The notes under the pieces: model-generated
The model's database searches: none
Told to the model about the DNA's origin: nothing
What the model saw: the letters and a program-made list of their open reading frames with translations, nothing else
Origin: a bacterium
GTDB taxonomy: Bacteria > Patescibacteriota > Minisyncoccia > Phycocordibacterales > CAIZIN01
Length of the DNA stretch: 64,000 bases
Direction of reading: 5' to 3'
Assembly: GCA_037131675.1 (NCBI GenBank)
Contig: JBAXQO010000001.1
Span: 25,795 to 89,794, forward strand
Shown: positions 1-64,000 of the stretch, one piece after another
Position numbering within the stretch: the stretch's first letter is position 1
How the letters are laid out: each line of letters starts with the position of its first letter
Position numbers and translations under genes: made by a program

Positions 1-1
1 A

Positions 2-973
2 CTTGTAAATAACGAGTCAGAGATTCTTATTGCTTCAAATAACAATAAAAATAATCCTGATGTGTGTTTTCTTGTTCATGTGGATGTAGTGGCAGGTAGA
101 CCAGATCAATTTTCAATTAAAGTTAAAGACAATGTTGCTTATGGGCGAGGAGTGAGCGACATGAAATTTTCTATCCCTATTGGTTATTCCCTTTTGAATG
201 AAATGATTGAACAAAAAAGTAAATTGACCTTCTCATTAATAGTAACTTCTGATGAAGAGACAGGTGGTTTTAATGGTGCTCAATTTTTGGCAAAAAAATA
301 TGGTTTGAAACCAAAAATATTAATAGTACCTGATGGTGGTGATGATCTTATCTTTGTAAATAAATCAAAAGGAGTCTGCCAACTTCAAATCACTTCTTGT
401 GGTCGACCAGCTCACTCGTCTAGAATTTGGGAAGGGAGAAATGCAGTCGAACCAATCATCAGGTTATGTAATGAGCTGCTTAAGAGGTATGGTCAAAATA
501 ATAAAAAAGAGACATGGAATACTACCTTCAACATAAGTAAAATCAATGGGGGTATATCAACTAATCAAGTATGTGACAAAGCAGAGGTATCATTTGATTT
601 TCGTTTTCCAGAAGATACTTCATACAAAGAGATTAAAAATGAAGTATCTATAATTGCGAAGGAAATAAGTAGTGACTTATCTGTTAAATTACTTTCCTAC
701 GGTAACCCAACTTTTGTGGAAGAGAAAAATGAGACAGTTATCTTGTTTGTCAAGGCATTTGTTGAAAATTTTAAAAAACAGATAAAAATTGCAGGTACCC
801 ATGGAGCTTCGGATGCTCGTCACTTTACCTCATTAAATATCCCTATTTTAATGATTAAGCCTATAGGCGGAGATATACACGGTGAAAATGAACATATAAA
901 TATTGATTCATGCATCACCTACTACTCAGCTCTTAAAAGTTTTATGAGAAAACTTGAGTATCCTGAGAATTAA
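2..973 (+). CDS. M20-family metallopeptidase (ArgE/DapE-like); 5' end cut by window start
   Basis: Frame is open to position 2. HVDVV metal-binding motif and GRPAHSS motif are typical of peptidase M20 (acetylornithine deacetylase/succinyl-DAP desuccinylase family). Confidence 0.7.
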   Translation, partial: LVNNESEILIASNNNKNNPDVCFLVHVDVVAGRPDQFSIKVKDNVAYGRGVSDMKFSIPIGYSLLNEMIEQKSKLTFSLIVTSDEETGGFNGAQFLAKKYGLKPKILIVPDGGDDLIFVNKSKGVCQLQITSCGRPAHSSRIWEGRNAVEPIIRLCNELLKRYGQNNKKETWNTTFNISKINGGISTNQVCDKAEVSFDFRFPEDTSYKEIKNEVSIIAKEISSDLSVKLLSYGNPTFVEEKNETVILFVKAFVENFKKQIKIAGTHGASDARHFTSLNIPILMIKPIGGDIHGENEHINIDSCITYYSALKSFMRKLEYPEN

Positions 974-2637
974 AATAGCGACTTGAGAAATTCAGTCTTT
1001 CTTTGACCTCCCAACATTGAATAAACATAACCTAAAATTTCACCAATATCAGCATTTTCAATATCAATATAGTTTCTATCTGTTGCAATTAAACCACTTG
1101 CCCCATCCTTCTTTGACTCTGTTAGTATTTTTTTAATGATGGACTGCCAGTACTTAATATTCTTTTCACGCAAATCGATCCATCCACTATTAGCCCAAAG
1201 ATCAATATTTTTAGTACTAATAATATTTTCCTCCTTTATGTTTGGAACATAGAAGTACTCACCCGCTGTTACATGATCATCATTGAAAATAATAGGTAGT
1301 CCCAGAGATACAATTTGTGAACGTACTTGCTGATTGTCTTCTAAGAATTTATTTATTTTTTTAACTAAAGCACCACTTGAGGATTTAACAAGTACTGACA
1401 GAGATTTCTGACTACAAGCTAACATTAAATATATTTCGAAAAGATGTTTTGAAACTGTTGGACCGAGGTTGTTTGTTGCAATGCTAGGAATTGAATTTTT
1501 TACTTCTAGACCAGTAAGTCTATCAAGAATGATACGTCTTTGAATTCCACCTAAATGTGATGGTCCAAGTGCTACTAAGTCCATTGCAGTAAGTAGATCA
1601 TGTCTAGTTGATCCTATTGCCATTTCAATACAGGCTTGAGCAACTTCCTCCCTAGTCACACACTCCATTTGCCCCAACGCTGTTATAGCAGTCATTTCAC
1701 CTAAGCTATAAGCACAGTTTTCACCTGAATCAACGTAGGGCATTTCCATAAAAGTAGAAATTTGTTCACATTTGCCCGGAACAAAAACTTCACCAGATAC
1801 CAATTTAGTTTTTGTCTTAGAATCAACTAGAGGTATACCCCTACCATGAGAACGAAATTGACCAAAACCGACTCCTTGCCAACCAACAAGAGCAGCTGGA
1901 ACAACTACTTTTACGTTAATTCCTGGAGTGTGGGATAGGCCCCAAAATAATTGATGAATAACTCCAGCAGCAGCAACCTTACCCAGAATCCCAGAAGACA
2001 TACCGGGTTCATTTACATCACCGTGTGTATAAAAAAGATTATCACCCATACCACCCAAGCCAGTTGTAGATACTTTTACATAACACTTAACCTTAAAATC
2101 AAGCAAACTCTTTTTAAGAGCTTGAGTGAAGCGAATTAAACTAGGAACAATATTAGAAACAAGAAGGTTTTCTGTTGAATCACACCAGTCTTGTTTCTTA
2201 TCTCCCTTGTTTAAAATTCTTCTTGGAAGAGAATATGGATCATCCTGATAACCAACAACTGTTGCTGTATTAATACCATCAAAGATATAGTCTGGTTTCC
2301 ATTTTTTAACTAAGTAATACAAAGATGATTCTTTGATTAAGTCATCACTCAAATACGAGTAATAATATCTTATTAGTTCTTTTCTATTCTCGGACACATG
2401 AAGCTCATCACGATTAAGATTCATTAATTTCTTAGTAACTAGAGCATTACCCCATGAAATTTGAATATCAATGTTGCAATCTCCTAAATTTGCTTGAATA
2501 TTTTTAAATACCACTACAGCTTCTTTTTTAGTTAAAGTATGTAGGATAATTCTTTTAGGATTATTTTTAATTGATTTAAGAGCACAAGCTTCTCCAATTT
2601 GGCCAGCCCCTAGAATAAGTATAGTTTTATTTCTCAT
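970..2637 (-). CDS. Two-domain protein: N-terminal NAD(P)-binding Rossmann domain + C-terminal FabD-like acyltransferase-like domain; function unknown
   Basis: N-terminus ILGAGQIGEA is a GxGxxG dinucleotide fold. C-terminal half has GWQGVGFGQ followed ~66 residues later by AYSLGE, spacing and shape like the FabD GQGSQ...GHSLGE acyltransferase signature. Confidence 0.4.
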   Translation of the reverse strand: MRNKTILILGAGQIGEACALKSIKNNPKRIILHTLTKKEAVVVFKNIQANLGDCNIDIQISWGNALVTKKLMNLNRDELHVSENRKELIRYYYSYLSDDLIKESSLYYLVKKWKPDYIFDGINTATVVGYQDDPYSLPRRILNKGDKKQDWCDSTENLLVSNIVPSLIRFTQALKKSLLDFKVKCYVKVSTTGLGGMGDNLFYTHGDVNEPGMSSGILGKVAAAGVIHQLFWGLSHTPGINVKVVVPAALVGWQGVGFGQFRSHGRGIPLVDSKTKTKLVSGEVFVPGKCEQISTFMEMPYVDSGENCAYSLGEMTAITALGQMECVTREEVAQACIEMAIGSTRHDLLTAMDLVALGPSHLGGIQRRIILDRLTGLEVKNSIPSIATNNLGPTVSKHLFEIYLMLACSQKSLSVLVKSSSGALVKKINKFLEDNQQVRSQIVSLGLPIIFNDDHVTAGEYFYVPNIKEENIISTKNIDLWANSGWIDLREKNIKYWQSIIKKILTESKKDGASGLIATDRNYIDIENADIGEILGYVYSMLGGQRKTEFLKSLF

Positions 2638-3670
2638 AAAATGTTTTTTTTATGTTATCCACACTCTCATAGTCTGTGATTTTCATAGCATTTCTAACCT
2701 CCTTCATTGTAACAGATGCTAACTTTTGAGCCCTATTAGTACCCTCTAGTAAAGCCTCACGTACAGCTTCTGGATGAGCCTGGAAATAAGCTCTTCTCTC
2801 TCTAATCGGCGTCAAAAATGTATTTAAGACTTCAGATAAGATTTTTTTAAGTTCCCCATCACCAATTTTACCTTCCTTATATTTCTTTTTAAGGTCTTCC
2901 AATTCGGTGCTGTTTTTATGAAAAGCATCTAAGTAACTAAAAACAACATTGCCCTCGATATGTCCTGGATCTGTTGCTTTTAATCTTGTCGGGTCAGTAT
3001 ACATACTCTTTACCTTTCTATTTACCTCTTCTTCTGAATCAGATAAGTAAATACAATTATTCAAACTCTTACTTGCTTTGGCCTTACCATCAATACCAAT
3101 TAATCTAGGTATACGTCCAACCAGAGCCTGAGGTTCTTTAAAGACACTTCCGTAAACATTATTAAATTTACGGACAATTTCTCGTGTCAATTCAATATGT
3201 GGTAATTGGTCTTCTCCTACGGGCACAAGATCAGCCTGAGGTAGTAATATATCCGCAGCCTGAGAAACAGGATAATTATAAAATCCAAGAGAAACATCAC
3301 TTTTCTTTTGTTGAATAATTTCTGCCTTAAGCGTTGGATTTCGATCCACTAAAGAAATAGGAACAAACATACTCAATAACATAAATAGTTCGGCGTGTTC
3401 TGGAACATAACTCTGTATAACAAAAGAACATTTTTTTGGGTCTAATCCTACAGATAACCAGTCTAAGGTAACACTAATAACTGATTTTCTAATTCTATCT
3501 GTTTCACCTAGGTGATCACCTAAGGCTTGATAATCAGAAATTAGAAAAAAGCACTCATACTCATCTTGTAATTTTAGCCAATTTTCTAAAGCACCAACGT
3601 AGTGACCTAAATGAAGTGGTCCGGTTGGGCGTACCCCTGTTAAAATTCTTTTTTTAGGTTTATTCTCCAT
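2627..3670 (-). CDS. trpS: Tryptophanyl-tRNA synthetase, copy 1 (genome-typical low GC)
   Basis: Class I aaRS HIGH motif (PTGPLHLGH), QDEYECFF and VSQAADIL blocks typical of TrpRS. KMSKS present as KASKS. No cysteine cluster. Confidence 0.9.
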   Translation of the reverse strand: MENKPKKRILTGVRPTGPLHLGHYVGALENWLKLQDEYECFFLISDYQALGDHLGETDRIRKSVISVTLDWLSVGLDPKKCSFVIQSYVPEHAELFMLLSMFVPISLVDRNPTLKAEIIQQKKSDVSLGFYNYPVSQAADILLPQADLVPVGEDQLPHIELTREIVRKFNNVYGSVFKEPQALVGRIPRLIGIDGKAKASKSLNNCIYLSDSEEEVNRKVKSMYTDPTRLKATDPGHIEGNVVFSYLDAFHKNSTELEDLKKKYKEGKIGDGELKKILSEVLNTFLTPIRERRAYFQAHPEAVREALLEGTNRAQKLASVTMKEVRNAMKITDYESVDNIKKTFYEK

Positions 3671-3801
3671 GTGGAAAATAGTATACCATACTTAGTCAAG
3701 CCAAACACGTTGACAAGTTAGGTCTCACCTGTATACTCAAATAAGCTTATTGCACATTAACAGTTGGTGTTAGTCAAATACAAAAAAAGGAACACGAGAT
3801 T

Positions 3802-4809
3802 ATGAAAAAACGGATTCTAACAGGAGATCGACCTACGGGAAGGCTCCACATTGGCCATTTGGTTGGAACGCTTCAAAATCGCGTTCGACTTCAGGACGAA
3901 TATGAGTGCTTCTTCGTTATTGCCGATCTACAGGTCCTCACGGACCACATTGATCTTCACAGCAACATCGAAGCAAACATTTTCGAGGTGATGTGTGACT
4001 ATTTGAGTGTTGGATTGAAACCTGAAAATTGTTTCTTTATCCAATCACAAGTACCAGAACTTTGTGAACTGACCATGTATTTTTCCTTCCTGGTTTCTCT
4101 TGCTAGTGTACAGAGAAACCCAACGGTGAAAAGCGAGGCAGAAATGTATGGCGTGTCACAAATGAGTTTGGGCTTTGTTAGCTACCCTGTTTCTCAGGCC
4201 GCTGACATTCTTGCCTTTAATGCAGATTTAGTTCCTGTTGGACAGGATCAACTTCCGCATATTGAGCAAGCTCGAGAAGTCGCAAGAACTTTTAACAGAA
4301 CCTTCGGTAAGAAGATTTTCAATCTTCCTGAGGCGCTGGTTGGAGAGATACCTGTCTTATCAGGCACCAAAGGAGATCAGAAAATGAGCAAGAGTTTGAA
4401 TAATCAGATTGACCTTGCTCACTCTGGAGAAGAAACTTCGCTCAGAATCGGGAAGATGGTGACAGATGTTCAGCGTGTTTTTCGTAAAGATGTTGGACAC
4501 CCTGACAGTTGCCAAGCTTTTAAATACTGGTCCATCTTTGCCCCCGAAGCAACTCAACAAGTTCGTTTTGAGTGTGAGGGTGCAATGCGTGGCTGCAAGG
4601 AATGCAAAGCACAACTGGCAGATAAAATGAACACCTATCTTGGCGAGATCCGTGAGAAAAGGAAATACTATGCTTCCAAACCAAACCTTGTCTGGGAGAT
4701 TCTAGCTAGTGGTACCAAGCGAGCTCGTCAGGTTGCAAAACAAACCTTGATGGAAGTGAGAGAATCTATGCATCTTTCGTTTCCGCTCCTCAAACTGCCT
4801 TCTGACTAA
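3802..4809 (+). CDS. trpS: Tryptophanyl-tRNA synthetase paralog, copy 2 (higher GC, C-x20-C-x6-C-x2-C motif)
   Basis: HIGH (PTGRLHIGH) and KMSKS intact; ~50% identical to copy 1 by eye. Contains DSC...FECEGAMRGCKECK Cys4 arrangement resembling the [4Fe-4S] TrpRS of Thermotoga. Visibly GC-richer than flanks. Confidence 0.85.
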   Translation: MKKRILTGDRPTGRLHIGHLVGTLQNRVRLQDEYECFFVIADLQVLTDHIDLHSNIEANIFEVMCDYLSVGLKPENCFFIQSQVPELCELTMYFSFLVSLASVQRNPTVKSEAEMYGVSQMSLGFVSYPVSQAADILAFNADLVPVGQDQLPHIEQAREVARTFNRTFGKKIFNLPEALVGEIPVLSGTKGDQKMSKSLNNQIDLAHSGEETSLRIGKMVTDVQRVFRKDVGHPDSCQAFKYWSIFAPEATQQVRFECEGAMRGCKECKAQLADKMNTYLGEIREKRKYYASKPNLVWEILASGTKRARQVAKQTLMEVRESMHLSFPLLKLPSD

Positions 4810-4830
4810 GATGTAAGACTAGTAATAAAA

Positions 4831-4868
4831 ATCACCCAAGTGCTTCAGAGCTTTGGGTGATTTTCTTT
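4831..4868 (+). terminator. Rho-independent terminator after trpS copy 2
   Basis: ATCACCCAA...TTGGGTGAT stem followed by TTTTCTTT. Confidence 0.5.
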
Positions 4869-5003
4869 AAATAACTATACTGTATAATAATATAACCAAA
4901 TGTTATGAAAATACAGATCACCACACTTTAATTTAATAAAAGATTTTTATAGTAAAATATTCTTACTTTACTAAATATAATTCCACATATTAAGTATAAT
5001 TAA

Positions 5004-5960
5004 ATGACATGCATGCTAATAAATACCCTTAGTAAACAAAAGAAGCAGACTAAATTTGATTTAAGATTATTAAATTTTATAACAGAAACCATTGGACCCA
5101 AATTTGAAATTAGTAAGGTGTATGGTGGACTTGTACACGATGTATATAAAATTCATAATAAAAATACATATCATTATCTTAAACTAAGAGGAAGTTACTT
5201 TTCAATGATCCCAAACATAGTCATAAACCCCAAAGATATAAAATATGAAAAAAAGGCTTTAGAAATTTTCTCCAAATTATTACCGGATATTTTCCCTACA
5301 ATAATTGCCTTTAACGAGGAACTATCTGCGATTATTTTGAGCGATATCAACCCTTCTGGGTACACATTAGAACTTTTATTTAACCAACAAAAAGTCAATG
5401 TACTTATTATGGAAAAAATTGGAATAGCCTTAGGTAGAACTCATTTTTACTTGAGAACAATTACCGATTCAATCCGTCCAGATGACGACAAAAATTATTA
5501 TGAATCAAATTTTTGTGATAGATTTTTAAAGTTTAACTATCCAATCGCGAATATTTGCGCGAAAAAACTAGTTTCGGATCTCAAAAAAATTCCCAGACAA
5601 CTTATTTTATCAGACCTGTCTCCTAAGAATATAGGTATTAGTGAGGATAATAAAATTAGTTTTTTTGATTTAGAATGTGTACATAAAGGAAATACAATCT
5701 TTGATTTAGGGTTTTTGTTAGGACATATTACTTTACACTCAAAAAACAATTCAAATGTTCTTATTAAAAGTCTATTACAGGGCTATATGATGTCTATAAA
5801 TGATTCCATTGACTCTAAAATGTTAGAAAAAATTATGGGCATTACTATTTTATATAGATTATGTAATGAAATTATACCTTATCCATTACCTATTTCTGAT
5901 GCAGAAAAAAAGGCCCTAATTGAAAAAGCTTGTTGTTTATTAAATATAGATAAAAAATAG
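5004..5960 (+). CDS. APH/choline-kinase-like phosphotransferase fold protein
   Basis: LSDLSPKNIGI resembles the Brenner motif (hxDxxxxN) and FFDLE resembles the DFE/DLE metal-binding motif of the aminoglycoside phosphotransferase/ChoK family. Very AT-rich. Confidence 0.5.
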   Translation: MTCMLINTLSKQKKQTKFDLRLLNFITETIGPKFEISKVYGGLVHDVYKIHNKNTYHYLKLRGSYFSMIPNIVINPKDIKYEKKALEIFSKLLPDIFPTIIAFNEELSAIILSDINPSGYTLELLFNQQKVNVLIMEKIGIALGRTHFYLRTITDSIRPDDDKNYYESNFCDRFLKFNYPIANICAKKLVSDLKKIPRQLILSDLSPKNIGISEDNKISFFDLECVHKGNTIFDLGFLLGHITLHSKNNSNVLIKSLLQGYMMSINDSIDSKMLEKIMGITILYRLCNEIIPYPLPISDAEKKALIEKACCLLNIDKK

Positions 5961-5996
5961 GGGTTTTTAATTATTACGTTAAAAACCCCTATTTGA
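5959..5996. terminator. Bidirectional terminator between convergent kinase-like and GNAT genes
   Basis: 12-bp stem AGGGGTTTTTAA/TTAAAAACCCCT with 8-nt loop, A/T runs on both sides. Confidence 0.6.
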
Positions 5997-6001
5997 ATTT
6001 C

Positions 6002-6712
6002 TTAATTCTCCCCAATAAACAAAAAGCCATTGTGGGTAGAACCATCCTCAACACTGAGTGCTGTTTCGAACCATTGGTTTACAGTTTTAATACGAGAACA
6101 GGGAATCTTATCGTATAAACACTTCTCATACAACCCTGTTACAACAAATGAATTCAGGTCGATATTCCCAGATCGACCAAAGGTAAGTTTTGTACCCAAC
6201 TTCCTAAGATCCATTGGAACCTCTGGATTTTTTGGGTTAGGGTAGACTTTGGTGCGCAAACCTTCCAACAAACAAAACATGATTGGATTTTGAGTCGTGA
6301 ATGCAATCATGCGCAAGTTTGCTTTACTAGAAAGTGTATGAGCAAGTTTTCTGCCAACACCTCGACATTTATAATTCTGAGCAGTTGCAATTCCATGAAG
6401 ATAGAAAACTCCTTCTTCAGGAAAAACCTTCGATGAAGCGAAGCCTAAAATCTGACCATGGTCATGAAGAAAGGCTATTGAACCCGCATCAACTACATGA
6501 TTTCTAACACCGTCATCGGTATCATTATCGAGATCTGCTCCAAAACTTTCAGCTGTGATTTTTTTGAGATCTACAATCAAACGATCTACAACCTCAGCAT
6601 TCACAGAATCAGTCAATATCAATCTTGGATTGTCCAACACGGAAATGGTTGCCCCTTCCCAATCAACAGACCAAACATTCTGTTTGGAAAGAAAATCGCT
6701 AAATGTTTGCAT
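6002..6712 (-). CDS. GNAT family N-acetyltransferase
   Basis: Motif A-like HGIATAQNYKCRGVGRKLAH (Q/R-x-x-G-x-G/A) of acetyl-CoA-binding GNAT fold. Confidence 0.6.
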   Translation of the reverse strand: MQTFSDFLSKQNVWSVDWEGATISVLDNPRLILTDSVNAEVVDRLIVDLKKITAESFGADLDNDTDDGVRNHVVDAGSIAFLHDHGQILGFASSKVFPEEGVFYLHGIATAQNYKCRGVGRKLAHTLSSKANLRMIAFTTQNPIMFCLLEGLRTKVYPNPKNPEVPMDLRKLGTKLTFGRSGNIDLNSFVVTGLYEKCLYDKIPCSRIKTVNQWFETALSVEDGSTHNGFLFIGEN

Positions 6713-6837
6713 AATTTTATTACCTCCTATTTTAAAGATCGTTAAAACAAAATTCTATTCTGTATAGTACATATAAAAAGAAAGAAGTCAATTTTACTTT
6801 TAAATTAAATAGTGCTAGTATGAAAAAAGTTAAAAAA

Positions 6838-6910
6838 GGGCGTGTCGGTTAATTGGTTAAACCCATAGTCTCCAAAACTATTACTGTGGGTTCAAGTCCC
6901 ACCACGCTCG
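6838..6910 (+). tRNA. tRNA-Trp (anticodon CCA)
   Basis: 73-nt cloverleaf folded by hand. Acceptor GGGCGTG/CACGCTC (one G-U). D-stem GGTT/AACC. Anticodon stem ATAGT/ACTAT with loop CTCCAAA (U33, CCA, A37). T-arm GTGGG-TTCAAGT-CCCAC. Discriminator G. No encoded CCA. Confidence 0.85.
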
Positions 6911-6938
6911 CGTCCCTTCTAGGTACAGATAAAAGAAA

Positions 6939-6974
6939 AACCACCCGAACTTTCATTCAGGTGGTTATTTTATT
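6939..6974. terminator. Hairpin + T-run between tRNA-Trp and the convergent chorismate mutase gene
   Basis: AACCACC...GGTGGTT stem with long loop followed by ATTTTATT. Could terminate either strand. Confidence 0.45.
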
Positions 6975-6981
6975 GATTGCT

Positions 6982-8103
6982 TCAGACTTTTTTTCCAGCA
7001 ACAATGATGTATGCCCCTAACCCAGTTTCCGTTTGGACAATAATGTCATCTAGCTCCTGGATAGTTCCAACTGGCTTTATACTTTCAATAATTTCAGTTG
7101 GAAGGATTGAAGTAAGTACAGGGTAAGTATATGATTCCAAAACACAAAGCCGATCTGGAATCATTCCTTTTATCTCACTCAGGGTATATGGCTGAGCAAA
7201 AATTGGGATTAATTCATTACCCAGCCTAACCTCCAAGCAATTTCTTTCCTGATCAATACCTGCAACTAATCCGAGTGGCCAAGGGAAAAAAGTTCTTTGG
7301 GCCCATGCCTCTTTGTTATAGAAAGAGATAAGAAAACGCCCGTGCGGTTTCAACACCCTCCTAATTTCAGAGAAGACAAAACTCAAATTTTGAACATCAC
7401 TCCCAGTGCCATTATTCATGATCAGAAATGAAACGGAACAATCTTCAACTGGGAATCGACTTTCAATGTCATGAACTTCCAGGTTGATATTTTTCAAACC
7501 CTCTTTTGCAACCCCTTTTAGGCCGAACTCAACCATCGCAGGACTTATATCGAACCCTTGGAGCTTTCTGAACCTTTTCGAGAGTCGTCTGATTTCCTTA
7601 CCTGTAGCACAACCTAAATCGAGAGCATATTTTCCATCACAAGATTGAGAGATTATTCTATCAATTACACCATGCTCAAATTTTGTAAGAGCAGCTGTTG
7701 CAGGATGCTCTCTATCATACTCCAAATCATATTTGGGGGCCCACGATTCAGTAAGCCTAATAAGATTAGCCTGAAGCTCTTCGTAAGTAGGGTTAAACTT
7801 CTCAGAAGAATTCCCAAGTCTTAAACTATCGACAATTACCATTTGGTTCTTGCACGACTCCCCAATGACTGGGTACAAAAGTGAGCGAGCAAATTCGGGA
7901 TTTACCCCCTCTTCTTCCGCCCACTTTGAAACTTGATCTAACCGTTCTTTTTCTTTTTGAGAACGATAAAGAGGAGAACCATCCTCAATCTTTATCATTG
8001 CAACTTCCTTTGCCAAACGAACACGCCTGGCCAACAAGTGGACAAAATGCCTATCGACAGATGCTATCTTTTGGCCTAAAATATCAAGTCTATCTTTTTT
8101 CAT
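6982..8103 (-). CDS. Chorismate mutase (AroQ-type) fused to class I SAM-dependent methyltransferase
   Basis: N-terminal LDILGQKIASVDRHFVHLLARRVRLAKEVAMIK...RSQKEKERL matches the AroQ chorismate mutase helix pattern. C-terminal DLGCATGKE...GFDISPAMVEFG is a class I MTase motif I. Start set at the ATG at 8101-8103, preceded by GGAGG 9 nt upstream. The longer tracked ORF (to 8280) would overlap the next gene. Confidence 0.65.
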   Translation of the reverse strand: MKKDRLDILGQKIASVDRHFVHLLARRVRLAKEVAMIKIEDGSPLYRSQKEKERLDQVSKWAEEEGVNPEFARSLLYPVIGESCKNQMVIVDSLRLGNSSEKFNPTYEELQANLIRLTESWAPKYDLEYDREHPATAALTKFEHGVIDRIISQSCDGKYALDLGCATGKEIRRLSKRFRKLQGFDISPAMVEFGLKGVAKEGLKNINLEVHDIESRFPVEDCSVSFLIMNNGTGSDVQNLSFVFSEIRRVLKPHGRFLISFYNKEAWAQRTFFPWPLGLVAGIDQERNCLEVRLGNELIPIFAQPYTLSEIKGMIPDRLCVLESYTYPVLTSILPTEIIESIKPVGTIQELDDIIVQTETGLGAYIIVAGKKV

Positions 8104-8215
8104 TTTAATGTACCTCCAGTTGACAATACTATTGGTTTGTATTGTTTTGTCAAATAAGAAAAAACCTTGTTCAACAGTTCTGTGTGTACAAGGTTTATAG
8201 ATATTAATATATATC

Positions 8216-8470
8216 CTAACTTTTTTTATTAATATTGAAGTGCGGCTCTGGAATCTCAGACTGACATTTTCCACAGACAATCTTTTCTTCCACTATTTTA
8301 GACGAAATGTATTGGTGGCATTCTTGACACCAAACCAATATCTTTTTGCATGAGGGACAGTGACGTTTCGAAACATCTTTGTCTGGTAAAATAATTCCGG
8401 AAGTACCGAAACCACAACTTAGACAAAAGAAACGAACGCCTATAGGATGTGTTTTTGGTATTGTATTCAT
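8216..8470 (-). CDS. Small Cys-rich zinc-ribbon protein (four CxxC pairs)
   Basis: CLSCG, CPSCK, CQEC, CGKCQ motifs in 84 aa. Confidence 0.5.
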   Translation of the reverse strand: MNTIPKTHPIGVRFFCLSCGFGTSGIILPDKDVSKRHCPSCKKILVWCQECHQYISSKIVEEKIVCGKCQSEIPEPHFNINKKS

Positions 8471-8613
8471 TTGTTAAATAACTGTTTGGTTATGATGTTA
8501 ACACTCGAAAAATATTTGTCAAAATGCCCCGTCAACATGTTCACATTATACTTTTCTTATTCCAATACATAACTTTACTTGACTAAACCACTACACTTTG
8601 ATAAAGTAGTTGA

Positions 8614-8928
8614 ATGAACTGGGACACGAAAGAAAACAAACGTTTAATTGAAGCAATCTTAGCTCTGGAAACAAGAGCTGAGGCTAAGTTGTTTTTGCGT
8701 GACCTCATGACCGAAGGGGAAATTGAAGAATTTGCAAAACGATTTAAAACAGCTGAAATGCTCGTAGATAAAATCCCCTACTCTATTATCGAAAAAGAGA
8801 CTGGCTTTAGCTCCACAACAGTCGCAAGAGTCTCTAAATGGCTCCGAGGCAAGCAAGGAGGCTACAAAGCGATGATTAACAAATTACATCATCATAACTC
8901 TAACCAAATAAGGAAAGAGTTGTCTTGA
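8614..8928 (+). CDS. TrpR-related YerC/YecD-family DNA-binding protein
   Basis: LIEAILALETRAEAKLFLRDLMTEGEIEEFAKRFKTAEML...TGFSSTTVARVSKWL closely parallels the Bacillus YerC (Trp repressor-like, PF01371) sequence pattern. Confidence 0.7.
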   Translation: MNWDTKENKRLIEAILALETRAEAKLFLRDLMTEGEIEEFAKRFKTAEMLVDKIPYSIIEKETGFSSTTVARVSKWLRGKQGGYKAMINKLHHHNSNQIRKELS

Positions 8929-9043
8929 TTGGATTTTAAATAATAAAGCCAGCCCCTTCCTTATTTGAAATTTGGAGGGGGTTTTGTTTATCTACCTAGT
9001 ACAAAAATGATAAACATGTAGTTCTTTAAAAGAAAGTTAACAT

Positions 9044-9646
9044 ATGAAAATTGAAGTAATGAATCCATTCCAGCAGCACAACATTGTTGGAAAAGTAGTT
9101 TCTGCATACCAAAAAGTTTTTGGTGGCGAACCGTGGAAAGAGGGTTACAAATGTCCTATCTGTGGAACTGAAGTGCCACTTAATTTTGAGAATGAAGTTT
9201 GTCCAGCTTGTGCGGGTGATGGAAAATCTATCTTACTCATAGAAAGTTGGCCAGCAAGTAAGGTTACTTCAGATTTCTATAAAGAAATGAGCAAACCTGA
9301 AGCTTTGTGTATGGTAGCAGAGAAAGAAAATGAGGTTGTTGGTTTTGCGTGGGGGTATAAAATATGTATTACCTCTGAAACCGATACTTATCTTGACGCA
9401 CCTAATGTTCACAAACTAGTTGCGGGAGAAGTATTCTATCTCGATGAGGTTGCTGTTTTGCCAGAATATCAAGGAATGGGTATTGGCAAAAGTATCGTCA
9501 AAGAAATATTTTCCGCCCAGAAACATAAAACTATCTTACTTAGAACTTTAGCAGATTCGCCAATGTTTTACCTCACGAAAAAAATGGGAGGGAAAGTTAT
9601 CCTCAATATTTCAAGGGGTCGAGTTATTATGTTACTAAATCTTTAA
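9044..9646 (+). CDS. GNAT acetyltransferase with N-terminal CxxC-x17-CxxC zinc ribbon
   Basis: CPICG...CPACAG ribbon. LDEVAVLPEYQGMGIGKSIV is GNAT motif A. Confidence 0.6.
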   Translation: MKIEVMNPFQQHNIVGKVVSAYQKVFGGEPWKEGYKCPICGTEVPLNFENEVCPACAGDGKSILLIESWPASKVTSDFYKEMSKPEALCMVAEKENEVVGFAWGYKICITSETDTYLDAPNVHKLVAGEVFYLDEVAVLPEYQGMGIGKSIVKEIFSAQKHKTILLRTLADSPMFYLTKKMGGKVILNISRGRVIMLLNL

Positions 9647-9653
9647 AAGTAAG

Positions 9654-9682
9654 GCCTGGTGTTTTTAACACTAGGCTTTTTT
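9654..9682. terminator. Bidirectional terminator between convergent genes
   Basis: 10-bp stem GCCTGGTGTT/AACACTAGGC (one G-U), 3-nt loop, T6 run. Confidence 0.6.
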
Positions 9683-10489
9683 CTTTTCTCCAAGTAAAAA
9701 GGCTTCTTCCCCACCAGTTTCAACATTTCTAGCAAAGAGAATTATACTGTCTTTCTGTGCTCTGACTTCTTCTTTCCCATCTGTTCCAATAACTTGTCCT
9801 AAGTTTATTTCTTCAAAATCACTGAATTCTTTTGTGAGTTTAAAATTATTTTTTGTAATATAAATTGAATACATTTGAATATAATTTTGTGTATATATTT
9901 GTCTTTCTCCAGATACGTGCTCCCTAGCGCGGAGAAATGTATAGATACTTTCTTCGGCTATTTCCGTTGATTTTTGATCTCCAAGATACCCACATTCAAC
10001 ACAAATTCCAATTTTACCAATGCTGTTCATGTAGTAATCTGTCCCACCAGGTTCCACCTGATCAAAGCCAGATACAATAAGCGAAAACGGTAAATATTTC
10101 ACAATTTCTTTTGAATTTGGTTCACAAATGATAAATCTCTGACTTGCAGGAGTATAGCTTGCATGAATATCAAGAAGAACGTCGGCTTGATCAAGATACT
10201 TTTTTAGAAATTGAGCGCGAGAATATTCGTAACTTTCCTTTTCTTTTTCAGACAATAACTCATCTGACTTAAACATTCGGTTTAGATTTGCTTCAGTATA
10301 ACGAACATTTTGGTCTATGGATTGTGGGTTTCCATAAGCAAAAAACGCTTTACCTTTTTGTATTTCAAGTTTAGACAGTATTTTATTTAAGGCTTCAACC
10401 CCACACTTTTCATTACCATGGACACCCACCAAAATCATACTTGTTGGCCCAGGTTCTCTACCCACTAATTCAATAACATTTTCGTACAT
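9671..10489 (-). CDS. AstE/AspA family zinc deacylase (succinylglutamate desuccinylase/aspartoacylase-like)
   Basis: GVHGNE zinc-binding motif near N-terminus and overall length typical of AstE_AspA / M14-like fold. Confidence 0.55.
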   Translation of the reverse strand: MYENVIELVGREPGPTSMILVGVHGNEKCGVEALNKILSKLEIQKGKAFFAYGNPQSIDQNVRYTEANLNRMFKSDELLSEKEKESYEYSRAQFLKKYLDQADVLLDIHASYTPASQRFIICEPNSKEIVKYLPFSLIVSGFDQVEPGGTDYYMNSIGKIGICVECGYLGDQKSTEIAEESIYTFLRAREHVSGERQIYTQNYIQMYSIYITKNNFKLTKEFSDFEEINLGQVIGTDGKEEVRAQKDSIILFARNVETGGEEAFLLGEKKKA

Positions 10490-10527
10490 ATAAACATACT
10501 AACACTTTGCTTTAGTTAAGTAAAGTA

Positions 10528-11007
10528 TTAGGATATTTTATTAAGTATATGATCGGCAGTTTCTTCTGGAGCTTGATCTGAATTATCTATTATCTCCCCG
10601 AAAGAAGGGTTGGGTATTCCGATATTATAATGATGTTGAATTCTTTCTTTTTCCCAATCATCCAACTCTCGAGTACCCCTGTTTGTAAGAGCTTTTTCAA
10701 GTTTTGGTGCAAGGGTAAAAATGTAAATTTTAGTATCAACATCTTTTAAGCTACCCATCATATAATCATAATTTTTCTGAGATAAAGGATACGGGACTAT
10801 TACATTTAATTTCCTGCTAGAAAAGTTCTTAACCACAGAAAGCGCATTCTCAAGATTTATTGGTACAGATTGGTCTATAGGCATCCAATCAATCATCGCT
10901 CGGAGAACATCAATTTCCACCAAAGCAGTATTGGCAATCCTTTTTGCTAAAATATTGGCTACTGTGCTTTTTCCTGAATTTATTGAACCATTTAGAAAAA
11001 TAATCAT
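10528..11007 (-). CDS. P-loop kinase, chloramphenicol-phosphotransferase-like (AAA_33/CPT family)
   Basis: MIIFLNGSINSGKST Walker A at extreme N-terminus, as in CPT-family small-molecule kinases. Confidence 0.5.
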   Translation of the reverse strand: MIIFLNGSINSGKSTVANILAKRIANTALVEIDVLRAMIDWMPIDQSVPINLENALSVVKNFSSRKLNVIVPYPLSQKNYDYMMGSLKDVDTKIYIFTLAPKLEKALTNRGTRELDDWEKERIQHHYNIGIPNPSFGEIIDNSDQAPEETADHILNKIS

Positions 11008-11010
11008 AAA

Positions 11011-12036
11011 TTAATGTTTACTTATCACAATACTTTTCTTTTTAGTATCCACTCTTACCTCTCCGCCAATAGGGAAAGTGATTATGGGACTCGTATGGCC
11101 GAAATCTACATTTGCAATCACAGGAATGTTTTTTAGTTCTGCTTTGCTTTTTATAATCTTAATCAATTTTTCTTTTGTTACATTACTCGTTTTTTGGAAT
11201 CTACCAATTACAATTCCTTTTACACCTTCAAAAGACGGTTGGTGAATGAGTGATTGTAAATCTCTATCAAAATGAACAGCTTTTGATTCATCATCATCCT
11301 CCAAAAACAAAACTGAATCTTTCAGATTTGGCATATATTCAGTTCCTTGGATAAGGTTAAACGTACCCAAGTTGGCACCGAGCAATGTACCCGAAGCTTT
11401 CCCTTTATTTATTACAAGCCAACCGTCATTTTTGATCACCTCTCTTTTATCCTGGTCTTTATACCACACATCATCTGTCCATGTTTCAGAAGGTTCGATA
11501 GCAAATTCAGCATCAGACATGAGGCACTTTTTGAAATATTCCAGCGTGTAATCAAAGTATAATTTCTGTCCAAAAGTAGACCATGCTGGTCCAGAATATG
11601 TAACCAAGCCAGTCTTTGCAAAAATTGCATTTTGTAGAGCTGTCGTATCAGAATATCCAATAAATACTTTGGGGTTCTTTTTTATAATATCCCAATCAAT
11701 ATATCTCAAAAGTTGATTACAGTTGAATCCACCAATGACAGCAAATACAGCTTTGACTTTTGGGTCTTGAAAAGCTTTGTGTAAATCACTTACTCTTGAT
11801 TTTATTGACGAAGAATTAAACTCGTCTATTTCTTCGACGTTTTTACCGAAAGATATTTTAAATCCAAGATCTGAAAGTCTTTTATTTGCAATATCTCTTA
11901 TGTCTTGTGAGATGATAGCAGCCGAGCTAGATGGGGCTATGATTCGTATTTCATCCCCTGTTTGTAATTTTTTTGGAAATATTTTTTTCATTACTTTAAT
12001 ATTACCGAAAACACTATTTTTGTCTATTTGTGTCAA
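11011..12036 (-). CDS. Peptidase S66 LD-carboxypeptidase (LdcA/MccF family)
   Basis: IRIIAPSS...GYSDTTALQNAIFAKTGLVTYSGP matches the conserved S66 nucleophile region (GYSDxTAL). Confidence 0.7.
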   Translation of the reverse strand: MTQIDKNSVFGNIKVMKKIFPKKLQTGDEIRIIAPSSSAAIISQDIRDIANKRLSDLGFKISFGKNVEEIDEFNSSSIKSRVSDLHKAFQDPKVKAVFAVIGGFNCNQLLRYIDWDIIKKNPKVFIGYSDTTALQNAIFAKTGLVTYSGPAWSTFGQKLYFDYTLEYFKKCLMSDAEFAIEPSETWTDDVWYKDQDKREVIKNDGWLVINKGKASGTLLGANLGTFNLIQGTEYMPNLKDSVLFLEDDDESKAVHFDRDLQSLIHQPSFEGVKGIVIGRFQKTSNVTKEKLIKIIKSKAELKNIPVIANVDFGHTSPIITFPIGGEVRVDTKKKSIVISKH

Positions 12037-12038
12037 AT

Positions 12039-12740
12039 TTATACACCCCCAACCCTATTCATCTTCACATATTCAATTACCTCCTCCAAAGCTATATCAA
12101 AATCATGATTTTTCTCCCATGATTCTTTTATAACTTCTCGTAGTTTTACATGCTGTAGGTATCCGTTATCTGGTTGAAAACTTAAGTCACCAAATTCAAG
12201 ATTGAGTAATACAGTGAAAGATTCTTTAACATCCCACATTTCGTTTTTTGTGAGCCCCTCTTCTTCACAGATACGGTCGTAATATTTATGAAACATAAAA
12301 TGCATAAGCTCGTGCATTGCAACATCCATACAAGCATACTTATTCCTGAACATATCTGTAGCAAACCATTTTTCTTGTGTGTTATATCCAAATCTCCCAG
12401 CTGAAGACAAGACTCCCTTAATTGACTGTTCCGAAAATGGAAACTTATGAACTTTTTCTAGTCTTTCTATAAATTCTTCCTCAATCTTCATCCATTCATT
12501 ATTTATATCTTCTGCTAGTGATAGGAGCTTTTCTTCCTGTGAGTAGTATCTTTCTATCCTTTTCTCTATTTCAGCCTGAACCTCTATTTCTGAAAGCTCT
12601 GAAAATTTTTCAAGATTTTCATTTTTGTATTGGCTAAAACCTTGAGCCTTGATTCGTTTATAGGAATTAATGCCAATGTAATAGTTTGCAATATCTATAT
12701 CTTTATCCACAACAAACTGAACAATTTGAGTCTGTTTCAT
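12039..12740 (-). CDS. Hypothetical protein with HExxH motif (putative zinc metallopeptidase)
   Basis: AMHELMHFMFH motif. No further family recognised. Confidence 0.35.
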   Translation of the reverse strand: MKQTQIVQFVVDKDIDIANYYIGINSYKRIKAQGFSQYKNENLEKFSELSEIEVQAEIEKRIERYYSQEEKLLSLAEDINNEWMKIEEEFIERLEKVHKFPFSEQSIKGVLSSAGRFGYNTQEKWFATDMFRNKYACMDVAMHELMHFMFHKYYDRICEEEGLTKNEMWDVKESFTVLLNLEFGDLSFQPDNGYLQHVKLREVIKESWEKNHDFDIALEEVIEYVKMNRVGGV

Positions 12741-12823
12741 TGGTTAACATCTTACCACAAATAGTTTCTAGACTCACATATATAGGTTGATTTTATCCAA
12801 ACCTACTGTATTATGAACATATT

Positions 12824-13747
12824 ATGGTAAAAGTTTTTGGACATATATCACCGGACACGGATTCGGTAGGTTGTGCAATTTTATGGTCTTGGTATTTAAA
12901 CACTCACGCTTCACATGATGCAACGCCTTTTGTGCTTGGTAAATTAAACAAAGAGACATCTTTTATGCTAGAGAGATGGGGTGTTTCTGAGCCAAGTTTA
13001 CTCGAGACTATTGCTAAAGGTGAAAAAGTTGTCATTGTGGACACTAACAATCCGCAAGAACTACTCGAGAGTGTTGCAGATGCGGATATTATCCAAATCA
13101 TTGACCACCACAAACTTGTGGGAGGACTTTCTACAAATGTTCCGTTGGAAATGACCATCCGACCTTTAGCTTCTACAGCAACTGTTATGCACGACCTATT
13201 GGGAGAACACGCGGAGACCATGCCTAAAAACATGGCGGGAATTATGTTGTCTTGTATTCTTTCAGACACTTTAGGTTTTAGATCCCCCACTACCACACCT
13301 CACGATAAGGACGTAGCAGAAAAACTAGCTTCAAAACTTAAGATTGATATTCAAAAATATGCAGATGAAATGTTTACTGCAAAATCTGATGTTTCAGACT
13401 TTACAGATGCTGGACTTATACACCTCGACAGCAAGAAGTTTGATGTTGGAAATAGAAACATTCGTGTTTCTGTAGTAGAGACCACTAATCCAAAATCTAT
13501 TCTCGACAGAAAAGACTCTTTGATTGAAGCTATCAAAAATGATATCGCTCAAGATGGTGCGGATGATATTCTTTTCTTTGTTGTAGATATTTTGAAAGAA
13601 GAGTCTACAGTATTTACATACAATAATTTTACAAAAGGAATTATTGAAGCTTCGTTTGAAGTAACAGTGGATTCAGATACAAAAGTTTTACCAGGAATTG
13701 TATCTCGCAAGAAACAGATTATCCCAGCCCTTCAGTTGCCTGCTTAA
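12824..13747 (+). CDS. ppaC: Family II (Mn-dependent, DHH) inorganic pyrophosphatase
   Basis: HISPDTDSVGC N-terminal motif, IDHHK DHH motif, ILSDTLGFRSPTTT DHHA2 region; ~307 aa. Confidence 0.85.
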   Translation: MVKVFGHISPDTDSVGCAILWSWYLNTHASHDATPFVLGKLNKETSFMLERWGVSEPSLLETIAKGEKVVIVDTNNPQELLESVADADIIQIIDHHKLVGGLSTNVPLEMTIRPLASTATVMHDLLGEHAETMPKNMAGIMLSCILSDTLGFRSPTTTPHDKDVAEKLASKLKIDIQKYADEMFTAKSDVSDFTDAGLIHLDSKKFDVGNRNIRVSVVETTNPKSILDRKDSLIEAIKNDIAQDGADDILFFVVDILKEESTVFTYNNFTKGIIEASFEVTVDSDTKVLPGIVSRKKQIIPALQLPA

Positions 13748-13761
13748 GTTGTTTTATAAAA

Positions 13762-13796
13762 GAAAAGCCGCGACCCCTAGGGGTCGCGGCTTTTCT
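13762..13796. terminator. Bidirectional terminator between ppaC and dnaJ
   Basis: 11-bp GC-rich stem GCCGCGACCCC/GGGGTCGCGGC, loop TAGG, flanked by A-run and T-run. Confidence 0.7.
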
Positions 13797-13803
13797 TTTA
13801 TAA

Positions 13804-14883
13804 TTATATTCCCTCTTTTTTAAGATCTTCGATAAGCTGTGCAGCCTGTCTTGATATTTTCTTTGGAAGCTGAATTTCGATGTGGACCAGAAAGTCCCCT
13901 CTGCGTCTTGAATCGACCGGAACACCCTTTTCTTTAATCCTTAATATCTCACCAAAATGGACTCCCGCTGGAATTTTTATCTTAATTGGTCCGTCCAATG
14001 TTTCAAGTGTTTGCTCTGTTCCAAGAAGCGCGTCTGAGAGCTTCACTGCAAGCTTTGTTACAAGGTTACTACCTTCTTTATGAATCATTGCATGAGGCTT
14101 CACATGGACACGAATATAAAGATCTCCGGCAGTTCCTCTAGCAGTTTCCTCTCCAGCTCCAGAAAGTCGCACCATCTCACCATTTTCTATACCTGTAGGA
14201 ATTTTAACTTTCAGATTGTGCTCTTTGCGGCGAACTCCTTGACCGTGACAAACTTTACATTTTTCTTTTGGAATTTTTCCAGAACCGTGACACTGGTCAC
14301 AAGTTCGTTGAGTTGAAAATGATCCAAATATAGAAGATTTAGTTTCTCGGACTGTTCCGCTACCGTGACATTTTGAACATGTGATTATTTCAGTTTTTGG
14401 TTCACCTCCTGTTCCTTTACAGTTTTCACACTGAGACATTTTATTAAGATGAATCTCACGCTCTACACCAAAAATTGATTCTTTGAATGTCAGTTCAATA
14501 TCAATGGAAATATCTTGGCCTCTAGGTGCTCGCTCTTGTCTCCCTCCTCTGCCACCTCCAAAAAATTCTCCAAAAATATCACCTAGATCAAATTCCATAC
14601 CGCCACCTTGATTGAATTGCGAAAAATCAAATCCACCAAAACCAGATGTATCGAAACCACCACCATTTCCACCAGGTGTAGCACTTCCATACATGTCATA
14701 TTGAGAACGCTTCTTTTCATCAGAAAGTATACTATACGCTTCACTTGCTTCTTTGAATTTTTTTTCATCACCACCTGTTTTGTCTGGGTGATATTGGTGC
14801 GCAAGTTTACGAAACGCTTTTTTAATATCATCTTGTGAAGCGTTTTTCTCAACACCTAAAATTTTGTAATAATCTTTTGCCAT
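13804..14883 (-). CDS. dnaJ: Chaperone DnaJ
   Basis: J-domain (YYKILGV...HPDK), G/F-rich linker, four CxxCxGxG zinc-finger repeats. Confidence 0.9.
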
Positions 14884-14953
14884 AATTTTATTTTTCTCGA
14901 TGTAATCCGAGCCTCTTGGAAAATACCAAGAAGCTCTTCATTACACTAAGAAA

Positions 14954-16870
14954 TTATTTTCCTTCAGTACCGTTATCGTCTTTCTTTTCTTCTTTAAACT
15001 CTGCGTCACGAACATTTTCATCTTTTGGAGCTTCACTCGCTGCTCCCTGCTGAGGTTGAGCTTCTTGAGCCTGCTTTGCCATGTATTCACCTATTTTTGA
15101 GATTTCTGTTGAGAGCTCTGATGTTGCTTTCTTTGTAACTTCAAGATCTGTGCCGTCTTTTACTTTCTTTAATTCATCAATTTTTTCTTGAACACCTTTC
15201 TTGATGTCTTCAGTAATTTTATCAGCATTATCTTTTACAGATTTTTCTGCAGTGTAAATAAGCTGTTCTGCAATGTTTTTTGCTTCAATTTCATCGCGCT
15301 TCTTTTTATCTTCCTCGCCATGCATTTCAGCATCCTTCTGCATTTTCTCAATATCTTCTTTTGAAAGACCTGAACTTGCTTCAATGCGGATTGACTGCTC
15401 CTTACCTGTTGATTTATCTCTTGCTTTTACATTGAGAATTCCGTTTGCATCAACATCAAAAGAAACTTCAACCTGTGGCACACCACGAGGTGCTGTTGGA
15501 ATTCCATCGAGAATAAATTGACCAAGAGATTTGTTATCCTTTGCCATGGCGCGTTCACCCTGGACAATGTGAATTTCTACAGATGTCTGATTGTCTGCCG
15601 CTGTAGAAAATACTTGTGAGCGAGAAGTTGGAATGGTTGTGTTTTTCTCAACAAGTTTTGTTGCAACACCTCCCATTGTCTCAATACCAAGTGATAATGG
15701 AATAACATCAAGAAGTAACACATCTTTCACATCGCCCGTGAAAATACCACCTTGAATTGCGGCACCAATAGCTACCACTTCGTCTGGATTCACACCCATA
15801 TGTGGCTCCTTTCCGAAGAATGCTTTTACCGCATTTTGCATTGCTGGCATTCGTGTCTGGCCTCCAACAAGAATGATTTCATTGAGATCTTCTTTTTTGA
15901 ATGGAGAAGCTTCAAGTGCACGTTTTGTAATTTCCATTGCACGGTCGATAAATTCTTGTGTAAGCTCTTCAAGCTTTGTGCGAGTTATTGTAAGAAGAAG
16001 GTGTCGAGGACCTGAAGCATCTGAAGTGATGAATGGAATATTTACTTCTGTCTGTACAGCTGTTGAAAGCTCAATCTTTGCTTTTTCGGCAGCTTCATCA
16101 AGTCGCTGAAGTGCTAGTGCATCAGTTCGTACATCAATACCTGATTCTTTTTTGAATTCATCTGCAATATAGTTGAGGATCTTCTGATCAATATCTTTAC
16201 CTCCCAAGTGCGCGTCTCCGTCTGTAGATTTTACTTCTACAACATCACCGCCCACCTCAAGAATAGAAACATCAAATGTTCCTCCACCGAAGTCGAACAC
16301 TGCGATTTTTTCATCTTTCTTTTTATCGAAGCCATACGCAAGAGCTGCGGCTGTAGGCTCATTAATGATTCGCTTCACATCAAGACCTGCAATCTTCCCT
16401 GCATCTTTTGTAGCTTGTCGCTGTGCATCGTTGAAATATGCAGGAACAGTAATCACAGCTTCTGTAATTTTTTCACCCAAACGAGCTTCCACATCTGATT
16501 TAATTTTCTGAAGAATCATTGCTGAAATTTCTTCTGGGCGATACCACTTCTCATCCATCTTTACTTCAATACCGCCATTGTCAGATTTTCGAGTTTCAAA
16601 TGGAACAGATTTTCTATCTTTCTCTACTCCAGCTTCATCGAAGTTGTGACCGATAAATCGTTTAATTTGAAAGATTGTGTTCTTTGGGTTTGTAACAGCT
16701 TGTCGTTTTGCGATAACGCCAACAAGTCTCTCACCTGTTTTTGACTGAGCAATGATAGATGGAGTTGTACGAGCGCCTTCTGCGTTCTCAAGGATTTTTG
16801 GAACACCGGCTTCCATCACCGCCACTGCTGAGTTTGTTGTACCTAAGTCGATACCAATAATTTTAGACAT
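14954..16870 (-). CDS. dnaK: Chaperone DnaK (Hsp70)
   Basis: [22 protein letters not shown], full-length Hsp70 signatures. Confidence 0.95.
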
Positions 16871-16984
16871 AAATTTAAATTAGTTAAAAAATAAATAATA
16901 AAATAGAAATAATGGATAGCAAAACAATTCATAAAGTTATCAATGACATAGGATCATCTACGACTTTATGAGTTTTAATATACT

Positions 16985-17287
16985 TTATACAAAAGCCGGA
17001 GCGCGAGTTGGTTGACTTACGAAAAACAAAAGTTTTGAATATGGGGATACGATTGGTTGGTAGTATGTTTTTTGCGATATGATTTCCCCTGTTTTTTCAC
17101 ATGCTCCACAAATAGCAAGCGGTGACATGTGGGAAGTTGTTTGTTCCCCAGAAAAGCGTACAGAAATAACCCGAGCTTTAAGCTTCCCATTTTCAATAGA
17201 TACAAGAAAATGAACCAAGGCGACTCTTCCGTCCGCCATCTTTATGATTTTAGGCACTATTTTGCTTTGGGTTTGTAGTGCGAGCAT
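16985..17287 (-). CDS. Hypothetical small protein (possibly spurious)
   Basis: ORF only. No motif recognised. Lies within the GC-rich-repeat-flanked segment between dnaK and grpE. Confidence 0.2.
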   Translation of the reverse strand: MLALQTQSKIVPKIIKMADGRVALVHFLVSIENGKLKARVISVRFSGEQTTSHMSPLAICGACEKTGEIISQKTYYQPIVSPYSKLLFFVSQPTRAPAFV

Positions 17288-17332
17288 TACCTTAATTATA
17301 CCTATTTTTAGAGTTTGTAAAGAGTATCAAAA

Positions 17333-17578
17333 TCACAACCTCTTTGTTTTCAAATCCTCATAACCTCCACCGTTTGTAACATTCGTAAAACCAAGAGATT
17401 CTAAAATATTTTTAGAGCGGGAGGCTCTCCCACCCGAAACACAATATAATAAAATTGGTGAATCTTTTGGAAAGTTCGGAAATTTACCCTCATTCATATC
17501 AGAGAGGTCGATGTTAATTGAATTATCGAGATGTCCGTTTTCGAACTCTTCTTTACTACTTATATCTATGATGTACAT
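17333..17578 (-). CDS. Single-domain rhodanese-like protein (N-terminal extent uncertain; ORF open to 17683)
   Basis: IIDISSKEEFENGH...LLYCVSGGRASRS...GFTNV matches rhodanese fold with active-site Cys loop (CVSGGRA). Confidence 0.55.
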   Translation of the reverse strand: MYIIDISSKEEFENGHLDNSINIDLSDMNEGKFPNFPKDSPILLYCVSGGRASRSKNILESLGFTNVTNGGGYEDLKTKRL

Positions 17579-17669
17579 TTTATTTCTTGAACTGTCACAA
17601 ATATTTTTCTGGAGAAAAATTTTCTGACCACACCTCGCGCCGTCGCGCTCCGGTCTTACGTTCAGGCGT

Positions 17670-18263
17670 CTACCTAAACTCACCCACTTTCACCCGTGGA
17701 GCTTTTATTAACTTACCATTGAGTTCGTAACCTTTTTGTACAACTTCCACAACAACATGATCTTTTGATTCATCTTCAACTGGAATATGTTCCAGTGCCT
17801 CATCTCTGTTTGGATCAAATTTCAAACCGAGAGGATTTACCTCTTTCAAACCGTTGGTCTCCAAAACATTTCTAAATTGAGAATAAATATATTCAACACC
17901 TACTCGCCAATTCTTATCTACTTTCTCCCACAATTCTTTATTTACAAAAGCCATATCAAAGCTCTGAAGTACGGGAATTAGGTCATCTACAAGCCTCTCA
18001 GAGGCGTATTTCATGATGTCTTTACGTCTAAGCTCCTCCTCTTTTTTACTATTCATGTAGTCGGCTTTTGTTCGCTGCCAGCCATCAAGATATTCTTGTT
18101 TTTCTTTTGTACAAATCTTTAATTTTTCACGAAGTTTTTTCACTGTCTCCTGAAGAGACTCTTCTGCCAAAACACTGTCGTCCAATGTTTCATCGGATTC
18201 AATCACTACATCGTCATCATTTTCTTCACTTTCAATAGGTTTTTTTGAGTTTTCGTCTGTCAT
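17670..18263 (-). CDS. grpE: Nucleotide exchange factor GrpE
   Basis: C-terminal FDPNRDEALEHIPVED...VVEVVQKGYELNGKLIKAPRVKV matches GrpE. ATG at 18261-18263 preferred over TTG at 18284. Confidence 0.85.
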   Translation of the reverse strand: MTDENSKKPIESEENDDDVVIESDETLDDSVLAEESLQETVKKLREKLKICTKEKQEYLDGWQRTKADYMNSKKEEELRRKDIMKYASERLVDDLIPVLQSFDMAFVNKELWEKVDKNWRVGVEYIYSQFRNVLETNGLKEVNPLGLKFDPNRDEALEHIPVEDESKDHVVVEVVQKGYELNGKLIKAPRVKVGEFR

Positions 18264-18286
18264 AGAATGGATTATACCAAACAAAA

Positions 18287-18311
18287 AACCGTACGCAATG
18301 TACGGTTTTTT
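18287..18311 (-). other. Hairpin immediately upstream of grpE (CCGTAC-loop-GTACGG flanked by A/T runs)
   Basis: Seen directly. Not a CIRCE consensus. Could be a second terminator or regulatory stem. Confidence 0.35.
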
Positions 18312-18427
18312 GAATATTTATCGTTTACGTCACAACTCTCATCTTCGCCGTCGCTCAGATTCGGTCGCGACCCCGCCTCGTACTTTTTTCTACTGAAAAA
18401 AGTATACTCCGGCCGTCAAAACGATAA

Positions 18428-18453
18428 AAGCCTCCCGTTTGGGAGGCTTTTAA
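18428..18453 (-). terminator. Rho-independent terminator after rpsI
   Basis: Perfect 9-bp stem AAGCCTCCC/GGGAGGCTT, loop GTTT, A/T-run flanks. Confidence 0.7.
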
Positions 18454-18455
18454 AA

Positions 18456-18863
18456 CTATCGTTTTGACCACTGTGGAGCTTTTCGAGCTTTCTTGAGACC
18501 GAACTTACGTCGTTCTTTTGCTCTAGGATCTCGCATAAGGAAGCCAAGATCTTTAAGAGACTTTCGTAGTTCTTTATCGAAGATCAAAAGGGCTCGTGAT
18601 ACACCAAGGCGAACTGCTTCTGCCTGTGAGTGCATACCACCACCCATAACTTTTACTGTAATTGAGAATTTTGCAGGAACTTCAACTTTTGACAAAGCTT
18701 CGAGTGCAACATGCTGCTGCTCTTCAGTTTTGAAAAAATCACCTAAATCTTTCTCATTCACAACCATAGAAGTTTTTGGAGCTTCTGTCATGCGAACTCG
18801 AGCGACTGAAGTTTTTCGTCGTCCTACCGCCTCAATGTATTTTGCTGTTGTTGTTTTCGCCAT
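18456..18863 (-). CDS. rpsI: 30S ribosomal protein S9
   Basis: C-terminal ...DPRAKERRKFGLKKARKAPQWSKR typical of S9. Confidence 0.9.
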   Translation of the reverse strand: MAKTTTAKYIEAVGRRKTSVARVRMTEAPKTSMVVNEKDLGDFFKTEEQQHVALEALSKVEVPAKFSITVKVMGGGMHSQAEAVRLGVSRALLIFDKELRKSLKDLGFLMRDPRAKERRKFGLKKARKAPQWSKR

Positions 18864-18866
18864 AGA

Positions 18867-19214
18867 TTATTCAGTTACTTTAAGATTCTTCATTCGTTCC
18901 TTGCGGAGTCGGTTACCTGGAAGCATTCCATATACAGCAAGGTTGAATAGTTCAGAAAAACCCTTCTTGCTTGCTACCAAAGCGGCTGAAAGCTGTTTCA
19001 AACCACCTGGGTATCCAGAATATCGCTCATGAAGAGTATCTCGAAGTTTCTTTTCAGTAAACTTTGCTTTTGAGGCGTTTATAATTTCTACTTCTACAGA
19101 AAAAGTCTTGTTTCGAGCGTATTCTGTTGTAGACTCCTTTCCTAGAAGGATTTTAGCAGCCTGACTTGCTACACGGCCGAGAGCTTTTCCTGTTGCGTCA
19201 ATTGTGTATTTCAT
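18867..19214 (-). CDS. rplM: 50S ribosomal protein L13
   Basis: YTIDATGKALGRVAS...GGLKQ...AVYGMLPGN matches L13. Start at internal ATG avoids overlap with rplQ. Confidence 0.9.
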   Translation of the reverse strand: MKYTIDATGKALGRVASQAAKILLGKESTTEYARNKTFSVEVEIINASKAKFTEKKLRDTLHERYSGYPGGLKQLSAALVASKKGFSELFNLAVYGMLPGNRLRKERMKNLKVTE

Positions 19215-19221
19215 AATATTT

Positions 19222-19572
19222 TTATACAAATTCAATGTAAGCCATTGGGCTTGCATCTTTTAGTCGTCGACCGAGTTTAATGATGCGAGTGTAACCACCT
19301 TTAACATCGAGATATTTTGGAGCAATAACATCAACAATATGCTTTGCCACTGTTTCTGATCCAACCTTATCAATAATGTTTCTTCGTGAAGCAAGAGTAT
19401 TCTTCTTGCCTGATGTTACAATTTTTTCAACATAAGGACGAAGCTCTTTAGCTTTTGCCTCAGTTGTTTTGATTTTACCTTTTTCAACAAGCGCAACTGC
19501 AAGTGACCGCATTAAAGCAGTACGTACTTTTGTTACCCTTCCGAATTTTCTGTTTGCGTTGTGATGCCTCAT
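19222..19572 (-). CDS. rplQ: 50S ribosomal protein L17
   Basis: MRHHNANRKFGR...AKAKELRPYVEKIVT matches L17. Confidence 0.9.
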   Translation of the reverse strand: MRHHNANRKFGRVTKVRTALMRSLAVALVEKGKIKTTEAKAKELRPYVEKIVTSGKKNTLASRRNIIDKVGSETVAKHIVDVIAPKYLDVKGGYTRIIKLGRRLKDASPMAYIEFV

Positions 19573-19581
19573 GTTTGTAAA

Positions 19582-20550
19582 TTATTTAAGCGTAATTCCG
19601 TGTTCACCCAAAACCTTCTTAATTTCTTGAACACCCTTGTTTCCAAGGCCTTCAATATCAAGAATATCTTCTTCCTTCTTGCGTACAAGTCCGCCCACCG
19701 TGCGGATGTTTGCGCTAACCAACGCATTTGTTGTTCGCTGGGATAGATTAAGTGATTCTATCCGTGTTTTAAGAAAGTCTTCGTATACTTCTTTTCGAAA
19801 CGCCTCTTTTTCTGCGTAATCATCCTTCTTTACTTCACCCAAAGACTCAATCTCTGGTTCTTCAAAACCAATGATCGCCTTAAGCTGATCAATCATAATA
19901 CTGATTGATTTCTCAAGTGCCTGCTTTGGCATAACCGTACCATCAGTTTCTATGAAAATTTTGATACGGTTGAAGTCTGTTCGGTCGCCCACGCGCATAT
20001 TTTCCACCTCGTAGTTTACTCGGCGAATAGGAGTGAAGTTTGCATCAAGTACAATAGCACCTATGTCTACACGTTCTTTTTGAATGAGTTCTTTTGAAAC
20101 ATACCCTAAACCTCGCTCAATTGTCATTTCTACATCAAGTTCTGCACTTTTGTCTGTCAAAGTAGCAATAATTTGTTCTGGATTTAAAATACGAATTTGA
20201 CCACCAGCTTCAATATCTGCTGCTGTCACATTTTTTATACCTGAAATCTTGATAGTTGCAACCTGAGGTTCATCCGTCAACATTTCAATTCGAACACGCT
20301 TCAAGTTAAGAAGAACAGTAATGATATCTTCTTTAACACCGTTTAATGTTGAAAATTCATGAGGTACACCAGCAATCTTTACCTTTGTGATTGCGGCACC
20401 TGGTAATGAAGAAAGAATAATGCGACGAAGAGAGTTACCTAGAGTATGGCCATATCCTGGGTAAAGACCGTCGATTTCATATACACCGACGAAACCTTCC
20501 TCACGTACGATCTTTGGCTTTGAAGGGAGAAGTACTTTGTGCTCAGACAT
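19582..20550 (-). CDS. rpoA: DNA-directed RNA polymerase alpha subunit
   Basis: N-terminal dimerisation domain and C-terminal CTD pattern; position after S4/S11/S13 as in canonical alpha operon. Confidence 0.9.
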   Translation of the reverse strand: MSEHKVLLPSKPKIVREEGFVGVYEIDGLYPGYGHTLGNSLRRIILSSLPGAAITKVKIAGVPHEFSTLNGVKEDIITVLLNLKRVRIEMLTDEPQVATIKISGIKNVTAADIEAGGQIRILNPEQIIATLTDKSAELDVEMTIERGLGYVSKELIQKERVDIGAIVLDANFTPIRRVNYEVENMRVGDRTDFNRIKIFIETDGTVMPKQALEKSISIMIDQLKAIIGFEEPEIESLGEVKKDDYAEKEAFRKEVYEDFLKTRIESLNLSQRTTNALVSANIRTVGGLVRKKEEDILDIEGLGNKGVQEIKKVLGEHGITLK

Positions 20551-20622
20551 AAAAATTGAGTTTTTTAAGTTAAGGTTAATGGATAAAAATTATAAATCAT
20601 TTCCGACTATTTTGCAATAGTC

Positions 20623-21231
20623 TTATCTTCGATAGTACTGCACAACTGCTGCAAGGTTTAAATGACTCTCTCCGGGAAGTGCCTTTGGTGCACCTTCGAC
20701 TGTAATTGACTTCTTATCTTTATCAAGCTTAAGCCATGCAGGAACTACTACCGTTTTAAGTTTTTCATCCAATGTTGCAAACACAGGCTTCTTTGAACTA
20801 GCCTCTCTGATAGTAACAACGTCACCTTTTCTCATCTGTCGTGAAGGAACCATAGTTTTCACACCGTTTACGATTATGTGTCCGTGTGCTGTAAGCTGTC
20901 GAGCGAGGGCTCGTGTGTGAGCAAAACCTCCTCGAAGTACTACGTTATCTAGACGAGATTCTAGAGTTTCGAAAAGTCTCTCTGAAGGTTTAAGTGTCTT
21001 TTCTGCAATAACACCCTTGACCATATTCTTGAACTGTCTTTCATTTAAACCATAAGTAACTCGAACACGCTGCTTGTCGAGCATAAGATTACCGTAGTCT
21101 GTTTTTGCTCGCTTACCCTCTGGGTTTGCTTTTCTCTTTGTAAGATGTACAGAAAATTTAGCAGTAGATGTTTTTTCAAAAACATGTGCTCCTAATCGTC
21201 GTGCTTTTTTGTATCGTGGTCCAATTTTCAT
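20623..21231 (-). CDS. rpsD: 30S ribosomal protein S4
   Basis: MKIGPRYKKARRLG... and S4 RNA-binding domain. Confidence 0.9.
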   Translation of the reverse strand: MKIGPRYKKARRLGAHVFEKTSTAKFSVHLTKRKANPEGKRAKTDYGNLMLDKQRVRVTYGLNERQFKNMVKGVIAEKTLKPSERLFETLESRLDNVVLRGGFAHTRALARQLTAHGHIIVNGVKTMVPSRQMRKGDVVTIREASSKKPVFATLDEKLKTVVVPAWLKLDKDKKSITVEGAPKALPGESHLNLAAVVQYYRR

Positions 21232-21255
21232 AGTTCGTGATAGTGTAAAAAATGA

Positions 21256-21681
21256 TTATACTCGTCGTGGCTTTGGAGGTTTTGGTCCATTGTGAGGAAC
21301 CGGAGTCACATCTTTAATAGATGTAATTGTAAAACCTTTGGTAATAAAACTTCGAATTGAAGACTCGCGACCGGAGCCAACACCCTTAACTACTACTGCA
21401 ACCTCCTTAACTCCAAGTGTCTGAGCTTTATCCCCAAGCACTTCGCCAATTTTTGCAGCTGCAAAAGGAGTTCCTTTCTTTGCACCTTTAAAACCAAGAG
21501 AACCTGATGAAGACCAGGCATATATGTTACCTTTAGTATCTGCAAGAGATAGTTTTGTATTGTTGTAAGTGGACTCAACAAAAAGAACAGCTGACTCTAG
21601 TCGTTTTTTTGATGAAGCTGATGTTTTTGCAACACCTTCATTTGCGGAACCTTCTGTTTTTACGATTCGTTTCTTTCCCAT
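21256..21681 (-). CDS. rpsK: 30S ribosomal protein S11
   Basis: ...GFKGAKKGTPFAAAKIGE...VKGVGSGRESSIRS matches S11. Confidence 0.9.
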   Translation of the reverse strand: MGKKRIVKTEGSANEGVAKTSASSKKRLESAVLFVESTYNNTKLSLADTKGNIYAWSSSGSLGFKGAKKGTPFAAAKIGEVLGDKAQTLGVKEVAVVVKGVGSGRESSIRSFITKGFTITSIKDVTPVPHNGPKPPKPRRV

Positions 21682-21691
21682 AGTTTATTTA

Positions 21692-22072
21692 TTATTTCTT
21701 TTCAACAGCCTTACGTCCTGAACCCATAGTCTTGCGAACATTTCCTCGAACTGTTCGAGAGTTTGTTTTTGTACGCTGGCCATTTACAGGAAGCTTTCGT
21801 GTGTGTCGAACACCTCGATATGCCTTAATATCTTTCAAACGTTTTACGTTACCTGAAACTTCTCGTTTCAAATCACCTTCAACTTTGATACTTTCTACAA
21901 CTTTTCGAATGGCGTTCTCTTCATCTGGAGTAAGATCTTTTGACTTCTTTCCAAAATCTATGCCAACTTCTTTCAAGATATGTTGGGCACGTGAACGACC
22001 AATACCAAAAATTGTTGTTAGTCCAATCTCGAGACGCTTTTCATCTGGAAGTGTAATACCTAGGATTCGCAT
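21692..22072 (-). CDS. rpsM: 30S ribosomal protein S13
   Basis: MRILGITLPDEKRLEIGLTTIFGIGRSRA matches S13. Confidence 0.9.
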   Translation of the reverse strand: MRILGITLPDEKRLEIGLTTIFGIGRSRAQHILKEVGIDFGKKSKDLTPDEENAIRKVVESIKVEGDLKREVSGNVKRLKDIKAYRGVRHTRKLPVNGQRTKTNSRTVRGNVRKTMGSGRKAVEKK

Positions 22073-22077
22073 AATAT

Positions 22078-22194
22078 TTAGCCTTGTCGCTGCTTAAAGC
22101 GAGGATTTTTTTTGTTAATAATATAAAGCACACCATGTCGTCTTACGACTTTGTCATTTGAATCTCGCTTTTTGATTGTTGATTTTACTTTCAT
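22078..22194 (-). CDS. rpmJ: 50S ribosomal protein L36 (Cys-less, zinc-independent type)
   Basis: [38 protein letters not shown]: L36 length, MKV start and KQRQG end, but zinc-ligand cysteines replaced. Below the 60-aa ORF cut-off of the supplied track, found by reading the frame. Confidence 0.75.
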
Positions 22195-22213
22195 CAGTTG
22201 TAATCTTAGGTTC

Positions 22214-22423
22214 TTAAAAACGTTTATTGATTCTTGCCTTACCACCATATGGATCAAGTTCGAGTGATACCTTATCGCCCACAAGAACACGAATGCGATG
22301 CAACCGCATCTTGCCGGCAAGATATGCAAGAACTACTTCACCATTTTCGAGCTCTACTCGGAAAAATGTATTGGGCAATGCTTCCATAACCGTCCCAGTA
22401 ACACTATTTTTGTTGTTGTCCAT
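22214..22423 (-). CDS. infA: Translation initiation factor IF-1
   Basis: [50 protein letters not shown] matches IF-1 S1-like fold. Start at internal ATG. Confidence 0.85.
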
Positions 22424-22500
22424 TACTTTCAAAACAGTGGGTACAATAGTAGCAAAAGTAAGGCTTTCCGTCAAGGCTTACTTTTCCCCACTGTATTTAA

Positions 22501-23853
22501 TTATTGATTAATACTAATTTTGTTAACATCTGAAGGAAAATGATTGCGCCAAAATGGCTTTATTTCGGCATTTCCCTTCTCTATTCCCACATAAGTAGCC
22601 AAGACCGTTGGAAAAGAATCTCGAGACATTCCAGCCAAATCACTCTTGAGTTTTTCCTGGTCATACATATATACAAAATGTGGTTTACCACTAACTTTTA
22701 CTGAAAACTGACTTATGTCACTAGAGAGCGTGGAGGTAGCAGAAGTTGGCGTAAAAGATAAGTCTTTTAAGTTTGTAATTTGTATATCCTCATTTGAATA
22801 TCCGTGAATCAGTTGTGCGGCAAGAAAAGATGAGAATTTTTGAGAATTTACTAACACACCAACAAAATCAGCTTTTTGTTTTACAACCACCATATCATCT
22901 TTTGTTTCCTGAGTGCTTGAAGCAAAGTTAATAGAATATAAATCTCCAAGCAAAACAAAAGTTTCTGGTTTTTGCTGGTTAACACTTGTGATTAATTGAT
23001 CTTTAAGACTATCCCTTAACTGCTTTTCTGCTTGAGCTGCTTCTTTAGGATCTGCAACTTTTATGGTTCCTAGCGCACCACCAGAAATTATTGTTTTGGA
23101 ACGAGCATAAACTGCTTGGAATTTTGGCGAACCCTTAAAACCAGGCAATGTGAAATCAGTGAGATCTGAGTTATATTCAGAACCAAACGTATCGGCCACA
23201 ACATTTACTTCAATACTTCCAGGGTTTACTGTACTCCCGCTCTTTTTACCGGCTGGTACAACTATAGTTGCAACCGTTCTGTAGACCTTACCAGAAGGAG
23301 ACTCTAATCTTGTTTGAGATAATAGTTTTTGAGAAGTTAAATTTTTATTATAAACAACAACTCTTCCAGTAGCTTTTTCTTGAACACTTTTTTCTCCTTG
23401 TGCAGGTATAGTCTGGCTAACTTCGCGCGCAAGATTTACTGTTTCAAAAGGCAAAGTTCCCTGAGCTGCATTTTTACTTAACTTAATTTCAGAGTCAATT
23501 TTAGACGTTACTTCTTTTGCATTAACCTCAACAACTGCTGAATTGAAAAAAGATGAAGCAAAAAAACCACCACCTATTATGAGTCCAATTAAAACTACCC
23601 ACATAGTTATCTTGACCCAGCTAAGAGGGCGACTTTCTTTATCAAGGTAATCAACATTAAAACCACCATCATCTTCTAGATTCAAAATTGTTTCACTACT
23701 TTCCACGAAAAATTCTTCAGGCTCTGGTTGTTTTATCTTTTTTTTACGACTTTTTGTTTCAGTAGCAAGTTCCTCATGTCCCAAAGGAATATCGCGAATA
23801 GATCGTCGATGTGCTGGCTTAATATCCTGCATAGAAGTTTTTTTGTTCATCAT
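22501..23853 (-). CDS. Single-pass membrane protein, function unknown (possibly pilus/divisome accessory)
   Basis: ~95-aa cytoplasmic N-terminus, one TM helix (WVVLIGLIIGGGFFASSFF), large extracytoplasmic domain. Downstream of actin-like ATPase gene. Confidence 0.35.
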   Translation of the reverse strand: MMNKKTSMQDIKPAHRRSIRDIPLGHEELATETKSRKKKIKQPEPEEFFVESSETILNLEDDGGFNVDYLDKESRPLSWVKITMWVVLIGLIIGGGFFASSFFNSAVVEVNAKEVTSKIDSEIKLSKNAAQGTLPFETVNLAREVSQTIPAQGEKSVQEKATGRVVVYNKNLTSQKLLSQTRLESPSGKVYRTVATIVVPAGKKSGSTVNPGSIEVNVVADTFGSEYNSDLTDFTLPGFKGSPKFQAVYARSKTIISGGALGTIKVADPKEAAQAEKQLRDSLKDQLITSVNQQKPETFVLLGDLYSINFASSTQETKDDMVVVKQKADFVGVLVNSQKFSSFLAAQLIHGYSNEDIQITNLKDLSFTPTSATSTLSSDISQFSVKVSGKPHFVYMYDQEKLKSDLAGMSRDSFPTVLATYVGIEKGNAEIKPFWRNHFPSDVNKISINQ

Positions 23854-23870
23854 GATATATATTTGTATTT

Positions 23871-25088
23871 TTATTCTACTACATAGCCACTTGTCACGAT
23901 ATTATCTTTAACAGGTGAAAGCATGCAGAGGTAAAGAGCTTCTAACCCAAGAAAGAAATCTTTTTTTGCTGGGTTAGAAAAATCAACATGTGATTCAAAC
24001 ATCTCATTCTTTATTGGGATAATCTGAAATTTGTATTCTGACATGGTCTGACTATATGATTTATTTTTTTCAAACAAAGTTTCAAAGAAAGGAATCATAT
24101 TTTCGTCTGTGATGAAATATATCACAGGAGGCATAGCAACATTTTTCACAAGCCCACCAAAAGACCTTTCTAACTGGGTAAACCAATCCTTTCGAATGGA
24201 ATCTACGGAGCTATCTATCAGAGTGTTTTGCTCCTCGTGTGTTTCATTCTTTAAATACATAGACAGCGCTGACTGAGCTAAAGAGTAGTCTAGTTTACAA
24301 TCACTCTCAATTCTACTTATGATACTGCGTGTACCTATTGGAAAAGACATTGTATCGAAAAGTGCATTGTTGTCTATGAGCGAGATATCTGTAACCTCAT
24401 CTGATATATCAAACACAAAAAAACTATCATTAGAGTGGAATAAGTTTCGCAAAATAGCACCCGACGCGAGTACGAAAGTATGATGTTCTATTTTTAAGCC
24501 AGCAAATACATGATTTATTGATTCTTCAATTGTTTCAATACTTTTTTTAGAAAGTGCACTCACAAAAATGGAAACTTCTGCCGTTGTGGATTTTTTACCG
24601 AAAGGATTATGAGTTTGGTAACCATTGAGTTTAACCTGCGTCACTCTACGTTCAATTATTTTTACATCTTCCAAAGAAGTATGATTTGAAGCATCTTTTG
24701 AAGACATAAAATTATTTTCTCCTTCAGTAACTAATTTTTCAAAAACCTCCTCAGAAAAAACAGAAGGTGAAGAATGTGATAACTTCAATACTTGCACTTG
24801 AGAAATAAACCACGGAGAAGAGTAAAAACAAGACACATGCGATGGTTTGATCCCTTGAGAAATAGCGTGCTGCAAGGCTAGCACAAGAGCTTCTTTTAAT
24901 TCATTTGATACAACAGATATTTCCGAAGTTGCATTTAGCCTTGGGGTTGTGAAATATATTCTTTCACAAAATAAAATTTTAGGAGGTGTACACGTAGTGT
25001 CTACCAATGAAATACCAACACTGCCACTCCCGACATCACAGACGAGTTCAATATTTTTTGTACATCTATTAGAAGAAAAAAGACCCAT
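23871..25088 (-). CDS. Actin-like ATPase fold protein (FtsA/PilM-like)
   Basis: LVCDVGSGSVGISLVD phosphate-1 loop and MSFPIGTRSII motif as in FtsA/PilM. Exact family unresolved. Confidence 0.4.
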   Translation of the reverse strand: MGLFSSNRCTKNIELVCDVGSGSVGISLVDTTCTPPKILFCERIYFTTPRLNATSEISVVSNELKEALVLALQHAISQGIKPSHVSCFYSSPWFISQVQVLKLSHSSPSVFSEEVFEKLVTEGENNFMSSKDASNHTSLEDVKIIERRVTQVKLNGYQTHNPFGKKSTTAEVSIFVSALSKKSIETIEESINHVFAGLKIEHHTFVLASGAILRNLFHSNDSFFVFDISDEVTDISLIDNNALFDTMSFPIGTRSIISRIESDCKLDYSLAQSALSMYLKNETHEEQNTLIDSSVDSIRKDWFTQLERSFGGLVKNVAMPPVIYFITDENMIPFFETLFEKNKSYSQTMSEYKFQIIPIKNEMFESHVDFSNPAKKDFFLGLEALYLCMLSPVKDNIVTSGYVVE

Positions 25089-25143
25089 TACGAATAAGTA
25101 TACTACATGTGTTAAATACTGAGTAGTAATATGGTGTGGAAAA

Positions 25144-26943
25144 TTACTCCAACACCGCTTTTATACGTCTGACACCTTGAGCAACAGCCTCTTCTTTAGC
25201 AATTTTGAAATGCCCAAGTTCTGAAGTATTCTTCACGTGAGGACCACCACAAAATTCTTTTGAATATGCATCCTCGATTGATTCTCCAATATAGTACACA
25301 GAAACTACATCTCCGTATTTATCCCCAAAGAAATGCAATGCCCCTGTCTTTAGAGCTTCTTCTTTTGGAAGTTCAATACGGGTTACAGGTAATGCTGCAT
25401 TGATTTTTTCATTCACAATGTCTTCAACTTTTTTCTTTTCTTCATCAGTCATTTTTTGAGTATGTGTAAAGTCGAAGCGTAGTCTTTCAGGTGTAATATT
25501 TGAACCTTTTTGAGACACGTGAACACCGAGTACTTCACGAAGTGCTTGGTGAAGCAAGTGTGTTGTTGTGTGGTATTTTATAGAAATTTCACTCGTGTCC
25601 CCCATTCCACCTTTAAATTTTTGTTCAGCACCGACTCGTGAAAGCTCTTGGTGTTTTTTGAATTCTTCCTGGTAGCCACAATCATCTACTTTGATTCCCT
25701 TTTCTTTTGCCAACTCTTGAGTAAGCTCTAACGGAAAACCAAAAGTTGAAAATAATATAAAAGCATCTTTTCCAGATATATTTCTATCTGAAAGTTTCTC
25801 AAATTGTTTCAATCCGTCTTTAAGGGTTTTTCTAAACTTCTCTTCTTCCTTATTTATTTCATCAATTATTATTTCAGATTTATCTGAAACGTTTTTATAT
25901 ATATCTTTATATGTCTCTATAGCTTGTTTTGAAATTTCCGAAAGAGAGTTTCCTTTAATACCTAAAATATCAGCATATCTTACGGCACGACGGATTATTC
26001 TACGAAGTACATATCCCTGGTCTCCATTTGAAGGAACAACCCCATCTGAAATTAACATGGTCGCTGTGCGAATATGGTCAGCAACAATCCTTTTGGCTCG
26101 TAAGTTTTCGTTTGTAGAAAGTTCCCCTATTTTTGAAAATATTTTTTGGAATATGTCTGTATCAAAAATATTATTCTTGCCCTGAAGCACCATAGTCACT
26201 CTTTCAAAACCAGAACCAGTGTCCACATTTTTCTGAGAAAGCTCGCTCACAACTTTTCCATCTTTCTTAAGATACTGCATGAAAACATCATTCCAAATTT
26301 CCACAACCTGTTGAGCGTCATCCGCAGCCACAAATTCTTCATGAGTTAAACCTTTTGTTAATTCTCCGTAGACATCGTAATACATTTCTGTATCCGGACC
26401 ACAAGGACCGTTTTCTCCAGGACTCCACCAATTTTTTGATGCCGGTAGAAAGAAAATTCGATTTCCTGTTACATTATTTTTTTCAAAGATTTCACGCCAG
26501 ATATTTGCAGACTCTTCGTCTTTTGGTGCGTTTTCATCACCCTCAAAACATGTAACGTAAAGTTTCTGGGGATCCAATCCAAAGCCATCTTCTTTAGACG
26601 TTAAAAGTTCATAACTCCAATTAATAGCTTCTTTTTTAAAATAATCTCCAAGGGACCAGTTTCCCACCATTTCAAAAAAAGTCGCATGAGTATTGTCCCC
26701 AATTTCATCAAGATCTCCTGTGCGGACACATTTTTGAATATTTGCCAAACGTGTGCCTAGGGGATGTTTTTCACCCAACAAGTACGGAACAAGAGGTTGC
26801 ATACCGGCAGTATTAAAAAGCACAGAAGGGTCATTTTCTGGGATAAGAGAAGCGGAAGGAACAATGGCGTGTCCACGCTTTTCAAAAAATGCTAAAAATC
26901 GCTTTCGTATTTCTGTTGAGTTCATTAGATAGTAATTTATCAT
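25144..26943 (-). CDS. alaS: Alanyl-tRNA synthetase, short form lacking C-Ala domain
   Basis: N-terminal FLAFFEKRGHAIVPSASLIP...NTAGMQP; editing-domain HTTTHLLH and CGGPHV zinc motif. Only 599 aa. Confidence 0.85.
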   Translation of the reverse strand: MINYYLMNSTEIRKRFLAFFEKRGHAIVPSASLIPENDPSVLFNTAGMQPLVPYLLGEKHPLGTRLANIQKCVRTGDLDEIGDNTHATFFEMVGNWSLGDYFKKEAINWSYELLTSKEDGFGLDPQKLYVTCFEGDENAPKDEESANIWREIFEKNNVTGNRIFFLPASKNWWSPGENGPCGPDTEMYYDVYGELTKGLTHEEFVAADDAQQVVEIWNDVFMQYLKKDGKVVSELSQKNVDTGSGFERVTMVLQGKNNIFDTDIFQKIFSKIGELSTNENLRAKRIVADHIRTATMLISDGVVPSNGDQGYVLRRIIRRAVRYADILGIKGNSLSEISKQAIETYKDIYKNVSDKSEIIIDEINKEEEKFRKTLKDGLKQFEKLSDRNISGKDAFILFSTFGFPLELTQELAKEKGIKVDDCGYQEEFKKHQELSRVGAEQKFKGGMGDTSEISIKYHTTTHLLHQALREVLGVHVSQKGSNITPERLRFDFTHTQKMTDEEKKKVEDIVNEKINAALPVTRIELPKEEALKTGALHFFGDKYGDVVSVYYIGESIEDAYSKEFCGGPHVKNTSELGHFKIAKEEAVAQGVRRIKAVLE

Positions 26944-27010
26944 AAATTCTGCTTAAACAAAACCAAAAGAAAAAGGCGTGCGTCACTTGGGACGAACACC
27001 TTATTTTGAT

Positions 27011-27364
27011 TCAAGACCTTGCCTCAAGCTTTGCAATCAAGAAACAATTACACTTCCTTTTTCGACGAACGTTGCGACAGAATGTACGTGCGCGATTTCT
27101 GGAACCGTTATTTAGGAAGTGTTTTATAAGCTCGAGTGTATCAGGATCATGATGCACCTCTTCACCAGTAAACCACCTGTTTTCGTTTCCAAAGATGCAC
27201 AAAAGTATATCCCTGAGATACGACCCGTGTTTACGGCAAAGACTAGCTTGAATCACGCCTTCCTCACCACAACTTTCCAAAAGAAGGAAGAATTTTTCAC
27301 ACTTATCTGAGGCACGTGGTTCTCTTTCTTCCAAACGATTAAAGAAACTAGTTAAAGTATTCAT
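27011..27364 (-). CDS. Hypothetical protein
   Basis: ORF only. Locally elevated GC. No motif recognised. Confidence 0.3.
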   Translation of the reverse strand: MNTLTSFFNRLEEREPRASDKCEKFFLLLESCGEEGVIQASLCRKHGSYLRDILLCIFGNENRWFTGEEVHHDPDTLELIKHFLNNGSRNRARTFCRNVRRKRKCNCFLIAKLEARS

Positions 27365-27427
27365 ATGAGGGAGCTAACTAAACAAGAGTCTACACCCGCC
27401 TCTTTCTTTAGTCAAAATTGAAACAGT

Positions 27428-28270
27428 CTACATATCACAAATTTCATGCACTTCTTCAAGAATTTCATCAATACGATTCTGGGGAATTTCCATATCCTTC
27501 AAGATTATCGCTTTTTCTTTCAAAGCCTTACACGTTACAATTTCTTTTGCGAGCAAGACTTTTTTCTCAACATTAGTAAGAGTCGTTAGGCATGTAAGTG
27601 GATGCAAACTCATTTCTTCAATAAGGTCATGTAGATTACCTTTTGCTGGATAGTTCCAGCCAATCATATTCACCCCAGCACATGAACCAAACTTAATCGC
27701 ATTTTCAGTAAACTTAGTATTCGTAATCAAAAGACCTTGTGTCATCCCGCGAAGCTTACCTCCTATATTAAATGTTACATTTTTCAAATCATCAAAACGC
27801 GCCTTTATGTAGAGAGCAACTTTCACATCAGATTTCAACATTAGTTGATTGTGAAATTTTACCTCTGTCATTACAAGCTGTTCATCATTATAAGCAACAA
27901 CATCAATTTCATGTTCTATACAAGACCCATTCACCATCACATCATTCATAATAGAAAAACCTTTTGCCTTAAAAATTTCACCCACAAAATCTTCAAACGG
28001 AAATCCTGTAGGACCAAAATCCGCAATTGAACGGCGTAAAGAATACCTAATTGCAGGACGACTTTCTTTTTTACGAAGTAATTTAAAAGCTTGGGAATAA
28101 ATCTGATGAGTTGGCATCCCCTCCTTAAGTTCTTTTTCAATTTCTTTTGAAACATCATCTGCAACAAACATAGATGCACCCGCCTTTTCTAGTGAATCGA
28201 CTAATTTTGCACGATCAAAAGGCTCGCGTGTCCCAGATGATTTCTCGATATAAATTTCAGATGTTGTCAT
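27428..28270 (-). CDS. ATP-cone domain fused to PD-(D/E)xK (Mrr-like) restriction-endonuclease-fold domain
   Basis: N-terminal IYIEKSSGTREPFDRAKLVDSLEKAG is ATP-cone-like (NrdR/RNR regulatory domain). Middle HEIDVVAY...TEVKF provides D...(D/E)xK nuclease motif. Confidence 0.55.
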   Translation of the reverse strand: MTTSEIYIEKSSGTREPFDRAKLVDSLEKAGASMFVADDVSKEIEKELKEGMPTHQIYSQAFKLLRKKESRPAIRYSLRRSIADFGPTGFPFEDFVGEIFKAKGFSIMNDVMVNGSCIEHEIDVVAYNDEQLVMTEVKFHNQLMLKSDVKVALYIKARFDDLKNVTFNIGGKLRGMTQGLLITNTKFTENAIKFGSCAGVNMIGWNYPAKGNLHDLIEEMSLHPLTCLTTLTNVEKKVLLAKEIVTCKALKEKAIILKDMEIPQNRIDEILEEVHEICDM

Positions 28271-28280
28271 ACAAGAAATA

Positions 28281-29345
28281 TTATAACACTGAATCTATAA
28301 TTCCTCCCCCTATACACTTTTCTCCTTCATATAAAACCAGAGATTGGCCTAGTGGAATATACATTTGAGGCTCTGAGAAAGACACCTTGTACACACCTTC
28401 TTTTCTATTTATTTTACAGAAAGAAAGCTCCTGTCTGTATCGCCACCTACATTCATACACTTCATTTATTGAAGGTTCAATAATCCAATTTACATCGCGG
28501 AGTAATACATCTTTTGAAGCCTTTTCTTGAACTTCTATATTTAAATGAGAGACCGTTATTGTATTTTTATCAATATCTTTTGAAACGATATACTGAGGTT
28601 CATCTTCTGTACTTTTTTTTGTGATAGTAAATCCATGACGCTCACCCAAAGTATACAAATGAACTCCATCGTGTCTTCCTATAACCTCACCTAAATCATT
28701 TAATACTTCACCCTCTTTCTTTGAAATATAATGTGAGAGAAATTCCGTAAGATCTATTTTCCCCAAAAAGCACAGGCCCTGGCTGTCTTTTTTTTCACTT
28801 GTAAAAAGTTTATATTTTTTTGCGATTTTCCTTACTTCTTTTTTTTCAATATTGCCTATAGGGAAAAGAGTTTTTTCTACTTGCTCTTTAGGTACAGCCC
28901 ACAAAAAATATGATTGATCCTTATTTGAGTCTTCCCCTCTATACAAAACACCTCCTTTTACTTGAGCATAGTGTCCTGTGGCAATATAGTCAGCACCATG
29001 CTTCATTGCAAATTCAAAAAAAGTTCCAAACTTAACATGTTTATTACACATAACATCTGGGTTCGGTGTTCGCCCAGCTTTATATTCTGAAATCATGTAA
29101 TCCACAACATGTTGTTTATATGAGTCTTCAGCATCACAAGTTAAAAAGGGTATACCTAGGTGAGCGGCAACACGCATTGCATCTCGACGCTCATCTTTCC
29201 AATTACAATCAAGAAATGCAGGATACCAACCCTTTATAAAAACCCCAACAACTTCCGCACCTTGACGTAGCAAAAGAGCAGCAGAAACAGAAGAGTCTAC
29301 CCCCCCAGAAAGTCCCACAAACACTTTTTTACCTTTTAAATTCAT
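28281..29345 (-). CDS. mnmA: tRNA-specific 2-thiouridylase MnmA
   Basis: VFVGLSGGVDSSVSAALL PP-loop and overall MnmA pattern. Confidence 0.85.
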   Translation of the reverse strand: MNLKGKKVFVGLSGGVDSSVSAALLLRQGAEVVGVFIKGWYPAFLDCNWKDERRDAMRVAAHLGIPFLTCDAEDSYKQHVVDYMISEYKAGRTPNPDVMCNKHVKFGTFFEFAMKHGADYIATGHYAQVKGGVLYRGEDSNKDQSYFLWAVPKEQVEKTLFPIGNIEKKEVRKIAKKYKLFTSEKKDSQGLCFLGKIDLTEFLSHYISKKEGEVLNDLGEVIGRHDGVHLYTLGERHGFTITKKSTEDEPQYIVSKDIDKNTITVSHLNIEVQEKASKDVLLRDVNWIIEPSINEVYECRWRYRQELSFCKINRKEGVYKVSFSEPQMYIPLGQSLVLYEGEKCIGGGIIDSVL

Positions 29346-29411
29346 ATTACAAATTTAGTTATATCACATTACCCACCCACTACACCACTTTTGGTAGACT
29401 ATCAATATTTT

Positions 29412-30392
29412 TTATAAATATTTCTCTTTATTCAGCTTATGCTCCTCGAATGTTTTGGCATAATGTATCAACCCGTTTTTATCGGATAAATAATAGAAAT
29501 AGGGAGTTTCTGTAGGAAACATAGCTGCATTTATTGATTCTATTCCAGGATTATTTATTGGACCAGGTGGAAAACCTTTGTATTTATAAGTATTGTAAGG
29601 AGAATCAATACCTAAATCATTCTTTGTGAGCTCAGCTGATGTTTTATTGTTTATATATATAAAAGTTGCATCTACCTGTAGTGGCATACCTGTTGATATC
29701 CTCTTCCAAAGAATACCTGAGACTATTTTTTTATCTTCTTTTGTCTTTGCTTCGCCTTCAATAATTGATGCCATAGTAAGTATCTCTCTTAGATTTTTAG
29801 ATGTTTCTGATGAAGAGATATCCACATCTGAAATTGCACGATTAAAATTAGCAGACATCATATCTATGATGTCATCATCAGTAGCAGAAACTGGTATGAA
29901 ATATGTATCAGGAAACAAGTAACCTTCCTTAGATTTAGCTTTTTTCTCAAGTTCAACGGCATCTAACGACGGAAATTTAGAGCAAAGTATTTTAGAAACT
30001 TCTTTACTATCAACACCTTCAGGAATTGTTACTTTCTCTACTGGTATACCATAGTCTGCCCTTATAAGGCGAGTTGTAATCTGTATCAGATTTTCTTTTC
30101 CTTTAAAAATATACATTCCCGCTTTAACAGAACCACCACTCCTAGACAGAAATGCAGCAACTCTAAAAGCATCTGATGACCGAATAATATTTTCTTTCTT
30201 GAGCAGTAGAGATATTTGAGTAAGAGACATTCCGTTAGGTATGTTTACTTTTTTTTCTTGTGCCATCGGCGAAGATATAAAAAAATAGTAAACACCTATT
30301 AAAAAACAAAAGAAAAAAACAACACGCTTCAACAAAGAGTTGTACTGCGCATGTTTTTTAATGATTTGAATGAATAGCCGTACCTTTTCCAT
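29412..30392 (-). CDS. mltG: Endolytic murein transglycosylase MltG (YceG-like)
   Basis: TMASIIEGEAKTKEDKKIVSGILWKR...QVDATFIY...YNTYKYKGFPPGPINNPG matches YceG/MltG. Start at ATG 30390-30392, directly abutting stop of upstream gene. Confidence 0.75.
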   Translation of the reverse strand: MEKVRLFIQIIKKHAQYNSLLKRVVFFFCFLIGVYYFFISSPMAQEKKVNIPNGMSLTQISLLLKKENIIRSSDAFRVAAFLSRSGGSVKAGMYIFKGKENLIQITTRLIRADYGIPVEKVTIPEGVDSKEVSKILCSKFPSLDAVELEKKAKSKEGYLFPDTYFIPVSATDDDIIDMMSANFNRAISDVDISSSETSKNLREILTMASIIEGEAKTKEDKKIVSGILWKRISTGMPLQVDATFIYINNKTSAELTKNDLGIDSPYNTYKYKGFPPGPINNPGIESINAAMFPTETPYFYYLSDKNGLIHYAKTFEEHKLNKEKYL

Positions 30393-30393
30393 A

Positions 30394-31650
30394 CTATATC
30401 GGCAAATTTGCTGGCGGTTCTGCTTTCTTTGAAAGAATACGTCCGAGTGTTGGTGTTTGTACAACAGTACCCGGGAAGTGGAAAATTGTTGCAAGCTCCT
30501 CAGAGTTTAGAACAATATGTTTTTCTTTTACGGGAGAAAAGAAATATGAGCGTTTTTTATACGCATACAAAAGATCTCTCTTCATCTTATTCTGACGAAT
30601 ATTATTCCAATCTTCCCACGGATAATCAAAAGATGTGTTGTTTTTTGGTCTAAATCCATTAAGAGATGGAGAATTAAAAGGCTTCATGAGAGCCATGAGA
30701 AATGGAATGTTTGAACCGTTAAAACTATCTTTTGTCGCTAAATAGATAGTACGGATACCAACATCAAACCCTGGCTTAGATACACTTCTTTCTAAAGCAG
30801 CAATAATTTCTGTCTGACCTTTGGTCATATTTGGAAAACCTTCTTGTTCTTTTCCTGTTACAGGGTCTTTGTATTTAGTAGTGTTTTCGCTTCTTATTCT
30901 TTTTACCTCTTTCAAAGCTTCATCTTTCCAGTTATCTTTTGCTGCATTCCACGAAAGTGGATTCCACCATTTTCTTTTTGAAAAATCTGCATCCTCTTTC
31001 TTGTGAGCTCTACAAATAATTTGAATCCAAAACTGTTCTCCTTTGCCGAGCTGTCCAAGAAATTCAAGAATTTGAGACAATGGATCAACTTTTTGTTCTT
31101 CTTTTGTAGCTGTCTCATTAAGACCATAATCAACATAAGTTTTTATGGGATATGGATCAGACTGTGTAAATGTAAATTCTGTTCCAAACAAACCAATTTC
31201 ATTTGGATCAAAATCAGGAATTTTTTTAGCATAATCCTCAACTACGTTTACTTCAGCGCCAGGATATTGAGCATAAATTTGAGACTCAATATGTTTTTGA
31301 AAACCGTCTCTAGTCCAAATAAAAAAATGAACATATCCCTCAAGAGAGACCATCTCCAAAGAAAACCAAGCTCTTGTTTTTCCCAAAAAATTACGGTCAT
31401 ACCACGTTGACTCACCACTTGTCCACCAGACGGTATTCAAAAAAAGCTCCATTGCCACTGGGGATTTAGCAACCTCTTTAGGAACGCGAGCTTCCATCAA
31501 GACATATTTTTGAGAAGCAAAAAACTTTTTATGATTGTAATGCACAAACATTTCCCAAGCCACAAAACCTAGGAGAAAAGGAACCCATAAAGGTGCCACA
31601 TCTAGTAGATATCCAAATGCAATTGTTATAAGATCAGGTGATCCATTCAT
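30394..31650 (-). CDS. Hypothetical membrane protein
   Basis: Two N-terminal TM helices then large Trp-rich domain. No family recognised. Confidence 0.4.
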   Translation of the reverse strand: MNGSPDLITIAFGYLLDVAPLWVPFLLGFVAWEMFVHYNHKKFFASQKYVLMEARVPKEVAKSPVAMELFLNTVWWTSGESTWYDRNFLGKTRAWFSLEMVSLEGYVHFFIWTRDGFQKHIESQIYAQYPGAEVNVVEDYAKKIPDFDPNEIGLFGTEFTFTQSDPYPIKTYVDYGLNETATKEEQKVDPLSQILEFLGQLGKGEQFWIQIICRAHKKEDADFSKRKWWNPLSWNAAKDNWKDEALKEVKRIRSENTTKYKDPVTGKEQEGFPNMTKGQTEIIAALERSVSKPGFDVGIRTIYLATKDSFNGSNIPFLMALMKPFNSPSLNGFRPKNNTSFDYPWEDWNNIRQNKMKRDLLYAYKKRSYFFSPVKEKHIVLNSEELATIFHFPGTVVQTPTLGRILSKKAEPPANLPI

Positions 31651-31732
31651 CGGTACAATTGTAGCAAAAATTAAACTTACTCGCCATATAAAAAACTACA
31701 CACTCTGTGAAGTGTGTAGTTTTTTATATTTA

Positions 31733-32767
31733 TTATTTAGTAGTTGAGTACTTCCCTTCTTTATCTTTCTTGAAATGCTTAGTGTTTTGAAGGTTTACAA
31801 GAATTGTATTTTCCTTCACGTAGCGCTCTTTGAGAACTTTGTCTATGATATCTTTTTTTGCAAGAGGTCCATGCTTTTCCAAAATCCCATGTATTACATC
31901 TCGCACAATACCTGTGAGATATCCCCACTCTGACAGAGCATACAAACCGCGACCAACCAAAACAAAACGTTTATCTTTAATTAGTTCATTATGAGTAGTT
32001 GCTACATGAGCTTTTTTCCCAAAAACCTGAGTGATAGCTTTTGCAACTTCTCGGAAGTGAATCGGTGAACCATGTTTTCGAATAACAAGATATGCATAGT
32101 CCCGAATACCCTTAGCTCGAATACTTGGAGATTCTGACTTACCCCATTCGCCTAGAGGGTTCTTGTCTATGAGCTTTGACATGGAGAGCCATCGTCTCAA
32201 AATCTCTTCTTTTTTATATTCTTCATTTACATCTTTTACATGTTCCAAAAACGCGGCAAGCATTTCGCTCTCAGGAAGGATTTCATCATCCTTTAACCCC
32301 TTGTAAAGTTTTCGAAGTGATTCATGTATTTTCTTTGAAAGTTCTTCATCAACATGCCATCGGTGCTGGAATTCTTCATCTTCTTTACTTTTCTTGAAAG
32401 ACTCACCAATCACAAGAAGAAAATGAACATGGTTTTGAGTACTTTTGTCTTTTGCTAAAGATACCAAAAGTTCTGCCTCAGGAACAATACCTCCCATTTT
32501 TCGGATATGAGCTTCAAGTTCAGCAAAAGCTTCTAGTTCTTTTTTATAAAGTTCAGATTTACGAATAACGTTTATAGCGTAAGCCTCAATTTGACGGACA
32601 CGTTCACGTGTTATTTTGTATGTTTTTCCAATAGACTCAAGTGTCATCTTGCGCGCATCAGCACCAAGACCATAGCGGCCAGTAATGACGTCTTTTGCTC
32701 TAGGAGGGAGCGCCGATAAGAGTTTTTTAACAACCTGCTTAGGTTTAAATGTGATTGATGAAGCCAT
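31733..32767 (-). CDS. Sigma-70 region-4-like HTH domain protein with uncharacterised C-terminal domain
   Basis: LPPRAKDVITGRYGL...MTLESIGKTYKITRERVRQIEAYAI is a sigma-70 region 4 (PF04545-like) pattern. No regions 2/3. Confidence 0.5.
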   Translation of the reverse strand: MASSITFKPKQVVKKLLSALPPRAKDVITGRYGLGADARKMTLESIGKTYKITRERVRQIEAYAINVIRKSELYKKELEAFAELEAHIRKMGGIVPEAELLVSLAKDKSTQNHVHFLLVIGESFKKSKEDEEFQHRWHVDEELSKKIHESLRKLYKGLKDDEILPESEMLAAFLEHVKDVNEEYKKEEILRRWLSMSKLIDKNPLGEWGKSESPSIRAKGIRDYAYLVIRKHGSPIHFREVAKAITQVFGKKAHVATTHNELIKDKRFVLVGRGLYALSEWGYLTGIVRDVIHGILEKHGPLAKKDIIDKVLKERYVKENTILVNLQNTKHFKKDKEGKYSTTK

Positions 32768-32820
32768 AAAATTAAAATCTATATAGATACATTATCATTT
32801 ATTTAGATACGAGTCAAGGG

Positions 32821-35800
32821 TTACCCTTTGACCACTATGTTGATAAGCCTAGTTGGAACAAATACCACCTTAATAATCTCCTTCCCCTCAATCCACTTGA
32901 ATATGTCTAAATTATCTTTCAAACTCTCAAAAGCCTCTTTTTCTTCAATTGTCCTAGAAACCTTCATCTCTCCACGTAATTTACCGTTAACCTGAACCAC
33001 GATGGTCACAATATCGCTTTCAAGTTTCTTGGGGTCATATTTTGGCCATACAACTTCATGAATCGATTTTTTGTTCCCTAACGATCTCCACAACTCTTCC
33101 GACATATGGGGTGCAAATGGAGCTAGAATTTGGAGAAACTTTTCAAAATGACTTTTGTATACGGCTGGAGAATTATCCATCTCGTTAACTAAAATCATCA
33201 TGGCAGAAATGGCGGTGTTGAAATTAAATGACTCAATATCCTCTCCAACTTTTTTTATTGTCTTATTGAGAGTCTGCTCGTATGAATAAACGACTTTTTT
33301 ATCTTCAGAAATTTTTTCCTGTATTCTCCAAACTTTTTCAATAAACCTACGAGAACCAATTATTCCATCTGTAGACCAAGGCAACTGTGAATCAAATGGA
33401 CCAATGAACATTTCAAAAACTCTAAGTGTGTCTGCTCCATATGTTGCAACCACCTCATCTGGATTTACCACATTCCCCCATCTTTTTGACATCTTTCTGT
33501 TATCAGAACCGAGAATCATACCTTGGTTGCGAAGCGCCTTGAAAGGTTCTTTCATTGGTACGAGTTTTAAATCAAATAGGAACTTATGCCAGAAACGAGA
33601 ATACAAGAGATGTCCTGTTGCATGCTCCGCACCGCCCACATACATATCTACCTGTTTCCAATATTTTAAAGTTTTTTCACTTGCGAATTTTGAATTGTTA
33701 AGAGGGTCCATATAACGCAAGAAATACCAAGATGAACCTGCCCACCCAGGCATTGTGTTTGTTTCATATCCATTCTTCACCCAATCCTTCACACCAGCAA
33801 GTGGAGATTCTCCAGTACCTATTGGTTCATATGATTTAACATTTGGAAGTGTGAGTGGTAGTTCTTTTTCTTTAAGAGATTTTATTGTTCCGTCTTTTTC
33901 GTGAACCAATGGAATGGGCTCACCCCAATATCGCTGACGAGCAAAAATAGCATCGCGCATTTTATATTTTGTCACTAATTTTCCGCCCACAGCTTTTGTG
34001 ATTTCTTCTCTGGCTTTTTCAGAAGATAAAGCATTAAATTTTTCTGAATTTGAAAGCACACCATCGTCCGTATACGCACTCACACCTTTAATAACTCTGT
34101 CGAGCCAAACGTCCATCTCGGCATGACACATAAATGTAGTGTTTAGGCTTCTTTGATCTATCCACAAAATTTCATTTTCTTCTTGCTCTTCTTTAGAGAT
34201 TTCTTTTCTCTCATCTCCATCCAGTTCAAAATACACAAGACTTGTGAACGAAACCCTGTTTTGGTCTTTATGTTTTGCAAAATACTCCGCACGCACTTGC
34301 CCACCTAAAATTTTTGCATTTGTTAAGTTTGTGTAACCCGTTTCTTCCAAAACCTCTCTTTTTGCTGCATCAATCAAATCTTCTCCTTCATTTACTCCGC
34401 CCATTGGAAACGTATTCCAATGATGTTTTTTTGAATGCAAACATAAATATTTTCCAGTCTTAACATTCTTAACCATCGCCTGAACATTCTGTCTCTCAAC
34501 TTTTTGTTTACCTGCAACTGGTGGATTTCTTTTATCAATTCGCTCAGGAATAATAACTTCTTTTACTGGCAATTTATGTTTCTTGGCAAATTCCCAGTCT
34601 CTCTCATCATGTGCAGGTACAGCCATCACAGCACCTGTTCCATATGATGCAAGCACATAATCTGCAATCCACACAGGAACTTCTTCATTATTTACCGGAT
34701 TAATTGCATATATACTTTTTAGTTCAACTCCCGTTTTCCCCTTGCTTCCAACACGATCTTCTTCTGTTTTATTTTTTACTTCCTCAATATATTTCAAAAC
34801 CTCATTTTTATTTGAGACAAAAGTTAAAAGTTTTTGCACCAATTCATGTTCTGGAGCAAGCACAACGTAGGTCACACCAAAAAGCGTGTCAGCCCGTGTT
34901 GTGAATACTTTTATTTTTTCTCCTATTCCTTTAATTAAAAATTCAATTTCTGAACCTTCGCTTTTTCCAATCCAGTTTTTTTGAATTTCCTTGATATGTG
35001 AAGACCAATCTAAATCTGTTAAATCTTCAATGAGTCTATCTGCATATGCAGTGATACGTAAAAACCATTGCCGCAAAGATTTCTTTACTACAGAATACCC
35101 GCCACGTTCAGACACAGGTTTACCGTCTGGTCCGTCAACAATTTCATCGTTTGCAAGTACAGTGCCGAGCTCGGGACACCAGTTCACCTCACTGAAACCT
35201 TCGTAAGCCAAACGGTATTTCATCAAAAACTTATCGTGCGCAAGCTTATCCATATTCTTCCATTCTTTCGCAGTTATTATTGGAGTATCTAGATCGGCGG
35301 CAGCACTTACTTTTTCATTACCGTTTTTTTCTAAAATTTTAACAAGAGTTTCTATTGGCTCCGCTTTGTTTTTTGCAGTGTTATACCATGAATTGTAAAG
35401 CTTAAGAAAAATCCACTGAGTCCATTTATAATATTTTGGATCAGTTGTATTTATTTTTCTAGACCAATCATATGAAAATCCAATTTTATGGAGTTGCCCT
35501 TCAAAAGTCTTAACATTTTCCTCAACAGCTTTTCGAGGATGGATTTTGTGTTGAATGGCATATTGTTCGGCAGGCAAACCAAAAGCATCATAACCCATCG
35601 GATGAAGAACATTAAATCCTTTTACGCGCATGAGACGTGCGTACACATCACTTGCAATGTAGCCCCGTGGGTGCCCAACATGAAGACCTTGTCCAGAAGG
35701 ATACGGGAACATGTCTAATACATATTTCTTTGGTTTTTTGGTTGAAGACGCAGTTTTGTATATACCTTTTTTCTCCCACTCTTTCTGCCATTTGGATTCA

Positions 35801-35838
35801 ATCTTCTTATGGTCGTAAGCTTTAACTTTTTGTTTCAT
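32821..35838 (-). CDS. leuS: Leucyl-tRNA synthetase with an embedded Nudix hydrolase domain (~residues 440-585)
   Basis: MFPYPSGQGLHVGHPRGY HIGH region, CP1 editing domain (GTGAVMAVPAHDERDWEFA), KMSKR. Extra ~150-aa insert after CP1 with Nudix box GGVNEGEDLIDAAKREVLEETGY. Total 1005 aa. Confidence 0.9.
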   Translation of the reverse strand: MKQKVKAYDHKKIESKWQKEWEKKGIYKTASSTKKPKKYVLDMFPYPSGQGLHVGHPRGYIASDVYARLMRVKGFNVLHPMGYDAFGLPAEQYAIQHKIHPRKAVEENVKTFEGQLHKIGFSYDWSRKINTTDPKYYKWTQWIFLKLYNSWYNTAKNKAEPIETLVKILEKNGNEKVSAAADLDTPIITAKEWKNMDKLAHDKFLMKYRLAYEGFSEVNWCPELGTVLANDEIVDGPDGKPVSERGGYSVVKKSLRQWFLRITAYADRLIEDLTDLDWSSHIKEIQKNWIGKSEGSEIEFLIKGIGEKIKVFTTRADTLFGVTYVVLAPEHELVQKLLTFVSNKNEVLKYIEEVKNKTEEDRVGSKGKTGVELKSIYAINPVNNEEVPVWIADYVLASYGTGAVMAVPAHDERDWEFAKKHKLPVKEVIIPERIDKRNPPVAGKQKVERQNVQAMVKNVKTGKYLCLHSKKHHWNTFPMGGVNEGEDLIDAAKREVLEETGYTNLTNAKILGGQVRAEYFAKHKDQNRVSFTSLVYFELDGDERKEISKEEQEENEILWIDQRSLNTTFMCHAEMDVWLDRVIKGVSAYTDDGVLSNSEKFNALSSEKAREEITKAVGGKLVTKYKMRDAIFARQRYWGEPIPLVHEKDGTIKSLKEKELPLTLPNVKSYEPIGTGESPLAGVKDWVKNGYETNTMPGWAGSSWYFLRYMDPLNNSKFASEKTLKYWKQVDMYVGGAEHATGHLLYSRFWHKFLFDLKLVPMKEPFKALRNQGMILGSDNRKMSKRWGNVVNPDEVVATYGADTLRVFEMFIGPFDSQLPWSTDGIIGSRRFIEKVWRIQEKISEDKKVVYSYEQTLNKTIKKVGEDIESFNFNTAISAMMILVNEMDNSPAVYKSHFEKFLQILAPFAPHMSEELWRSLGNKKSIHEVVWPKYDPKKLESDIVTIVVQVNGKLRGEMKVSRTIEEKEAFESLKDNLDIFKWIEGKEIIKVVFVPTRLINIVVKG

Positions 35839-36385
35839 CTCTTTCGCTCTTTAAATTAAATTTTTTAATCGCAATCCAAAATAATACTACCAGTGCCACA
35901 CCGAGTATAAATACTTTAATCAGATCGTCCGCACGGCTCCAGTATCGAATAGAGGCTATTAGGAAGTCTAGAACGGCACCAACAGATAGAGCTATTGAAA
36001 GTACTTCAAAATTTACAAGAAATAGACTTGCACCAAAAGTGATAACACCCAACACTACAAGCGTAACGAACACATTTCGATCATATACCTTGCTTGCTTC
36101 CTGATATTTTTGATTACATGAAAATGATTGATCACAATATCCTGATGGTTCGCCAACTTTGGTAGGTTTTGGAAGTTCTGTCCATGCACCACCAGATGTC
36201 ACGCATTGATCCTGGGTCTCGGGCGCCATATTTATTTGTTTTACAGGACAAAAGACATTGTAATCAGGAGAAGAAAACACAAGAGAAAGTGTGTAATTAT
36301 AGAAAAGATTGAGCACTATGACGATTCCAATAATCAGAGACCATCTGAGTATTTTAGGTGAGCGAAATGCTGGTGTGTTTTCCAT
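35822..36385 (-). CDS. Hypothetical membrane protein
   Basis: Multiple predicted TM helices. No motif. Confidence 0.4.
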   Translation of the reverse strand: MENTPAFRSPKILRWSLIIGIVIVLNLFYNYTLSLVFSSPDYNVFCPVKQINMAPETQDQCVTSGGAWTELPKPTKVGEPSGYCDQSFSCNQKYQEASKVYDRNVFVTLVVLGVITFGASLFLVNFEVLSIALSVGAVLDFLIASIRYWSRADDLIKVFILGVALVVLFWIAIKKFNLKSERDETKS

Positions 36386-36448
36386 AAAATTTAAAGCTTA
36401 TTATAATACTTGATATTACATGAAAAACGTTGCGAATTCAAACCGTTT

Positions 36449-37000
36449 TTAATTTTCCTTGAGTAATCCTAGCTCTTGTCTAAATTCTTCCAAAAGAGCT
36501 TTACTCGTAAGTCTTTTTTCTACCACTTCAAAAACCGAATCATAAAACCACTTCACTTCTTCAAAACTTTTAAAATGAATACCCCAATGCCCAACACCTG
36601 TCTCCAAAATATCTTCACGAATAGATACCAGGTTATGAATTTTATCAGCCGTCGCCAACATTAAAGCTTCCTCGGATGCACTTTCTAGCCGGTTAATGTA
36701 TTTTTCTTTTCTGTCTTTCCAATCAAGGTTGGATTTCTCAGTGACCTCACTTACTATGTTTGCAACTCTCTCACCAAAATCCCTAACTATGTCTGAATAT
36801 TCATACCCTTCAGTGTCTTCTAACACATCATGAAGTAGAGCTGCCACTATTACATCTTCATCTTTTGTTTGTTCAGATAAAAGCCAGGCAACTGAAAAAG
36901 GATGCACAATATATGGGAGATTATTTACTTTGCGCGTTTGACTCCTGTGTTGATGTGTAGCAACATAAATTGCTTTTTGAATTTTTGGATTAAGAAGCAT
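36449..37000 (-). CDS. HD-domain phosphohydrolase, RelA/SpoT-hydrolase-like (small alarmone hydrolase-like)
   Basis: YIVHPFSVA...AALLHDVLEDT HD motif arrangement as in (p)ppGpp hydrolase domains. Confidence 0.6.
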   Translation of the reverse strand: MLLNPKIQKAIYVATHQHRSQTRKVNNLPYIVHPFSVAWLLSEQTKDEDVIVAALLHDVLEDTEGYEYSDIVRDFGERVANIVSEVTEKSNLDWKDRKEKYINRLESASEEALMLATADKIHNLVSIREDILETGVGHWGIHFKSFEEVKWFYDSVFEVVEKRLTSKALLEEFRQELGLLKEN

Positions 37001-37005
37001 GATAA

Positions 37006-37482
37006 CTATTCAAAAGAAATATTATTTATTATTACAGGGTCAACAGGTCTGTCTGAAGAGTTTACAGGTGTATTTTCAATATCTGCCACCACCTCCATTC
37101 CTTTTGTTACTTTTCCAAAAACAGTATGTTTCGTATCCAAAAAGTTGTTGGCTCTTGTATTAATGAAAAACTGACTACCATTTGTATCAGGTCCTGCATT
37201 TGCCATAGAGATGGTACCTAAATCATTTTTGTTATCAATATCTAATTCATCTTCAAATGTGTATCCCGGACCACCAGTGCCCCAACGTGACATTTGTGAA
37301 TCATCTTTTGTAAGAGGGTCACCTCCCTGAATCATAAAATCTTTTATTACGCGATGAAATTTTACACCATCATAAAAACCATCTTTAGAAAGCTTCACAA
37401 AATTCTCAACTGTGTTAGGAGTTTTTTTATCAAAAAGTTCAATAGTGATATCTCCCTTGTTTGTATGTAATATTGCGTTCAT
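37006..37482 (-). CDS. ppiB: Cyclophilin-type peptidyl-prolyl cis-trans isomerase
   Basis: [15 protein letters not shown] and WGTGGPGY motifs. Confidence 0.85.
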
Positions 37483-37501
37483 TTTATTTAATTATATTAT
37501 T

Positions 37502-38071
37502 TTATAAACCAAAAAGTATTTTCTTAAGCAGTTCATCTGTTCCCTTCTTATTCATTGCCGAATATGGAAATACATTTTCTTCTCCAGATTCCATTTTTAT
37601 TAATTTTAATTTTTCTGAAAGTTCCTTTTGATTAAGTTTATCACTTTTGTTTGCGACGATTATATAGTTATGGTTTTCACCCCTAAGTACATCTAGCATA
37701 TCTTTATCAAAATCCGTAAGCCCAACCTTACTATCTAATACGAGAACTACCACATAAGGTTTAACCCCAGACTCAGCAAGATACCACAAGATCATTTCTC
37801 TTATTTTTTCCTTATTCCCCCTTGCGTATCCATAACCTGGCAAATCAACAAAATAAGATTTATTCTTGTTTATCAAAAAAAAGTTTATCTCTGTTGTTTT
37901 TCCAGGTTTTTTTCCAGTCTTTACCAAGTCTTTCTTTCCAACTAAAGCATTGATAAGACTTGATTTTCCGACATTTGAACGCCCAACAAAACAAATTTGT
38001 GGAATATCCTTCTCTAGAATATCATTTGGGCCCACGATTCCTCTTACAAATTCTGAAGATGTAATTTTCAT
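37502..38071 (-). CDS. engB: Ribosome-biogenesis GTPase EngB/YsxC
   Basis: GRSNVGKSSLINAL P-loop, DLPGYGY G3, length ~190 aa. Confidence 0.8.
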   Translation of the reverse strand: MKITSSEFVRGIVGPNDILEKDIPQICFVGRSNVGKSSLINALVGKKDLVKTGKKPGKTTEINFFLINKNKSYFVDLPGYGYARGNKEKIREMILWYLAESGVKPYVVVLVLDSKVGLTDFDKDMLDVLRGENHNYIIVANKSDKLNQKELSEKLKLIKMESGEENVFPYSAMNKKGTDELLKKILFGL

Positions 38072-38081
38072 ATGAAAGTCT

Positions 38082-38663
38082 TTAGAAATATTCTTTTTTA
38101 GTAATCTCGAATAATTTAGAATTTTGATTTTTCTTTTCTTTCATAAAGTTAATGTAATGCTCTAGAGACATAAGTTTTTTGTAATCAAGTATTTTTTCAG
38201 TAAACTCTACTCCAAACAAGTGATCGTATTCATGTTGAATTACTCGCGCGAGAAGTCCGTTGCAAAGCAATCTAAACTTTTCCCCATTTATATTGAAAGC
38301 TTCAATAACTATTTCTGATGGTCTTTTTACAGGACCAAACAACTGACCACTGAGTACACTTCCACACCCCTCGTATATAATATTTTCATTTTCAGAAAAA
38401 TGTGTAATTTTAGGATTTATAAAAACACAAAAATCATCGAGCTGAGCCTCTGAACGCGCCTTGGTTTTTCTAATTTCAGTTACAAAAATCTTATAGTTTT
38501 TTGCGATTTGAGGAGCTGCCATACCCACCAAATTTTTTTTACGCATTGTATCTTTCAAATCCTTAATAACCCTCTTTATTTCTGGGTTTGAAAAATCTTT
38601 AACGACAATGTTTTTCGCCTTTAATCTTGGGTCACCAATTTGAATAGTGGTTCTTACGGACAT
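38082..38663 (-). CDS. def: Peptide deformylase
   Basis: GMAAPQI, EGCGS and HEYDHLFG motifs. Confidence 0.85.
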   Translation of the reverse strand: MSVRTTIQIGDPRLKAKNIVVKDFSNPEIKRVIKDLKDTMRKKNLVGMAAPQIAKNYKIFVTEIRKTKARSEAQLDDFCVFINPKITHFSENENIIYEGCGSVLSGQLFGPVKRPSEIVIEAFNINGEKFRLLCNGLLARVIQHEYDHLFGVEFTEKILDYKKLMSLEHYINFMKEKKNQNSKLFEITKKEYF

Positions 38664-38704
38664 GATCTTTACATCTTTCCATACTTGCAGCTATTTTACA
38701 ATCA

Positions 38705-38959
38705 CTATTTCTTTTCTTCTTTCAAAATTTTAGCCTTAATATCTGCGCCTCGATTATAGCCACCATAGGTTCCATCCGAACGAACAACCCTATGACAAGG
38801 AATATTTGGGTTGTAATTTTTATTCAAGATATTTCCCACTGCTCGTGAAGCATTAATATTTCCCGCTAATCTAGCAACTTCTTTATATGTCAAAGTTTCG
38901 CCTTTTTTGATTGTAATTACAACTTCATATACTTTTTGGGTAAAAGATCGGCTAGTCAT
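38705..38959 (-). CDS. Short O6-alkylguanine-DNA alkyltransferase-like protein (MGMT DNA-binding domain with PCHRV)
   Basis: PCHRVV active-site motif and HTH of Ogt C-terminal domain; only 84 aa, N-terminal domain absent. Confidence 0.6.
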   Translation of the reverse strand: MTSRSFTQKVYEVVITIKKGETLTYKEVARLAGNINASRAVGNILNKNYNPNIPCHRVVRSDGTYGGYNRGADIKAKILKEEKK

Positions 38960-39022
38960 ATTGGGAGTATAGCAAAAGATAGGGACTGAAGTATGAAGAA
39001 CTTCAAACGCCTCAAGACATTA

Positions 39023-39580
39023 TTAAAAAATACCAGACAAGCTAACCCAAACACCAAAAACCATAAGAGCTATGGAATACCAAATATCTAACATCCAATA
39101 TATTTTTAACTTATTTGCAAAAATAATAATCCAAACAAAAGGAAAAGCCAAAGCATAAAGAAATCTAAATGGGTGAAATATTCCCCATTGGGATAAAGCT
39201 TCTCTGCTTGCGATTCTAATATTTTCCACATCTGCATCACTTGGTATCGCATGAAATCCAATTGAAAAAATAATCCACACAACGACCCATAACCACAGCC
39301 CTCGCACATAAGAATAATTATTAACCAAAATGAAATGTGCACCTGCAGCACTAGAAACAATGGTAAGTATCGAATTAATAATAAGAGGTCCGATTGATAT
39401 CCAAAATGTCTGAAAATATTTAGAGGGAACGGCGTGATCAACATAACCTAAAGTTGTTCCAAATTTGAAATAGCGAACCTTATAAACTTCTACACCAAAC
39501 CAATCACAAAATTTTTTATGTGATAACTCGTGAATGATCACACCTGGAAATGTTAAGTATGAAATCAAAGTTCGAAACAT
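39023..39580 (-). CDS. Integral membrane protein with HExxH motif (DUF3267-like putative zincin)
   Basis: IIHELSHKKF motif in first TM region. 5-6 predicted TM segments. Confidence 0.4.
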   Translation of the reverse strand: MFRTLISYLTFPGVIIHELSHKKFCDWFGVEVYKVRYFKFGTTLGYVDHAVPSKYFQTFWISIGPLIINSILTIVSSAAGAHFILVNNYSYVRGLWLWVVVWIIFSIGFHAIPSDADVENIRIASREALSQWGIFHPFRFLYALAFPFVWIIIFANKLKIYWMLDIWYSIALMVFGVWVSLSGIF

Positions 39581-39718
39581 TTATTTATTGTACAGGAAAC
39601 TGAGAGAGTTTCATAAGTTTTAGAGGAAAGTAGCAGGCCGCGGTGATTCTGGTTATTTCAAAAATTTCTGATAACATCAAGTTTAGACAAACAATCAACC
39701 ATATTAGGAGAAAGTTCT

Positions 39719-40711
39719 ATGAAAAAAGTAGCAATTGTTGGTGTTGGAGCTGTTGGAACCGAGTTGGTTCGGCTGCTGGTAAAAAGGCAGTTTCCATTTA
39801 GTTCAATAGTAATATTGGCCCGTTCAGAAAGAACCGAAATCATCGACGGAGTTTCCTACCAAGTGAAGGTAGCAACCCCGGAATCATTCAACGGTATCGA
39901 TATTGCTTTCTTTGCTGGGACTGAAGGATCGAAAGGTGCTTCTCAAACTCTTGGATGGGAGGCGGTGAAAAGAGGCTGCATCGTGATTGATAACGGAGAC
40001 GACTTCAGGATGAATGAGCGGATCCCACTCGTTATCCCCGAAATCAATGCCGCAGCACTCAAGAATCACAAAGGATTCATCGCCAATCCCAACTGCAGTA
40101 CAATCATTGCTTTGATGCCCCTTGCACCTCTTCATCGAGTTGCAAAAATCAAGCGCATCATCGCATGCACATATCAGGCTGTTTCGGGAACTGGTGCGCA
40201 AGCAATTAAAGAGCTTGAAGACCAAAGCAAGGCTTGGGCGAAAAATCGACCCATGCGTGCCGAGGTATACCCGCATCAGATCGCGTTCAACGTGATTCCT
40301 TGTGTTGGATCGTTCAAGGACGAATCAGGAGAAAGCACTGAAGAGATAAAGATGCGTCGAGAGATGCATAAGATTCTTCAAGACTCTTCGATTAAGATTG
40401 CGAATACTTGTGTGCGTGTACCAGTCTTCAACGGCCATAGTATCGCGATTAATGTTGAGTTTGAAAAGATCATCGGTCCAGCCGAAGCGCGGGAAATTCT
40501 TAGACAATCGCATGGCGTGAGAGTTGTAGATAGTCCCGCAAACTCATTATATCCAATACCAATTAATGCATCAGGTCAGTTTGATGTGTTGGTGGGCAGG
40601 ATACGAAGAGATCCGAGCATTGAAAACGGTCTAATCCTTTGGTGTTCGGGCGACAACATCTGGAAAGGTGCTGCTCAAAATGCAATACAGATTGCTGAAC
40701 AGTTAATATAA
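39719..40711 (+). CDS. asd: Aspartate-semialdehyde dehydrogenase
   Basis: VAIVGVGAVG Rossmann, NPNCST active-site Cys motif. High GC relative to genome. Confidence 0.9.
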   Translation: MKKVAIVGVGAVGTELVRLLVKRQFPFSSIVILARSERTEIIDGVSYQVKVATPESFNGIDIAFFAGTEGSKGASQTLGWEAVKRGCIVIDNGDDFRMNERIPLVIPEINAAALKNHKGFIANPNCSTIIALMPLAPLHRVAKIKRIIACTYQAVSGTGAQAIKELEDQSKAWAKNRPMRAEVYPHQIAFNVIPCVGSFKDESGESTEEIKMRREMHKILQDSSIKIANTCVRVPVFNGHSIAINVEFEKIIGPAEAREILRQSHGVRVVDSPANSLYPIPINASGQFDVLVGRIRRDPSIENGLILWCSGDNIWKGAAQNAIQIAEQLI

Positions 40712-40715
40712 AACC

Positions 40716-40758
40716 CCAAGAGTTGGCGGAGAAATCCACCAACTCTTTTTTATGGATT
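40716..40758 (+). terminator. Terminator after asd
   Basis: AAGAGTTGG...CCAACTCTT stem (with internal GGA/TCC extension) followed by TTTTTTAT. Confidence 0.55.
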
Positions 40759-40870
40759 GACCAAATCCTGTTTTAGTTGTAATGTTTGGCCCACGATACC
40801 TGAGTAGGTGTCTCGTTCTTTTACAGAACAATTCAGTCAATCAACTTAAACTGAGGTACATAATAAACAT

Positions 40871-42259
40871 ATGGGGCAAAACACCCTGTTTGATAAAGTC
40901 TGGGATCTGCACACTGTGCGGAGTCTCGGTGGCCAAGATCAGATCTTGGTGGGTACGCATTTAATCCATGAGGTCACGTCTCCCCAGGCGTTTCCCATGA
41001 TCGAAGAACGCGACCTTTGCGTGCGCTTTCCGAAGCGTACGTTTGCCACGGTGGATCACATCGTGCCAACCGACGTGCGTTCGCGTCCTCTCCAGGACCC
41101 GATCGCGGAAACCATGCTCCAACACTTGGAGCGCAACACATCGAAACACAACATCGCCTTGTTCAACCTTGGAGACAAAGATCAAGGAATCGTACACATC
41201 ATCGGACCGGAATTGGGAATCACCCAACCCGGAATGGTGATCGCCTGCGGCGATAGCCACACCTCCACACACGGAGCGTTTGGTGCCATCGCCCTCGGCA
41301 TCGGAACAACTCAAATCGCATGCGTTCTGGCAACAGGATGTCTGCTTCTCGAGCGTCCGAAAGTGCGCAAGATCCAAATCGACGGTGCGCTCGGAGAAAG
41401 CGTAACTGCAAAAGACATCATTCTTGCGATCATCAATCGTTTGGGAGTCAAAGGTGGTATCGGCTTCGCTTACGAGTTTGCCGGCAGCGCCATCAGAGAG
41501 CTCGATATGGAAGCTCGCATGACGATCTGCAACATGTCGATCGAAGGCGGCGCGCAGTGCGGTTACATCAATCCGGATGAACACACCATCGAATATCTGC
41601 ATGATCGGAAATACGTGCCGAAAGGTAACAATTACCAAAAAGCAGTGACGTGGTGGCTCAGTCTCGCATCGGGACCCGACGCGGAATACGACGATATCTT
41701 CGAACTTCCCGCAGAGGAAATCGAACCTATGATGACTTATGGGATCACTCCCGGACAGTCAATCGGCGTTAGCCAAATCATCCCAATCAACGCACCACAA
41801 GATGCACTTGATTATATGCTTCTTGAAGCAGGTAAACCTCTTCTCGGAACAGAAGTGGACGTTGCTTTCATCGGCTCATGCACTGAAGGTCGCATTAGCG
41901 ACTTCCGCGAAGCGGCAAATCTGATCAAGCGATACGGACTCAAAGTTGCACCTGGCGTTACCGCCCTTGCTGTTCCTGGTTCTGAAGCCGTTCGCCGTCA
42001 GGCTGAACAAGAAGGTCTCCACAAGATCTTCATCGAATCAGGATGGCAGTGGCGTGAGGCAGGTTGCAGCATGTGTTTAGCAATGAATCCCGACAAACTC
42101 AGGGGGAGCCAGTTGTGTGCATCAAGTTCAAATCGGAACTTCAAGGGTCGGCAAGGAAGCCCAACAGGGCGTACAGTGCTGATGTCATCGTTGTCAGTTG
42201 TCGCATGTGCGACGGCTGGGAAGATCGCAGACGTTCGTGAAATCATCGGAAGGAACTAA
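40871..42259 (+). CDS. leuC: 3-isopropylmalate (or homoaconitate) dehydratase large subunit
   Basis: Aconitase-family motifs [15 protein letters not shown]. High GC. Confidence 0.9.
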
Positions 42260-42264
42260 ACACC

Positions 42265-42876
42265 ATGTTGAAAAAAATCAGACAAATCTCGGGCGGTGCT
42301 TTTCATCTCCCGGGCAACGACATCGATACCGACCGGATCATTCCGGCACGGTTCCTCAAGTGCGTGACCTTCCAAGGTCTCGGCAACCATGTCTTCGAGG
42401 ACGATCGCGCTCAGCTTAATGGGCGCCATCCCTTCGACGACAAGTCCAACAAGGGGTGCAATATCCTCGTGGTGGACGAAAACTTCGGTTCCGGCTCGAG
42501 CCGTGAACATGCAGTTCCTGCTCTCACTCAGTGGGGCATTCAGGCAATCATCGGCCTTTCGTTCGCTGCGATCTTTCGTGGCAACGCGGTCGGCAACGGC
42601 TTGGCATGCGTCACGGTGACCAAGGAAGAACACGAGTGGATCACTCGTTGTGTGACCGGCATCGGAGGAACCATCTTCCGGGTCGACTTGGAACAAATGA
42701 AAGTGCTCATGTTCCAGGGAATGCCACACGACCCTTCCTACGGCACATGCGAAATGCCGGACTCACACCGCGAAAAGCTGATTACTGGAACCTGGGACGA
42801 TATCGCGACCTGCCTCACCGCAGAAAGCGCGATCGAAGAAACGGCGGCTCGTCTGCCGTACTTCGCCGGCGTTTAA
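42265..42876 (+). CDS. leuD: 3-isopropylmalate dehydratase small subunit
   Basis: LPGNDIDTDRIIPARFLK swivel-domain motif. 5 nt after leuC stop. Confidence 0.9.
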   Translation: MLKKIRQISGGAFHLPGNDIDTDRIIPARFLKCVTFQGLGNHVFEDDRAQLNGRHPFDDKSNKGCNILVVDENFGSGSSREHAVPALTQWGIQAIIGLSFAAIFRGNAVGNGLACVTVTKEEHEWITRCVTGIGGTIFRVDLEQMKVLMFQGMPHDPSYGTCEMPDSHREKLITGTWDDIATCLTAESAIEETAARLPYFAGV

Positions 42877-43035
42877 CCGGATCAGACTCCAGGATTGTTC
42901 CTGCATAAACTACCTTGTCTCCCAAAAAGGGGCGAGGTATTTTTTTATATATAAATTGACTAAATCTCAAAAAAGATTAAGGTTGGTGTGGGTAATAATA
43001 AAGACCTAGTTCTTTTAGACAACAATAAAGGAAAG

Positions 43036-44016
43036 TTATGACATCTTAAACACAAAAGGATAAGGTATATATTCAGAGACAAACTTTTGTAGATCGTTCA
43101 TTTTCAATGGGGTAAATATAAAATTGAAAGAATTTATCGATATGTTGTAATTAATCATATCGACAATTTCTCTGTTTACTGGAGAAATAATTTCCTTGAT
43201 ATCTCTTCTGAAAAGCATGACTGCCAAATTTCTTGTGAGTGGAAAGTATAGTTCCACATGAAGACTCATCAGATTTTTGTAACCATTGTAAAAATCCACC
43301 TTTTCTTTCGGTACAAAATATACAACCGGACAATCAGAAGTTATAAAATGCCTTTTATTATTTGAACGAACTATTGTCATGGTCATCCCTGAAAAAATAC
43401 CCAAATGTTTCTCGATTCCTAGGAGCGCATATTTCAGAAAGTATCCATTAGGATATTCAAAGTTATATTTTTTATCTACTATCATCTTTCTCATTTTTTC
43501 AGCTTCTTCCTCAGATATATCTTCTCCTGATATCTCTTTATAGTCTGCAACGATTTCTTTTGCTGATTTTCTTTTATAATCTTCAGACATGAAGTGCTTT
43601 TTCATTAAAGAATCCATCTCTTCAATTTGAGCCTTAAACTGTGGAGTTCTCAATCTCATACACGATAGAAAGAGGCATATCTTTTGCTTTAAATCTTGGT
43701 TAATTTCTGCACCATCTGGCATTTTTTCTATTTCTGAGATTATCGAACTATAATCAGATTCTCCTAGATCGGAAAATATTTGTTCAATATCATCGTTTTT
43801 AACCCCTTCTATTTCAAGAGTGTATAAATTATTTTCAAGCCCGATATTTTTTAAACCTTCTTCTCCTTTAACACCAAAGATTCTTTTATCTTCCGTGACT
43901 GATTTGTCTTTAAAGAATTTTTCTCCTTTCTTATATACAAATAGGGTGCCATCCAAGAGAAAATGTTTAAGGTATGTCTGAGGTATATAATGATTTCTTG
44001 TTGTTATTTCCGTCAT
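43036..44016 (-). CDS. DUF4238-family protein
   Basis: N-terminal RNHYIPQTYLKHF matches the conserved DUF4238 start (HYxPQFYLKxF). Start at ATG 44014-44016. AT-rich, unlike adjacent asd-leuCD. Confidence 0.55.
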   Translation of the reverse strand: MTEITTRNHYIPQTYLKHFLLDGTLFVYKKGEKFFKDKSVTEDKRIFGVKGEEGLKNIGLENNLYTLEIEGVKNDDIEQIFSDLGESDYSSIISEIEKMPDGAEINQDLKQKICLFLSCMRLRTPQFKAQIEEMDSLMKKHFMSEDYKRKSAKEIVADYKEISGEDISEEEAEKMRKMIVDKKYNFEYPNGYFLKYALLGIEKHLGIFSGMTMTIVRSNNKRHFITSDCPVVYFVPKEKVDFYNGYKNLMSLHVELYFPLTRNLAVMLFRRDIKEIISPVNREIVDMINYNISINSFNFIFTPLKMNDLQKFVSEYIPYPFVFKMS

Positions 44017-44028
44017 AATTAAGATTAT

Positions 44029-44062
44029 ACTAGAAGATCCTCGTGCTATCACGAGGATCTTC
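44029..44062 (-). promoter_or_regulatory. Perfect 14-bp inverted repeat (AGAAGATCCTCGTG-ctat-CACGAGGATCTTCT) abutting a TATAAT box 8 nt upstream of the DUF4238 start
   Basis: Seen directly. Geometry suggests an operator overlapping the -35 region. Confidence 0.45.
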
Positions 44063-44253
44063 TATGCGACGTATGTCGTGCTACCTGCTGTTGGCGGAGA
44101 GAGGGAGAGTTTCTCCTTCGACTCAAAACTTTTTCGCCAAAAAGTTTTGGTCTAGGCACCGCCTCATGAATTTCTTTTGCTAAAGAAATTCTATTCCGGC
44201 GTTTGAATCTCCCAAAAAACTGCTACCCAGCATTTTTTTCTCTCCTCAAAAAG

Positions 44254-44275
44254 AAAAACCCTTTCGGGTTTTCTT
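44254..44275 (-). terminator. Terminator after tRNA-Ser
   Basis: GAAAACCC-GAAA-GGGTTTTC then T-run on minus strand. Confidence 0.5.
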
Positions 44276-44278
44276 TTG

Positions 44279-44365
44279 CGGAGAGAGGGAGATTCGAACT
44301 CCCGGGACCAATTAAGGTCCGGCGGTTTAGTAAACCGCTGGTTTAAACCACTCACCCATCTCTCC
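44279..44365 (-). tRNA. tRNA-Ser-like type II tRNA; anticodon loop reads UUACUAA (ACU, decoding AGU)
   Basis: Hand fold. Acceptor GGAGAGA/TCTCTCC + discriminator G as in E. coli tRNA-Ser. 3-bp D-stem. Long variable arm GGACC-TTAATT-GGTCC. T-arm GGGAG-TTCGAAT-CTCCC. A at position 34 is unusual, so anticodon call is tentative. Confidence 0.7.
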
Positions 44366-44449
44366 ATATATTCCACTTCGTACTTTCACTTTACTTCTCT
44401 CCTTCGATAAACATATTAACTAAAAAAACTAAATATTACCAGAGCAAAT

Positions 44450-44476
44450 AAAAAGCCACAAAATGTGGCTTTTTGT
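44450..44476. terminator. Bidirectional hairpin terminator
   Basis: AAAA-AGCCACA-aaa-TGTGGCT-TTTTG. Confidence 0.5.
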
Positions 44477-44493
44477 TTTTGAAAAATCAAAAT

Positions 44494-44598
44494 CTACTTG
44501 TTTTTTGCAAGTCGTGCATGCTTAGCCACGAGTCGCTTTTTAGTTTTTGTAGAACGAGATTTTTTGTTTTTAATATCTTGACTTACTCTTTTTGCCAT
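44494..44598 (-). CDS. Unannotated 34-aa highly basic ORF (MAKRVSQDIKNKKSRSTKTKKRLVAKHARLAKNK); possible small ribosomal-type protein
   Basis: ATG..TAG ORF below the ORF-track cut-off, read manually; composition like small ribosomal proteins. Identity not established. Confidence 0.3.
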   Translation of the reverse strand: MAKRVSQDIKNKKSRSTKTKKRLVAKHARLAKNK

Positions 44599-44710
44599 AT
44601 ACTCATAACTATACACCATTAGAAAACAATAATAAAGAGTTATTTCTCATACACTAAGTGCGTTAAATAATTCAGCTGCATCTTCTTCGTTTTCAGCACT
44701 ACATTATATT

Positions 44711-45364
44711 TTATTGACTAAGATTAAATTTGGCAGCCTCTTCCAATAAATAGATAACTTCTTCATCTGACGTTTGGTTAAATTCCTTATACCACCCTCC
44801 AACAGAGACTAGATCTTCTACTTCTTTTAAACAAACAACATAATCAACTAGATCTCTCAGTTTTTTTGCAGCATCTTTGCTACACACCGGTGAAGCAAAG
44901 ATAATAGTTTTTGGTTTTTGGATAATTTTTACAGATTCAATCGCAGCTAAAGCAGTCACTCCAGTTGCAAGCCCGTCATCCACTATAATCACAGTATCGG
45001 TAACAACATTTTTGCTGTATTCTCCACTATTATAGTGAACCATTCTTCGATCCATTTCTTTTAATTCATTTTCTACAATAATATCAATGTCTTCTCTCTT
45101 TAAGTCTAAAGATTGAATAGAAGAATTATTAAAAATAATAATGTCACCAGGAGCAATTGCACCTACACCAAACTCAGGATCTGCTGGTGAACTAATTTTT
45201 CTAGCAACAATTGTATCTAGCGGCGAGTTTAGTTTTTTTGCAATTTCAAATCCAACAGGCACTCCACCCCTAGGTAAAGCAAGAACAACTAAATTATCTG
45301 ATTTATAAGATAATAATAGCTCTGCTAACTGCTTCCCAGCTTCTGTTCTATCTTTAAATTCCAT
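44711..45364 (-). CDS. Type I phosphoribosyltransferase-family protein
   Basis: VIIVDDGLATGVT PRPP-binding motif. Confidence 0.6.
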   Translation of the reverse strand: MEFKDRTEAGKQLAELLLSYKSDNLVVLALPRGGVPVGFEIAKKLNSPLDTIVARKISSPADPEFGVGAIAPGDIIIFNNSSIQSLDLKREDIDIIVENELKEMDRRMVHYNSGEYSKNVVTDTVIIVDDGLATGVTALAAIESVKIIQKPKTIIFASPVCSKDAAKKLRDLVDYVVCLKEVEDLVSVGGWYKEFNQTSDEEVIYLLEEAAKFNLSQ

Positions 45365-45371
45365 ATTTTTA

Positions 45372-45611
45372 CTATTTCATAAGATCAGATTTCTTCTGCT
45401 CGAATTCTTCTTTATTTATTTCTCCCTTTGCATAGCGCTCTTTTAGTATATCTACCGCCTCATCTTTTTCCTCATGCCAACCATGATACATTCCACGATA
45501 TCGCGGACCTCTAATAAGCCTGATTATCACTCCAATTATTATGACCAAAAAAATAATCCACAAAATACCTCCCAATGGTTCAAAACCATACATTCCATAT
45601 GATCCACACAT
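45372..45611 (-). CDS. SHOCT-domain small membrane protein
   Basis: One TM helix plus C-terminal ILKERYAKGEINKEEFEQKKSDL (SHOCT pattern). Confidence 0.6.
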   Translation of the reverse strand: MCGSYGMYGFEPLGGILWIIFLVIIIGVIIRLIRGPRYRGMYHGWHEEKDEAVDILKERYAKGEINKEEFEQKKSDLMK

Positions 45612-45821
45612 AATATTTTTGATTAGAAATTTTTAATAAACAACAAAATACCACCACCACAAAGTCGACCTTTGTTTTTAGTGACTTCCTAATTCTATTT
45701 TGTTGAGATTAAAGATTTGATGAACTCACAATAAAATTCATTAACAAACCCTTACATTTTCACTTCTTTATAATACCTATGAAACAGAGCAATAATAGGG
45801 CCTACATGGTACAATATTCTC

Positions 45822-46688
45822 GTGAAAAATTTATTCTCAAAAACACGTGTTTACGCGGCAATAGGAACATTTTGTCTACTTGCTCTAACAGGCTATGGCG
45901 AATACAACTACTACTCCCTTAAAAACCACACAAACGAAGTAGAACTCAACCTTGAACAAGCACTCAAAGAACTTTCTACCCTACAAACAGAAAACGTAGA
46001 CCTCACTTCAAAACTATCGCAAGAAAAACAGACAAACGATTCTTTTACGGAACAGATAGGTAAAATTTCTTCTTCCGTCGGAACACTAGAAAAACTCTAC
46101 AAAACAGACCCTCAACTTTTACAAAAATATTCAAAAATATATTTCCTAAATGAAAATTATATTCCTTCAAATCTTACAGAAATAGATTCAAAATACTTGA
46201 GTGATGCAAAGAAAACTCTTCAAATCCATTCTGGAGTATGGCCACACCTCAAGCAGATGTTTGTAGATGCCGAGGATGATGGGGTTAATCTTAGGGTTAT
46301 TTCTGCATATAGATCATTTAACACACAAGCCGCGGTAAAACTTGAATACAAAACCCTTTATGGATCCGGTGCAAATAAATTCTCTGCGGACCAAGGATAT
46401 TCTGAACACCAACTCGGTACCACCGTAGACCTAGACACAGTAAGTTCTACAACAACACTCAAAACATCATTTGAAAAAACAAAAGCTTTTGAATGGTTAA
46501 ATAAAAATGCATATAAATATGGATTCACACTTTCATATCCTAAGAAAAATACATATTACCAATTTGAACCTTGGCATTGGAGATTTGTGGGAGTTAATCT
46601 TGCAAAAAAACTTCACGAGAATGGTCAATATTTTTATGAAATGGACCAACGAACAATAAACACATATTTAGCAAACTTTTTTGATTAA
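45822..46688 (+). CDS. M15B/VanY-family D-Ala-D-Ala carboxypeptidase with N-terminal TM and coiled coil
   Basis: RVISAYRS...YSEHQLGTTVDLD matches the VanY SxHxxGxAxD zinc-binding region. Confidence 0.65.
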   Translation: MKNLFSKTRVYAAIGTFCLLALTGYGEYNYYSLKNHTNEVELNLEQALKELSTLQTENVDLTSKLSQEKQTNDSFTEQIGKISSSVGTLEKLYKTDPQLLQKYSKIYFLNENYIPSNLTEIDSKYLSDAKKTLQIHSGVWPHLKQMFVDAEDDGVNLRVISAYRSFNTQAAVKLEYKTLYGSGANKFSADQGYSEHQLGTTVDLDTVSSTTTLKTSFEKTKAFEWLNKNAYKYGFTLSYPKKNTYYQFEPWHWRFVGVNLAKKLHENGQYFYEMDQRTINTYLANFFD

Positions 46689-46724
46689 ACTCAAGAAAAT
46701 ATTAAAAAGATAGAGATTATATAA

Positions 46725-46760
46725 AACAAAAATGACACACCACGTGTGTCATTTTTGTTT
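46725..46760. terminator. Bidirectional terminator
   Basis: ATGACACAC-cac-GTGTGTCAT stem flanked by A-run/T-run. Confidence 0.6.
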
Positions 46761-46777
46761 TATTCTTTCAATTAAAA

Positions 46778-47356
46778 TTATTTCTTCTTTGCTACAACTT
46801 TTTTCTTTGGAGCAATTTTGGTGTCTGATTTTTTTGAAACAACAGGAGTCTTCTTTATTTCTTTCTTAGGACCAGCAACTACTTTTTCAACTTTTTTTTC
46901 TACATTAACCTGTATTGGAGAAACAACAGGAGCAGCAACATTCTTGCTAAGTAGTTCTATTAATTTATCTAATTTAACATTTAAAGTCTCAAACTGACGC
47001 TTAGAGTCGTCAAACTGAGGTCTTACTTGTGGTTGAGCTGGAGAAAAATCTCTCTTAGGATATTCACGTTTTGGCGCAAAATCTCTCTTAGGATAATCCT
47101 CTCGTGGAGAATCCTCTCTCCTACTACTGAAACATTCATTACAATAAACTGGCTTATTACCATTTGGACGAAAAGGAACTTCGCATTGTTTATGACATTC
47201 AGCACACGTAGTACTAAACATTTCTGATTGACCATCGTTTCTACCACCTGATCGGCCACCAAAACTTGGTCTACCACCAAAACTTGGACGTCCTCCTCCA
47301 AATTCTCGCTTTTTAAAACCTCCACCAAAACCTCCTGATTTTCTGAATTCGCCCAT
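46778..47356 (-). CDS. Gly/Arg-rich protein with CxxC...CxxC zinc ribbon and Lys-rich tail
   Basis: GGFGGGFKKREFGGGRPSFGGRPSFGG repeats, CAECHKQCEVPFRPNGNKPVYCNECF ribbon, tandem PKRDF/PKREY repeats visible in DNA. Confidence 0.45.
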   Translation of the reverse strand: MGEFRKSGGFGGGFKKREFGGGRPSFGGRPSFGGRSGGRNDGQSEMFSTTCAECHKQCEVPFRPNGNKPVYCNECFSSRREDSPREDYPKRDFAPKREYPKRDFSPAQPQVRPQFDDSKRQFETLNVKLDKLIELLSKNVAAPVVSPIQVNVEKKVEKVVAGPKKEIKKTPVVSKKSDTKIAPKKKVVAKKK

Positions 47357-47506
47357 ATTTTTTATTATATTTTATTTATTATTACTTAAAAACAGTATTT
47401 TTGGAGAGTTGAGACTCTTAGAAAACTGATTCGCTTAAGTATAGCACAAAAATAGAAAAAAGCTAGTCTAACTAACAAAACCTACGAAAGCATAGCAGCT
47501 TATTAT

Positions 47507-47752
47507 TTAGAGCCCTAAAAGTTTCCGCTTTTCAGCTTTTGTAAGTTTCTTTATTATACATTCTCTTTTCAGAGCCTGACCTTTTGTTTCTAGAGTCTCA
47601 AAATATTTCAAACTAACAGGCCTACGAATCTTGGTGTAGTGCGCAGCAGATTTTAGATTATTGTGAACATAAAGCCTTCTTTCAAGGTTGTTTGTATAAC
47701 CAGTATAAAAAGTACCATCAGCACATTCAAGTATGTATACAAAGTAAGACAT
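47507..47752 (-). CDS. GIY-YIG nuclease-domain protein (UPF0213/YhbQ-like)
   Basis: YFVYILECADGTFYTGYTNNLERRLYVHN matches GIY-YIG. Confidence 0.7.
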   Translation of the reverse strand: MSYFVYILECADGTFYTGYTNNLERRLYVHNNLKSAAHYTKIRRPVSLKYFETLETKGQALKRECIIKKLTKAEKRKLLGL

Positions 47753-47782
47753 AAATTTATTACAATCCTTTATGTAAAAGTT

Positions 47783-49237
47783 TTACCTCTCCAAATCTAA
47801 CGTTTCATCAATCCTAATCTTCTCAAAAAATTCTGGAACATGACTTACTAAAACCATTGCCCCCTGGTATTCACTAAGTGCCTTGGCGATGATTGGAAGA
47901 TGACGAAAATTTATATGGTTTGTAGGCTCATCAAGAATAAGAAGCCCCGGTTTCTGAAGAACGAGTCTGGCGAAAGCAACTAATCCTTTCTGGCCTTCAG
48001 AAAGACTTCCAATTTTAGTATTTATTAATTCCCCCGTTATCAGAAACCCAGCCGCAGTAGAACGTAAATCTTCTTCAATGTGTTTTTCCATCACACCCAT
48101 GAGTGAATCGTGAACAGTATCCTCAAAATTTAAAGTTGAAAAATCTTGTCTATAGTATCCAACTTTAACACCCTTAGTAATCATTGCACCAACTGCGGTC
48201 CCTTGAGCAAGAGATTCTAGCAATGTACTTTTACCAATACCATTTGGACCTTTCAAAAGTAAGTGTTGATTCCTCTTCAAAATTACTTTTGTTTTTCGAT
48301 GAATAGTTTTATGAGTCTTTGGATCCATAACAGTATATTCAGAAATTTCTAGAATAGTACCGAGAAGATCTTCTGGTACAGGAATTCTAAAAGGTCGAAT
48401 TGTTTTATCTTCCCTTCTAACATCAACTTTTTCCTCTTCAAGCTCTTCAGCTTTTTCTCTCATGCGTCTAGCCACCAGACGCATCTGACCACCTTTGTTT
48501 GCAAAAAAGTTTGCTTTGTCTTTATTTTCTTGTATTTCTTTTGCCAACTGAGCATTCTTGCGATTCTCTTTTTCAATTCGAGCAGAAATTTCTTTGAGTA
48601 AATCGAAATATGTACCAACATACTGTTCTACTTTCCTAGTGAAGACATCTAGGTACAAAACCCCATCTGTAAAAGAGTTCAAAAAATCAGCATCGTGAGA
48701 AATTACAATACAAGTCTTTTTATAATTTTTAATAAAGTCCGTAAGATGAGCGATTCCTTTTTTATCCAAATTATTGGTAGGCTCATCCAAAAGAAGAATG
48801 TCTGGATTTTGAATAATAGCAGATGCCAAGAGAAGTCTTGCTTGCTGTCCGCCAGAAAATGTTTTTATGATTTTGTCATGTGGAGCATGTAGATTTACCA
48901 CCTCCAAAACTTCTTCAATACGTGGGTCGATATCATAAACCTTTTTATCAAAGCATTTTTCAAAAAATTCACGAACAGTAAGAGCAAGATCCTCGCGTGG
49001 AATAACTTGCCGAGAAAGCGCGATTACACCTCTTCCACAATGAATTTCGCCGTCTTCTGGAACAAGTGCACCTGTAATCAATTTAAAAATAGTACTTTTC
49101 CCAGCACCGTTCTGGCCCATAATAGTAATCTTTGATCCTCTTCGTATAGAAAAACTAACCCCATCCAAGATGGGTTTATTGTGTCCAAATTCAAATGACA
49201 CATTATCAAATCTAACAACAACTTCTTCACGAGACAT
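47783..49237 (-). CDS. ABC-F family ATPase (tandem ABC domains, no TMD)
   Basis: Two Walker A (GQNGAGKST, GPNGIGKST), two LSGGQ signatures, inter-domain linker. Confidence 0.75.
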   Translation of the reverse strand: MSREEVVVRFDNVSFEFGHNKPILDGVSFSIRRGSKITIMGQNGAGKSTIFKLITGALVPEDGEIHCGRGVIALSRQVIPREDLALTVREFFEKCFDKKVYDIDPRIEEVLEVVNLHAPHDKIIKTFSGGQQARLLLASAIIQNPDILLLDEPTNNLDKKGIAHLTDFIKNYKKTCIVISHDADFLNSFTDGVLYLDVFTRKVEQYVGTYFDLLKEISARIEKENRKNAQLAKEIQENKDKANFFANKGGQMRLVARRMREKAEELEEEKVDVRREDKTIRPFRIPVPEDLLGTILEISEYTVMDPKTHKTIHRKTKVILKRNQHLLLKGPNGIGKSTLLESLAQGTAVGAMITKGVKVGYYRQDFSTLNFEDTVHDSLMGVMEKHIEEDLRSTAAGFLITGELINTKIGSLSEGQKGLVAFARLVLQKPGLLILDEPTNHINFRHLPIIAKALSEYQGAMVLVSHVPEFFEKIRIDETLDLER

Positions 49238-49295
49238 GTGCTACACCATAACACACAATCGCTTCTTATGCCTAATATATGCTAGGATACTTTGC

Positions 49296-50564
49296 ATGGA
49301 TACGAATCTAGAAACTGGAAAGTCTGTTTGGGACGTTGTAGTCATTGGTGGCGGACCATCTGGCATGATGGCTGCTGGACGTGCTGCAGAACGTGGCACC
49401 AAGGTTATTCTCATTGAAAAAAATGAAAACCTCGGAAAAAAACTTCTAATTTCGGGTGGGGGCCGTTGTAACTTAACCAACGCTGAATTTGATACGCGTA
49501 AATTTCTAGATAAATTTAAAGGCAGTAATAAATTCCTGTTCTCAACATTCTCAAAATGGAATGTGAAAGACACCCTAGACTTTTTTAACTCAAGAAAAAT
49601 GGAAACAAAAATTGAGGCATTTCAACGCGTGTTTCCTATTACAGACAAAGCGCAATCCGTGTTGAATGTTTTAGTAGAATATATGAAACAAGGAAATGTT
49701 ACAGTGATTTCAAATAGTGAAGTTCTGGGCTTTGAGGTAGACAATCAAAAAATAACTGCAATAAAAATTAAAGGTAAAAATAATATTTTCGCTAAGCAAT
49801 TTATTTTAGCAACAGGTGGAACCTCCCACCCAGAAACAGGTTCGACTGGCGACGGTTTTAAGTGGCTACAAAAAATTGGACACGAAATAATAGAACCCAG
49901 CGCAGCACTTGTACCAATCGCACTAAAAGATGATTGGATAAAAGATTTACAAGGTACCACCCTAGAAAAAACAAAAATTTCTATTTTCCAAAATAATGTT
50001 AAACAGGCTTCGCGTATAGGAAAAATTCTTTTTACGCACTTTGGAGTTTCAGGTCCTGCAATTCTAAATATGAGCCAGGAAGTCGGTGAGCTTTTAAAAT
50101 ATGGCGATGTTGTAATTTCATTAGATATTTTACCAGAACTAGATTATGGGCAACTTAACTTAAAACTTCAGGAAATTTTCAAAGAACATAGCAATAAAAA
50201 TTTCAAAAATAGTCTAGCGACATTAATTCCTTCATCATTTGTTCCAATTATTATCAAATTATCTGGTATTAATGGAGATACATTGAGTCATAGCGTAACT
50301 CGAGAACAAAGACTAAACTTGATACAAGTATTAAAATCCATTCCCCTGCATGTTAAAGAATTGTTGGGGGCGGAAAAAGCAATAATCACATCAGGAGGTG
50401 TAAAACCAGAGGAGGTTGACTGGAAATCGATGCATTCCAAAATATTCCCAAATTTGTTTTTAATTGGAGATATTTTAAATATTGATCGCCCATCTGGTGG
50501 CTACAGTTTACAGCTTTGTTGGACCACAGGTTTTGTGGCCGGAGATTCAGTAGAAGTGAACTAA
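49296..50564 (+). CDS. HI0933-family (BaiN-like) FAD-dependent oxidoreductase
   Basis: VVVIGGGPSGMMAAGRAA FAD motif and GGGRCNLTN signature. Start at ATG 49296 after divergent promoter region. Confidence 0.75.
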   Translation: MDTNLETGKSVWDVVVIGGGPSGMMAAGRAAERGTKVILIEKNENLGKKLLISGGGRCNLTNAEFDTRKFLDKFKGSNKFLFSTFSKWNVKDTLDFFNSRKMETKIEAFQRVFPITDKAQSVLNVLVEYMKQGNVTVISNSEVLGFEVDNQKITAIKIKGKNNIFAKQFILATGGTSHPETGSTGDGFKWLQKIGHEIIEPSAALVPIALKDDWIKDLQGTTLEKTKISIFQNNVKQASRIGKILFTHFGVSGPAILNMSQEVGELLKYGDVVISLDILPELDYGQLNLKLQEIFKEHSNKNFKNSLATLIPSSFVPIIIKLSGINGDTLSHSVTREQRLNLIQVLKSIPLHVKELLGAEKAIITSGGVKPEEVDWKSMHSKIFPNLFLIGDILNIDRPSGGYSLQLCWTTGFVAGDSVEVN

Positions 50565-51127
50565 TATTTACGAACAACCCCTTTTACAATAGCCGCTATC
50601 TTTAATTCCTCGGTTGGATATATTGGTTTGAATTTTTTATTTGCAGGTTCCAAATAAACTTTATTCCCCTCTTTTCTATAATATTTCATGGTCCAACCAC
50701 CATCTACCTCAGCAATAACAATATCTCCAACTTTTGGTTCCCCACGCCTCTCAGCTATTACTAGGTCTCCTTCTTGAATACCAGCATCAATCATTGACTC
50801 ACCTTTAACTTCCAGTAAATAAGTAGACTCTTTATGTTCTATTAAATAATTATCAATACTGATAGTATCCAACATATCTTCCTCAGCTGCGGATGGAAAA
50901 CCTGCTTCTACGAGCCCGAGAAGAGGCACTTCATCTAGACGATTATTTGGTATAAGCCTGCCTTTATTGTCTTTAGAAACCACCTCCGCTTCAACAAGTT
51001 TATCTATTAGTTTATATACAGCATTCTTTGATTTAAAACCGACCAAGTCCATAATTTCCTGATAGCTTGGCATTCTGCGATGTCGGTGATAAAAAGAAAC
51101 AATTTTATTTTTATATTCTTCAATCAT
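50561..51127 (-). CDS. lexA: LexA repressor
   Basis: N-terminal wHTH, VEAGFP Ala-Gly cleavage site, S24 peptidase domain (KGESMIDAGI...GDLVIAE) with Ser/Lys dyad. Confidence 0.8.
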   Translation of the reverse strand: MIEEYKNKIVSFYHRHRRMPSYQEIMDLVGFKSKNAVYKLIDKLVEAEVVSKDNKGRLIPNNRLDEVPLLGLVEAGFPSAAEEDMLDTISIDNYLIEHKESTYLLEVKGESMIDAGIQEGDLVIAERRGEPKVGDIVIAEVDGGWTMKYYRKEGNKVYLEPANKKFKPIYPTEELKIAAIVKGVVRKY

Positions 51128-51327
51128 AGTATAAAAGTTGAAACGAGACTAAAAGATTTCTGCAACCAACCGCTTTGGCGATTTAGTCTTTGTAATTGTT
51201 TTAAAAGAAACTTATGTCGCAAGGCCTCTTTACCGTATGAAAGACCTTTGATTATTTTAAGGTCAATCTCATTGTTGAGTTTTCGTATCTCTCCTTCGAT
51301 TGTTTTTTTGAATGTGTGACTACTCAT
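51124..51327 (-). CDS. Small ORF upstream of and overlapping lexA start (ATGA overlap); possible SOS-regulated small protein
   Basis: ATG-initiated 67-aa frame ending at TGA overlapping lexA ATG. Track version starts at GTG 51387. LexA box ~40 nt upstream of the ATG. Confidence 0.25.
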   Translation of the reverse strand: MSSHTFKKTIEGEIRKLNNEIDLKIIKGLSYGKEALRHKFLLKQLQRLNRQSGWLQKSFSLVSTFIL

Positions 51328-51364
51328 GTTTTTATAAGTTATCTTGGCTGATGTATATAGTATA

Positions 51365-51382
51365 GGTGAACAATCGTTCACC
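51365..51382. promoter_or_regulatory. Cheo-box-like LexA operator GGTGAAC-AATC-GTTCACC
   Basis: Perfect 7-4-7 inverted repeat containing GAAC-N4-GTTC, ~240 bp upstream of lexA. Confidence 0.5.
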
Positions 51383-51492
51383 GTCACTGTGGATATGTAA
51401 ACAGAACATATCTGGCGAAAAATGTAAAAAACATTTTTAAAATAATTAGATTAATGGCCGTAAAAAAGAGGTGGGATTTTATAAAATATATA

Positions 51493-52776
51493 TTATTTTA
51501 AAAAAGTAAAAAACATAGCGACAACAGCAGAAGCCATTAGGAAAAAAGTTGCCCAAATAAGCACTTTTGAAAGTGCCCCGCTTTTATGTTCTCCCATTAT
51601 TTTTTCACTACTTGCAATTTTTGCAATTATGAAAATAAGCGGAACAGCAACAATACCGTTAATAACTGCAGTAATCACCAATGCCTTCACTGGATCAATT
51701 CCGATAAAATTAATACATAGACCAACCAAGGTTGCGATGGTAATCACTCCATAAAAACCATGTGCTTTTTTCAGTTTCAAATTAAGACCTTCTCTCCAAT
51801 TAAACGCTTCCGATAAAGCATATGACGCAGATGCTGAAAGAACAGGAACTGCTAGCATGCCTAACCCAACCACCCCAATAGCAAATATTATTTTTGCCAA
51901 AACTCCAGCATATGGAAATGTTTGTACCAAAGGTTCGAGTGCTTTAGCAGCATCAGCAGCTGTGGCAATATCTGTAACACCATTACTATGAAGCACTGTT
52001 GCTGCCACCACAATCATACACCAGCAGGCAATTTGGGAAGAAAGCATCCCTAAAAAATTATCAATCCTTAGAGAACGCATAAAAGACTTTGTAAGTTTTG
52101 GCTTTCCATTATGAATCAGATGTTTTCTGTGTTCCTCTTCTACCTCTTCTGAAGCTTCCCAGAAAAACATATACGGAGAAATTGTCGTTCCAAGAACCCC
52201 TGTGATAATAAAAAAGAAAGAAAAATTAAATTCAATATGAGGAATAAAAGTTGCGTTTAAAATAACACCCCAAGGTTCACGCACAATAAAAACTGTCACA
52301 ACATAAGAGAACAAAGACAACGCCAACCACTTTAATATACGGGCATAGTTAATATAGGAAACAAAAATTTCTAATACTAAAATAACAATGGTGAAAATTA
52401 GAGTGAGAAGAATAAATGGGACAGGAAAAATCAACCCAGCCGCTGCAGCCATCGCACCAAGATCAGCGCCGATATTAATAGTATTTGCTACCAACACCAA
52501 AATAACCATAAAATACAGAACTTTTTTACTATAGTACTCTTTAACAACAGCAGCGATACCCTTTCCAGTCACTGCACCAATACGTGCACAAGCCTCTTGA
52601 ACGGCTGTCATTAGCGGAAGAAGAAATACTACAGCCCAAAGTTGGCCATAACCAAATTGAGCACCGGTTTGAGAATATGTCGCTATACCAGATGGATCAT
52701 CATCCGCTGCGCCGGTAATCAACCCAGGTCCAACAACTTTTTCCAATTTTTTTAATTTTCTTCCGAATTTAAACAC
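51493..52776 (-). CDS. NRAMP-family divalent metal transporter (MntH-like)
   Basis: GPGLITGAADDDPSGIATYSQTGAQFGY matches the Nramp DPGN region. ~11 TM helices. Confidence 0.7.
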   Translation of the reverse strand: MFKFGRKLKKLEKVVGPGLITGAADDDPSGIATYSQTGAQFGYGQLWAVVFLLPLMTAVQEACARIGAVTGKGIAAVVKEYYSKKVLYFMVILVLVANTINIGADLGAMAAAAGLIFPVPFILLTLIFTIVILVLEIFVSYINYARILKWLALSLFSYVVTVFIVREPWGVILNATFIPHIEFNFSFFFIITGVLGTTISPYMFFWEASEEVEEEHRKHLIHNGKPKLTKSFMRSLRIDNFLGMLSSQIACWCMIVVAATVLHSNGVTDIATAADAAKALEPLVQTFPYAGVLAKIIFAIGVVGLGMLAVPVLSASASYALSEAFNWREGLNLKLKKAHGFYGVITIATLVGLCINFIGIDPVKALVITAVINGIVAVPLIFIIAKIASSEKIMGEHKSGALSKVLIWATFFLMASAVVAMFFTFLK

Positions 52777-52892
52777 GAATAAAGTATATCATGACAAATA
52801 TCTTTTTGTTGTATTTATTTTGTGAACTTAGTACTTCCATAGGCAACAAAAAAACAGAGACTAATGTCTCTGTTTTTTCTAATTTTTAATAT

Positions 52893-53678
52893 TTAGAAAC
52901 CAAGAAACCGACTGAAGAAGTTAGCTATGCCGCCAAAGAAACCCTTGGGTTTTTCTTGTTTATTTTCAGTTGATGAAGCAGGTGCAACACCATGATCAAT
53001 AACTGAAGATGCTGCAATTGATGTTCCATTTACAGTACCCTGAACAACAACTATGTCATTCACCGCAACACTAGAAAGTGTTGATGTTGCATTATCTTTT
53101 TGTACAAATGCATTTGTGGCATCTACTGTATACACAACACCTCCTTTGTTAGTAACTGTTAGAGTTGTCCCACTTATAGCAGTTATATTGCCTCCAATAA
53201 CTGGCTGGCCATTGCCTTGAAAATTAGGATTTCGTTTTTGTCCATCAGGCATATTTCCTTTTACAGAAACTCCATCCCTGATATTTGTCGCAACAACATT
53301 GGTACCATCTACTTTACCTTGAACTATAATTTTATCCCCCACAACAATATTTGAAACACTAGAAGTGGCATTATCTTTGGTAACTTTTGAATTTGAGGCG
53401 TCTACAGTATATACAACACTTGTACTGGTGCCGTTTGGACGAACCTGACTATTTACAGTAATTGTTGTTCCACTTATTGAAGCAACTGTTCCAAAAACAC
53501 CAAATTGTCTGTGCACACCTACGCCTCGTTTATTATCACCACTGAAATTCCTATGAGGAGCATTCCCTGCAGTAACGGTATCAGCTAAAGCTGGTAAAGA
53601 AAAAATAAAACTAGATAAAAGTCCAGTCACCACCAACAATGACACATACTTCTTTTTCATATTATAAGATATAAACAT
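52893..53678 (-). CDS. Secreted protein with signal peptide and two ~70-aa internal repeats (DUF5666-like)
   Basis: N-terminal hydrophobic signal + ALA cleavage site. Repeats GT(V/I)ASISGTT(I/L)TV...VVYTVDA(S/T)N...V.(V/I)VQG.V(D/N)GT. Confidence 0.5.
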   Translation of the reverse strand: MFISYNMKKKYVSLLVVTGLLSSFIFSLPALADTVTAGNAPHRNFSGDNKRGVGVHRQFGVFGTVASISGTTITVNSQVRPNGTSTSVVYTVDASNSKVTKDNATSSVSNIVVGDKIIVQGKVDGTNVVATNIRDGVSVKGNMPDGQKRNPNFQGNGQPVIGGNITAISGTTLTVTNKGGVVYTVDATNAFVQKDNATSTLSSVAVNDIVVVQGTVNGTSIAASSVIDHGVAPASSTENKQEKPKGFFGGIANFFSRFLGF

Positions 53679-53934
53679 TATTTAATAACAAATTTAGACA
53701 CTTAAACATAAAGTTGAGTTTTCAACCCAGTGTCTCTCCCCTATATATACGCATTAGAAACAGAGAGAGGTGCATATGTATAATTTATATCTGATTACTT
53801 TATTATAAAAATCTAAATAAAGCCTCTACTGAAACGTATAAAAAAATATTCATGAAGAAAGTACTGTAGACTCAACATTTACAAAGACAAAACCCATTAC
53901 CGCTTGTTAAGATTGATGTATAATCAGAGTAATT

Positions 53935-54522
53935 ATGGCCTATTTCCTAAATCCCCTTATCTCACTTCTACTATCATATAAATATATTACCTTATTTTTG
54001 ATTATATTTTCTGGAGGCATTATAGTGCCATGGCCTGAAAATACTTTATTGTTAGCCACCGGAGCCTTTGCGAGCCAAGGATATCTAAACTTGGCAATAT
54101 CTTTTATAGTAGCACTGACAGCAAACATACTTGGTGATTCAATTGGCTATTATCTGACTAAAAGATGGGGATACAAAATTATCAAAGAGAGTAAAATAAA
54201 AAAATACAAGTATGTAAAACAGGCAGAAAAATATTTATTGGACCATTCAGGGATAACAATTTTTATTTCACGTTTTGTAGGAGCAATAGGACAACTTGTT
54301 AACTTTATGTCTGGGCTTATAGGTATATCATTCCGACATTTTATCCTTTTCGATATTATAGGTAATGCACTAGAAATAGGAATATTTATGGTTGCTGGGT
54401 ATCTACTAGGAAACACGTGGAGAAACTTTTTAGGAATCACTGATATTGTTGGGTGGATACTTCTAGCATTTTTTTTGATAAATATACTTATAAACTTTTT
54501 TAGAAAAATAAAAAAGACTTAG
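53935..54522 (+). CDS. DedA/SNARE-associated family membrane protein
   Basis: Length, TM layout and GDSIGYYLTKRWG pattern typical of DedA. Confidence 0.65.
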   Translation: MAYFLNPLISLLLSYKYITLFLIIFSGGIIVPWPENTLLLATGAFASQGYLNLAISFIVALTANILGDSIGYYLTKRWGYKIIKESKIKKYKYVKQAEKYLLDHSGITIFISRFVGAIGQLVNFMSGLIGISFRHFILFDIIGNALEIGIFMVAGYLLGNTWRNFLGITDIVGWILLAFFLINILINFFRKIKKT

Positions 54523-54660
54523 ATAATTGGCGTGCGGAACATCAGTTACTGTAAATGTGAGGGGCTTTCTTGTCTTTTTATCTCTTTTAAGTAATATACC
54601 TCACCAGATGGATACGGGAATGAATTCCGTATCATTGACAACAAAACAGAAACACAGGCC

Positions 54661-55968
54661 ATGAAAAAAATAATAGCTGGTATCCTTCTCACTGAAGGTA
54701 AGACAAAAGAGGTATTTGCCGTTGAGGGCGACCCTCATGCGGTATTGATTGAATCAAAAGACGACATCACTGCCGGCGATGGCGCCAAACACGACATCTT
54801 AGAAGGCAAAGCGGTGTTCGCGACTCAAACCACTTGCAACGTATTCACTCTCCTTCGGGATTGTGGAATTCCTGTGGCATTTCGTGAGCAAATTGCTCCA
54901 ACTGCATTTACCGCGGACCGCTGCACCATGTTGCCTTACGAGGTAGTGGTTCGACGCGAAGCACACGGTTCCTACCTGAAGCGTATGCCTGGCCTTGCAA
55001 AAGGTCATCTTTTTCCAAAGCTCCTTGTGGAGTTTTTCCTGAAGACAAACAATCGACGTTGGAAGGAGCATGACCTCCTCTGCGACGATCCACTTATGGA
55101 ATACGCAGACGGAAAAATACACCTATACGAACCGTCGAAACCGATCCATGGACAGAAGCCTTTTCTTTCCCTCGATGAAGACGAGGTCTTTTACTCCTTG
55201 GAATGGAAATGCTTCGATAGAATGAGGAAAATCGCCCAACGAGTGTTCCTCATCTTGGAAAAAGCTTGGCAGATTGAAGGTGGAAAGCTTGTCGACTTCA
55301 AGGTCGAGTTTGGTCTCACTAACCTGACATGCGAATTGTGTCTCGCCGATGTTATCGACAATGATTCATGGCGAGTAATAGAAAACGGATCGTATATCGA
55401 CAAACAGGTTTACCGCGATGGTGGCGATCTCAACGAAGTGATGGTGAAATATCGTCGTGTTGCCGAGGTCACAAGCCGTTTCCGTTTACCATCACAACAG
55501 ATCATCATCTGGCGCGGATCTGACAAGGACGACGTGAGTCCAGTGGTGAATGCGCTCGATCAGATGTGTGAAGGTTTCTATGGGGCCTGTCAGCGTCTCA
55601 AACTCATTACGAAAACCTGTTCTATTCACAAGGAACCGATTCGTGGTCTGAACATGCTTCACTCGCTCATTCAGGAGGTGCCAAATTCTGTAGTGATTGC
55701 TTTCATTGGGCGATCCAATGGAGCCGGCCCCACATTGTCCGCACACACAACAGTTCCAGTCATCACAGTTCCGGCGAGTTTCAAAGACTTTCCGGAAGAT
55801 GTCTGGTCTTCACTGCGCACACCTTCAAGCGTGCCGGTCACCACGGTGCTCGAACCCTCGAACGCCGCCATGGCTGCAGTTGAGATTCTAGCTCTCAACA
55901 ATCCGTTTCTTTACATGTTTCTTCGGGAACAGCTCGAAAAGCGATTGGTCAACTGCATTCCAGTCTGA
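54661..55968 (+). CDS. Bifunctional SAICAR synthetase (PurC) - AIR carboxylase (PurE-like) fusion, PAICS-like
   Basis: N-terminal EGKTKEVF...DDITAGDGAKHDILEGKA...LPYEVVVRREAHGS (PurC). C-terminal IIIWRGSDKDDVSPV...IAFIGRSNGAGPTLSAHTTVPVITVPAS (PurE fold). High GC. Confidence 0.7.
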   Translation: MKKIIAGILLTEGKTKEVFAVEGDPHAVLIESKDDITAGDGAKHDILEGKAVFATQTTCNVFTLLRDCGIPVAFREQIAPTAFTADRCTMLPYEVVVRREAHGSYLKRMPGLAKGHLFPKLLVEFFLKTNNRRWKEHDLLCDDPLMEYADGKIHLYEPSKPIHGQKPFLSLDEDEVFYSLEWKCFDRMRKIAQRVFLILEKAWQIEGGKLVDFKVEFGLTNLTCELCLADVIDNDSWRVIENGSYIDKQVYRDGGDLNEVMVKYRRVAEVTSRFRLPSQQIIIWRGSDKDDVSPVVNALDQMCEGFYGACQRLKLITKTCSIHKEPIRGLNMLHSLIQEVPNSVVIAFIGRSNGAGPTLSAHTTVPVITVPASFKDFPEDVWSSLRTPSSVPVTTVLEPSNAAMAAVEILALNNPFLYMFLREQLEKRLVNCIPV

Positions 55969-56085
55969 GTTATTCGAACACTAAACCACACTCCGCGAGG
56001 TAACTCTCGTGGAGTATTTTTTTGTTTATCACCCTCCCCCATTACCCACTCCTAATGATTGCTTTTTATCTAAATATGTGATATA

Positions 56086-57291
56086 ATGCTAAGAGACAGA
56101 AAACAGAACCTTCACATGTATACCTATCCATTACTCCAAAGAGTTTCCGAACTCTACGAAGAGGTGGAGCTCGGTAACGTACTCCTCCTCGCTTGTCAGC
56201 ACCTGCTTGAACCGCAACTGCGAATGTTCGAGCACTTACTCCAGATGGGATTGAAGCCAGAAAACTGTGTAATCGTCGGAAAGAACTATTCCACGAACAC
56301 TGAGGTTATGCAGGAGCTTAAAGCTAAGGGTTGCGTAGTAGCACCCTTCAGCCAAAAGTTTGATCCAATGCAACCATTTGATATTTGGTTTGAGGAAAGA
56401 CTTATCGCTTTTGTTAAAGCGGAAATTTCCAAACACCAGATTGAAAAATATAGCAAAGTGGTTATTCTTGACGATGGCGGCTTTATGCATCTCGTTGTCA
56501 ACGAACTCTGCAAGGACTTCACTACCCTAATTGGGGTTGAACAAACGTCGTCTGGACACCACAAAATCCAGTCTGCAAATATTCAATTTCCTTCAATTTC
56601 TGTAGCACGGTCATACCAGAAACTCATGTTTGAATCTCCCTACATAGGAATAAACGGACATGAAAAGATTATGCAGCATCTTCGGATGCGGCAAAAAAAT
56701 AATCCTAAAGTTCTGGTGATCGGTCTCGGACCTATCGGTAGACAGCTTGCTGGTCAACTTCTCATTTGTGAGAAATTCGATGGCTATGCCGTCGATCCAA
56801 AGCTTGATGAATTGCGACATCGTGGAATGGGCTCGAGAGGAGTGTTTGATTTACTCCGACCCGAACACATCCTTCAACCATGCGAGTTGAAACAAAGGCT
56901 CAAGGAATTTGATCTCATTGTTGGCACAACTGGTTCGCCAGTTCTTACCAATGAAGATATTGAAAACCTCCACCCAGAAGTTTCGCTTGTGAGTATATCG
57001 TCTTCTGATAGAGAGTTTCCAGCGGTGCCATTTAGGCATCACAAAGGAACCCTCCATCAAGATTATGTACTAGGTGCTCGCACCTTGGTAAACGGTGGTT
57101 TCCCGATCACCTTTGATGGACTGAGACATGGTATGCCTCCGCAACAAATCGAGTTAACGATAGCACTCCTTATTATTCGTCTCTTAGATGGGATAGATAA
57201 TCAATTGCAACACCTACCAAGCGTTGTCGAACAAATCCGATTAATGTGGCAGCCGGATGAAGGAGTGAATAACTGGTACAAAAAACCTTAG
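56086..57291 (+). CDS. Divergent S-adenosylhomocysteine-hydrolase-like NAD-binding protein
   Basis: LLLACQHL..., NYSTNTE, VILDDGG, VEQTSSG, VLVIGLGPIGRQLA, IVGTTGS line up with AHCY blocks (GCLHMT, NIFSTQD, ILDDGGD, EETTTGV, VAGYGDVGKG, VTTTGC). Catalytic His of the HFD block not conserved. Confidence 0.45.
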   Translation: MLRDRKQNLHMYTYPLLQRVSELYEEVELGNVLLLACQHLLEPQLRMFEHLLQMGLKPENCVIVGKNYSTNTEVMQELKAKGCVVAPFSQKFDPMQPFDIWFEERLIAFVKAEISKHQIEKYSKVVILDDGGFMHLVVNELCKDFTTLIGVEQTSSGHHKIQSANIQFPSISVARSYQKLMFESPYIGINGHEKIMQHLRMRQKNNPKVLVIGLGPIGRQLAGQLLICEKFDGYAVDPKLDELRHRGMGSRGVFDLLRPEHILQPCELKQRLKEFDLIVGTTGSPVLTNEDIENLHPEVSLVSISSSDREFPAVPFRHHKGTLHQDYVLGARTLVNGGFPITFDGLRHGMPPQQIELTIALLIIRLLDGIDNQLQHLPSVVEQIRLMWQPDEGVNNWYKKP

Positions 57292-57412
57292 CAACGGACC
57301 ATCTTGAAAAAGATGGTCCGTTTTATTATTTAGTATAGGATGTTTTTTAAGAAATTGTTGGTGATATAAACTTGAAACCCTTGAGAACTCGAGGCTTTAA
57401 AAAAATAATATG

Positions 57413-57835
57413 TTATTTCTTTTTTGTTGAAAATGCTCCGACTACAAGCAATACACAGGAAACGATTGGAGCCCAGAGAATTACAGTAAGCCCTGCCATA
57501 AAAATAAACTCTACTATATAAAGTGATGGAGCACTAAAATGAACAGGCTCGGGTACTTGTCCAAATATAACTAGAACTGGAATGAATGCGATAATTTGAG
57601 TAGTTACAATTATAGCTAATATTTTTACTAGCCAGTCCTCAAGTCGTCGCTTTGATAATTCAAGAATCACATAATTGGCGATGAAAAAGGCAATGATAGT
57701 GCTATAGCTCAAAAGAGAGTTTTCAGTCAAAGCAGAAACGTTCCTATACAGAGCATCCAAAAGTGTTGGAAAAAATAAATATAGAACGCCCGCAAACTGG
57801 AATCTATCAATTAATTTTTTTACTTCTTCTTTCAT
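57413..57835 (-). CDS. Hypothetical membrane protein
   Basis: Four predicted TM helices. No motif. Confidence 0.35.
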   Translation of the reverse strand: MKEEVKKLIDRFQFAGVLYLFFPTLLDALYRNVSALTENSLLSYSTIIAFFIANYVILELSKRRLEDWLVKILAIIVTTQIIAFIPVLVIFGQVPEPVHFSAPSLYIVEFIFMAGLTVILWAPIVSCVLLVVGAFSTKKK

Positions 57836-57855
57836 TCTTTCTGTTGGTTAATTTA

Positions 57856-64000: not shown

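What the first reader, a model, noticed from the sequence alone, without database searches (positions are those of the whole stretch)
34084..34521. Nudix hydrolase domain embedded inside leucyl-tRNA synthetase
LeuRS is 1005 aa. After the CP1 editing domain (…[21 protein letters not shown]) comes a ~150-aa insert with a canonical Nudix box GGVNEGEDLIDAAKREVLEETGY (G-x5-E-x7-REVxEETG), before the enzyme resumes. A pyrophosphohydrolase module inside an aaRS could hydrolyse (mis)aminoacyl-adenylates, Ap4A or related dinucleotides formed by the synthetase. I am not aware of a described bacterial LeuRS-Nudix fusion.
Basis: partly seen in the sequence, partly recalled or inferred. Interest (0 to 1): 0.7.

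Follow-up and report, generated by a model that had tools for sequence, protein, structure and literature searches.

The report
Nudix hydrolase nested inside leucyl-tRNA synthetase
A complete, apparently active Nudix pyrophosphatase domain is spliced into a surface loop of the proofreading domain of an otherwise normal leucyl-tRNA synthetase; this design is widespread in Patescibacteria (CPR bacteria) but I found no paper describing it, and free-living copies of the same Nudix family tend to sit next to tRNA-synthetase genes.

Summary
The 1005-aa LeuRS (window 32821-35838, minus strand) carries a 158-aa insert (aa 430-587). The insert passes Pfam NUDIX at more than twice the gathering score, folds as a Nudix domain (pLDDT 95.8) and has a canonical Nudix box. 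It lies inside the C-terminal part of the CP1 editing domain, not after it, replacing a 13-aa loop of Thermus LeuRS. LeuRS synthetic and editing motifs are intact.

It is neither a one-off nor a chimera. The identical protein occurs in four independent assemblies. 105 of 120 closest LeuRS relatives have a Nudix at the same site, with catalytic residues kept in 102-106 of 106 site-430 inserts. At least 289 matches occur in GTDB species genomes. The insert has been lost repeatedly. Relatives carry further nested enzymes: Ham1/ITPase, HAD, alpha/beta-hydrolase, ASCH, extra Nudix.

The insert belongs to a distinct Nudix subfamily that also exists as ~160-aa free genes. Five of eight sampled free genes lie directly next to an aaRS gene (leuS three times, argS/ileS, thrS).

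Best reading: an autonomous nucleotide-polyphosphate hydrolase tied genetically to aaRSs. Ap4A-type by-products are the leading substrate, damaged NTPs the main alternative. Aminoacyl-adenylate hydrolysis is unlikely. The substrate is untested. I found no literature on this architecture.

The parts
32821..35838 (-). leuS ORF, 1005 aa including stop: bacterial-type leucyl-tRNA synthetase with a nested Nudix domain
   Evidence: ORF list. TIGR00396 939.9 bits against a cut-off of 548.4. Pfam tRNA-synt_1, tRNA-synt_1_2, NUDIX and Anticodon_1. Best PDB match is T. thermophilus LeuRS, E 1e-184. Full-length AF2 model pLDDT 86.4, pTM 0.75.
35671..35682 (-). HVGH (HIGH) class I signature, aa 53-56
   Evidence: Invariant in 120 of 120 relatives. 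Coordinates verified.
35215..35391 (-). Extra ~58-aa ordered segment (aa 150-208) absent from T. thermophilus LeuRS
   Evidence: In the alignment, query 149 aligns to Tth 145 and query 209 to Tth 147. No Pfam hit (protein 10). Modelled with pLDDT 86-96.
34552..34980 (-). CP1 editing domain, N-terminal part (aa 287-429), with the TTRADT motif (34885-34902) and the [15 protein letters not shown] motif (AHDERD at 34597-34614)
   Evidence: Pfam PF13603 aa 287-436 matches model positions 1-147 of 185. In the TTRxDT and AHDxRD motifs the T, R, D, A and H residues are invariant in 120 of 120 relatives.
34078..34551 (-). Nested Nudix domain, aa 430-587 (158 aa)
34492..34494 (-). R449, conserved Arg on the first long strand of the Nudix domain
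   Evidence: Arg in 102 of 105 inserts. It aligns to the Arg of the YRxNVG motif in E. coli RppH and in lupin Ap4A hydrolase.
34333..34401 (-). Nudix box GGVNEGEDLIDAAKREVLEETGY, aa 480-502 (G-x5-E-x7-R-E-U-x-E-E-x-G-U)
   Evidence: Sequence. G480 106/106, E486 102, R494 102, E495 105, E498 104, E499 105, G501 105 of 106.
34255..34284 (-). Subfamily signature YFAKHKDQNR, aa 519-528: aromatic pair at +17/+18 after the box, then K524, N527 and R528. Presumed substrate-binding region.
   Evidence: F/Y519 100 of 105, F/Y520 92, K524 102, N527 103, R528 97 of 105. Y519 aligns to a Tyr of human NUDT2. The same motif is shared by free-standing family members.
33964..34077 (-). CP1 C-terminal part resuming after the insert (aa 588-625, AYTDDGVLSNS...), leading back to RQRYWG (33922-33939)
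   Evidence: Query 588 onwards aligns to Tth 376 onwards. RQRYWG is invariant in 120 of 120.
33481..33495 (-). KMSKR (KMSKS) class I signature, aa 782-786. The leucine-specific domain that precedes it in Thermus is absent.
   Evidence: M, K and R are invariant, S is kept in 119 of 120, and the first position is K in 116 and R in 4. Query 778-783 spans Tth 580-638.
32938..33273 (-). Anticodon-binding domain, aa 856-967
   Evidence: Pfam PF08264, 87.4 bits.

Best explanation
The gene encodes one polypeptide with three active sites: the LeuRS aminoacylation site, the CP1 editing site, and a catalytically competent Nudix pyrophosphohydrolase nested in a surface loop of CP1.

Shown:
- The Nudix module is a complete, well-folded domain joined by short, ordered junctions.
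- Its metal-binding and catalytic residues are under strong purifying selection, while the rest of the insert evolves faster than the LeuRS core.
- It belongs to a distinct Nudix subfamily (signature R449, the Nudix box, [FY][FY]xxHKxxNR, W559). This subfamily occurs both embedded in LeuRS and as ~160-aa free genes.
- The LeuRS motifs are all intact.
- The insert has been lost repeatedly.

Inferred:
- The Nudix site works as an independent enzyme on small diffusible nucleoside-polyphosphate substrates. It is not a step in leucylation or editing.
- Fusion to leuS, or adjacency to it, serves co-expression with tRNA synthetases.
- The most likely substrates are the adenylylated by-products that aaRSs make from aminoacyl-AMP plus NTP, that is Ap4A and related ApnN, cleaved asymmetrically to AMP plus NTP. 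Possibly the corresponding Np4-capped or 5'-triphosphate ends are also substrates. This rests on three points: the nearest characterised relatives are Ap4A/ApnA hydrolases and RppH; the subfamily is genetically linked to class I and class II aaRS genes; and aaRSs are the classical cellular source of Ap4A.
- The closest alternative is a broader role cleaning up non-canonical NTPs. Current evidence cannot separate the two.
For: Domain reality and activity:
- Pfam 48-53 bits against a gathering score of 21.1.
- Catalytic residues are kept in 102-106 of 106 site-430 inserts, whose median identity to the query is only 37%.

LeuRS intact:
- HVGH, KMSKR, TTRxDT, AHDxRD and RQRYWG are invariant or nearly so in 120 relatives.

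Ordered junctions:
- Full-length model blocks 421-440 and 581-600 have pLDDT 87-92.

Widespread:
- 105 of 120 closest LeuRS have a Nudix at the same site.
- 289 confirmed matches in GTDB species genomes. 73 of the 80 loci listed have the box inside a LeuRS-sized ORF, and in 69 of them it lies 70-71 aa after the AHD motif.
- 177 cluster representatives at E <= 1e-30.

Distinct subfamily:
- The family HMM gives 160-193 bits to members and 24-42 bits to other Nudix proteins, including the window's two free Nudix genes.
- Free ~160-aa proteins align end to end with the insert.

Autonomy:
- Insert-less LeuRS are nested among insert-bearing ones. P0088, P0090 and P0103 are 89-91% identical in the core to insert-bearing sisters, against 75-83% to the next relative.
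- No LeuRS core column tracks presence or absence of the insert.
- The same family is also nested in an M17 aminopeptidase.

aaRS linkage:
- Free members lie directly upstream of insert-less leuS in L085 and L091.
- One lies upstream of an insert-bearing leuS, one between argS and an IleRS-type gene, and one upstream of thrS. That is 5 of 8 sampled loci.

Ap4A/RppH-like affinity:
- The top profile hits among PDB sequences are lupin and Aquifex Ap4A hydrolases.
- RppH models are matched by 42 of 47 inserts.
- RppH, Ndx1 Ap6A hydrolase and CT771 are among the top structural neighbours.
- R449 and Y519 align to conserved residues of RppH, lupin Ap4A hydrolase and NUDT2.
- aaRSs make Ap4A/ApnN and Nudix enzymes (RppH/NudH, NUDT2) degrade it (PMC7705103).
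Against: - No substrate was tested.
- All named-family scores are far below ortholog cut-offs, for example RppH 30.8 against 116.
- Three of eight free members sit next to fpg/mutM, an AlkB-like oxygenase or another Nudix. A CP1-fragment+Nudix protein sits in a CYTH/deoxyribosyltransferase/kinase block. Other LeuRS carry Ham1/ITPase and HAD inserts. All of this fits general nucleotide sanitation as well as, or better than, Ap4A clearance.
- The three leuS adjacencies could be historical residue of fission or fusion rather than functional coupling.
- Two recently insert-less LeuRS have no family member within 10 kb.
Confidence: 0.45

Rival explanations
1. General house-cleaning enzyme with an incidental host. 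The Nudix domain sanitises the nucleotide pool (oxidised, deaminated or otherwise non-canonical (d)NTPs, in the manner of MutT, NudI or NUDT15). It sits in LeuRS only because the solvent-exposed CP1 loops tolerate insertions, and because streamlined Patescibacteria genomes tend to nest small enzymes in essential genes.
For: - Other LeuRS of the clade carry Ham1/ITPase, HAD, alpha/beta-hydrolase, ASCH and extra Nudix inserts at four hot spots.
- An IleRS-type enzyme carries His_Phos_1, and an M17 peptidase carries two GNAT domains plus this Nudix.
- Free members lie next to fpg/mutM and an AlkB-like oxygenase.
- Free members and the CP1-fragment+Nudix protein lie in dUTPase/thymidylate-kinase/CYTH/deoxyribosyltransferase blocks.
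- The insert has been lost repeatedly, and no co-adapted LeuRS surface is visible.
- NudI, MutT-like proteins and NUDT15 are among the structural neighbours.
Against: - It does not explain why 5 of 8 free members are immediately next to aaRS genes of both classes.
- MutT and NudI family models are matched less consistently than RppH models: 13-16 against 42 of 47 inserts.
- The genome already has two other free Nudix genes.
Confidence: 0.25
2. RNA- or tRNA-end-directed enzyme. Placed on CP1, which handles the tRNA acceptor end, the RppH-like domain removes pyrophosphate or a cap-like group from RNA 5' ends (pppRNA, Np4-capped RNA, leaderless tRNA). Alternatively it trims a blocking pyrophosphate from the tRNA 3' end, coupling RNA-end repair or decay to aminoacylation.
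For: - RppH is the most consistently matched named family and is prominent among structural neighbours.
- All four insertion hot spots are in or beside CP1.
- tRNA is a feature common to the aaRS neighbours (Leu, Arg/Ile, Thr).
- ASCH (an RNA-binding fold) and phosphatase domains are co-inserted in relatives.
- An HD_4 (RelA/SpoT-hydrolase-type) gene lies two genes upstream of leuS.
Against: - Scores to RppH are about a quarter of the ortholog cut-off.
- The free-standing form works without any aaRS scaffold.
- The insert has been lost repeatedly.
- There is no evidence on where the Nudix site points.
- tRNA 5' ends are normally monophosphates after RNase P (general knowledge).
Confidence: 0.13
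3. Extra proofreading step. The Nudix site hydrolyses non-cognate or excess aminoacyl-adenylates (pre-transfer editing) released by the synthetic site.
For: - Physical fusion to an editing aaRS.
- Linkage of free members to leuS, ileS and thrS, which are all editing synthetases.
Against: - Aminoacyl-AMP lacks the pyrophosphate bond that Nudix enzymes cleave. Known aminoacyl-adenylate hydrolases are HIT-family proteins or the aaRS itself (my own knowledge of the families).
- The CP1 post-transfer editing motifs are fully intact, so no editing deficit needs compensating.
- The insert has been lost repeatedly.
Confidence: 0.05
4. Non-catalytic module: a nucleotide-sensing or purely structural domain that has kept the fold but regulates LeuRS allosterically.
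For: - Catalytically dead Nudix folds that bind Ap4A exist, for example CF Im25/NUDT21 (PMC7705103).
- The junctions to CP1 are short and ordered.
Against: - Every catalytic and metal-binding residue of the Nudix box is conserved in 102-106 of 106 site-430 inserts at ~37% median identity. That is not expected for a binding-only domain.
- Free-standing members keep the box too.
- The insert has been lost repeatedly.
Confidence: 0.04

Closest known systems
Nudix RppH/NudH and asymmetric ApnA hydrolases (E. coli RppH, lupin and Aquifex Ap4A hydrolases, T. thermophilus Ndx1, human NUDT2)
   Same: - Nudix fold and a full Nudix box.
- An Arg on strand 1 that aligns to the YRxNVG motif.
- An aromatic residue ~17 aa after the box, followed by basic residues.
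- These are the best sequence-profile hits and are among the best structural hits.
   Different: - Scores are far below ortholog thresholds (30.8 against 116 bits).
- It has its own signature, [FY][FY]xxHKxxNR plus W559.
- It is nested inside LeuRS.
- The substrate is unknown.
E. faecalis MutT/nudix family protein, PDB 2azw
   Different: - Only 13-14% identity.
- Free-standing.
- Listed only as a MutT/nudix family protein with no named substrate, so it gives no functional transfer.
Canonical bacterial LeuRS (T. thermophilus 1h3n, E. coli 4aq7 family; TIGR00396)
   Same: - Full-length homology (E 1e-184).
- HIGH and KMSKS motifs, the CP1 T-rich and AHD motifs, and the anticodon-binding and C-terminal domains are all present.
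   Different: - A 158-aa Nudix domain replaces a 13-aa CP1 loop.
- An extra 58-aa segment at aa 150-208.
- The leucine-specific domain is absent.
Other aaRSs with an embedded or appended catalytic domain, e.g. NCBIfam NF040702 'isoleucine--tRNA ligase, N-acetyltransferase domain-containing'
   Same: An essential class Ia synthetase hosts an unrelated small enzyme domain. NF040702 shows that such an architecture has been curated for IleRS.
   Different: - A different guest domain (GNAT rather than Nudix) and a different host.
- NCBIfam returned no LeuRS-with-Nudix model. The protein matches only the plain leuS model, and NCBI records name it 'class I tRNA ligase family protein'.

Membership tests
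Nudix hydrolase superfamily (PF00293) | Pfam NUDIX score at or above the gathering threshold | tested here: met
   48.3 bits in the whole protein and 53.0 bits for the insert alone, against 21.1.
Nudix hydrolase superfamily (PF00293) | Nudix box G-x5-E-x7-R-E-U-x-E-E-x-G-U with the catalytic Glu residues | tested here: met
   GGVNEGEDLIDAAKREVLEETGY at aa 480-502. The residues are conserved in 102-106 of 106 homologous inserts.
Nudix hydrolase superfamily (PF00293) | Alpha/beta/alpha Nudix fold | tested here: met
Nudix hydrolase superfamily (PF00293) | Divalent-cation-dependent hydrolysis of a nucleoside diphosphate linked to X | not testable with these tools
   Requires an enzyme assay.
Bacterial leucyl-tRNA synthetase (TIGR00396 leuS_bact) | Equivalog model score above the curated cut-off | tested here: met
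   939.9 bits against 548.4.
Bacterial leucyl-tRNA synthetase (TIGR00396 leuS_bact) | HIGH and KMSKS class I motifs, and the CP1 editing motifs (T-rich region, conserved Asp) | tested here: met
   HVGH at aa 53-56, KMSKR at 782-786, TTRADT at 313-318 and AHDERD at 409-414. All are invariant or nearly so in 120 relatives.
RNA pyrophosphohydrolase RppH (NF001934-NF001938; TIGR02705 for BsRppH/YtkD) | Equivalog model score above the curated cut-off | tested here: not met
   The best score is 30.8-31.0 bits against 116. TIGR02705 gives 24.3-24.5 against 154.4. RppH is the most frequently matched family (42 of 47 inserts), but always below threshold.
Asymmetric Nudix Ap4A hydrolases | Aromatic residue (Tyr) 16-18 residues after the Nudix box and flanking basic residues that bind the polyphosphate (a criterion recalled from the Nudix literature, not re-read here) | tested here: inconclusive
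   F/Y at +17 in 100 of 105 inserts and at +18 in 92 of 105. K524 and R528 are conserved. Y519 aligns to a Tyr of NUDT2. However, Phe is as common as Tyr, and the criterion is not exclusive to this family.
Asymmetric Nudix Ap4A hydrolases | Ap4A cleaved to AMP + ATP | not testable with these tools
   Requires an enzyme assay.
MutT 8-oxo-dGTPase (TIGR00586 / NF008044) | Equivalog model score above the cut-off | tested here: not met
   14.7 against 97.9 bits, and 16.3 against 148 bits. Only 12-13 of 47 inserts match at E <= 0.001.
Intein or other self-splicing/mobile insertion | Hint/intein or homing-endonuclease domain in the insert | tested here: not met
   Pfam finds only NUDIX in the insert. 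The model is a compact Nudix fold over all 158 residues.
Known anti-phage defence components (PADLOC) | Significant match to a defence-system model | tested here: not met
   The only hit is a 21-bit match to PDC-S07 for the insert, and there is none for the free-standing P0139.

The most novel reading that the evidence does not exclude
The nested Nudix, together with the HAD, histidine-phosphatase, ASCH, alpha/beta-hydrolase and Ham1 modules nested in the editing domains of related class Ia synthetases, acts on the tRNA itself. In this reading CP1 delivers the acceptor end to an extra hydrolytic site that removes blocking or aberrant groups (pyrophosphate or cap-like adducts at the 5' or 3' end). 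Patescibacteria would then have built tRNA-end repair or quality control directly into their synthetases. That would be a previously unknown layer of aaRS proofreading, beyond amino-acid editing.
Probability: 0.1. Interest if true: 0.9.

Novelty: new variant of a known kind. Interest (0 to 1): 0.62.

Why it matters
- aaRS domain accretion is usually described as a eukaryotic theme involving non-catalytic appendages. Here a bacterial radiation with tiny genomes has nested a complete second enzyme inside the editing domain of an essential synthetase. Its relatives use the same loops for at least five other enzyme families.
- If the Nudix clears Ap4A-type products, it would be a direct physical and genetic coupling between the main cellular source of dinucleoside polyphosphates and their degradation. 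It could also be the Ap4A hydrolase of organisms that may lack ApaH or YqeK; this was not checked.
- It defines an 'aaRS-associated' Nudix subfamily with a clear signature that can be assayed.
- It gives natural, repeatedly tolerated insertion points in CP1 that could be useful for protein engineering.
- It flags hundreds of database entries currently named only 'class I tRNA ligase family protein'.

Tried and rejected
- **Insert-only word-indexed homology search.** It found a single fragment. This was a sensitivity limit, not rarity, as the full-length and exhaustive searches showed.
- **Locus search with the 47-sequence alignment.** It failed for lack of a conserved stretch. I repeated it with 8 close sequences.
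- **Assembly chimera.** Rejected: the identical protein occurs in four datasets.
- **Spurious motif or normal LeuRS sub-domain.** Rejected.
- **Intein or mobile element.** Rejected: the insert contains only a Nudix fold.
- **Defence system.** Rejected.
- **Search for a co-adapted LeuRS docking surface.** I compared insert-bearing and insert-less sequences. No discriminating column appeared, but with only 14 insert-less sequences the power is low.
- **Does an insert-less LeuRS always keep a free copy next door?** True in L085 and L091. False for P0103 and P0090 within 10 kb in any frame. The rest of those genomes could not be searched.
- **Were all insert-less forms created by simple deletion?** Uncertain. 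Five share a short linker (SGGDISxK...), which in my recollection resembles the canonical Firmicutes-type loop. Allelic replacement is therefore as plausible as deletion.
- **Distance between the Nudix site and the LeuRS sites.** Not obtainable, because model coordinates are not returned.
- **Literature.** Six searches found no description of a LeuRS-Nudix architecture. A 2026 survey of domain insertions treats the LeuRS editing domain only as an inserted module, never as a host (PMC13114784).
Full report
**1. What is in the sequence**

The finding's coordinates lie in one ORF on the minus strand, 32821-35838, which encodes 1005 aa. Translating 34084-34521 on the minus strand reproduces the quoted peptide with GGVNEGEDLIDAAKREVLEETGY.

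- Pfam finds the class I synthetase core, the LeuRS editing domain (PF13603), the anticodon-binding domain and NUDIX. PF00293 scores 48.3 bits in context and 53.0 bits alone, against a gathering score of 21.1.
- NCBIfam identifies the host as bacterial LeuRS: TIGR00396 scores 939.9 bits against 548.4.
- Against T. thermophilus LeuRS (1h3n), query 209-429 matches Tth 147-362 and query 588-778 matches Tth 376-580. So 158 residues (aa 430-587, window 34078-34551) replace a 13-residue loop.
- The Pfam editing model is cut at position 147 of 185 and resumes after the insert. The Nudix is therefore nested within CP1, not placed after it.
- The same alignment shows an extra ~58 aa at 150-208 and no leucine-specific domain.
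- The identical protein is encoded in four independent assemblies, so it is not a chimera.

**2. Is the Nudix domain functional?**

- An AlphaFold model of the insert, built on 47 diverse homologues, is very confident (pLDDT 95.8, pTM 0.88).
- It matches only Nudix enzymes.
- I aligned the 120 best LeuRS relatives and extracted the insert. Across the 106 inserts at this site, G480 is kept in 106, E486 in 102, R494 in 102, E495 in 105, E498 in 104, E499 in 105 and G501 in 105.
- The median identity of the inserts to the query is only 37%, against about 60% for the whole proteins. This pattern indicates selection on catalysis.
- Further conserved positions define a subfamily signature: R449, F/Y519, F/Y520, K524, N527, R528 and W559.
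- The LeuRS motifs HVGH, KMSKR, TTRxDT, AHDxRD and RQRYWG are invariant or nearly so in all 120. The host is a working synthetase with an intact editing site.
- In the full-length model (pLDDT 86.4, pTM 0.75) the Nudix region and both junction blocks have pLDDT of about 87-94. The domain is modelled as ordered with short junctions. Coordinates are not returned, so I could not measure where its active site points.

**3. Distribution**

- Of the 120 closest LeuRS, 105 have a Nudix at exactly this site, 14 have an 8-32 aa linker, and one (P0073) has a different, unidentified 125-aa domain there.
- The sources name these proteins as Patescibacteria or Paceibacterota MAG proteins, 'class I tRNA ligase family protein' or 'leucyl-tRNA synthetase'.
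- A pattern scan of one genome per GTDB species confirmed 289 stretches that encode a relative. The 80 loci listed come from Paceibacterota and from Yonath-, Kaiser-, Taylor-, Wildermuth-, Wolfe-, Yanofsky- and Kerfeldbacteria.
- In 73 of those 80 loci the box lies in a LeuRS-sized ORF. In 69 of them it lies 70-71 aa after the AHD editing motif.
- An exhaustive profile search of 1.84 billion cluster representatives gave 177 hits at E <= 1e-30. Of the top 149 retrieved, 109 contain a LeuRS core.

**4. Turnover and autonomy**

- In a neighbour-joining tree of the LeuRS core with insert columns removed, the insert-less proteins are scattered among insert-bearing ones.
- This is robust for several pairs. 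P0088 is 91% identical to insert-bearing P0009 (next best 82%). P0090 is 90% identical to P0055 (next 83%). P0103 is 89% identical to P0102 (next 75%). The same holds for the N-terminal, CP1 and C-terminal parts separately.
- The module has therefore been lost, or swapped out, several times at shallow depth, so LeuRS does not need it.
- No LeuRS core column distinguishes the two states. That gives no sign of a co-adapted docking surface, although the power of this test is low.
- Five insert-less proteins share a short SGGDISxK-type linker, so allelic replacement may be involved rather than simple deletion.

**5. LeuRS as a landing pad**

Relatives carry additional inserts at three further hot spots, at query positions ~306, ~598 and ~647. 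Pfam confirmed the following:

| Domain | Relative(s) | Score or size |
|---|---|---|
| Second or third NUDIX | P0003, P0110, P0096 | 35-66 bits |
| Ham1/ITPase | P0067 | 44.7 bits |
| HAD | P0075 | 25.8 bits |
| Alpha/beta-hydrolase | P0031 | 37 bits |
| ASCH | P0096 | 39 bits |
| Unidentified domain | P0039 (P0073 carries a similar one at the 430 site) | 124-125 aa, no Pfam hit (P0039 scanned) |

- P0003 is 96% identical to the window protein but has an extra 139-aa Nudix-like domain at position ~598.
- The same Nudix subfamily is nested, with two GNAT domains, in an M17 leucyl aminopeptidase, P0262.
- An IleRS-type enzyme in L092 carries a His_Phos_1 domain.
- The other large proteins in this window are ordinary.

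**6. Free-standing members and their neighbours**

About 20 of the top hits are 154-207-aa proteins that start with Met and align end to end with the insert, signature included. A family HMM scores members at 160-193 bits and other Nudix proteins at 24-42 bits, including the window's own two free Nudix genes at 59557-59988 and 62066-62695.

Contexts of eight free members:

| Member | Neighbourhood |
|---|---|
| P0273 | same strand, ~580 bp upstream of an 807-aa insert-less LeuRS; downstream synteny matches the window (sigma-r4/HARE-HTH, DUF8128, YceG) |
| P0183 | 3 bp upstream of an insert-less LeuRS |
| P0139 | 2 bp upstream of a 951-aa LeuRS that also has the insert |
| P0200 | between argS and the IleRS-type gene, in a block with dUTPase, thymidylate kinase and three other Nudix genes |
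| P0230 | 49 bp upstream of a gene with the ThrRS N-terminal editing region (tRNA_SAD) and the RDHRKLGKELDLF motif |
| P0164 | 5 bp after fpg/mutM |
| P0277 | 13 bp after an AlkB-like oxygenase gene |
| P0169 | beside another Nudix gene |

- So 5 of 8 are adjacent to an aaRS gene.
- As a rough guide, assume ~20 aaRS genes among ~800 genes, which gives a random gene about a 5% chance of such adjacency. This is my own estimate, and P0139 and P0273 are not independent.
- A 273-aa CP1-fragment+Nudix protein (P0220, seen on 11 contigs) lies among CYTH, deoxyribosyltransferase-like and nucleotide-kinase genes.
- Two recently insert-less LeuRS (P0103, P0090) have no family member within 10 kb in any frame.
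- By pairwise similarity, some free members are closest to LeuRS inserts and others form free-only groups. This suggests several transitions between free and embedded states.

**7. Which Nudix?**

- A profile of the inserts finds lupin (45.2 bits) and Aquifex (44.0 bits) Ap4A hydrolases first among PDB sequences, but the list declines smoothly.
- Foldseek puts 2azw, E. coli RppH, Ndx1 Ap6A hydrolase and CT771 near the top.
- RppH models are matched by 42 of 47 inserts but at about a quarter of the ortholog cut-off.
- R449 aligns to the YRxNVG arginine of RppH and lupin Ap4A hydrolase, and Y519 aligns to a tyrosine of NUDT2.
- The domain is therefore RppH/ApnA-hydrolase-like. It is not a member of any named orthologous family, and sequence and structure do not fix the substrate.

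**8. Interpretation**

- Shown: a real, conserved, catalytically equipped Nudix domain nested in CP1 of a functional LeuRS. It is ancestral to a large Patescibacteria clade, dispensable, and part of a subfamily genetically linked to aaRS genes.
- Inferred: it acts as an independent hydrolase on diffusible nucleoside polyphosphates, and fusion or adjacency provides co-expression with synthetases.
- Ap4A/ApnN are the leading candidates. aaRSs make them from aminoacyl-AMP plus NTP, and Nudix enzymes of the RppH/NudH and NUDT2 type degrade them (PMC7705103).
- The Ham1 and HAD co-inserts and the fpg, AlkB, dUTPase and CYTH neighbourhoods argue for a broader nucleotide-sanitation role. The present data cannot separate the two.
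- An RNA- or tRNA-end function is possible and would be the most novel outcome.
- Aminoacyl-adenylate hydrolysis is chemically unlikely for a Nudix enzyme.

**9. Novelty**

- Six full-text searches found no description of a LeuRS-Nudix architecture.
- A 2026 survey of domain insertions lists the LeuRS editing domain as an insertion-only module with no instance of acting as host (PMC13114784). The proteins described here do exactly that.
- NCBIfam has a curated model for an IleRS with a GNAT domain (NF040702) but returned nothing equivalent for LeuRS.
- I rate this a new variant of known kinds (aaRS with an accessory domain; Nudix hydrolase). It is of above-average interest, mainly because of its breadth, the multi-enzyme nesting in CP1 and the aaRS-linked Nudix subfamily. 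The function remains untested.

Noticed in passing
Relatives P0031, P0039, P0056, P0067, P0075, P0096, P0110 and P0063, at positions equivalent to window LeuRS aa ~306 and ~647: LeuRS of related Patescibacteria carry extra nested domains at other hot spots: Ham1/ITPase, HAD, alpha/beta-hydrolase, ASCH, and second or third Nudix domains. An unidentified 124-125-aa domain occurs at site 306 in P0039 and at site 430 in P0073.
   Followed up: partly
P0003 (1144 aa) compared with window LeuRS aa ~598 (window ~34045): A protein 96% identical to the window LeuRS has an additional 139-aa Nudix-like domain (FGGGVEKDEDIYGATIRELSEELEI) between LSNS and the following segment. P0004, P0006 and P0017 have it too. 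So the window gene appears to have recently lost a second Nudix.
   Followed up: partly
P0262 (1318 aa, from the exhaustive search): An M17 leucyl aminopeptidase with two GNAT acetyltransferase domains and a Nudix of this same subfamily nested in it. This is another essential-type enzyme used as a host, and by coincidence or not it is also a leucine enzyme.
   Followed up: partly
L092:6094-9648: A 1184-aa IleRS-type class I synthetase (DUF5915 C-terminus) with a histidine-phosphatase (His_Phos_1, 106.8 bits) domain inserted at aa 523-675. It is flanked by Nudix genes, argS, and dUTPase and thymidylate-kinase genes.
   Followed up: partly
P0220 and L096:3063-3884 (also P0232, P0247, P0252, P0249): A family of ~275-aa proteins made of a partial LeuRS CP1 fragment plus this Nudix. 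P0220 is seen on 11 contigs, in a block with two CYTH triphosphatase genes, a nucleoside deoxyribosyltransferase-like gene and a nucleotide kinase gene. It looks like an escaped piece of the fused LeuRS.
   Followed up: partly
window 58957-62695 (minus strand): A run of small genes: DUF5069, a 143-aa Nudix, a nucleoside 2-deoxyribosyltransferase-like protein (below the Pfam cut-off), two unannotated ORFs (247 and 107 aa), a 197-aa alpha/beta-hydrolase, and a 209-aa Nudix. These are the same kinds of small enzymes that are nested in LeuRS in other lineages.
   Followed up: partly
window 35215-35391 (LeuRS aa 150-208) and aa 778-783: The LeuRS has an ordered 58-aa segment with no Pfam match that T. 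thermophilus LeuRS lacks. It also lacks the leucine-specific domain (Tth 581-637).
   Followed up: no
window 36449-37000 (minus strand): A 183-aa HD_4/HD protein (RelA/SpoT-hydrolase-type, small-alarmone-hydrolase-like) lies two genes upstream of leuS. The arrangement EngB - cyclophilin - HD_4 - membrane protein - leuS is conserved in the other assemblies.
   Followed up: no
window 35822-35838: The leuS start codon overlaps the end of the upstream 187-aa predicted membrane-protein ORF (35822-36385) by 17 nt. This suggests translational coupling.
   Followed up: no
window 25147-26943 (minus strand): The AlaRS is only 599 aa: catalytic core plus tRNA_SAD, with no long C-terminal domain detected.
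   Followed up: no
window 58302-58358 (plus strand): A weak, partial tRNA match (30.8 bits against a gathering score of 29; model positions 9-63). The other three tRNAs in the window score 55-59 bits.
   Followed up: no
Insert-less relatives P0028, P0041, P0059, P0088 and P0121, at the site equivalent to aa 430-587: Five insert-less LeuRS from different parts of the tree share a similar short linker (SGGD/NISxKxF/Y). In my recollection this resembles the canonical Firmicutes-type loop. It hints that the insert may be removed by recombination with an insert-less allele rather than by deletion.
   Followed up: partly

What the first reader, a model, noticed from the sequence alone, without database searches (positions are those of the whole stretch)
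54661..57291. High-GC block encoding a PAICS-like PurC-PurE fusion and a divergent AHCY-like protein
A single 435-aa protein joins SAICAR synthetase (N-terminal) to an AIR-carboxylase/PurE-fold domain (C-terminal). This domain order matches eukaryotic PAICS and is rare in bacteria. It is followed by a protein that aligns block-by-block with S-adenosylhomocysteine hydrolase but has lost key catalytic residues. Both genes are GC-richer than the genome. No other purine-pathway genes are nearby. This suggests an acquired module acting on an adenine/AICAR-like nucleoside rather than de novo purine synthesis.
Basis: partly seen in the sequence, partly recalled or inferred. Interest (0 to 1): 0.55.

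Follow-up and report, generated by a model that had tools for sequence, protein, structure and literature searches.

The report
Acquired PAICS-type gene beside divergent AHCY-like gene
A small-genome (CPR-like) bacterium carries an intact purine-synthesis gene built like animal PAICS, probably acquired from high-GC bacteria, next to an unrelated, poorly known relative of S-adenosylhomocysteine hydrolase; the two genes are neighbours by accident, not a joint module.

Summary
Both ORFs are real, at the stated coordinates, and GC-richer than the window. GC3 is 0.515 and 0.424 against a window median of 0.268.

**ORF A (54661-55968)** is an intact PAICS-type fusion of SAICAR synthetase and class II PurE.
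- Its best solved relative is human PAICS (E 2.9e-64, 40% identity).
- It keeps all 154 columns that are at least 95% conserved in 79 bacterial homologues.
- The fusion is uncommon but not exceptional: at least 475 GTDB species encode relatives (Verrucomicrobiota, Alphaproteobacteria, many CPR lineages).
- The window copy nests with Chthoniobacterales sequences (74-76% identity).
- In CPR loci the gene is GC-richer than its flanks; in Verrucomicrobia it is not. This points to horizontal acquisition.
- Its closest relative sits in a purM-purH-purB-purCE island, so ordinary purine synthesis (AIR to SAICAR) is the best reading.

**ORF B (56086-57291)** has a confident AHCY fold (family profile E 1.8e-17).
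- It belongs to a large, uncurated, mainly CPR family.
- It keeps H55, D131, K186 and D190(E), but has Q, S and F at E156, H301 and H353.
- Three independent fusions to SAM methyltransferases suggest an SAH-hydrolase-like role.

**Pairing.** None of 163 related loci pairs A with B, and a terminator-like hairpin separates them. The "module" interpretation is not supported.

The parts
54499..54527 (+). Promoter-like site upstream of ORF A (TTTAGA-17-GATAAT); a weak consensus match only
   Evidence: One search gives 9 of 12 matches. The region holds 7 such sites against 4.6 +/- 2.1 in shuffles, so this is not significant on its own.
54661..55968 (+). ORF A, 435 aa: PAICS-type bifunctional SAICAR synthetase / class II PurE (AIR carboxylase)
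   Evidence: Both Pfam domains score above their cut-offs. Human PAICS matches at E 2.9e-64. All 154 family-conserved columns are kept.
54679..55470 (+). SAICAR synthetase (PurC) domain, about aa 7-270, including the G13-K14-T15-K16 ATP loop and the LADVIDNDSWR motif
   Evidence: The ATP-site residues of human PAICS (Gly16-Lys19) are from PMC9376930.
55495..55935 (+). Class II PurE (AIR carboxylase) domain, about aa 279-425: G286-S287-x-K289-D290, S321-I-H323-K324, G350-R351-S352-N353-G354, DVWSSLRTPS
   Evidence: Residue roles and the Lys-versus-Arg class marker come from PMC9376930 and PMC10484210.
55990..56025 (+). Terminator-like hairpin (11 pairs, 6 G-C) plus T-run between ORF A and ORF B
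   Evidence: sequence shown.
56086..57291 (+). ORF B, 401 aa: divergent AHCY-superfamily NAD-binding protein. The likely true start is M11 at 56116, as in the NCBI call of 391 aa and in the homologues.
57293..57332 (+). Terminator-like hairpin (13 pairs) plus T-rich tail after ORF B

Best explanation
The block holds two independent genes.

**ORF A** is an intact PAICS-type enzyme.
- Its C-terminal class II PurE domain carboxylates AIR directly with CO2 to give CAIR, with no need for PurK or N5-CAIR.
- Its N-terminal PurC domain ligates aspartate to CAIR with ATP to give SAICAR. These are steps 6 and 7 of purine synthesis.
- The gene was acquired horizontally by a low-GC, CPR/Patescibacteria-like genome. 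The source was a high-GC lineage related to Chthoniobacterales (Verrucomicrobiota), either directly or via other CPR bacteria.
- It most likely works with purB and purH (and possibly purM) encoded elsewhere in the genome, as in related CPR bacteria where these genes are clustered.

**ORF B** is a member of a large, mostly CPR family of the AHCY superfamily.
- It most likely binds NAD, oxidises the ribose 3'-OH and cleaves S-adenosylhomocysteine or a close analogue. That would relieve product inhibition of SAM-dependent methyltransferases.
- It has its own transcription unit and no functional tie to ORF A.

**Shown:** domain content, fold, residue conservation, distribution, composition, lack of conserved pairing.
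**Inferred:** enzyme activities, donor lineage, presence of the partner pur genes, and the substrate of ORF B.
For: **ORF A: identity and integrity**
- Pfam SAICAR_synt plus AIRC.
- Full-length match to human and Bombyx PAICS, at 40% identity over 366 columns.
- Class II markers are present: S321-x-H323-K324 and G350-R-S-N-G354. They correspond to human S301/H303/K304 and G330-G334 (PMC9376930). Class I enzymes have Arg where class II has Lys (PMC10484210).
- No deviation at any of the 154 columns that are at least 95% conserved among 79 homologues.

**ORF A: horizontal transfer**
- GC3 is 0.515 against a median of 0.268.
- The best hits, at 70-76%, include several labelled Verrucomicrobiota.
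- An NJ tree nests ORF A with the Chthoniobacterales clade.
- Gene GC equals flank GC in Verrucomicrobia and Alphaproteobacteria. It exceeds flank GC by 0.02-0.13 in 12 of the 13 other CPR-type loci compared.

**ORF A: pathway role**
- The closest relative lies in a purM-purH-purB-purCE island.
- purB and/or purH are adjacent in L047, L075, L077 and L086.
- A CPR-wide PurH clade exists.
- pur genes can also sit alone in CPR contigs.

**ORF B**
- The family profile hits AHCY at E 1.8e-17.
- The AF2 model has pLDDT 91.7, and all of the top 50 PDB matches are AHCY.
- H39, D130, K179 and E183 (AHCY H55, D131, K186, D190) are invariant, G213-x-G215-x-x-G218 is invariant or near-invariant, and N336 (which I equate by eye with AHCY N346) is invariant.
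- The family has 1282 clusters (50% identity) at E <= 1e-30.
- Three independent fusions to SAM-methyltransferase domains exist (P0244, P0259, P0366).
- An MTS-type methyltransferase lies directly downstream in 4 loci.

**Independence of the two genes**
- 0 of 80 and 0 of 83 loci pair A with B.
- A terminator-like hairpin lies between them.
Against: - The rest of the genome could not be inspected, so the presence of purB, purH, purM or the early pur genes in this organism is unproven. In the window, ORF A is a solitary pur gene.
- ORF A scores far below the NCBIfam purC and purE equivalog cut-offs, so it is not a canonical bacterial enzyme.
- One phosphate-binding Ser of PAICS (S276) is Lys in ORF A.
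- The tree is a quick NJ tree without support values. CPR sequences (L005, L011, L047) branch around ORF A, so the direct donor could be another CPR bacterium.
- ORF B lacks AHCY E156 (Q), H301 (S), H353 (F, aligned by eye) and the adenine-contacting T57/E59. Its chemistry or substrate may therefore differ from SAH hydrolysis.
- ORF B is itself GC3-rich (0.424), which leaves open that A and B arrived together as one block.
Confidence: 0.7

Rival explanations
1. ORF A and ORF B form one acquired two-gene module that processes an adenine/AICAR-like nucleoside, and not de novo purine synthesis.
For: - The genes are adjacent, on the same strand, and both GC-rich compared with the window.
- The adjacency is stable in 14 contigs of this organism.
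- No pur genes lie in the 64 kb window.
- NUDIX and nucleoside deoxyribosyltransferase-like genes lie 2-5 kb downstream.
Against: - There is no co-occurrence in 80 PurCE loci or 83 ORF B-family loci.
- A terminator-like hairpin lies between the genes.
- The ORF A active sites are those of a normal PAICS.
- The nearest relative lies in a pur gene cluster.
- The ORF B family is linked to methyltransferases, not to purine enzymes.
Confidence: 0.06
2. ORF A is an orphan. The genome lacks the rest of the pathway, so the enzyme is either a recently acquired, not yet lost passenger, or it acts on a scavenged intermediate. In CPR bacteria this could be a truncated late-half pathway running from AIR or FGAM to IMP.
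For: - ORF A is solitary in the window and in L005, L070 and L089.
- CPR pur islands seen here hold only purM, purCE, purB and purH. No early-step gene lies within +/-10 kb.
- CPR bacteria are generally described as lacking nucleotide biosynthesis (PMC12455944).
Against: - Perfect retention of 154 conserved columns argues for ongoing selection.
- pur genes are dispersed in CPR contigs, so absence from 64 kb says little.
- The early genes may simply lie elsewhere.
Confidence: 0.17
3. ORF B is not an SAH hydrolase. It is either an NAD-dependent enzyme acting on a different nucleoside or nucleotide, or a non-catalytic SAH/NAD-binding protein like eukaryotic AHCYL1/2.
For: - Q replaces E156, S replaces H301 and F replaces H353. 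The adenine-contacting T57 and E59 are L and P. All are invariant or nearly so in the family.
- There is no Pfam or NCBIfam AHCY hit above cut-off.
- A NUDIX fusion (P0377) and NUDIX neighbours occur.
Against: - The core of the 3'-oxidation machinery (H55, D131, K186, D190 as E) is kept, together with the NAD motif.
- Three independent fusions and four adjacencies to SAM methyltransferases point to SAH.
- Strong conservation of about 30 invariant residues argues for catalysis.
Confidence: 0.3

Closest known systems
Animal PAICS (human 2H31/6YB8, Bombyx 4JA0): bifunctional SAICAR synthetase + class II PurE
   Same: - Same domain order and full-length collinearity, at about 40% identity.
- GKTK ATP loop and the LADVIDNDSWR motif.
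- S-x-H-K and G-R-S-N-G loops, and the DVWSSLRxPS motif.
- Predicted direct CO2-dependent AIR carboxylation.
   Different: - Bacterial, not animal.
- About 30 extra residues in the PurC domain (roughly aa 141-186).
- Ser276 is Lys, and SAHK reads S-I-H-K.
- Belongs to a bacterial clade (Verrucomicrobiota, Alphaproteobacteria, CPR).
- Octameric assembly was not tested.
Stand-alone bacterial class II PurE (Treponema denticola, 3RG8) and stand-alone PurC (e.g. Thermotoga 1KUT)
   Same: Homologous domains. The class II PurE of T. denticola scores above a class I N5-CAIR mutase (2e-5 against 9e-4 for 2FW8).
   Different: Here the two domains are fused. Similarity to the stand-alone proteins is much lower than to PAICS. 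NCBIfam purC and purE equivalog cut-offs are not reached.
S-adenosyl-L-homocysteine hydrolase (AHCY/SahH; e.g. 3X2F, 1LI4, 8AJS) and archaeal S-inosylhomocysteine hydrolase (7R3A)
   Same: - Two-domain AHCY fold (TM about 0.66).
- GxGxxG NAD site.
- Equivalents of H55, D131, K186, D190 and N346 (N346 aligned by eye).
   Different: - Only 15-21% identity.
- E156 is Q, H301 is S, H353 is F, and T57/E59 are not kept.
- Shorter (about 390 aa).
- No hit to the curated AHCY models above cut-off.
Eukaryotic AHCY-like proteins (AHCYL1/IRBIT 3MTG, AHCYL2 3GVP)
   Same: They rank among the best sequence and fold matches. They are AHCY-fold proteins that, from general knowledge, lack hydrolase activity.
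   Different: No N-terminal IRBIT-type extension. A different set of substitutions. Prokaryotic, and often fused or adjacent to methyltransferases.

Membership tests
PAICS-type bifunctional PurC / class II PurE | SAICAR synthetase domain present (Pfam PF01259 above gathering score) | tested here: met
   147.4 bits against a cut-off of 20.
PAICS-type bifunctional PurC / class II PurE | PurE/AIRC domain present (PF00731 above gathering score), C-terminal to PurC in one polypeptide | tested here: met
   68 bits against a cut-off of 30, at aa 312-424. It is a single ORF without a stop.
PAICS-type bifunctional PurC / class II PurE | Class II (AIR carboxylase) signature: Lys after the catalytic His (S-x-H-K) and a G-R-S-N-G loop, as opposed to class I S-A-H-R | tested here: met
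   S321-I-H323-K324 and G350-R-S-N-G354. The marker is described in PMC10484210 and PMC9376930.
PAICS-type bifunctional PurC / class II PurE | Phosphate/ribose-binding G-S-x-S-D loop of the AIRc site | tested here: inconclusive
   The loop reads G286-S287-D-K289-D290. The second Ser (human S276) is Lys, and these positions vary across the bacterial family.
PAICS-type bifunctional PurC / class II PurE | Catalytic activity: AIR + CO2 to CAIR, then CAIR + Asp + ATP to SAICAR | not testable with these tools
   Needs an enzyme assay or complementation.
Canonical bacterial PurC and class I PurE (NCBIfam equivalogs TIGR00081, TIGR01162) | Score at or above the curated equivalog cut-off | tested here: not met
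   77.1 against 189.9 bits for purC, and 64.4 against 149.6 bits for purE.
Adenosylhomocysteinase (AHCY) | Match to curated AHCY models above cut-off (Pfam AdoHcyase / AdoHcyase_NAD; NCBIfam ahcY) | tested here: not met
   No Pfam AHCY hit. NCBIfam gives 19-20 bits against cut-offs of 275-498.
Adenosylhomocysteinase (AHCY) | AHCY two-domain fold | tested here: met
   AF2 pLDDT 91.7. The top 50 Foldseek PDB hits are all AHCY or AHCY-like, with probability 1.00. The family profile hits AHCY at E 1.8e-17.
Adenosylhomocysteinase (AHCY) | NAD-binding GxGxxG with an acidic residue after beta-2 | tested here: met
   G213-L-G215-P-I-G218. D237 is nearly invariant.
Adenosylhomocysteinase (AHCY) | Full catalytic set: H55, D131, E156, K186, D190, H301, H353 (human numbering, from general knowledge) | tested here: not met
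   Kept: H39, D130, K179, E183. Changed: Q153, S306 and F339 (the last aligned by eye).
Adenosylhomocysteinase (AHCY) | SAH hydrolysis activity with tightly bound NAD | not testable with these tools
   Only indirect support from methyltransferase fusions.
Two-gene functional module / operon (ORF A + ORF B) | Conserved adjacency or co-occurrence in other genomes | tested here: not met
   0 of 80 PurCE loci and 0 of 83 ORF B-family loci show the pairing.
Two-gene functional module / operon (ORF A + ORF B) | Co-transcription | tested here: inconclusive
   A 117-147 bp spacer holds a terminator-like hairpin. No expression data are available.

The most novel reading that the evidence does not exclude
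Two readings remain open.

1. The ORF B family (at least 1,282 clusters at 50% identity, no curated model) may be a CPR-typical AHCY-fold enzyme. Its rebuilt active site (Gln/Ser/Phe in place of Glu156/His301/His353, with no adenine-contact residues) could perform chemistry or use a substrate different from classical SAH hydrolysis.
2. The PAICS-type gene may belong to a horizontally spreading "late-half" purine module (purM-purCE-purB-purH). CPR bacteria might use it to turn a scavenged intermediate into IMP, without a full de novo pathway.
Probability: 0.25. Interest if true: 0.6.

Novelty: new variant of a known kind. Interest (0 to 1): 0.33.

Why it matters
- PAICS-type fusions with class II PurE are presented in reviews as an animal or eukaryotic feature (PMC10912719, PMC10484210). 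Here they turn out to be native to Verrucomicrobiota and Alphaproteobacteria, and repeatedly transferred into CPR bacteria. CPR bacteria are usually described as unable to make nucleotides.
- This bears on how ultra-small symbionts patch their metabolism by gene transfer. It may also bear on the origin of animal PAICS.
- The ORF B family is a large AHCY-fold family with no curated model. If it is the SAH-clearing enzyme of CPR bacteria, it fills a housekeeping gap. If it is not, it is a new NAD-dependent nucleoside enzyme.
- Neither point depends on the two genes being a module, and they are not one.

Tried and rejected
- **Assembly chimera: rejected.** The same VTT-PurCE-AHCY-like order occurs in 14 contigs, with eight assemblies from different samples shown.
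- **Mobile-element insertion: no evidence.** No flanking direct repeats, integrase or full tRNA target were found. The weak tRNA-like Rfam hit at 58302-58358 is not called by ARAGORN.
- **Conserved neighbourhood of ORF B: none.** After clustering 743 neighbour ORFs from 83 loci, the best cluster (an ABC-F ATPase) occurs in only 6 of 83 loci and reflects local synteny.
- **Decay of ORF A: rejected.** It deviates at 0 of 154 conserved columns.
- **Linking the window's genome to purH/purB elsewhere: failed.**
  - The genome is not among the GTDB hits.
  - Candidate NCBI PurH clusters carry no names or locus tags.
  - One candidate (P0401) comes from an unrelated metagenome assembly.
- **Literature searches.** Searches for bacterial PurC-PurE fusions, and for AHCY in CPR/Patescibacteria, found nothing specific.
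- **AFDB fold search.** It was not available.
- **HcgC/Shikimate_DH hits.** These weak Pfam hits of ORF B only reflect the Rossmann domain.
Full report
**Observation.** The window is low in GC (0.37 overall; median gene GC3 0.268). It encodes housekeeping genes typical of a small CPR/Patescibacteria-like genome: DnaK/DnaJ/GrpE, RpoA, ribosomal protein S4, several aminoacyl-tRNA synthetases, LexA, Nramp, and NUDIX hydrolases. At the stated coordinates lie two plus-strand ORFs of 435 aa (54661-55968) and 401 aa (56086-57291). Both are compositional outliers, with GC3 of 0.515 and 0.424. They rank 3rd and 5th of 66 genes. The same gene order is found in 14 contigs, with eight assemblies from different samples (Logan, ENA, JGI) shown, so the junctions are real.

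**ORF A.**
- Pfam finds SAICAR_synt (E 7.6e-43) at the N-terminus and AIRC (E 8.6e-19) at the C-terminus.
- The best solved relatives by far are human PAICS (2h31, E 2.9e-64) and silkworm PAICS (4ja0, E 1.1e-59). Both are collinear over the whole protein. Stand-alone PurC chains score E 6e-29 or weaker, and stand-alone PurE chains only about 1e-5.
- Identity to human PAICS is 40% over 366 aligned columns.
- Residues that form the AIR-carboxylase site of human PAICS are G273, S274, S276, D277; S301, H303, K304; and G330-R-S-N-G334 (PMC9376930). In ORF A they are G286, S287, K289, D290; S321, H323, K324; and G350-R-S-N-G354. Only the second phosphate-binding serine differs.
- Lys after the catalytic His marks class II enzymes. 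Class I mutases have Arg there (PMC10484210).
- The ATP loop G-K-T-K (G13-K16) and the LADVIDNDSWR motif of the synthetase are present.
- ORF A matches the consensus at all 154 columns that are at least 95% conserved among 79 bacterial homologues. The gene is intact and under selection.
- It does not reach the NCBIfam purC or purE equivalog cut-offs. This fits a PAICS-type enzyme and not a canonical bacterial one.

**Distribution and origin of ORF A.**
- A search of 5.8 billion proteins gave 2,704 hits. All 120 best hits carry both domains, and several are labelled Verrucomicrobiota or named as the bifunctional enzyme by JGI.
- A scan of one genome per GTDB species found at least 475 relatives. 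These include Chthoniobacterales and Akkermansiaceae (Verrucomicrobiota) and Xanthobacteraceae/Pseudolabrys (Alphaproteobacteria). There are single hits in Polyangiaceae, Tepidisphaerales and Gammaproteobacteria.
- Many CPR lineages are also represented: Staskawicz-, Vogel-, Taylor- and Giovannonibacteria, Paceibacterota, Saccharibacteria and Gracilibacteria.
- The fusion is therefore uncommon but far from unique.
- In Verrucomicrobia and Alphaproteobacteria the gene has the GC of its flanks (0.59-0.65). There it sits alone among housekeeping genes.
- In 12 of the 13 other CPR-type loci compared, it is 0.02-0.13 richer in GC than its flanks.
- A quick NJ tree rooted on the two animal sequences places ORF A with the Chthoniobacterales clade, next to CPR copies L011, L047 and L005. 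Other CPR copies branch elsewhere, which implies several transfers. The tree has no support values, so the immediate donor (a verrucomicrobium or another CPR bacterium) is open.
- No repeats, integrase or tRNA target mark the insertion.

**Pathway context of ORF A.**
- The closest relative (P0002, 76% identity) lies in a purM-purH-purB-purCE island of GC 0.53 within a GC 0.42 contig.
- The PurH of that island belongs to a large clade, at 60-93% identity. Its named members are Paceibacterota, Taylorbacteria and Parcubacteria.
- purB and/or purH also adjoin purCE in L047, L075, L077 and L086.
- Elsewhere in CPR contigs, purCE (L005, L070, L089) or purH (L181) stand alone among unrelated genes. 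A solitary purCE is therefore not evidence that the partners are missing.
- Within the 64 kb window there is no other pur gene (tblastn; Pfam scans). The rest of the genome could not be examined.
- The CPR islands seen hold only late-step genes. No purF, purD, purN or purL lies within +/-10 kb. This keeps a truncated-pathway reading alive as a minority view.

**ORF B.**
- Alone it gives no Pfam hit above cut-off and only 19-20 bits to NCBIfam ahcY models.
- It has 324 close relatives. The few named ones are from Patescibacteria, Minisyncoccia or an unclassified bacterium MAG, and JGI sometimes labels them S-adenosylhomocysteine hydrolase.
- A profile of 29 members hits AHCY chains at E 1.8e-17.
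- An AF2 model (pLDDT 91.7, pTM 0.90) matches only AHCY or AHCY-like structures in the top 50 (TM about 0.66, 15-21% identity).
- An exhaustive profile search finds 3,569 cluster representatives, 1,282 of them at E <= 1e-30. This is a large family without a curated model.
- The following positions were mapped onto human AHCY numbering from the HMMER alignment plus my own count.
  - Kept: H55 (H39), D131 (D130), K186 (K179), D190 as Glu (E183), and GxGxxG.
  - Invariably replaced: E156 by Q153, and H301 by S306.
  - The adenine-contacting T57 and E59 are L and P.
  - By eye, N346 is kept as N336 and H353 is replaced by F339. This last region was not aligned by HMMER.

**Function of ORF B.**
- Neighbourhood analysis of 83 loci shows no conserved partner.
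- Domain fusions are informative. Of six long members among the best 150, three carry C-terminal SAM-dependent methyltransferase domains of different types (P0244, P0259, P0366). One has an N-terminal NUDIX domain, and one has histidine-kinase/receiver domains.
- An MTS-type methyltransferase lies directly downstream in four loci.
- This points to S-adenosylhomocysteine, the product and inhibitor of methyltransferases, as the ligand.
- I therefore favour (about 0.5-0.6) an SAH-hydrolase-like role. A sizeable alternative (about 0.3) is different chemistry or a different substrate.

**Are A and B a unit?**
- No relative of B lies within 10 kb of any of 80 PurCE loci. No PurCE lies near any of 83 ORF B-family loci.
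- The closest relatives of B (72% and 64% identity) sit in unrelated contexts.
- An 11-pair hairpin with a T-run follows ORF A, and a 13-pair hairpin follows ORF B.
- ORF B probably starts at M11 (56116), as in the NCBI gene call and in its homologues. That leaves a 147 bp spacer.
- The raised GC3 of ORF B resembles that of its nearest relatives, which come from GC 0.42-0.46 CPR genomes. It may itself be a xenologue, and a joint arrival of A and B from another CPR bacterium cannot be excluded. Nothing indicates a shared function.

**Verdict.**
- ORF A is a new member of a known kind, a bacterial PAICS-type enzyme.
- ORF B is a divergent variant of the AHCY superfamily.
- Interest is moderate to low for the block as described. 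There is some value in the CPR-wide AHCY-like family, and in the spread of late purine genes into CPR genomes.

Noticed in passing
window 39719-42876 (+): A second GC-rich island on the minority strand. It holds aspartate-semialdehyde dehydrogenase (GC3 0.43), an aconitase-family large subunit (462 aa, GC3 0.56) and a small subunit (203 aa, GC3 0.68; LeuCD/HacAB-like). These are the highest GC3 values in the window, so this is probably another horizontally acquired biosynthetic block.
   Followed up: partly
window 32821-35838 (-): The leucyl-tRNA synthetase (1005 aa) carries a NUDIX domain (aa 462-565, E 1.3e-12) inserted between its editing and catalytic parts.
   Followed up: no
window 44278-44365 (-): ARAGORN calls a tRNA-Ser with anticodon ACT (A at the wobble position). 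From general knowledge this is unusual for bacteria.
   Followed up: no
window 2627-3670 (-) and 3802-4809 (+): Two divergently arranged class I W/Y-type aminoacyl-tRNA synthetase genes lie side by side. The second has raised GC3 (0.415), so it may be a xenologue.
   Followed up: no
window 6982-8280 (-): A chorismate mutase type II domain is fused to a SAM-dependent methyltransferase domain in one 432-aa ORF.
   Followed up: no
window 58302-58951: There is a weak, truncated tRNA-like Rfam hit (58302-58358, 30.8 bits) that ARAGORN does not call. It is followed by two short minus-strand ORFs (67 and 71 aa) that look by eye like the two halves of one split gene, possibly a pseudogene.
   Followed up: no
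window 59557-62695 (-): A run of nucleotide house-cleaning or salvage-type genes lies downstream of the finding: NUDIX, a nucleoside 2-deoxyribosyltransferase-like protein, an unknown 247-aa protein, an alpha/beta hydrolase, and a second NUDIX. ORF B relatives are also flanked by or fused to NUDIX in some genomes.
   Followed up: partly
L011 465-6430; L075 9953-15883; L077 6586-11299; L086 9977-14660; L047 1-2156: CPR contigs carry compact islands of late purine-pathway genes only (purM, purCE, purB, purH). The islands are GC-richer than their flanks. L075 has a serine recombinase about 5 kb upstream.
   Followed up: partly
L089 7071-16008 compared with window 47783-55968: In a Giovannonibacteria contig, purCE is flanked by an ABC-F ATPase, an amine-oxidase/HI0933-like flavoprotein and a VTT/DedA protein. 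These are the same kinds of neighbours as in the window, even though the two PurCE proteins are only 53% identical. This is either residual synteny or coincidence.
   Followed up: no
P0317 (778 aa) and P0377 (514 aa), relatives of ORF B: AHCY-like domains are fused to a HisKA/HATPase/receiver module (P0317) and to an N-terminal NUDIX domain (P0377). I did not check whether these are true fusions or gene-call artefacts.
   Followed up: no
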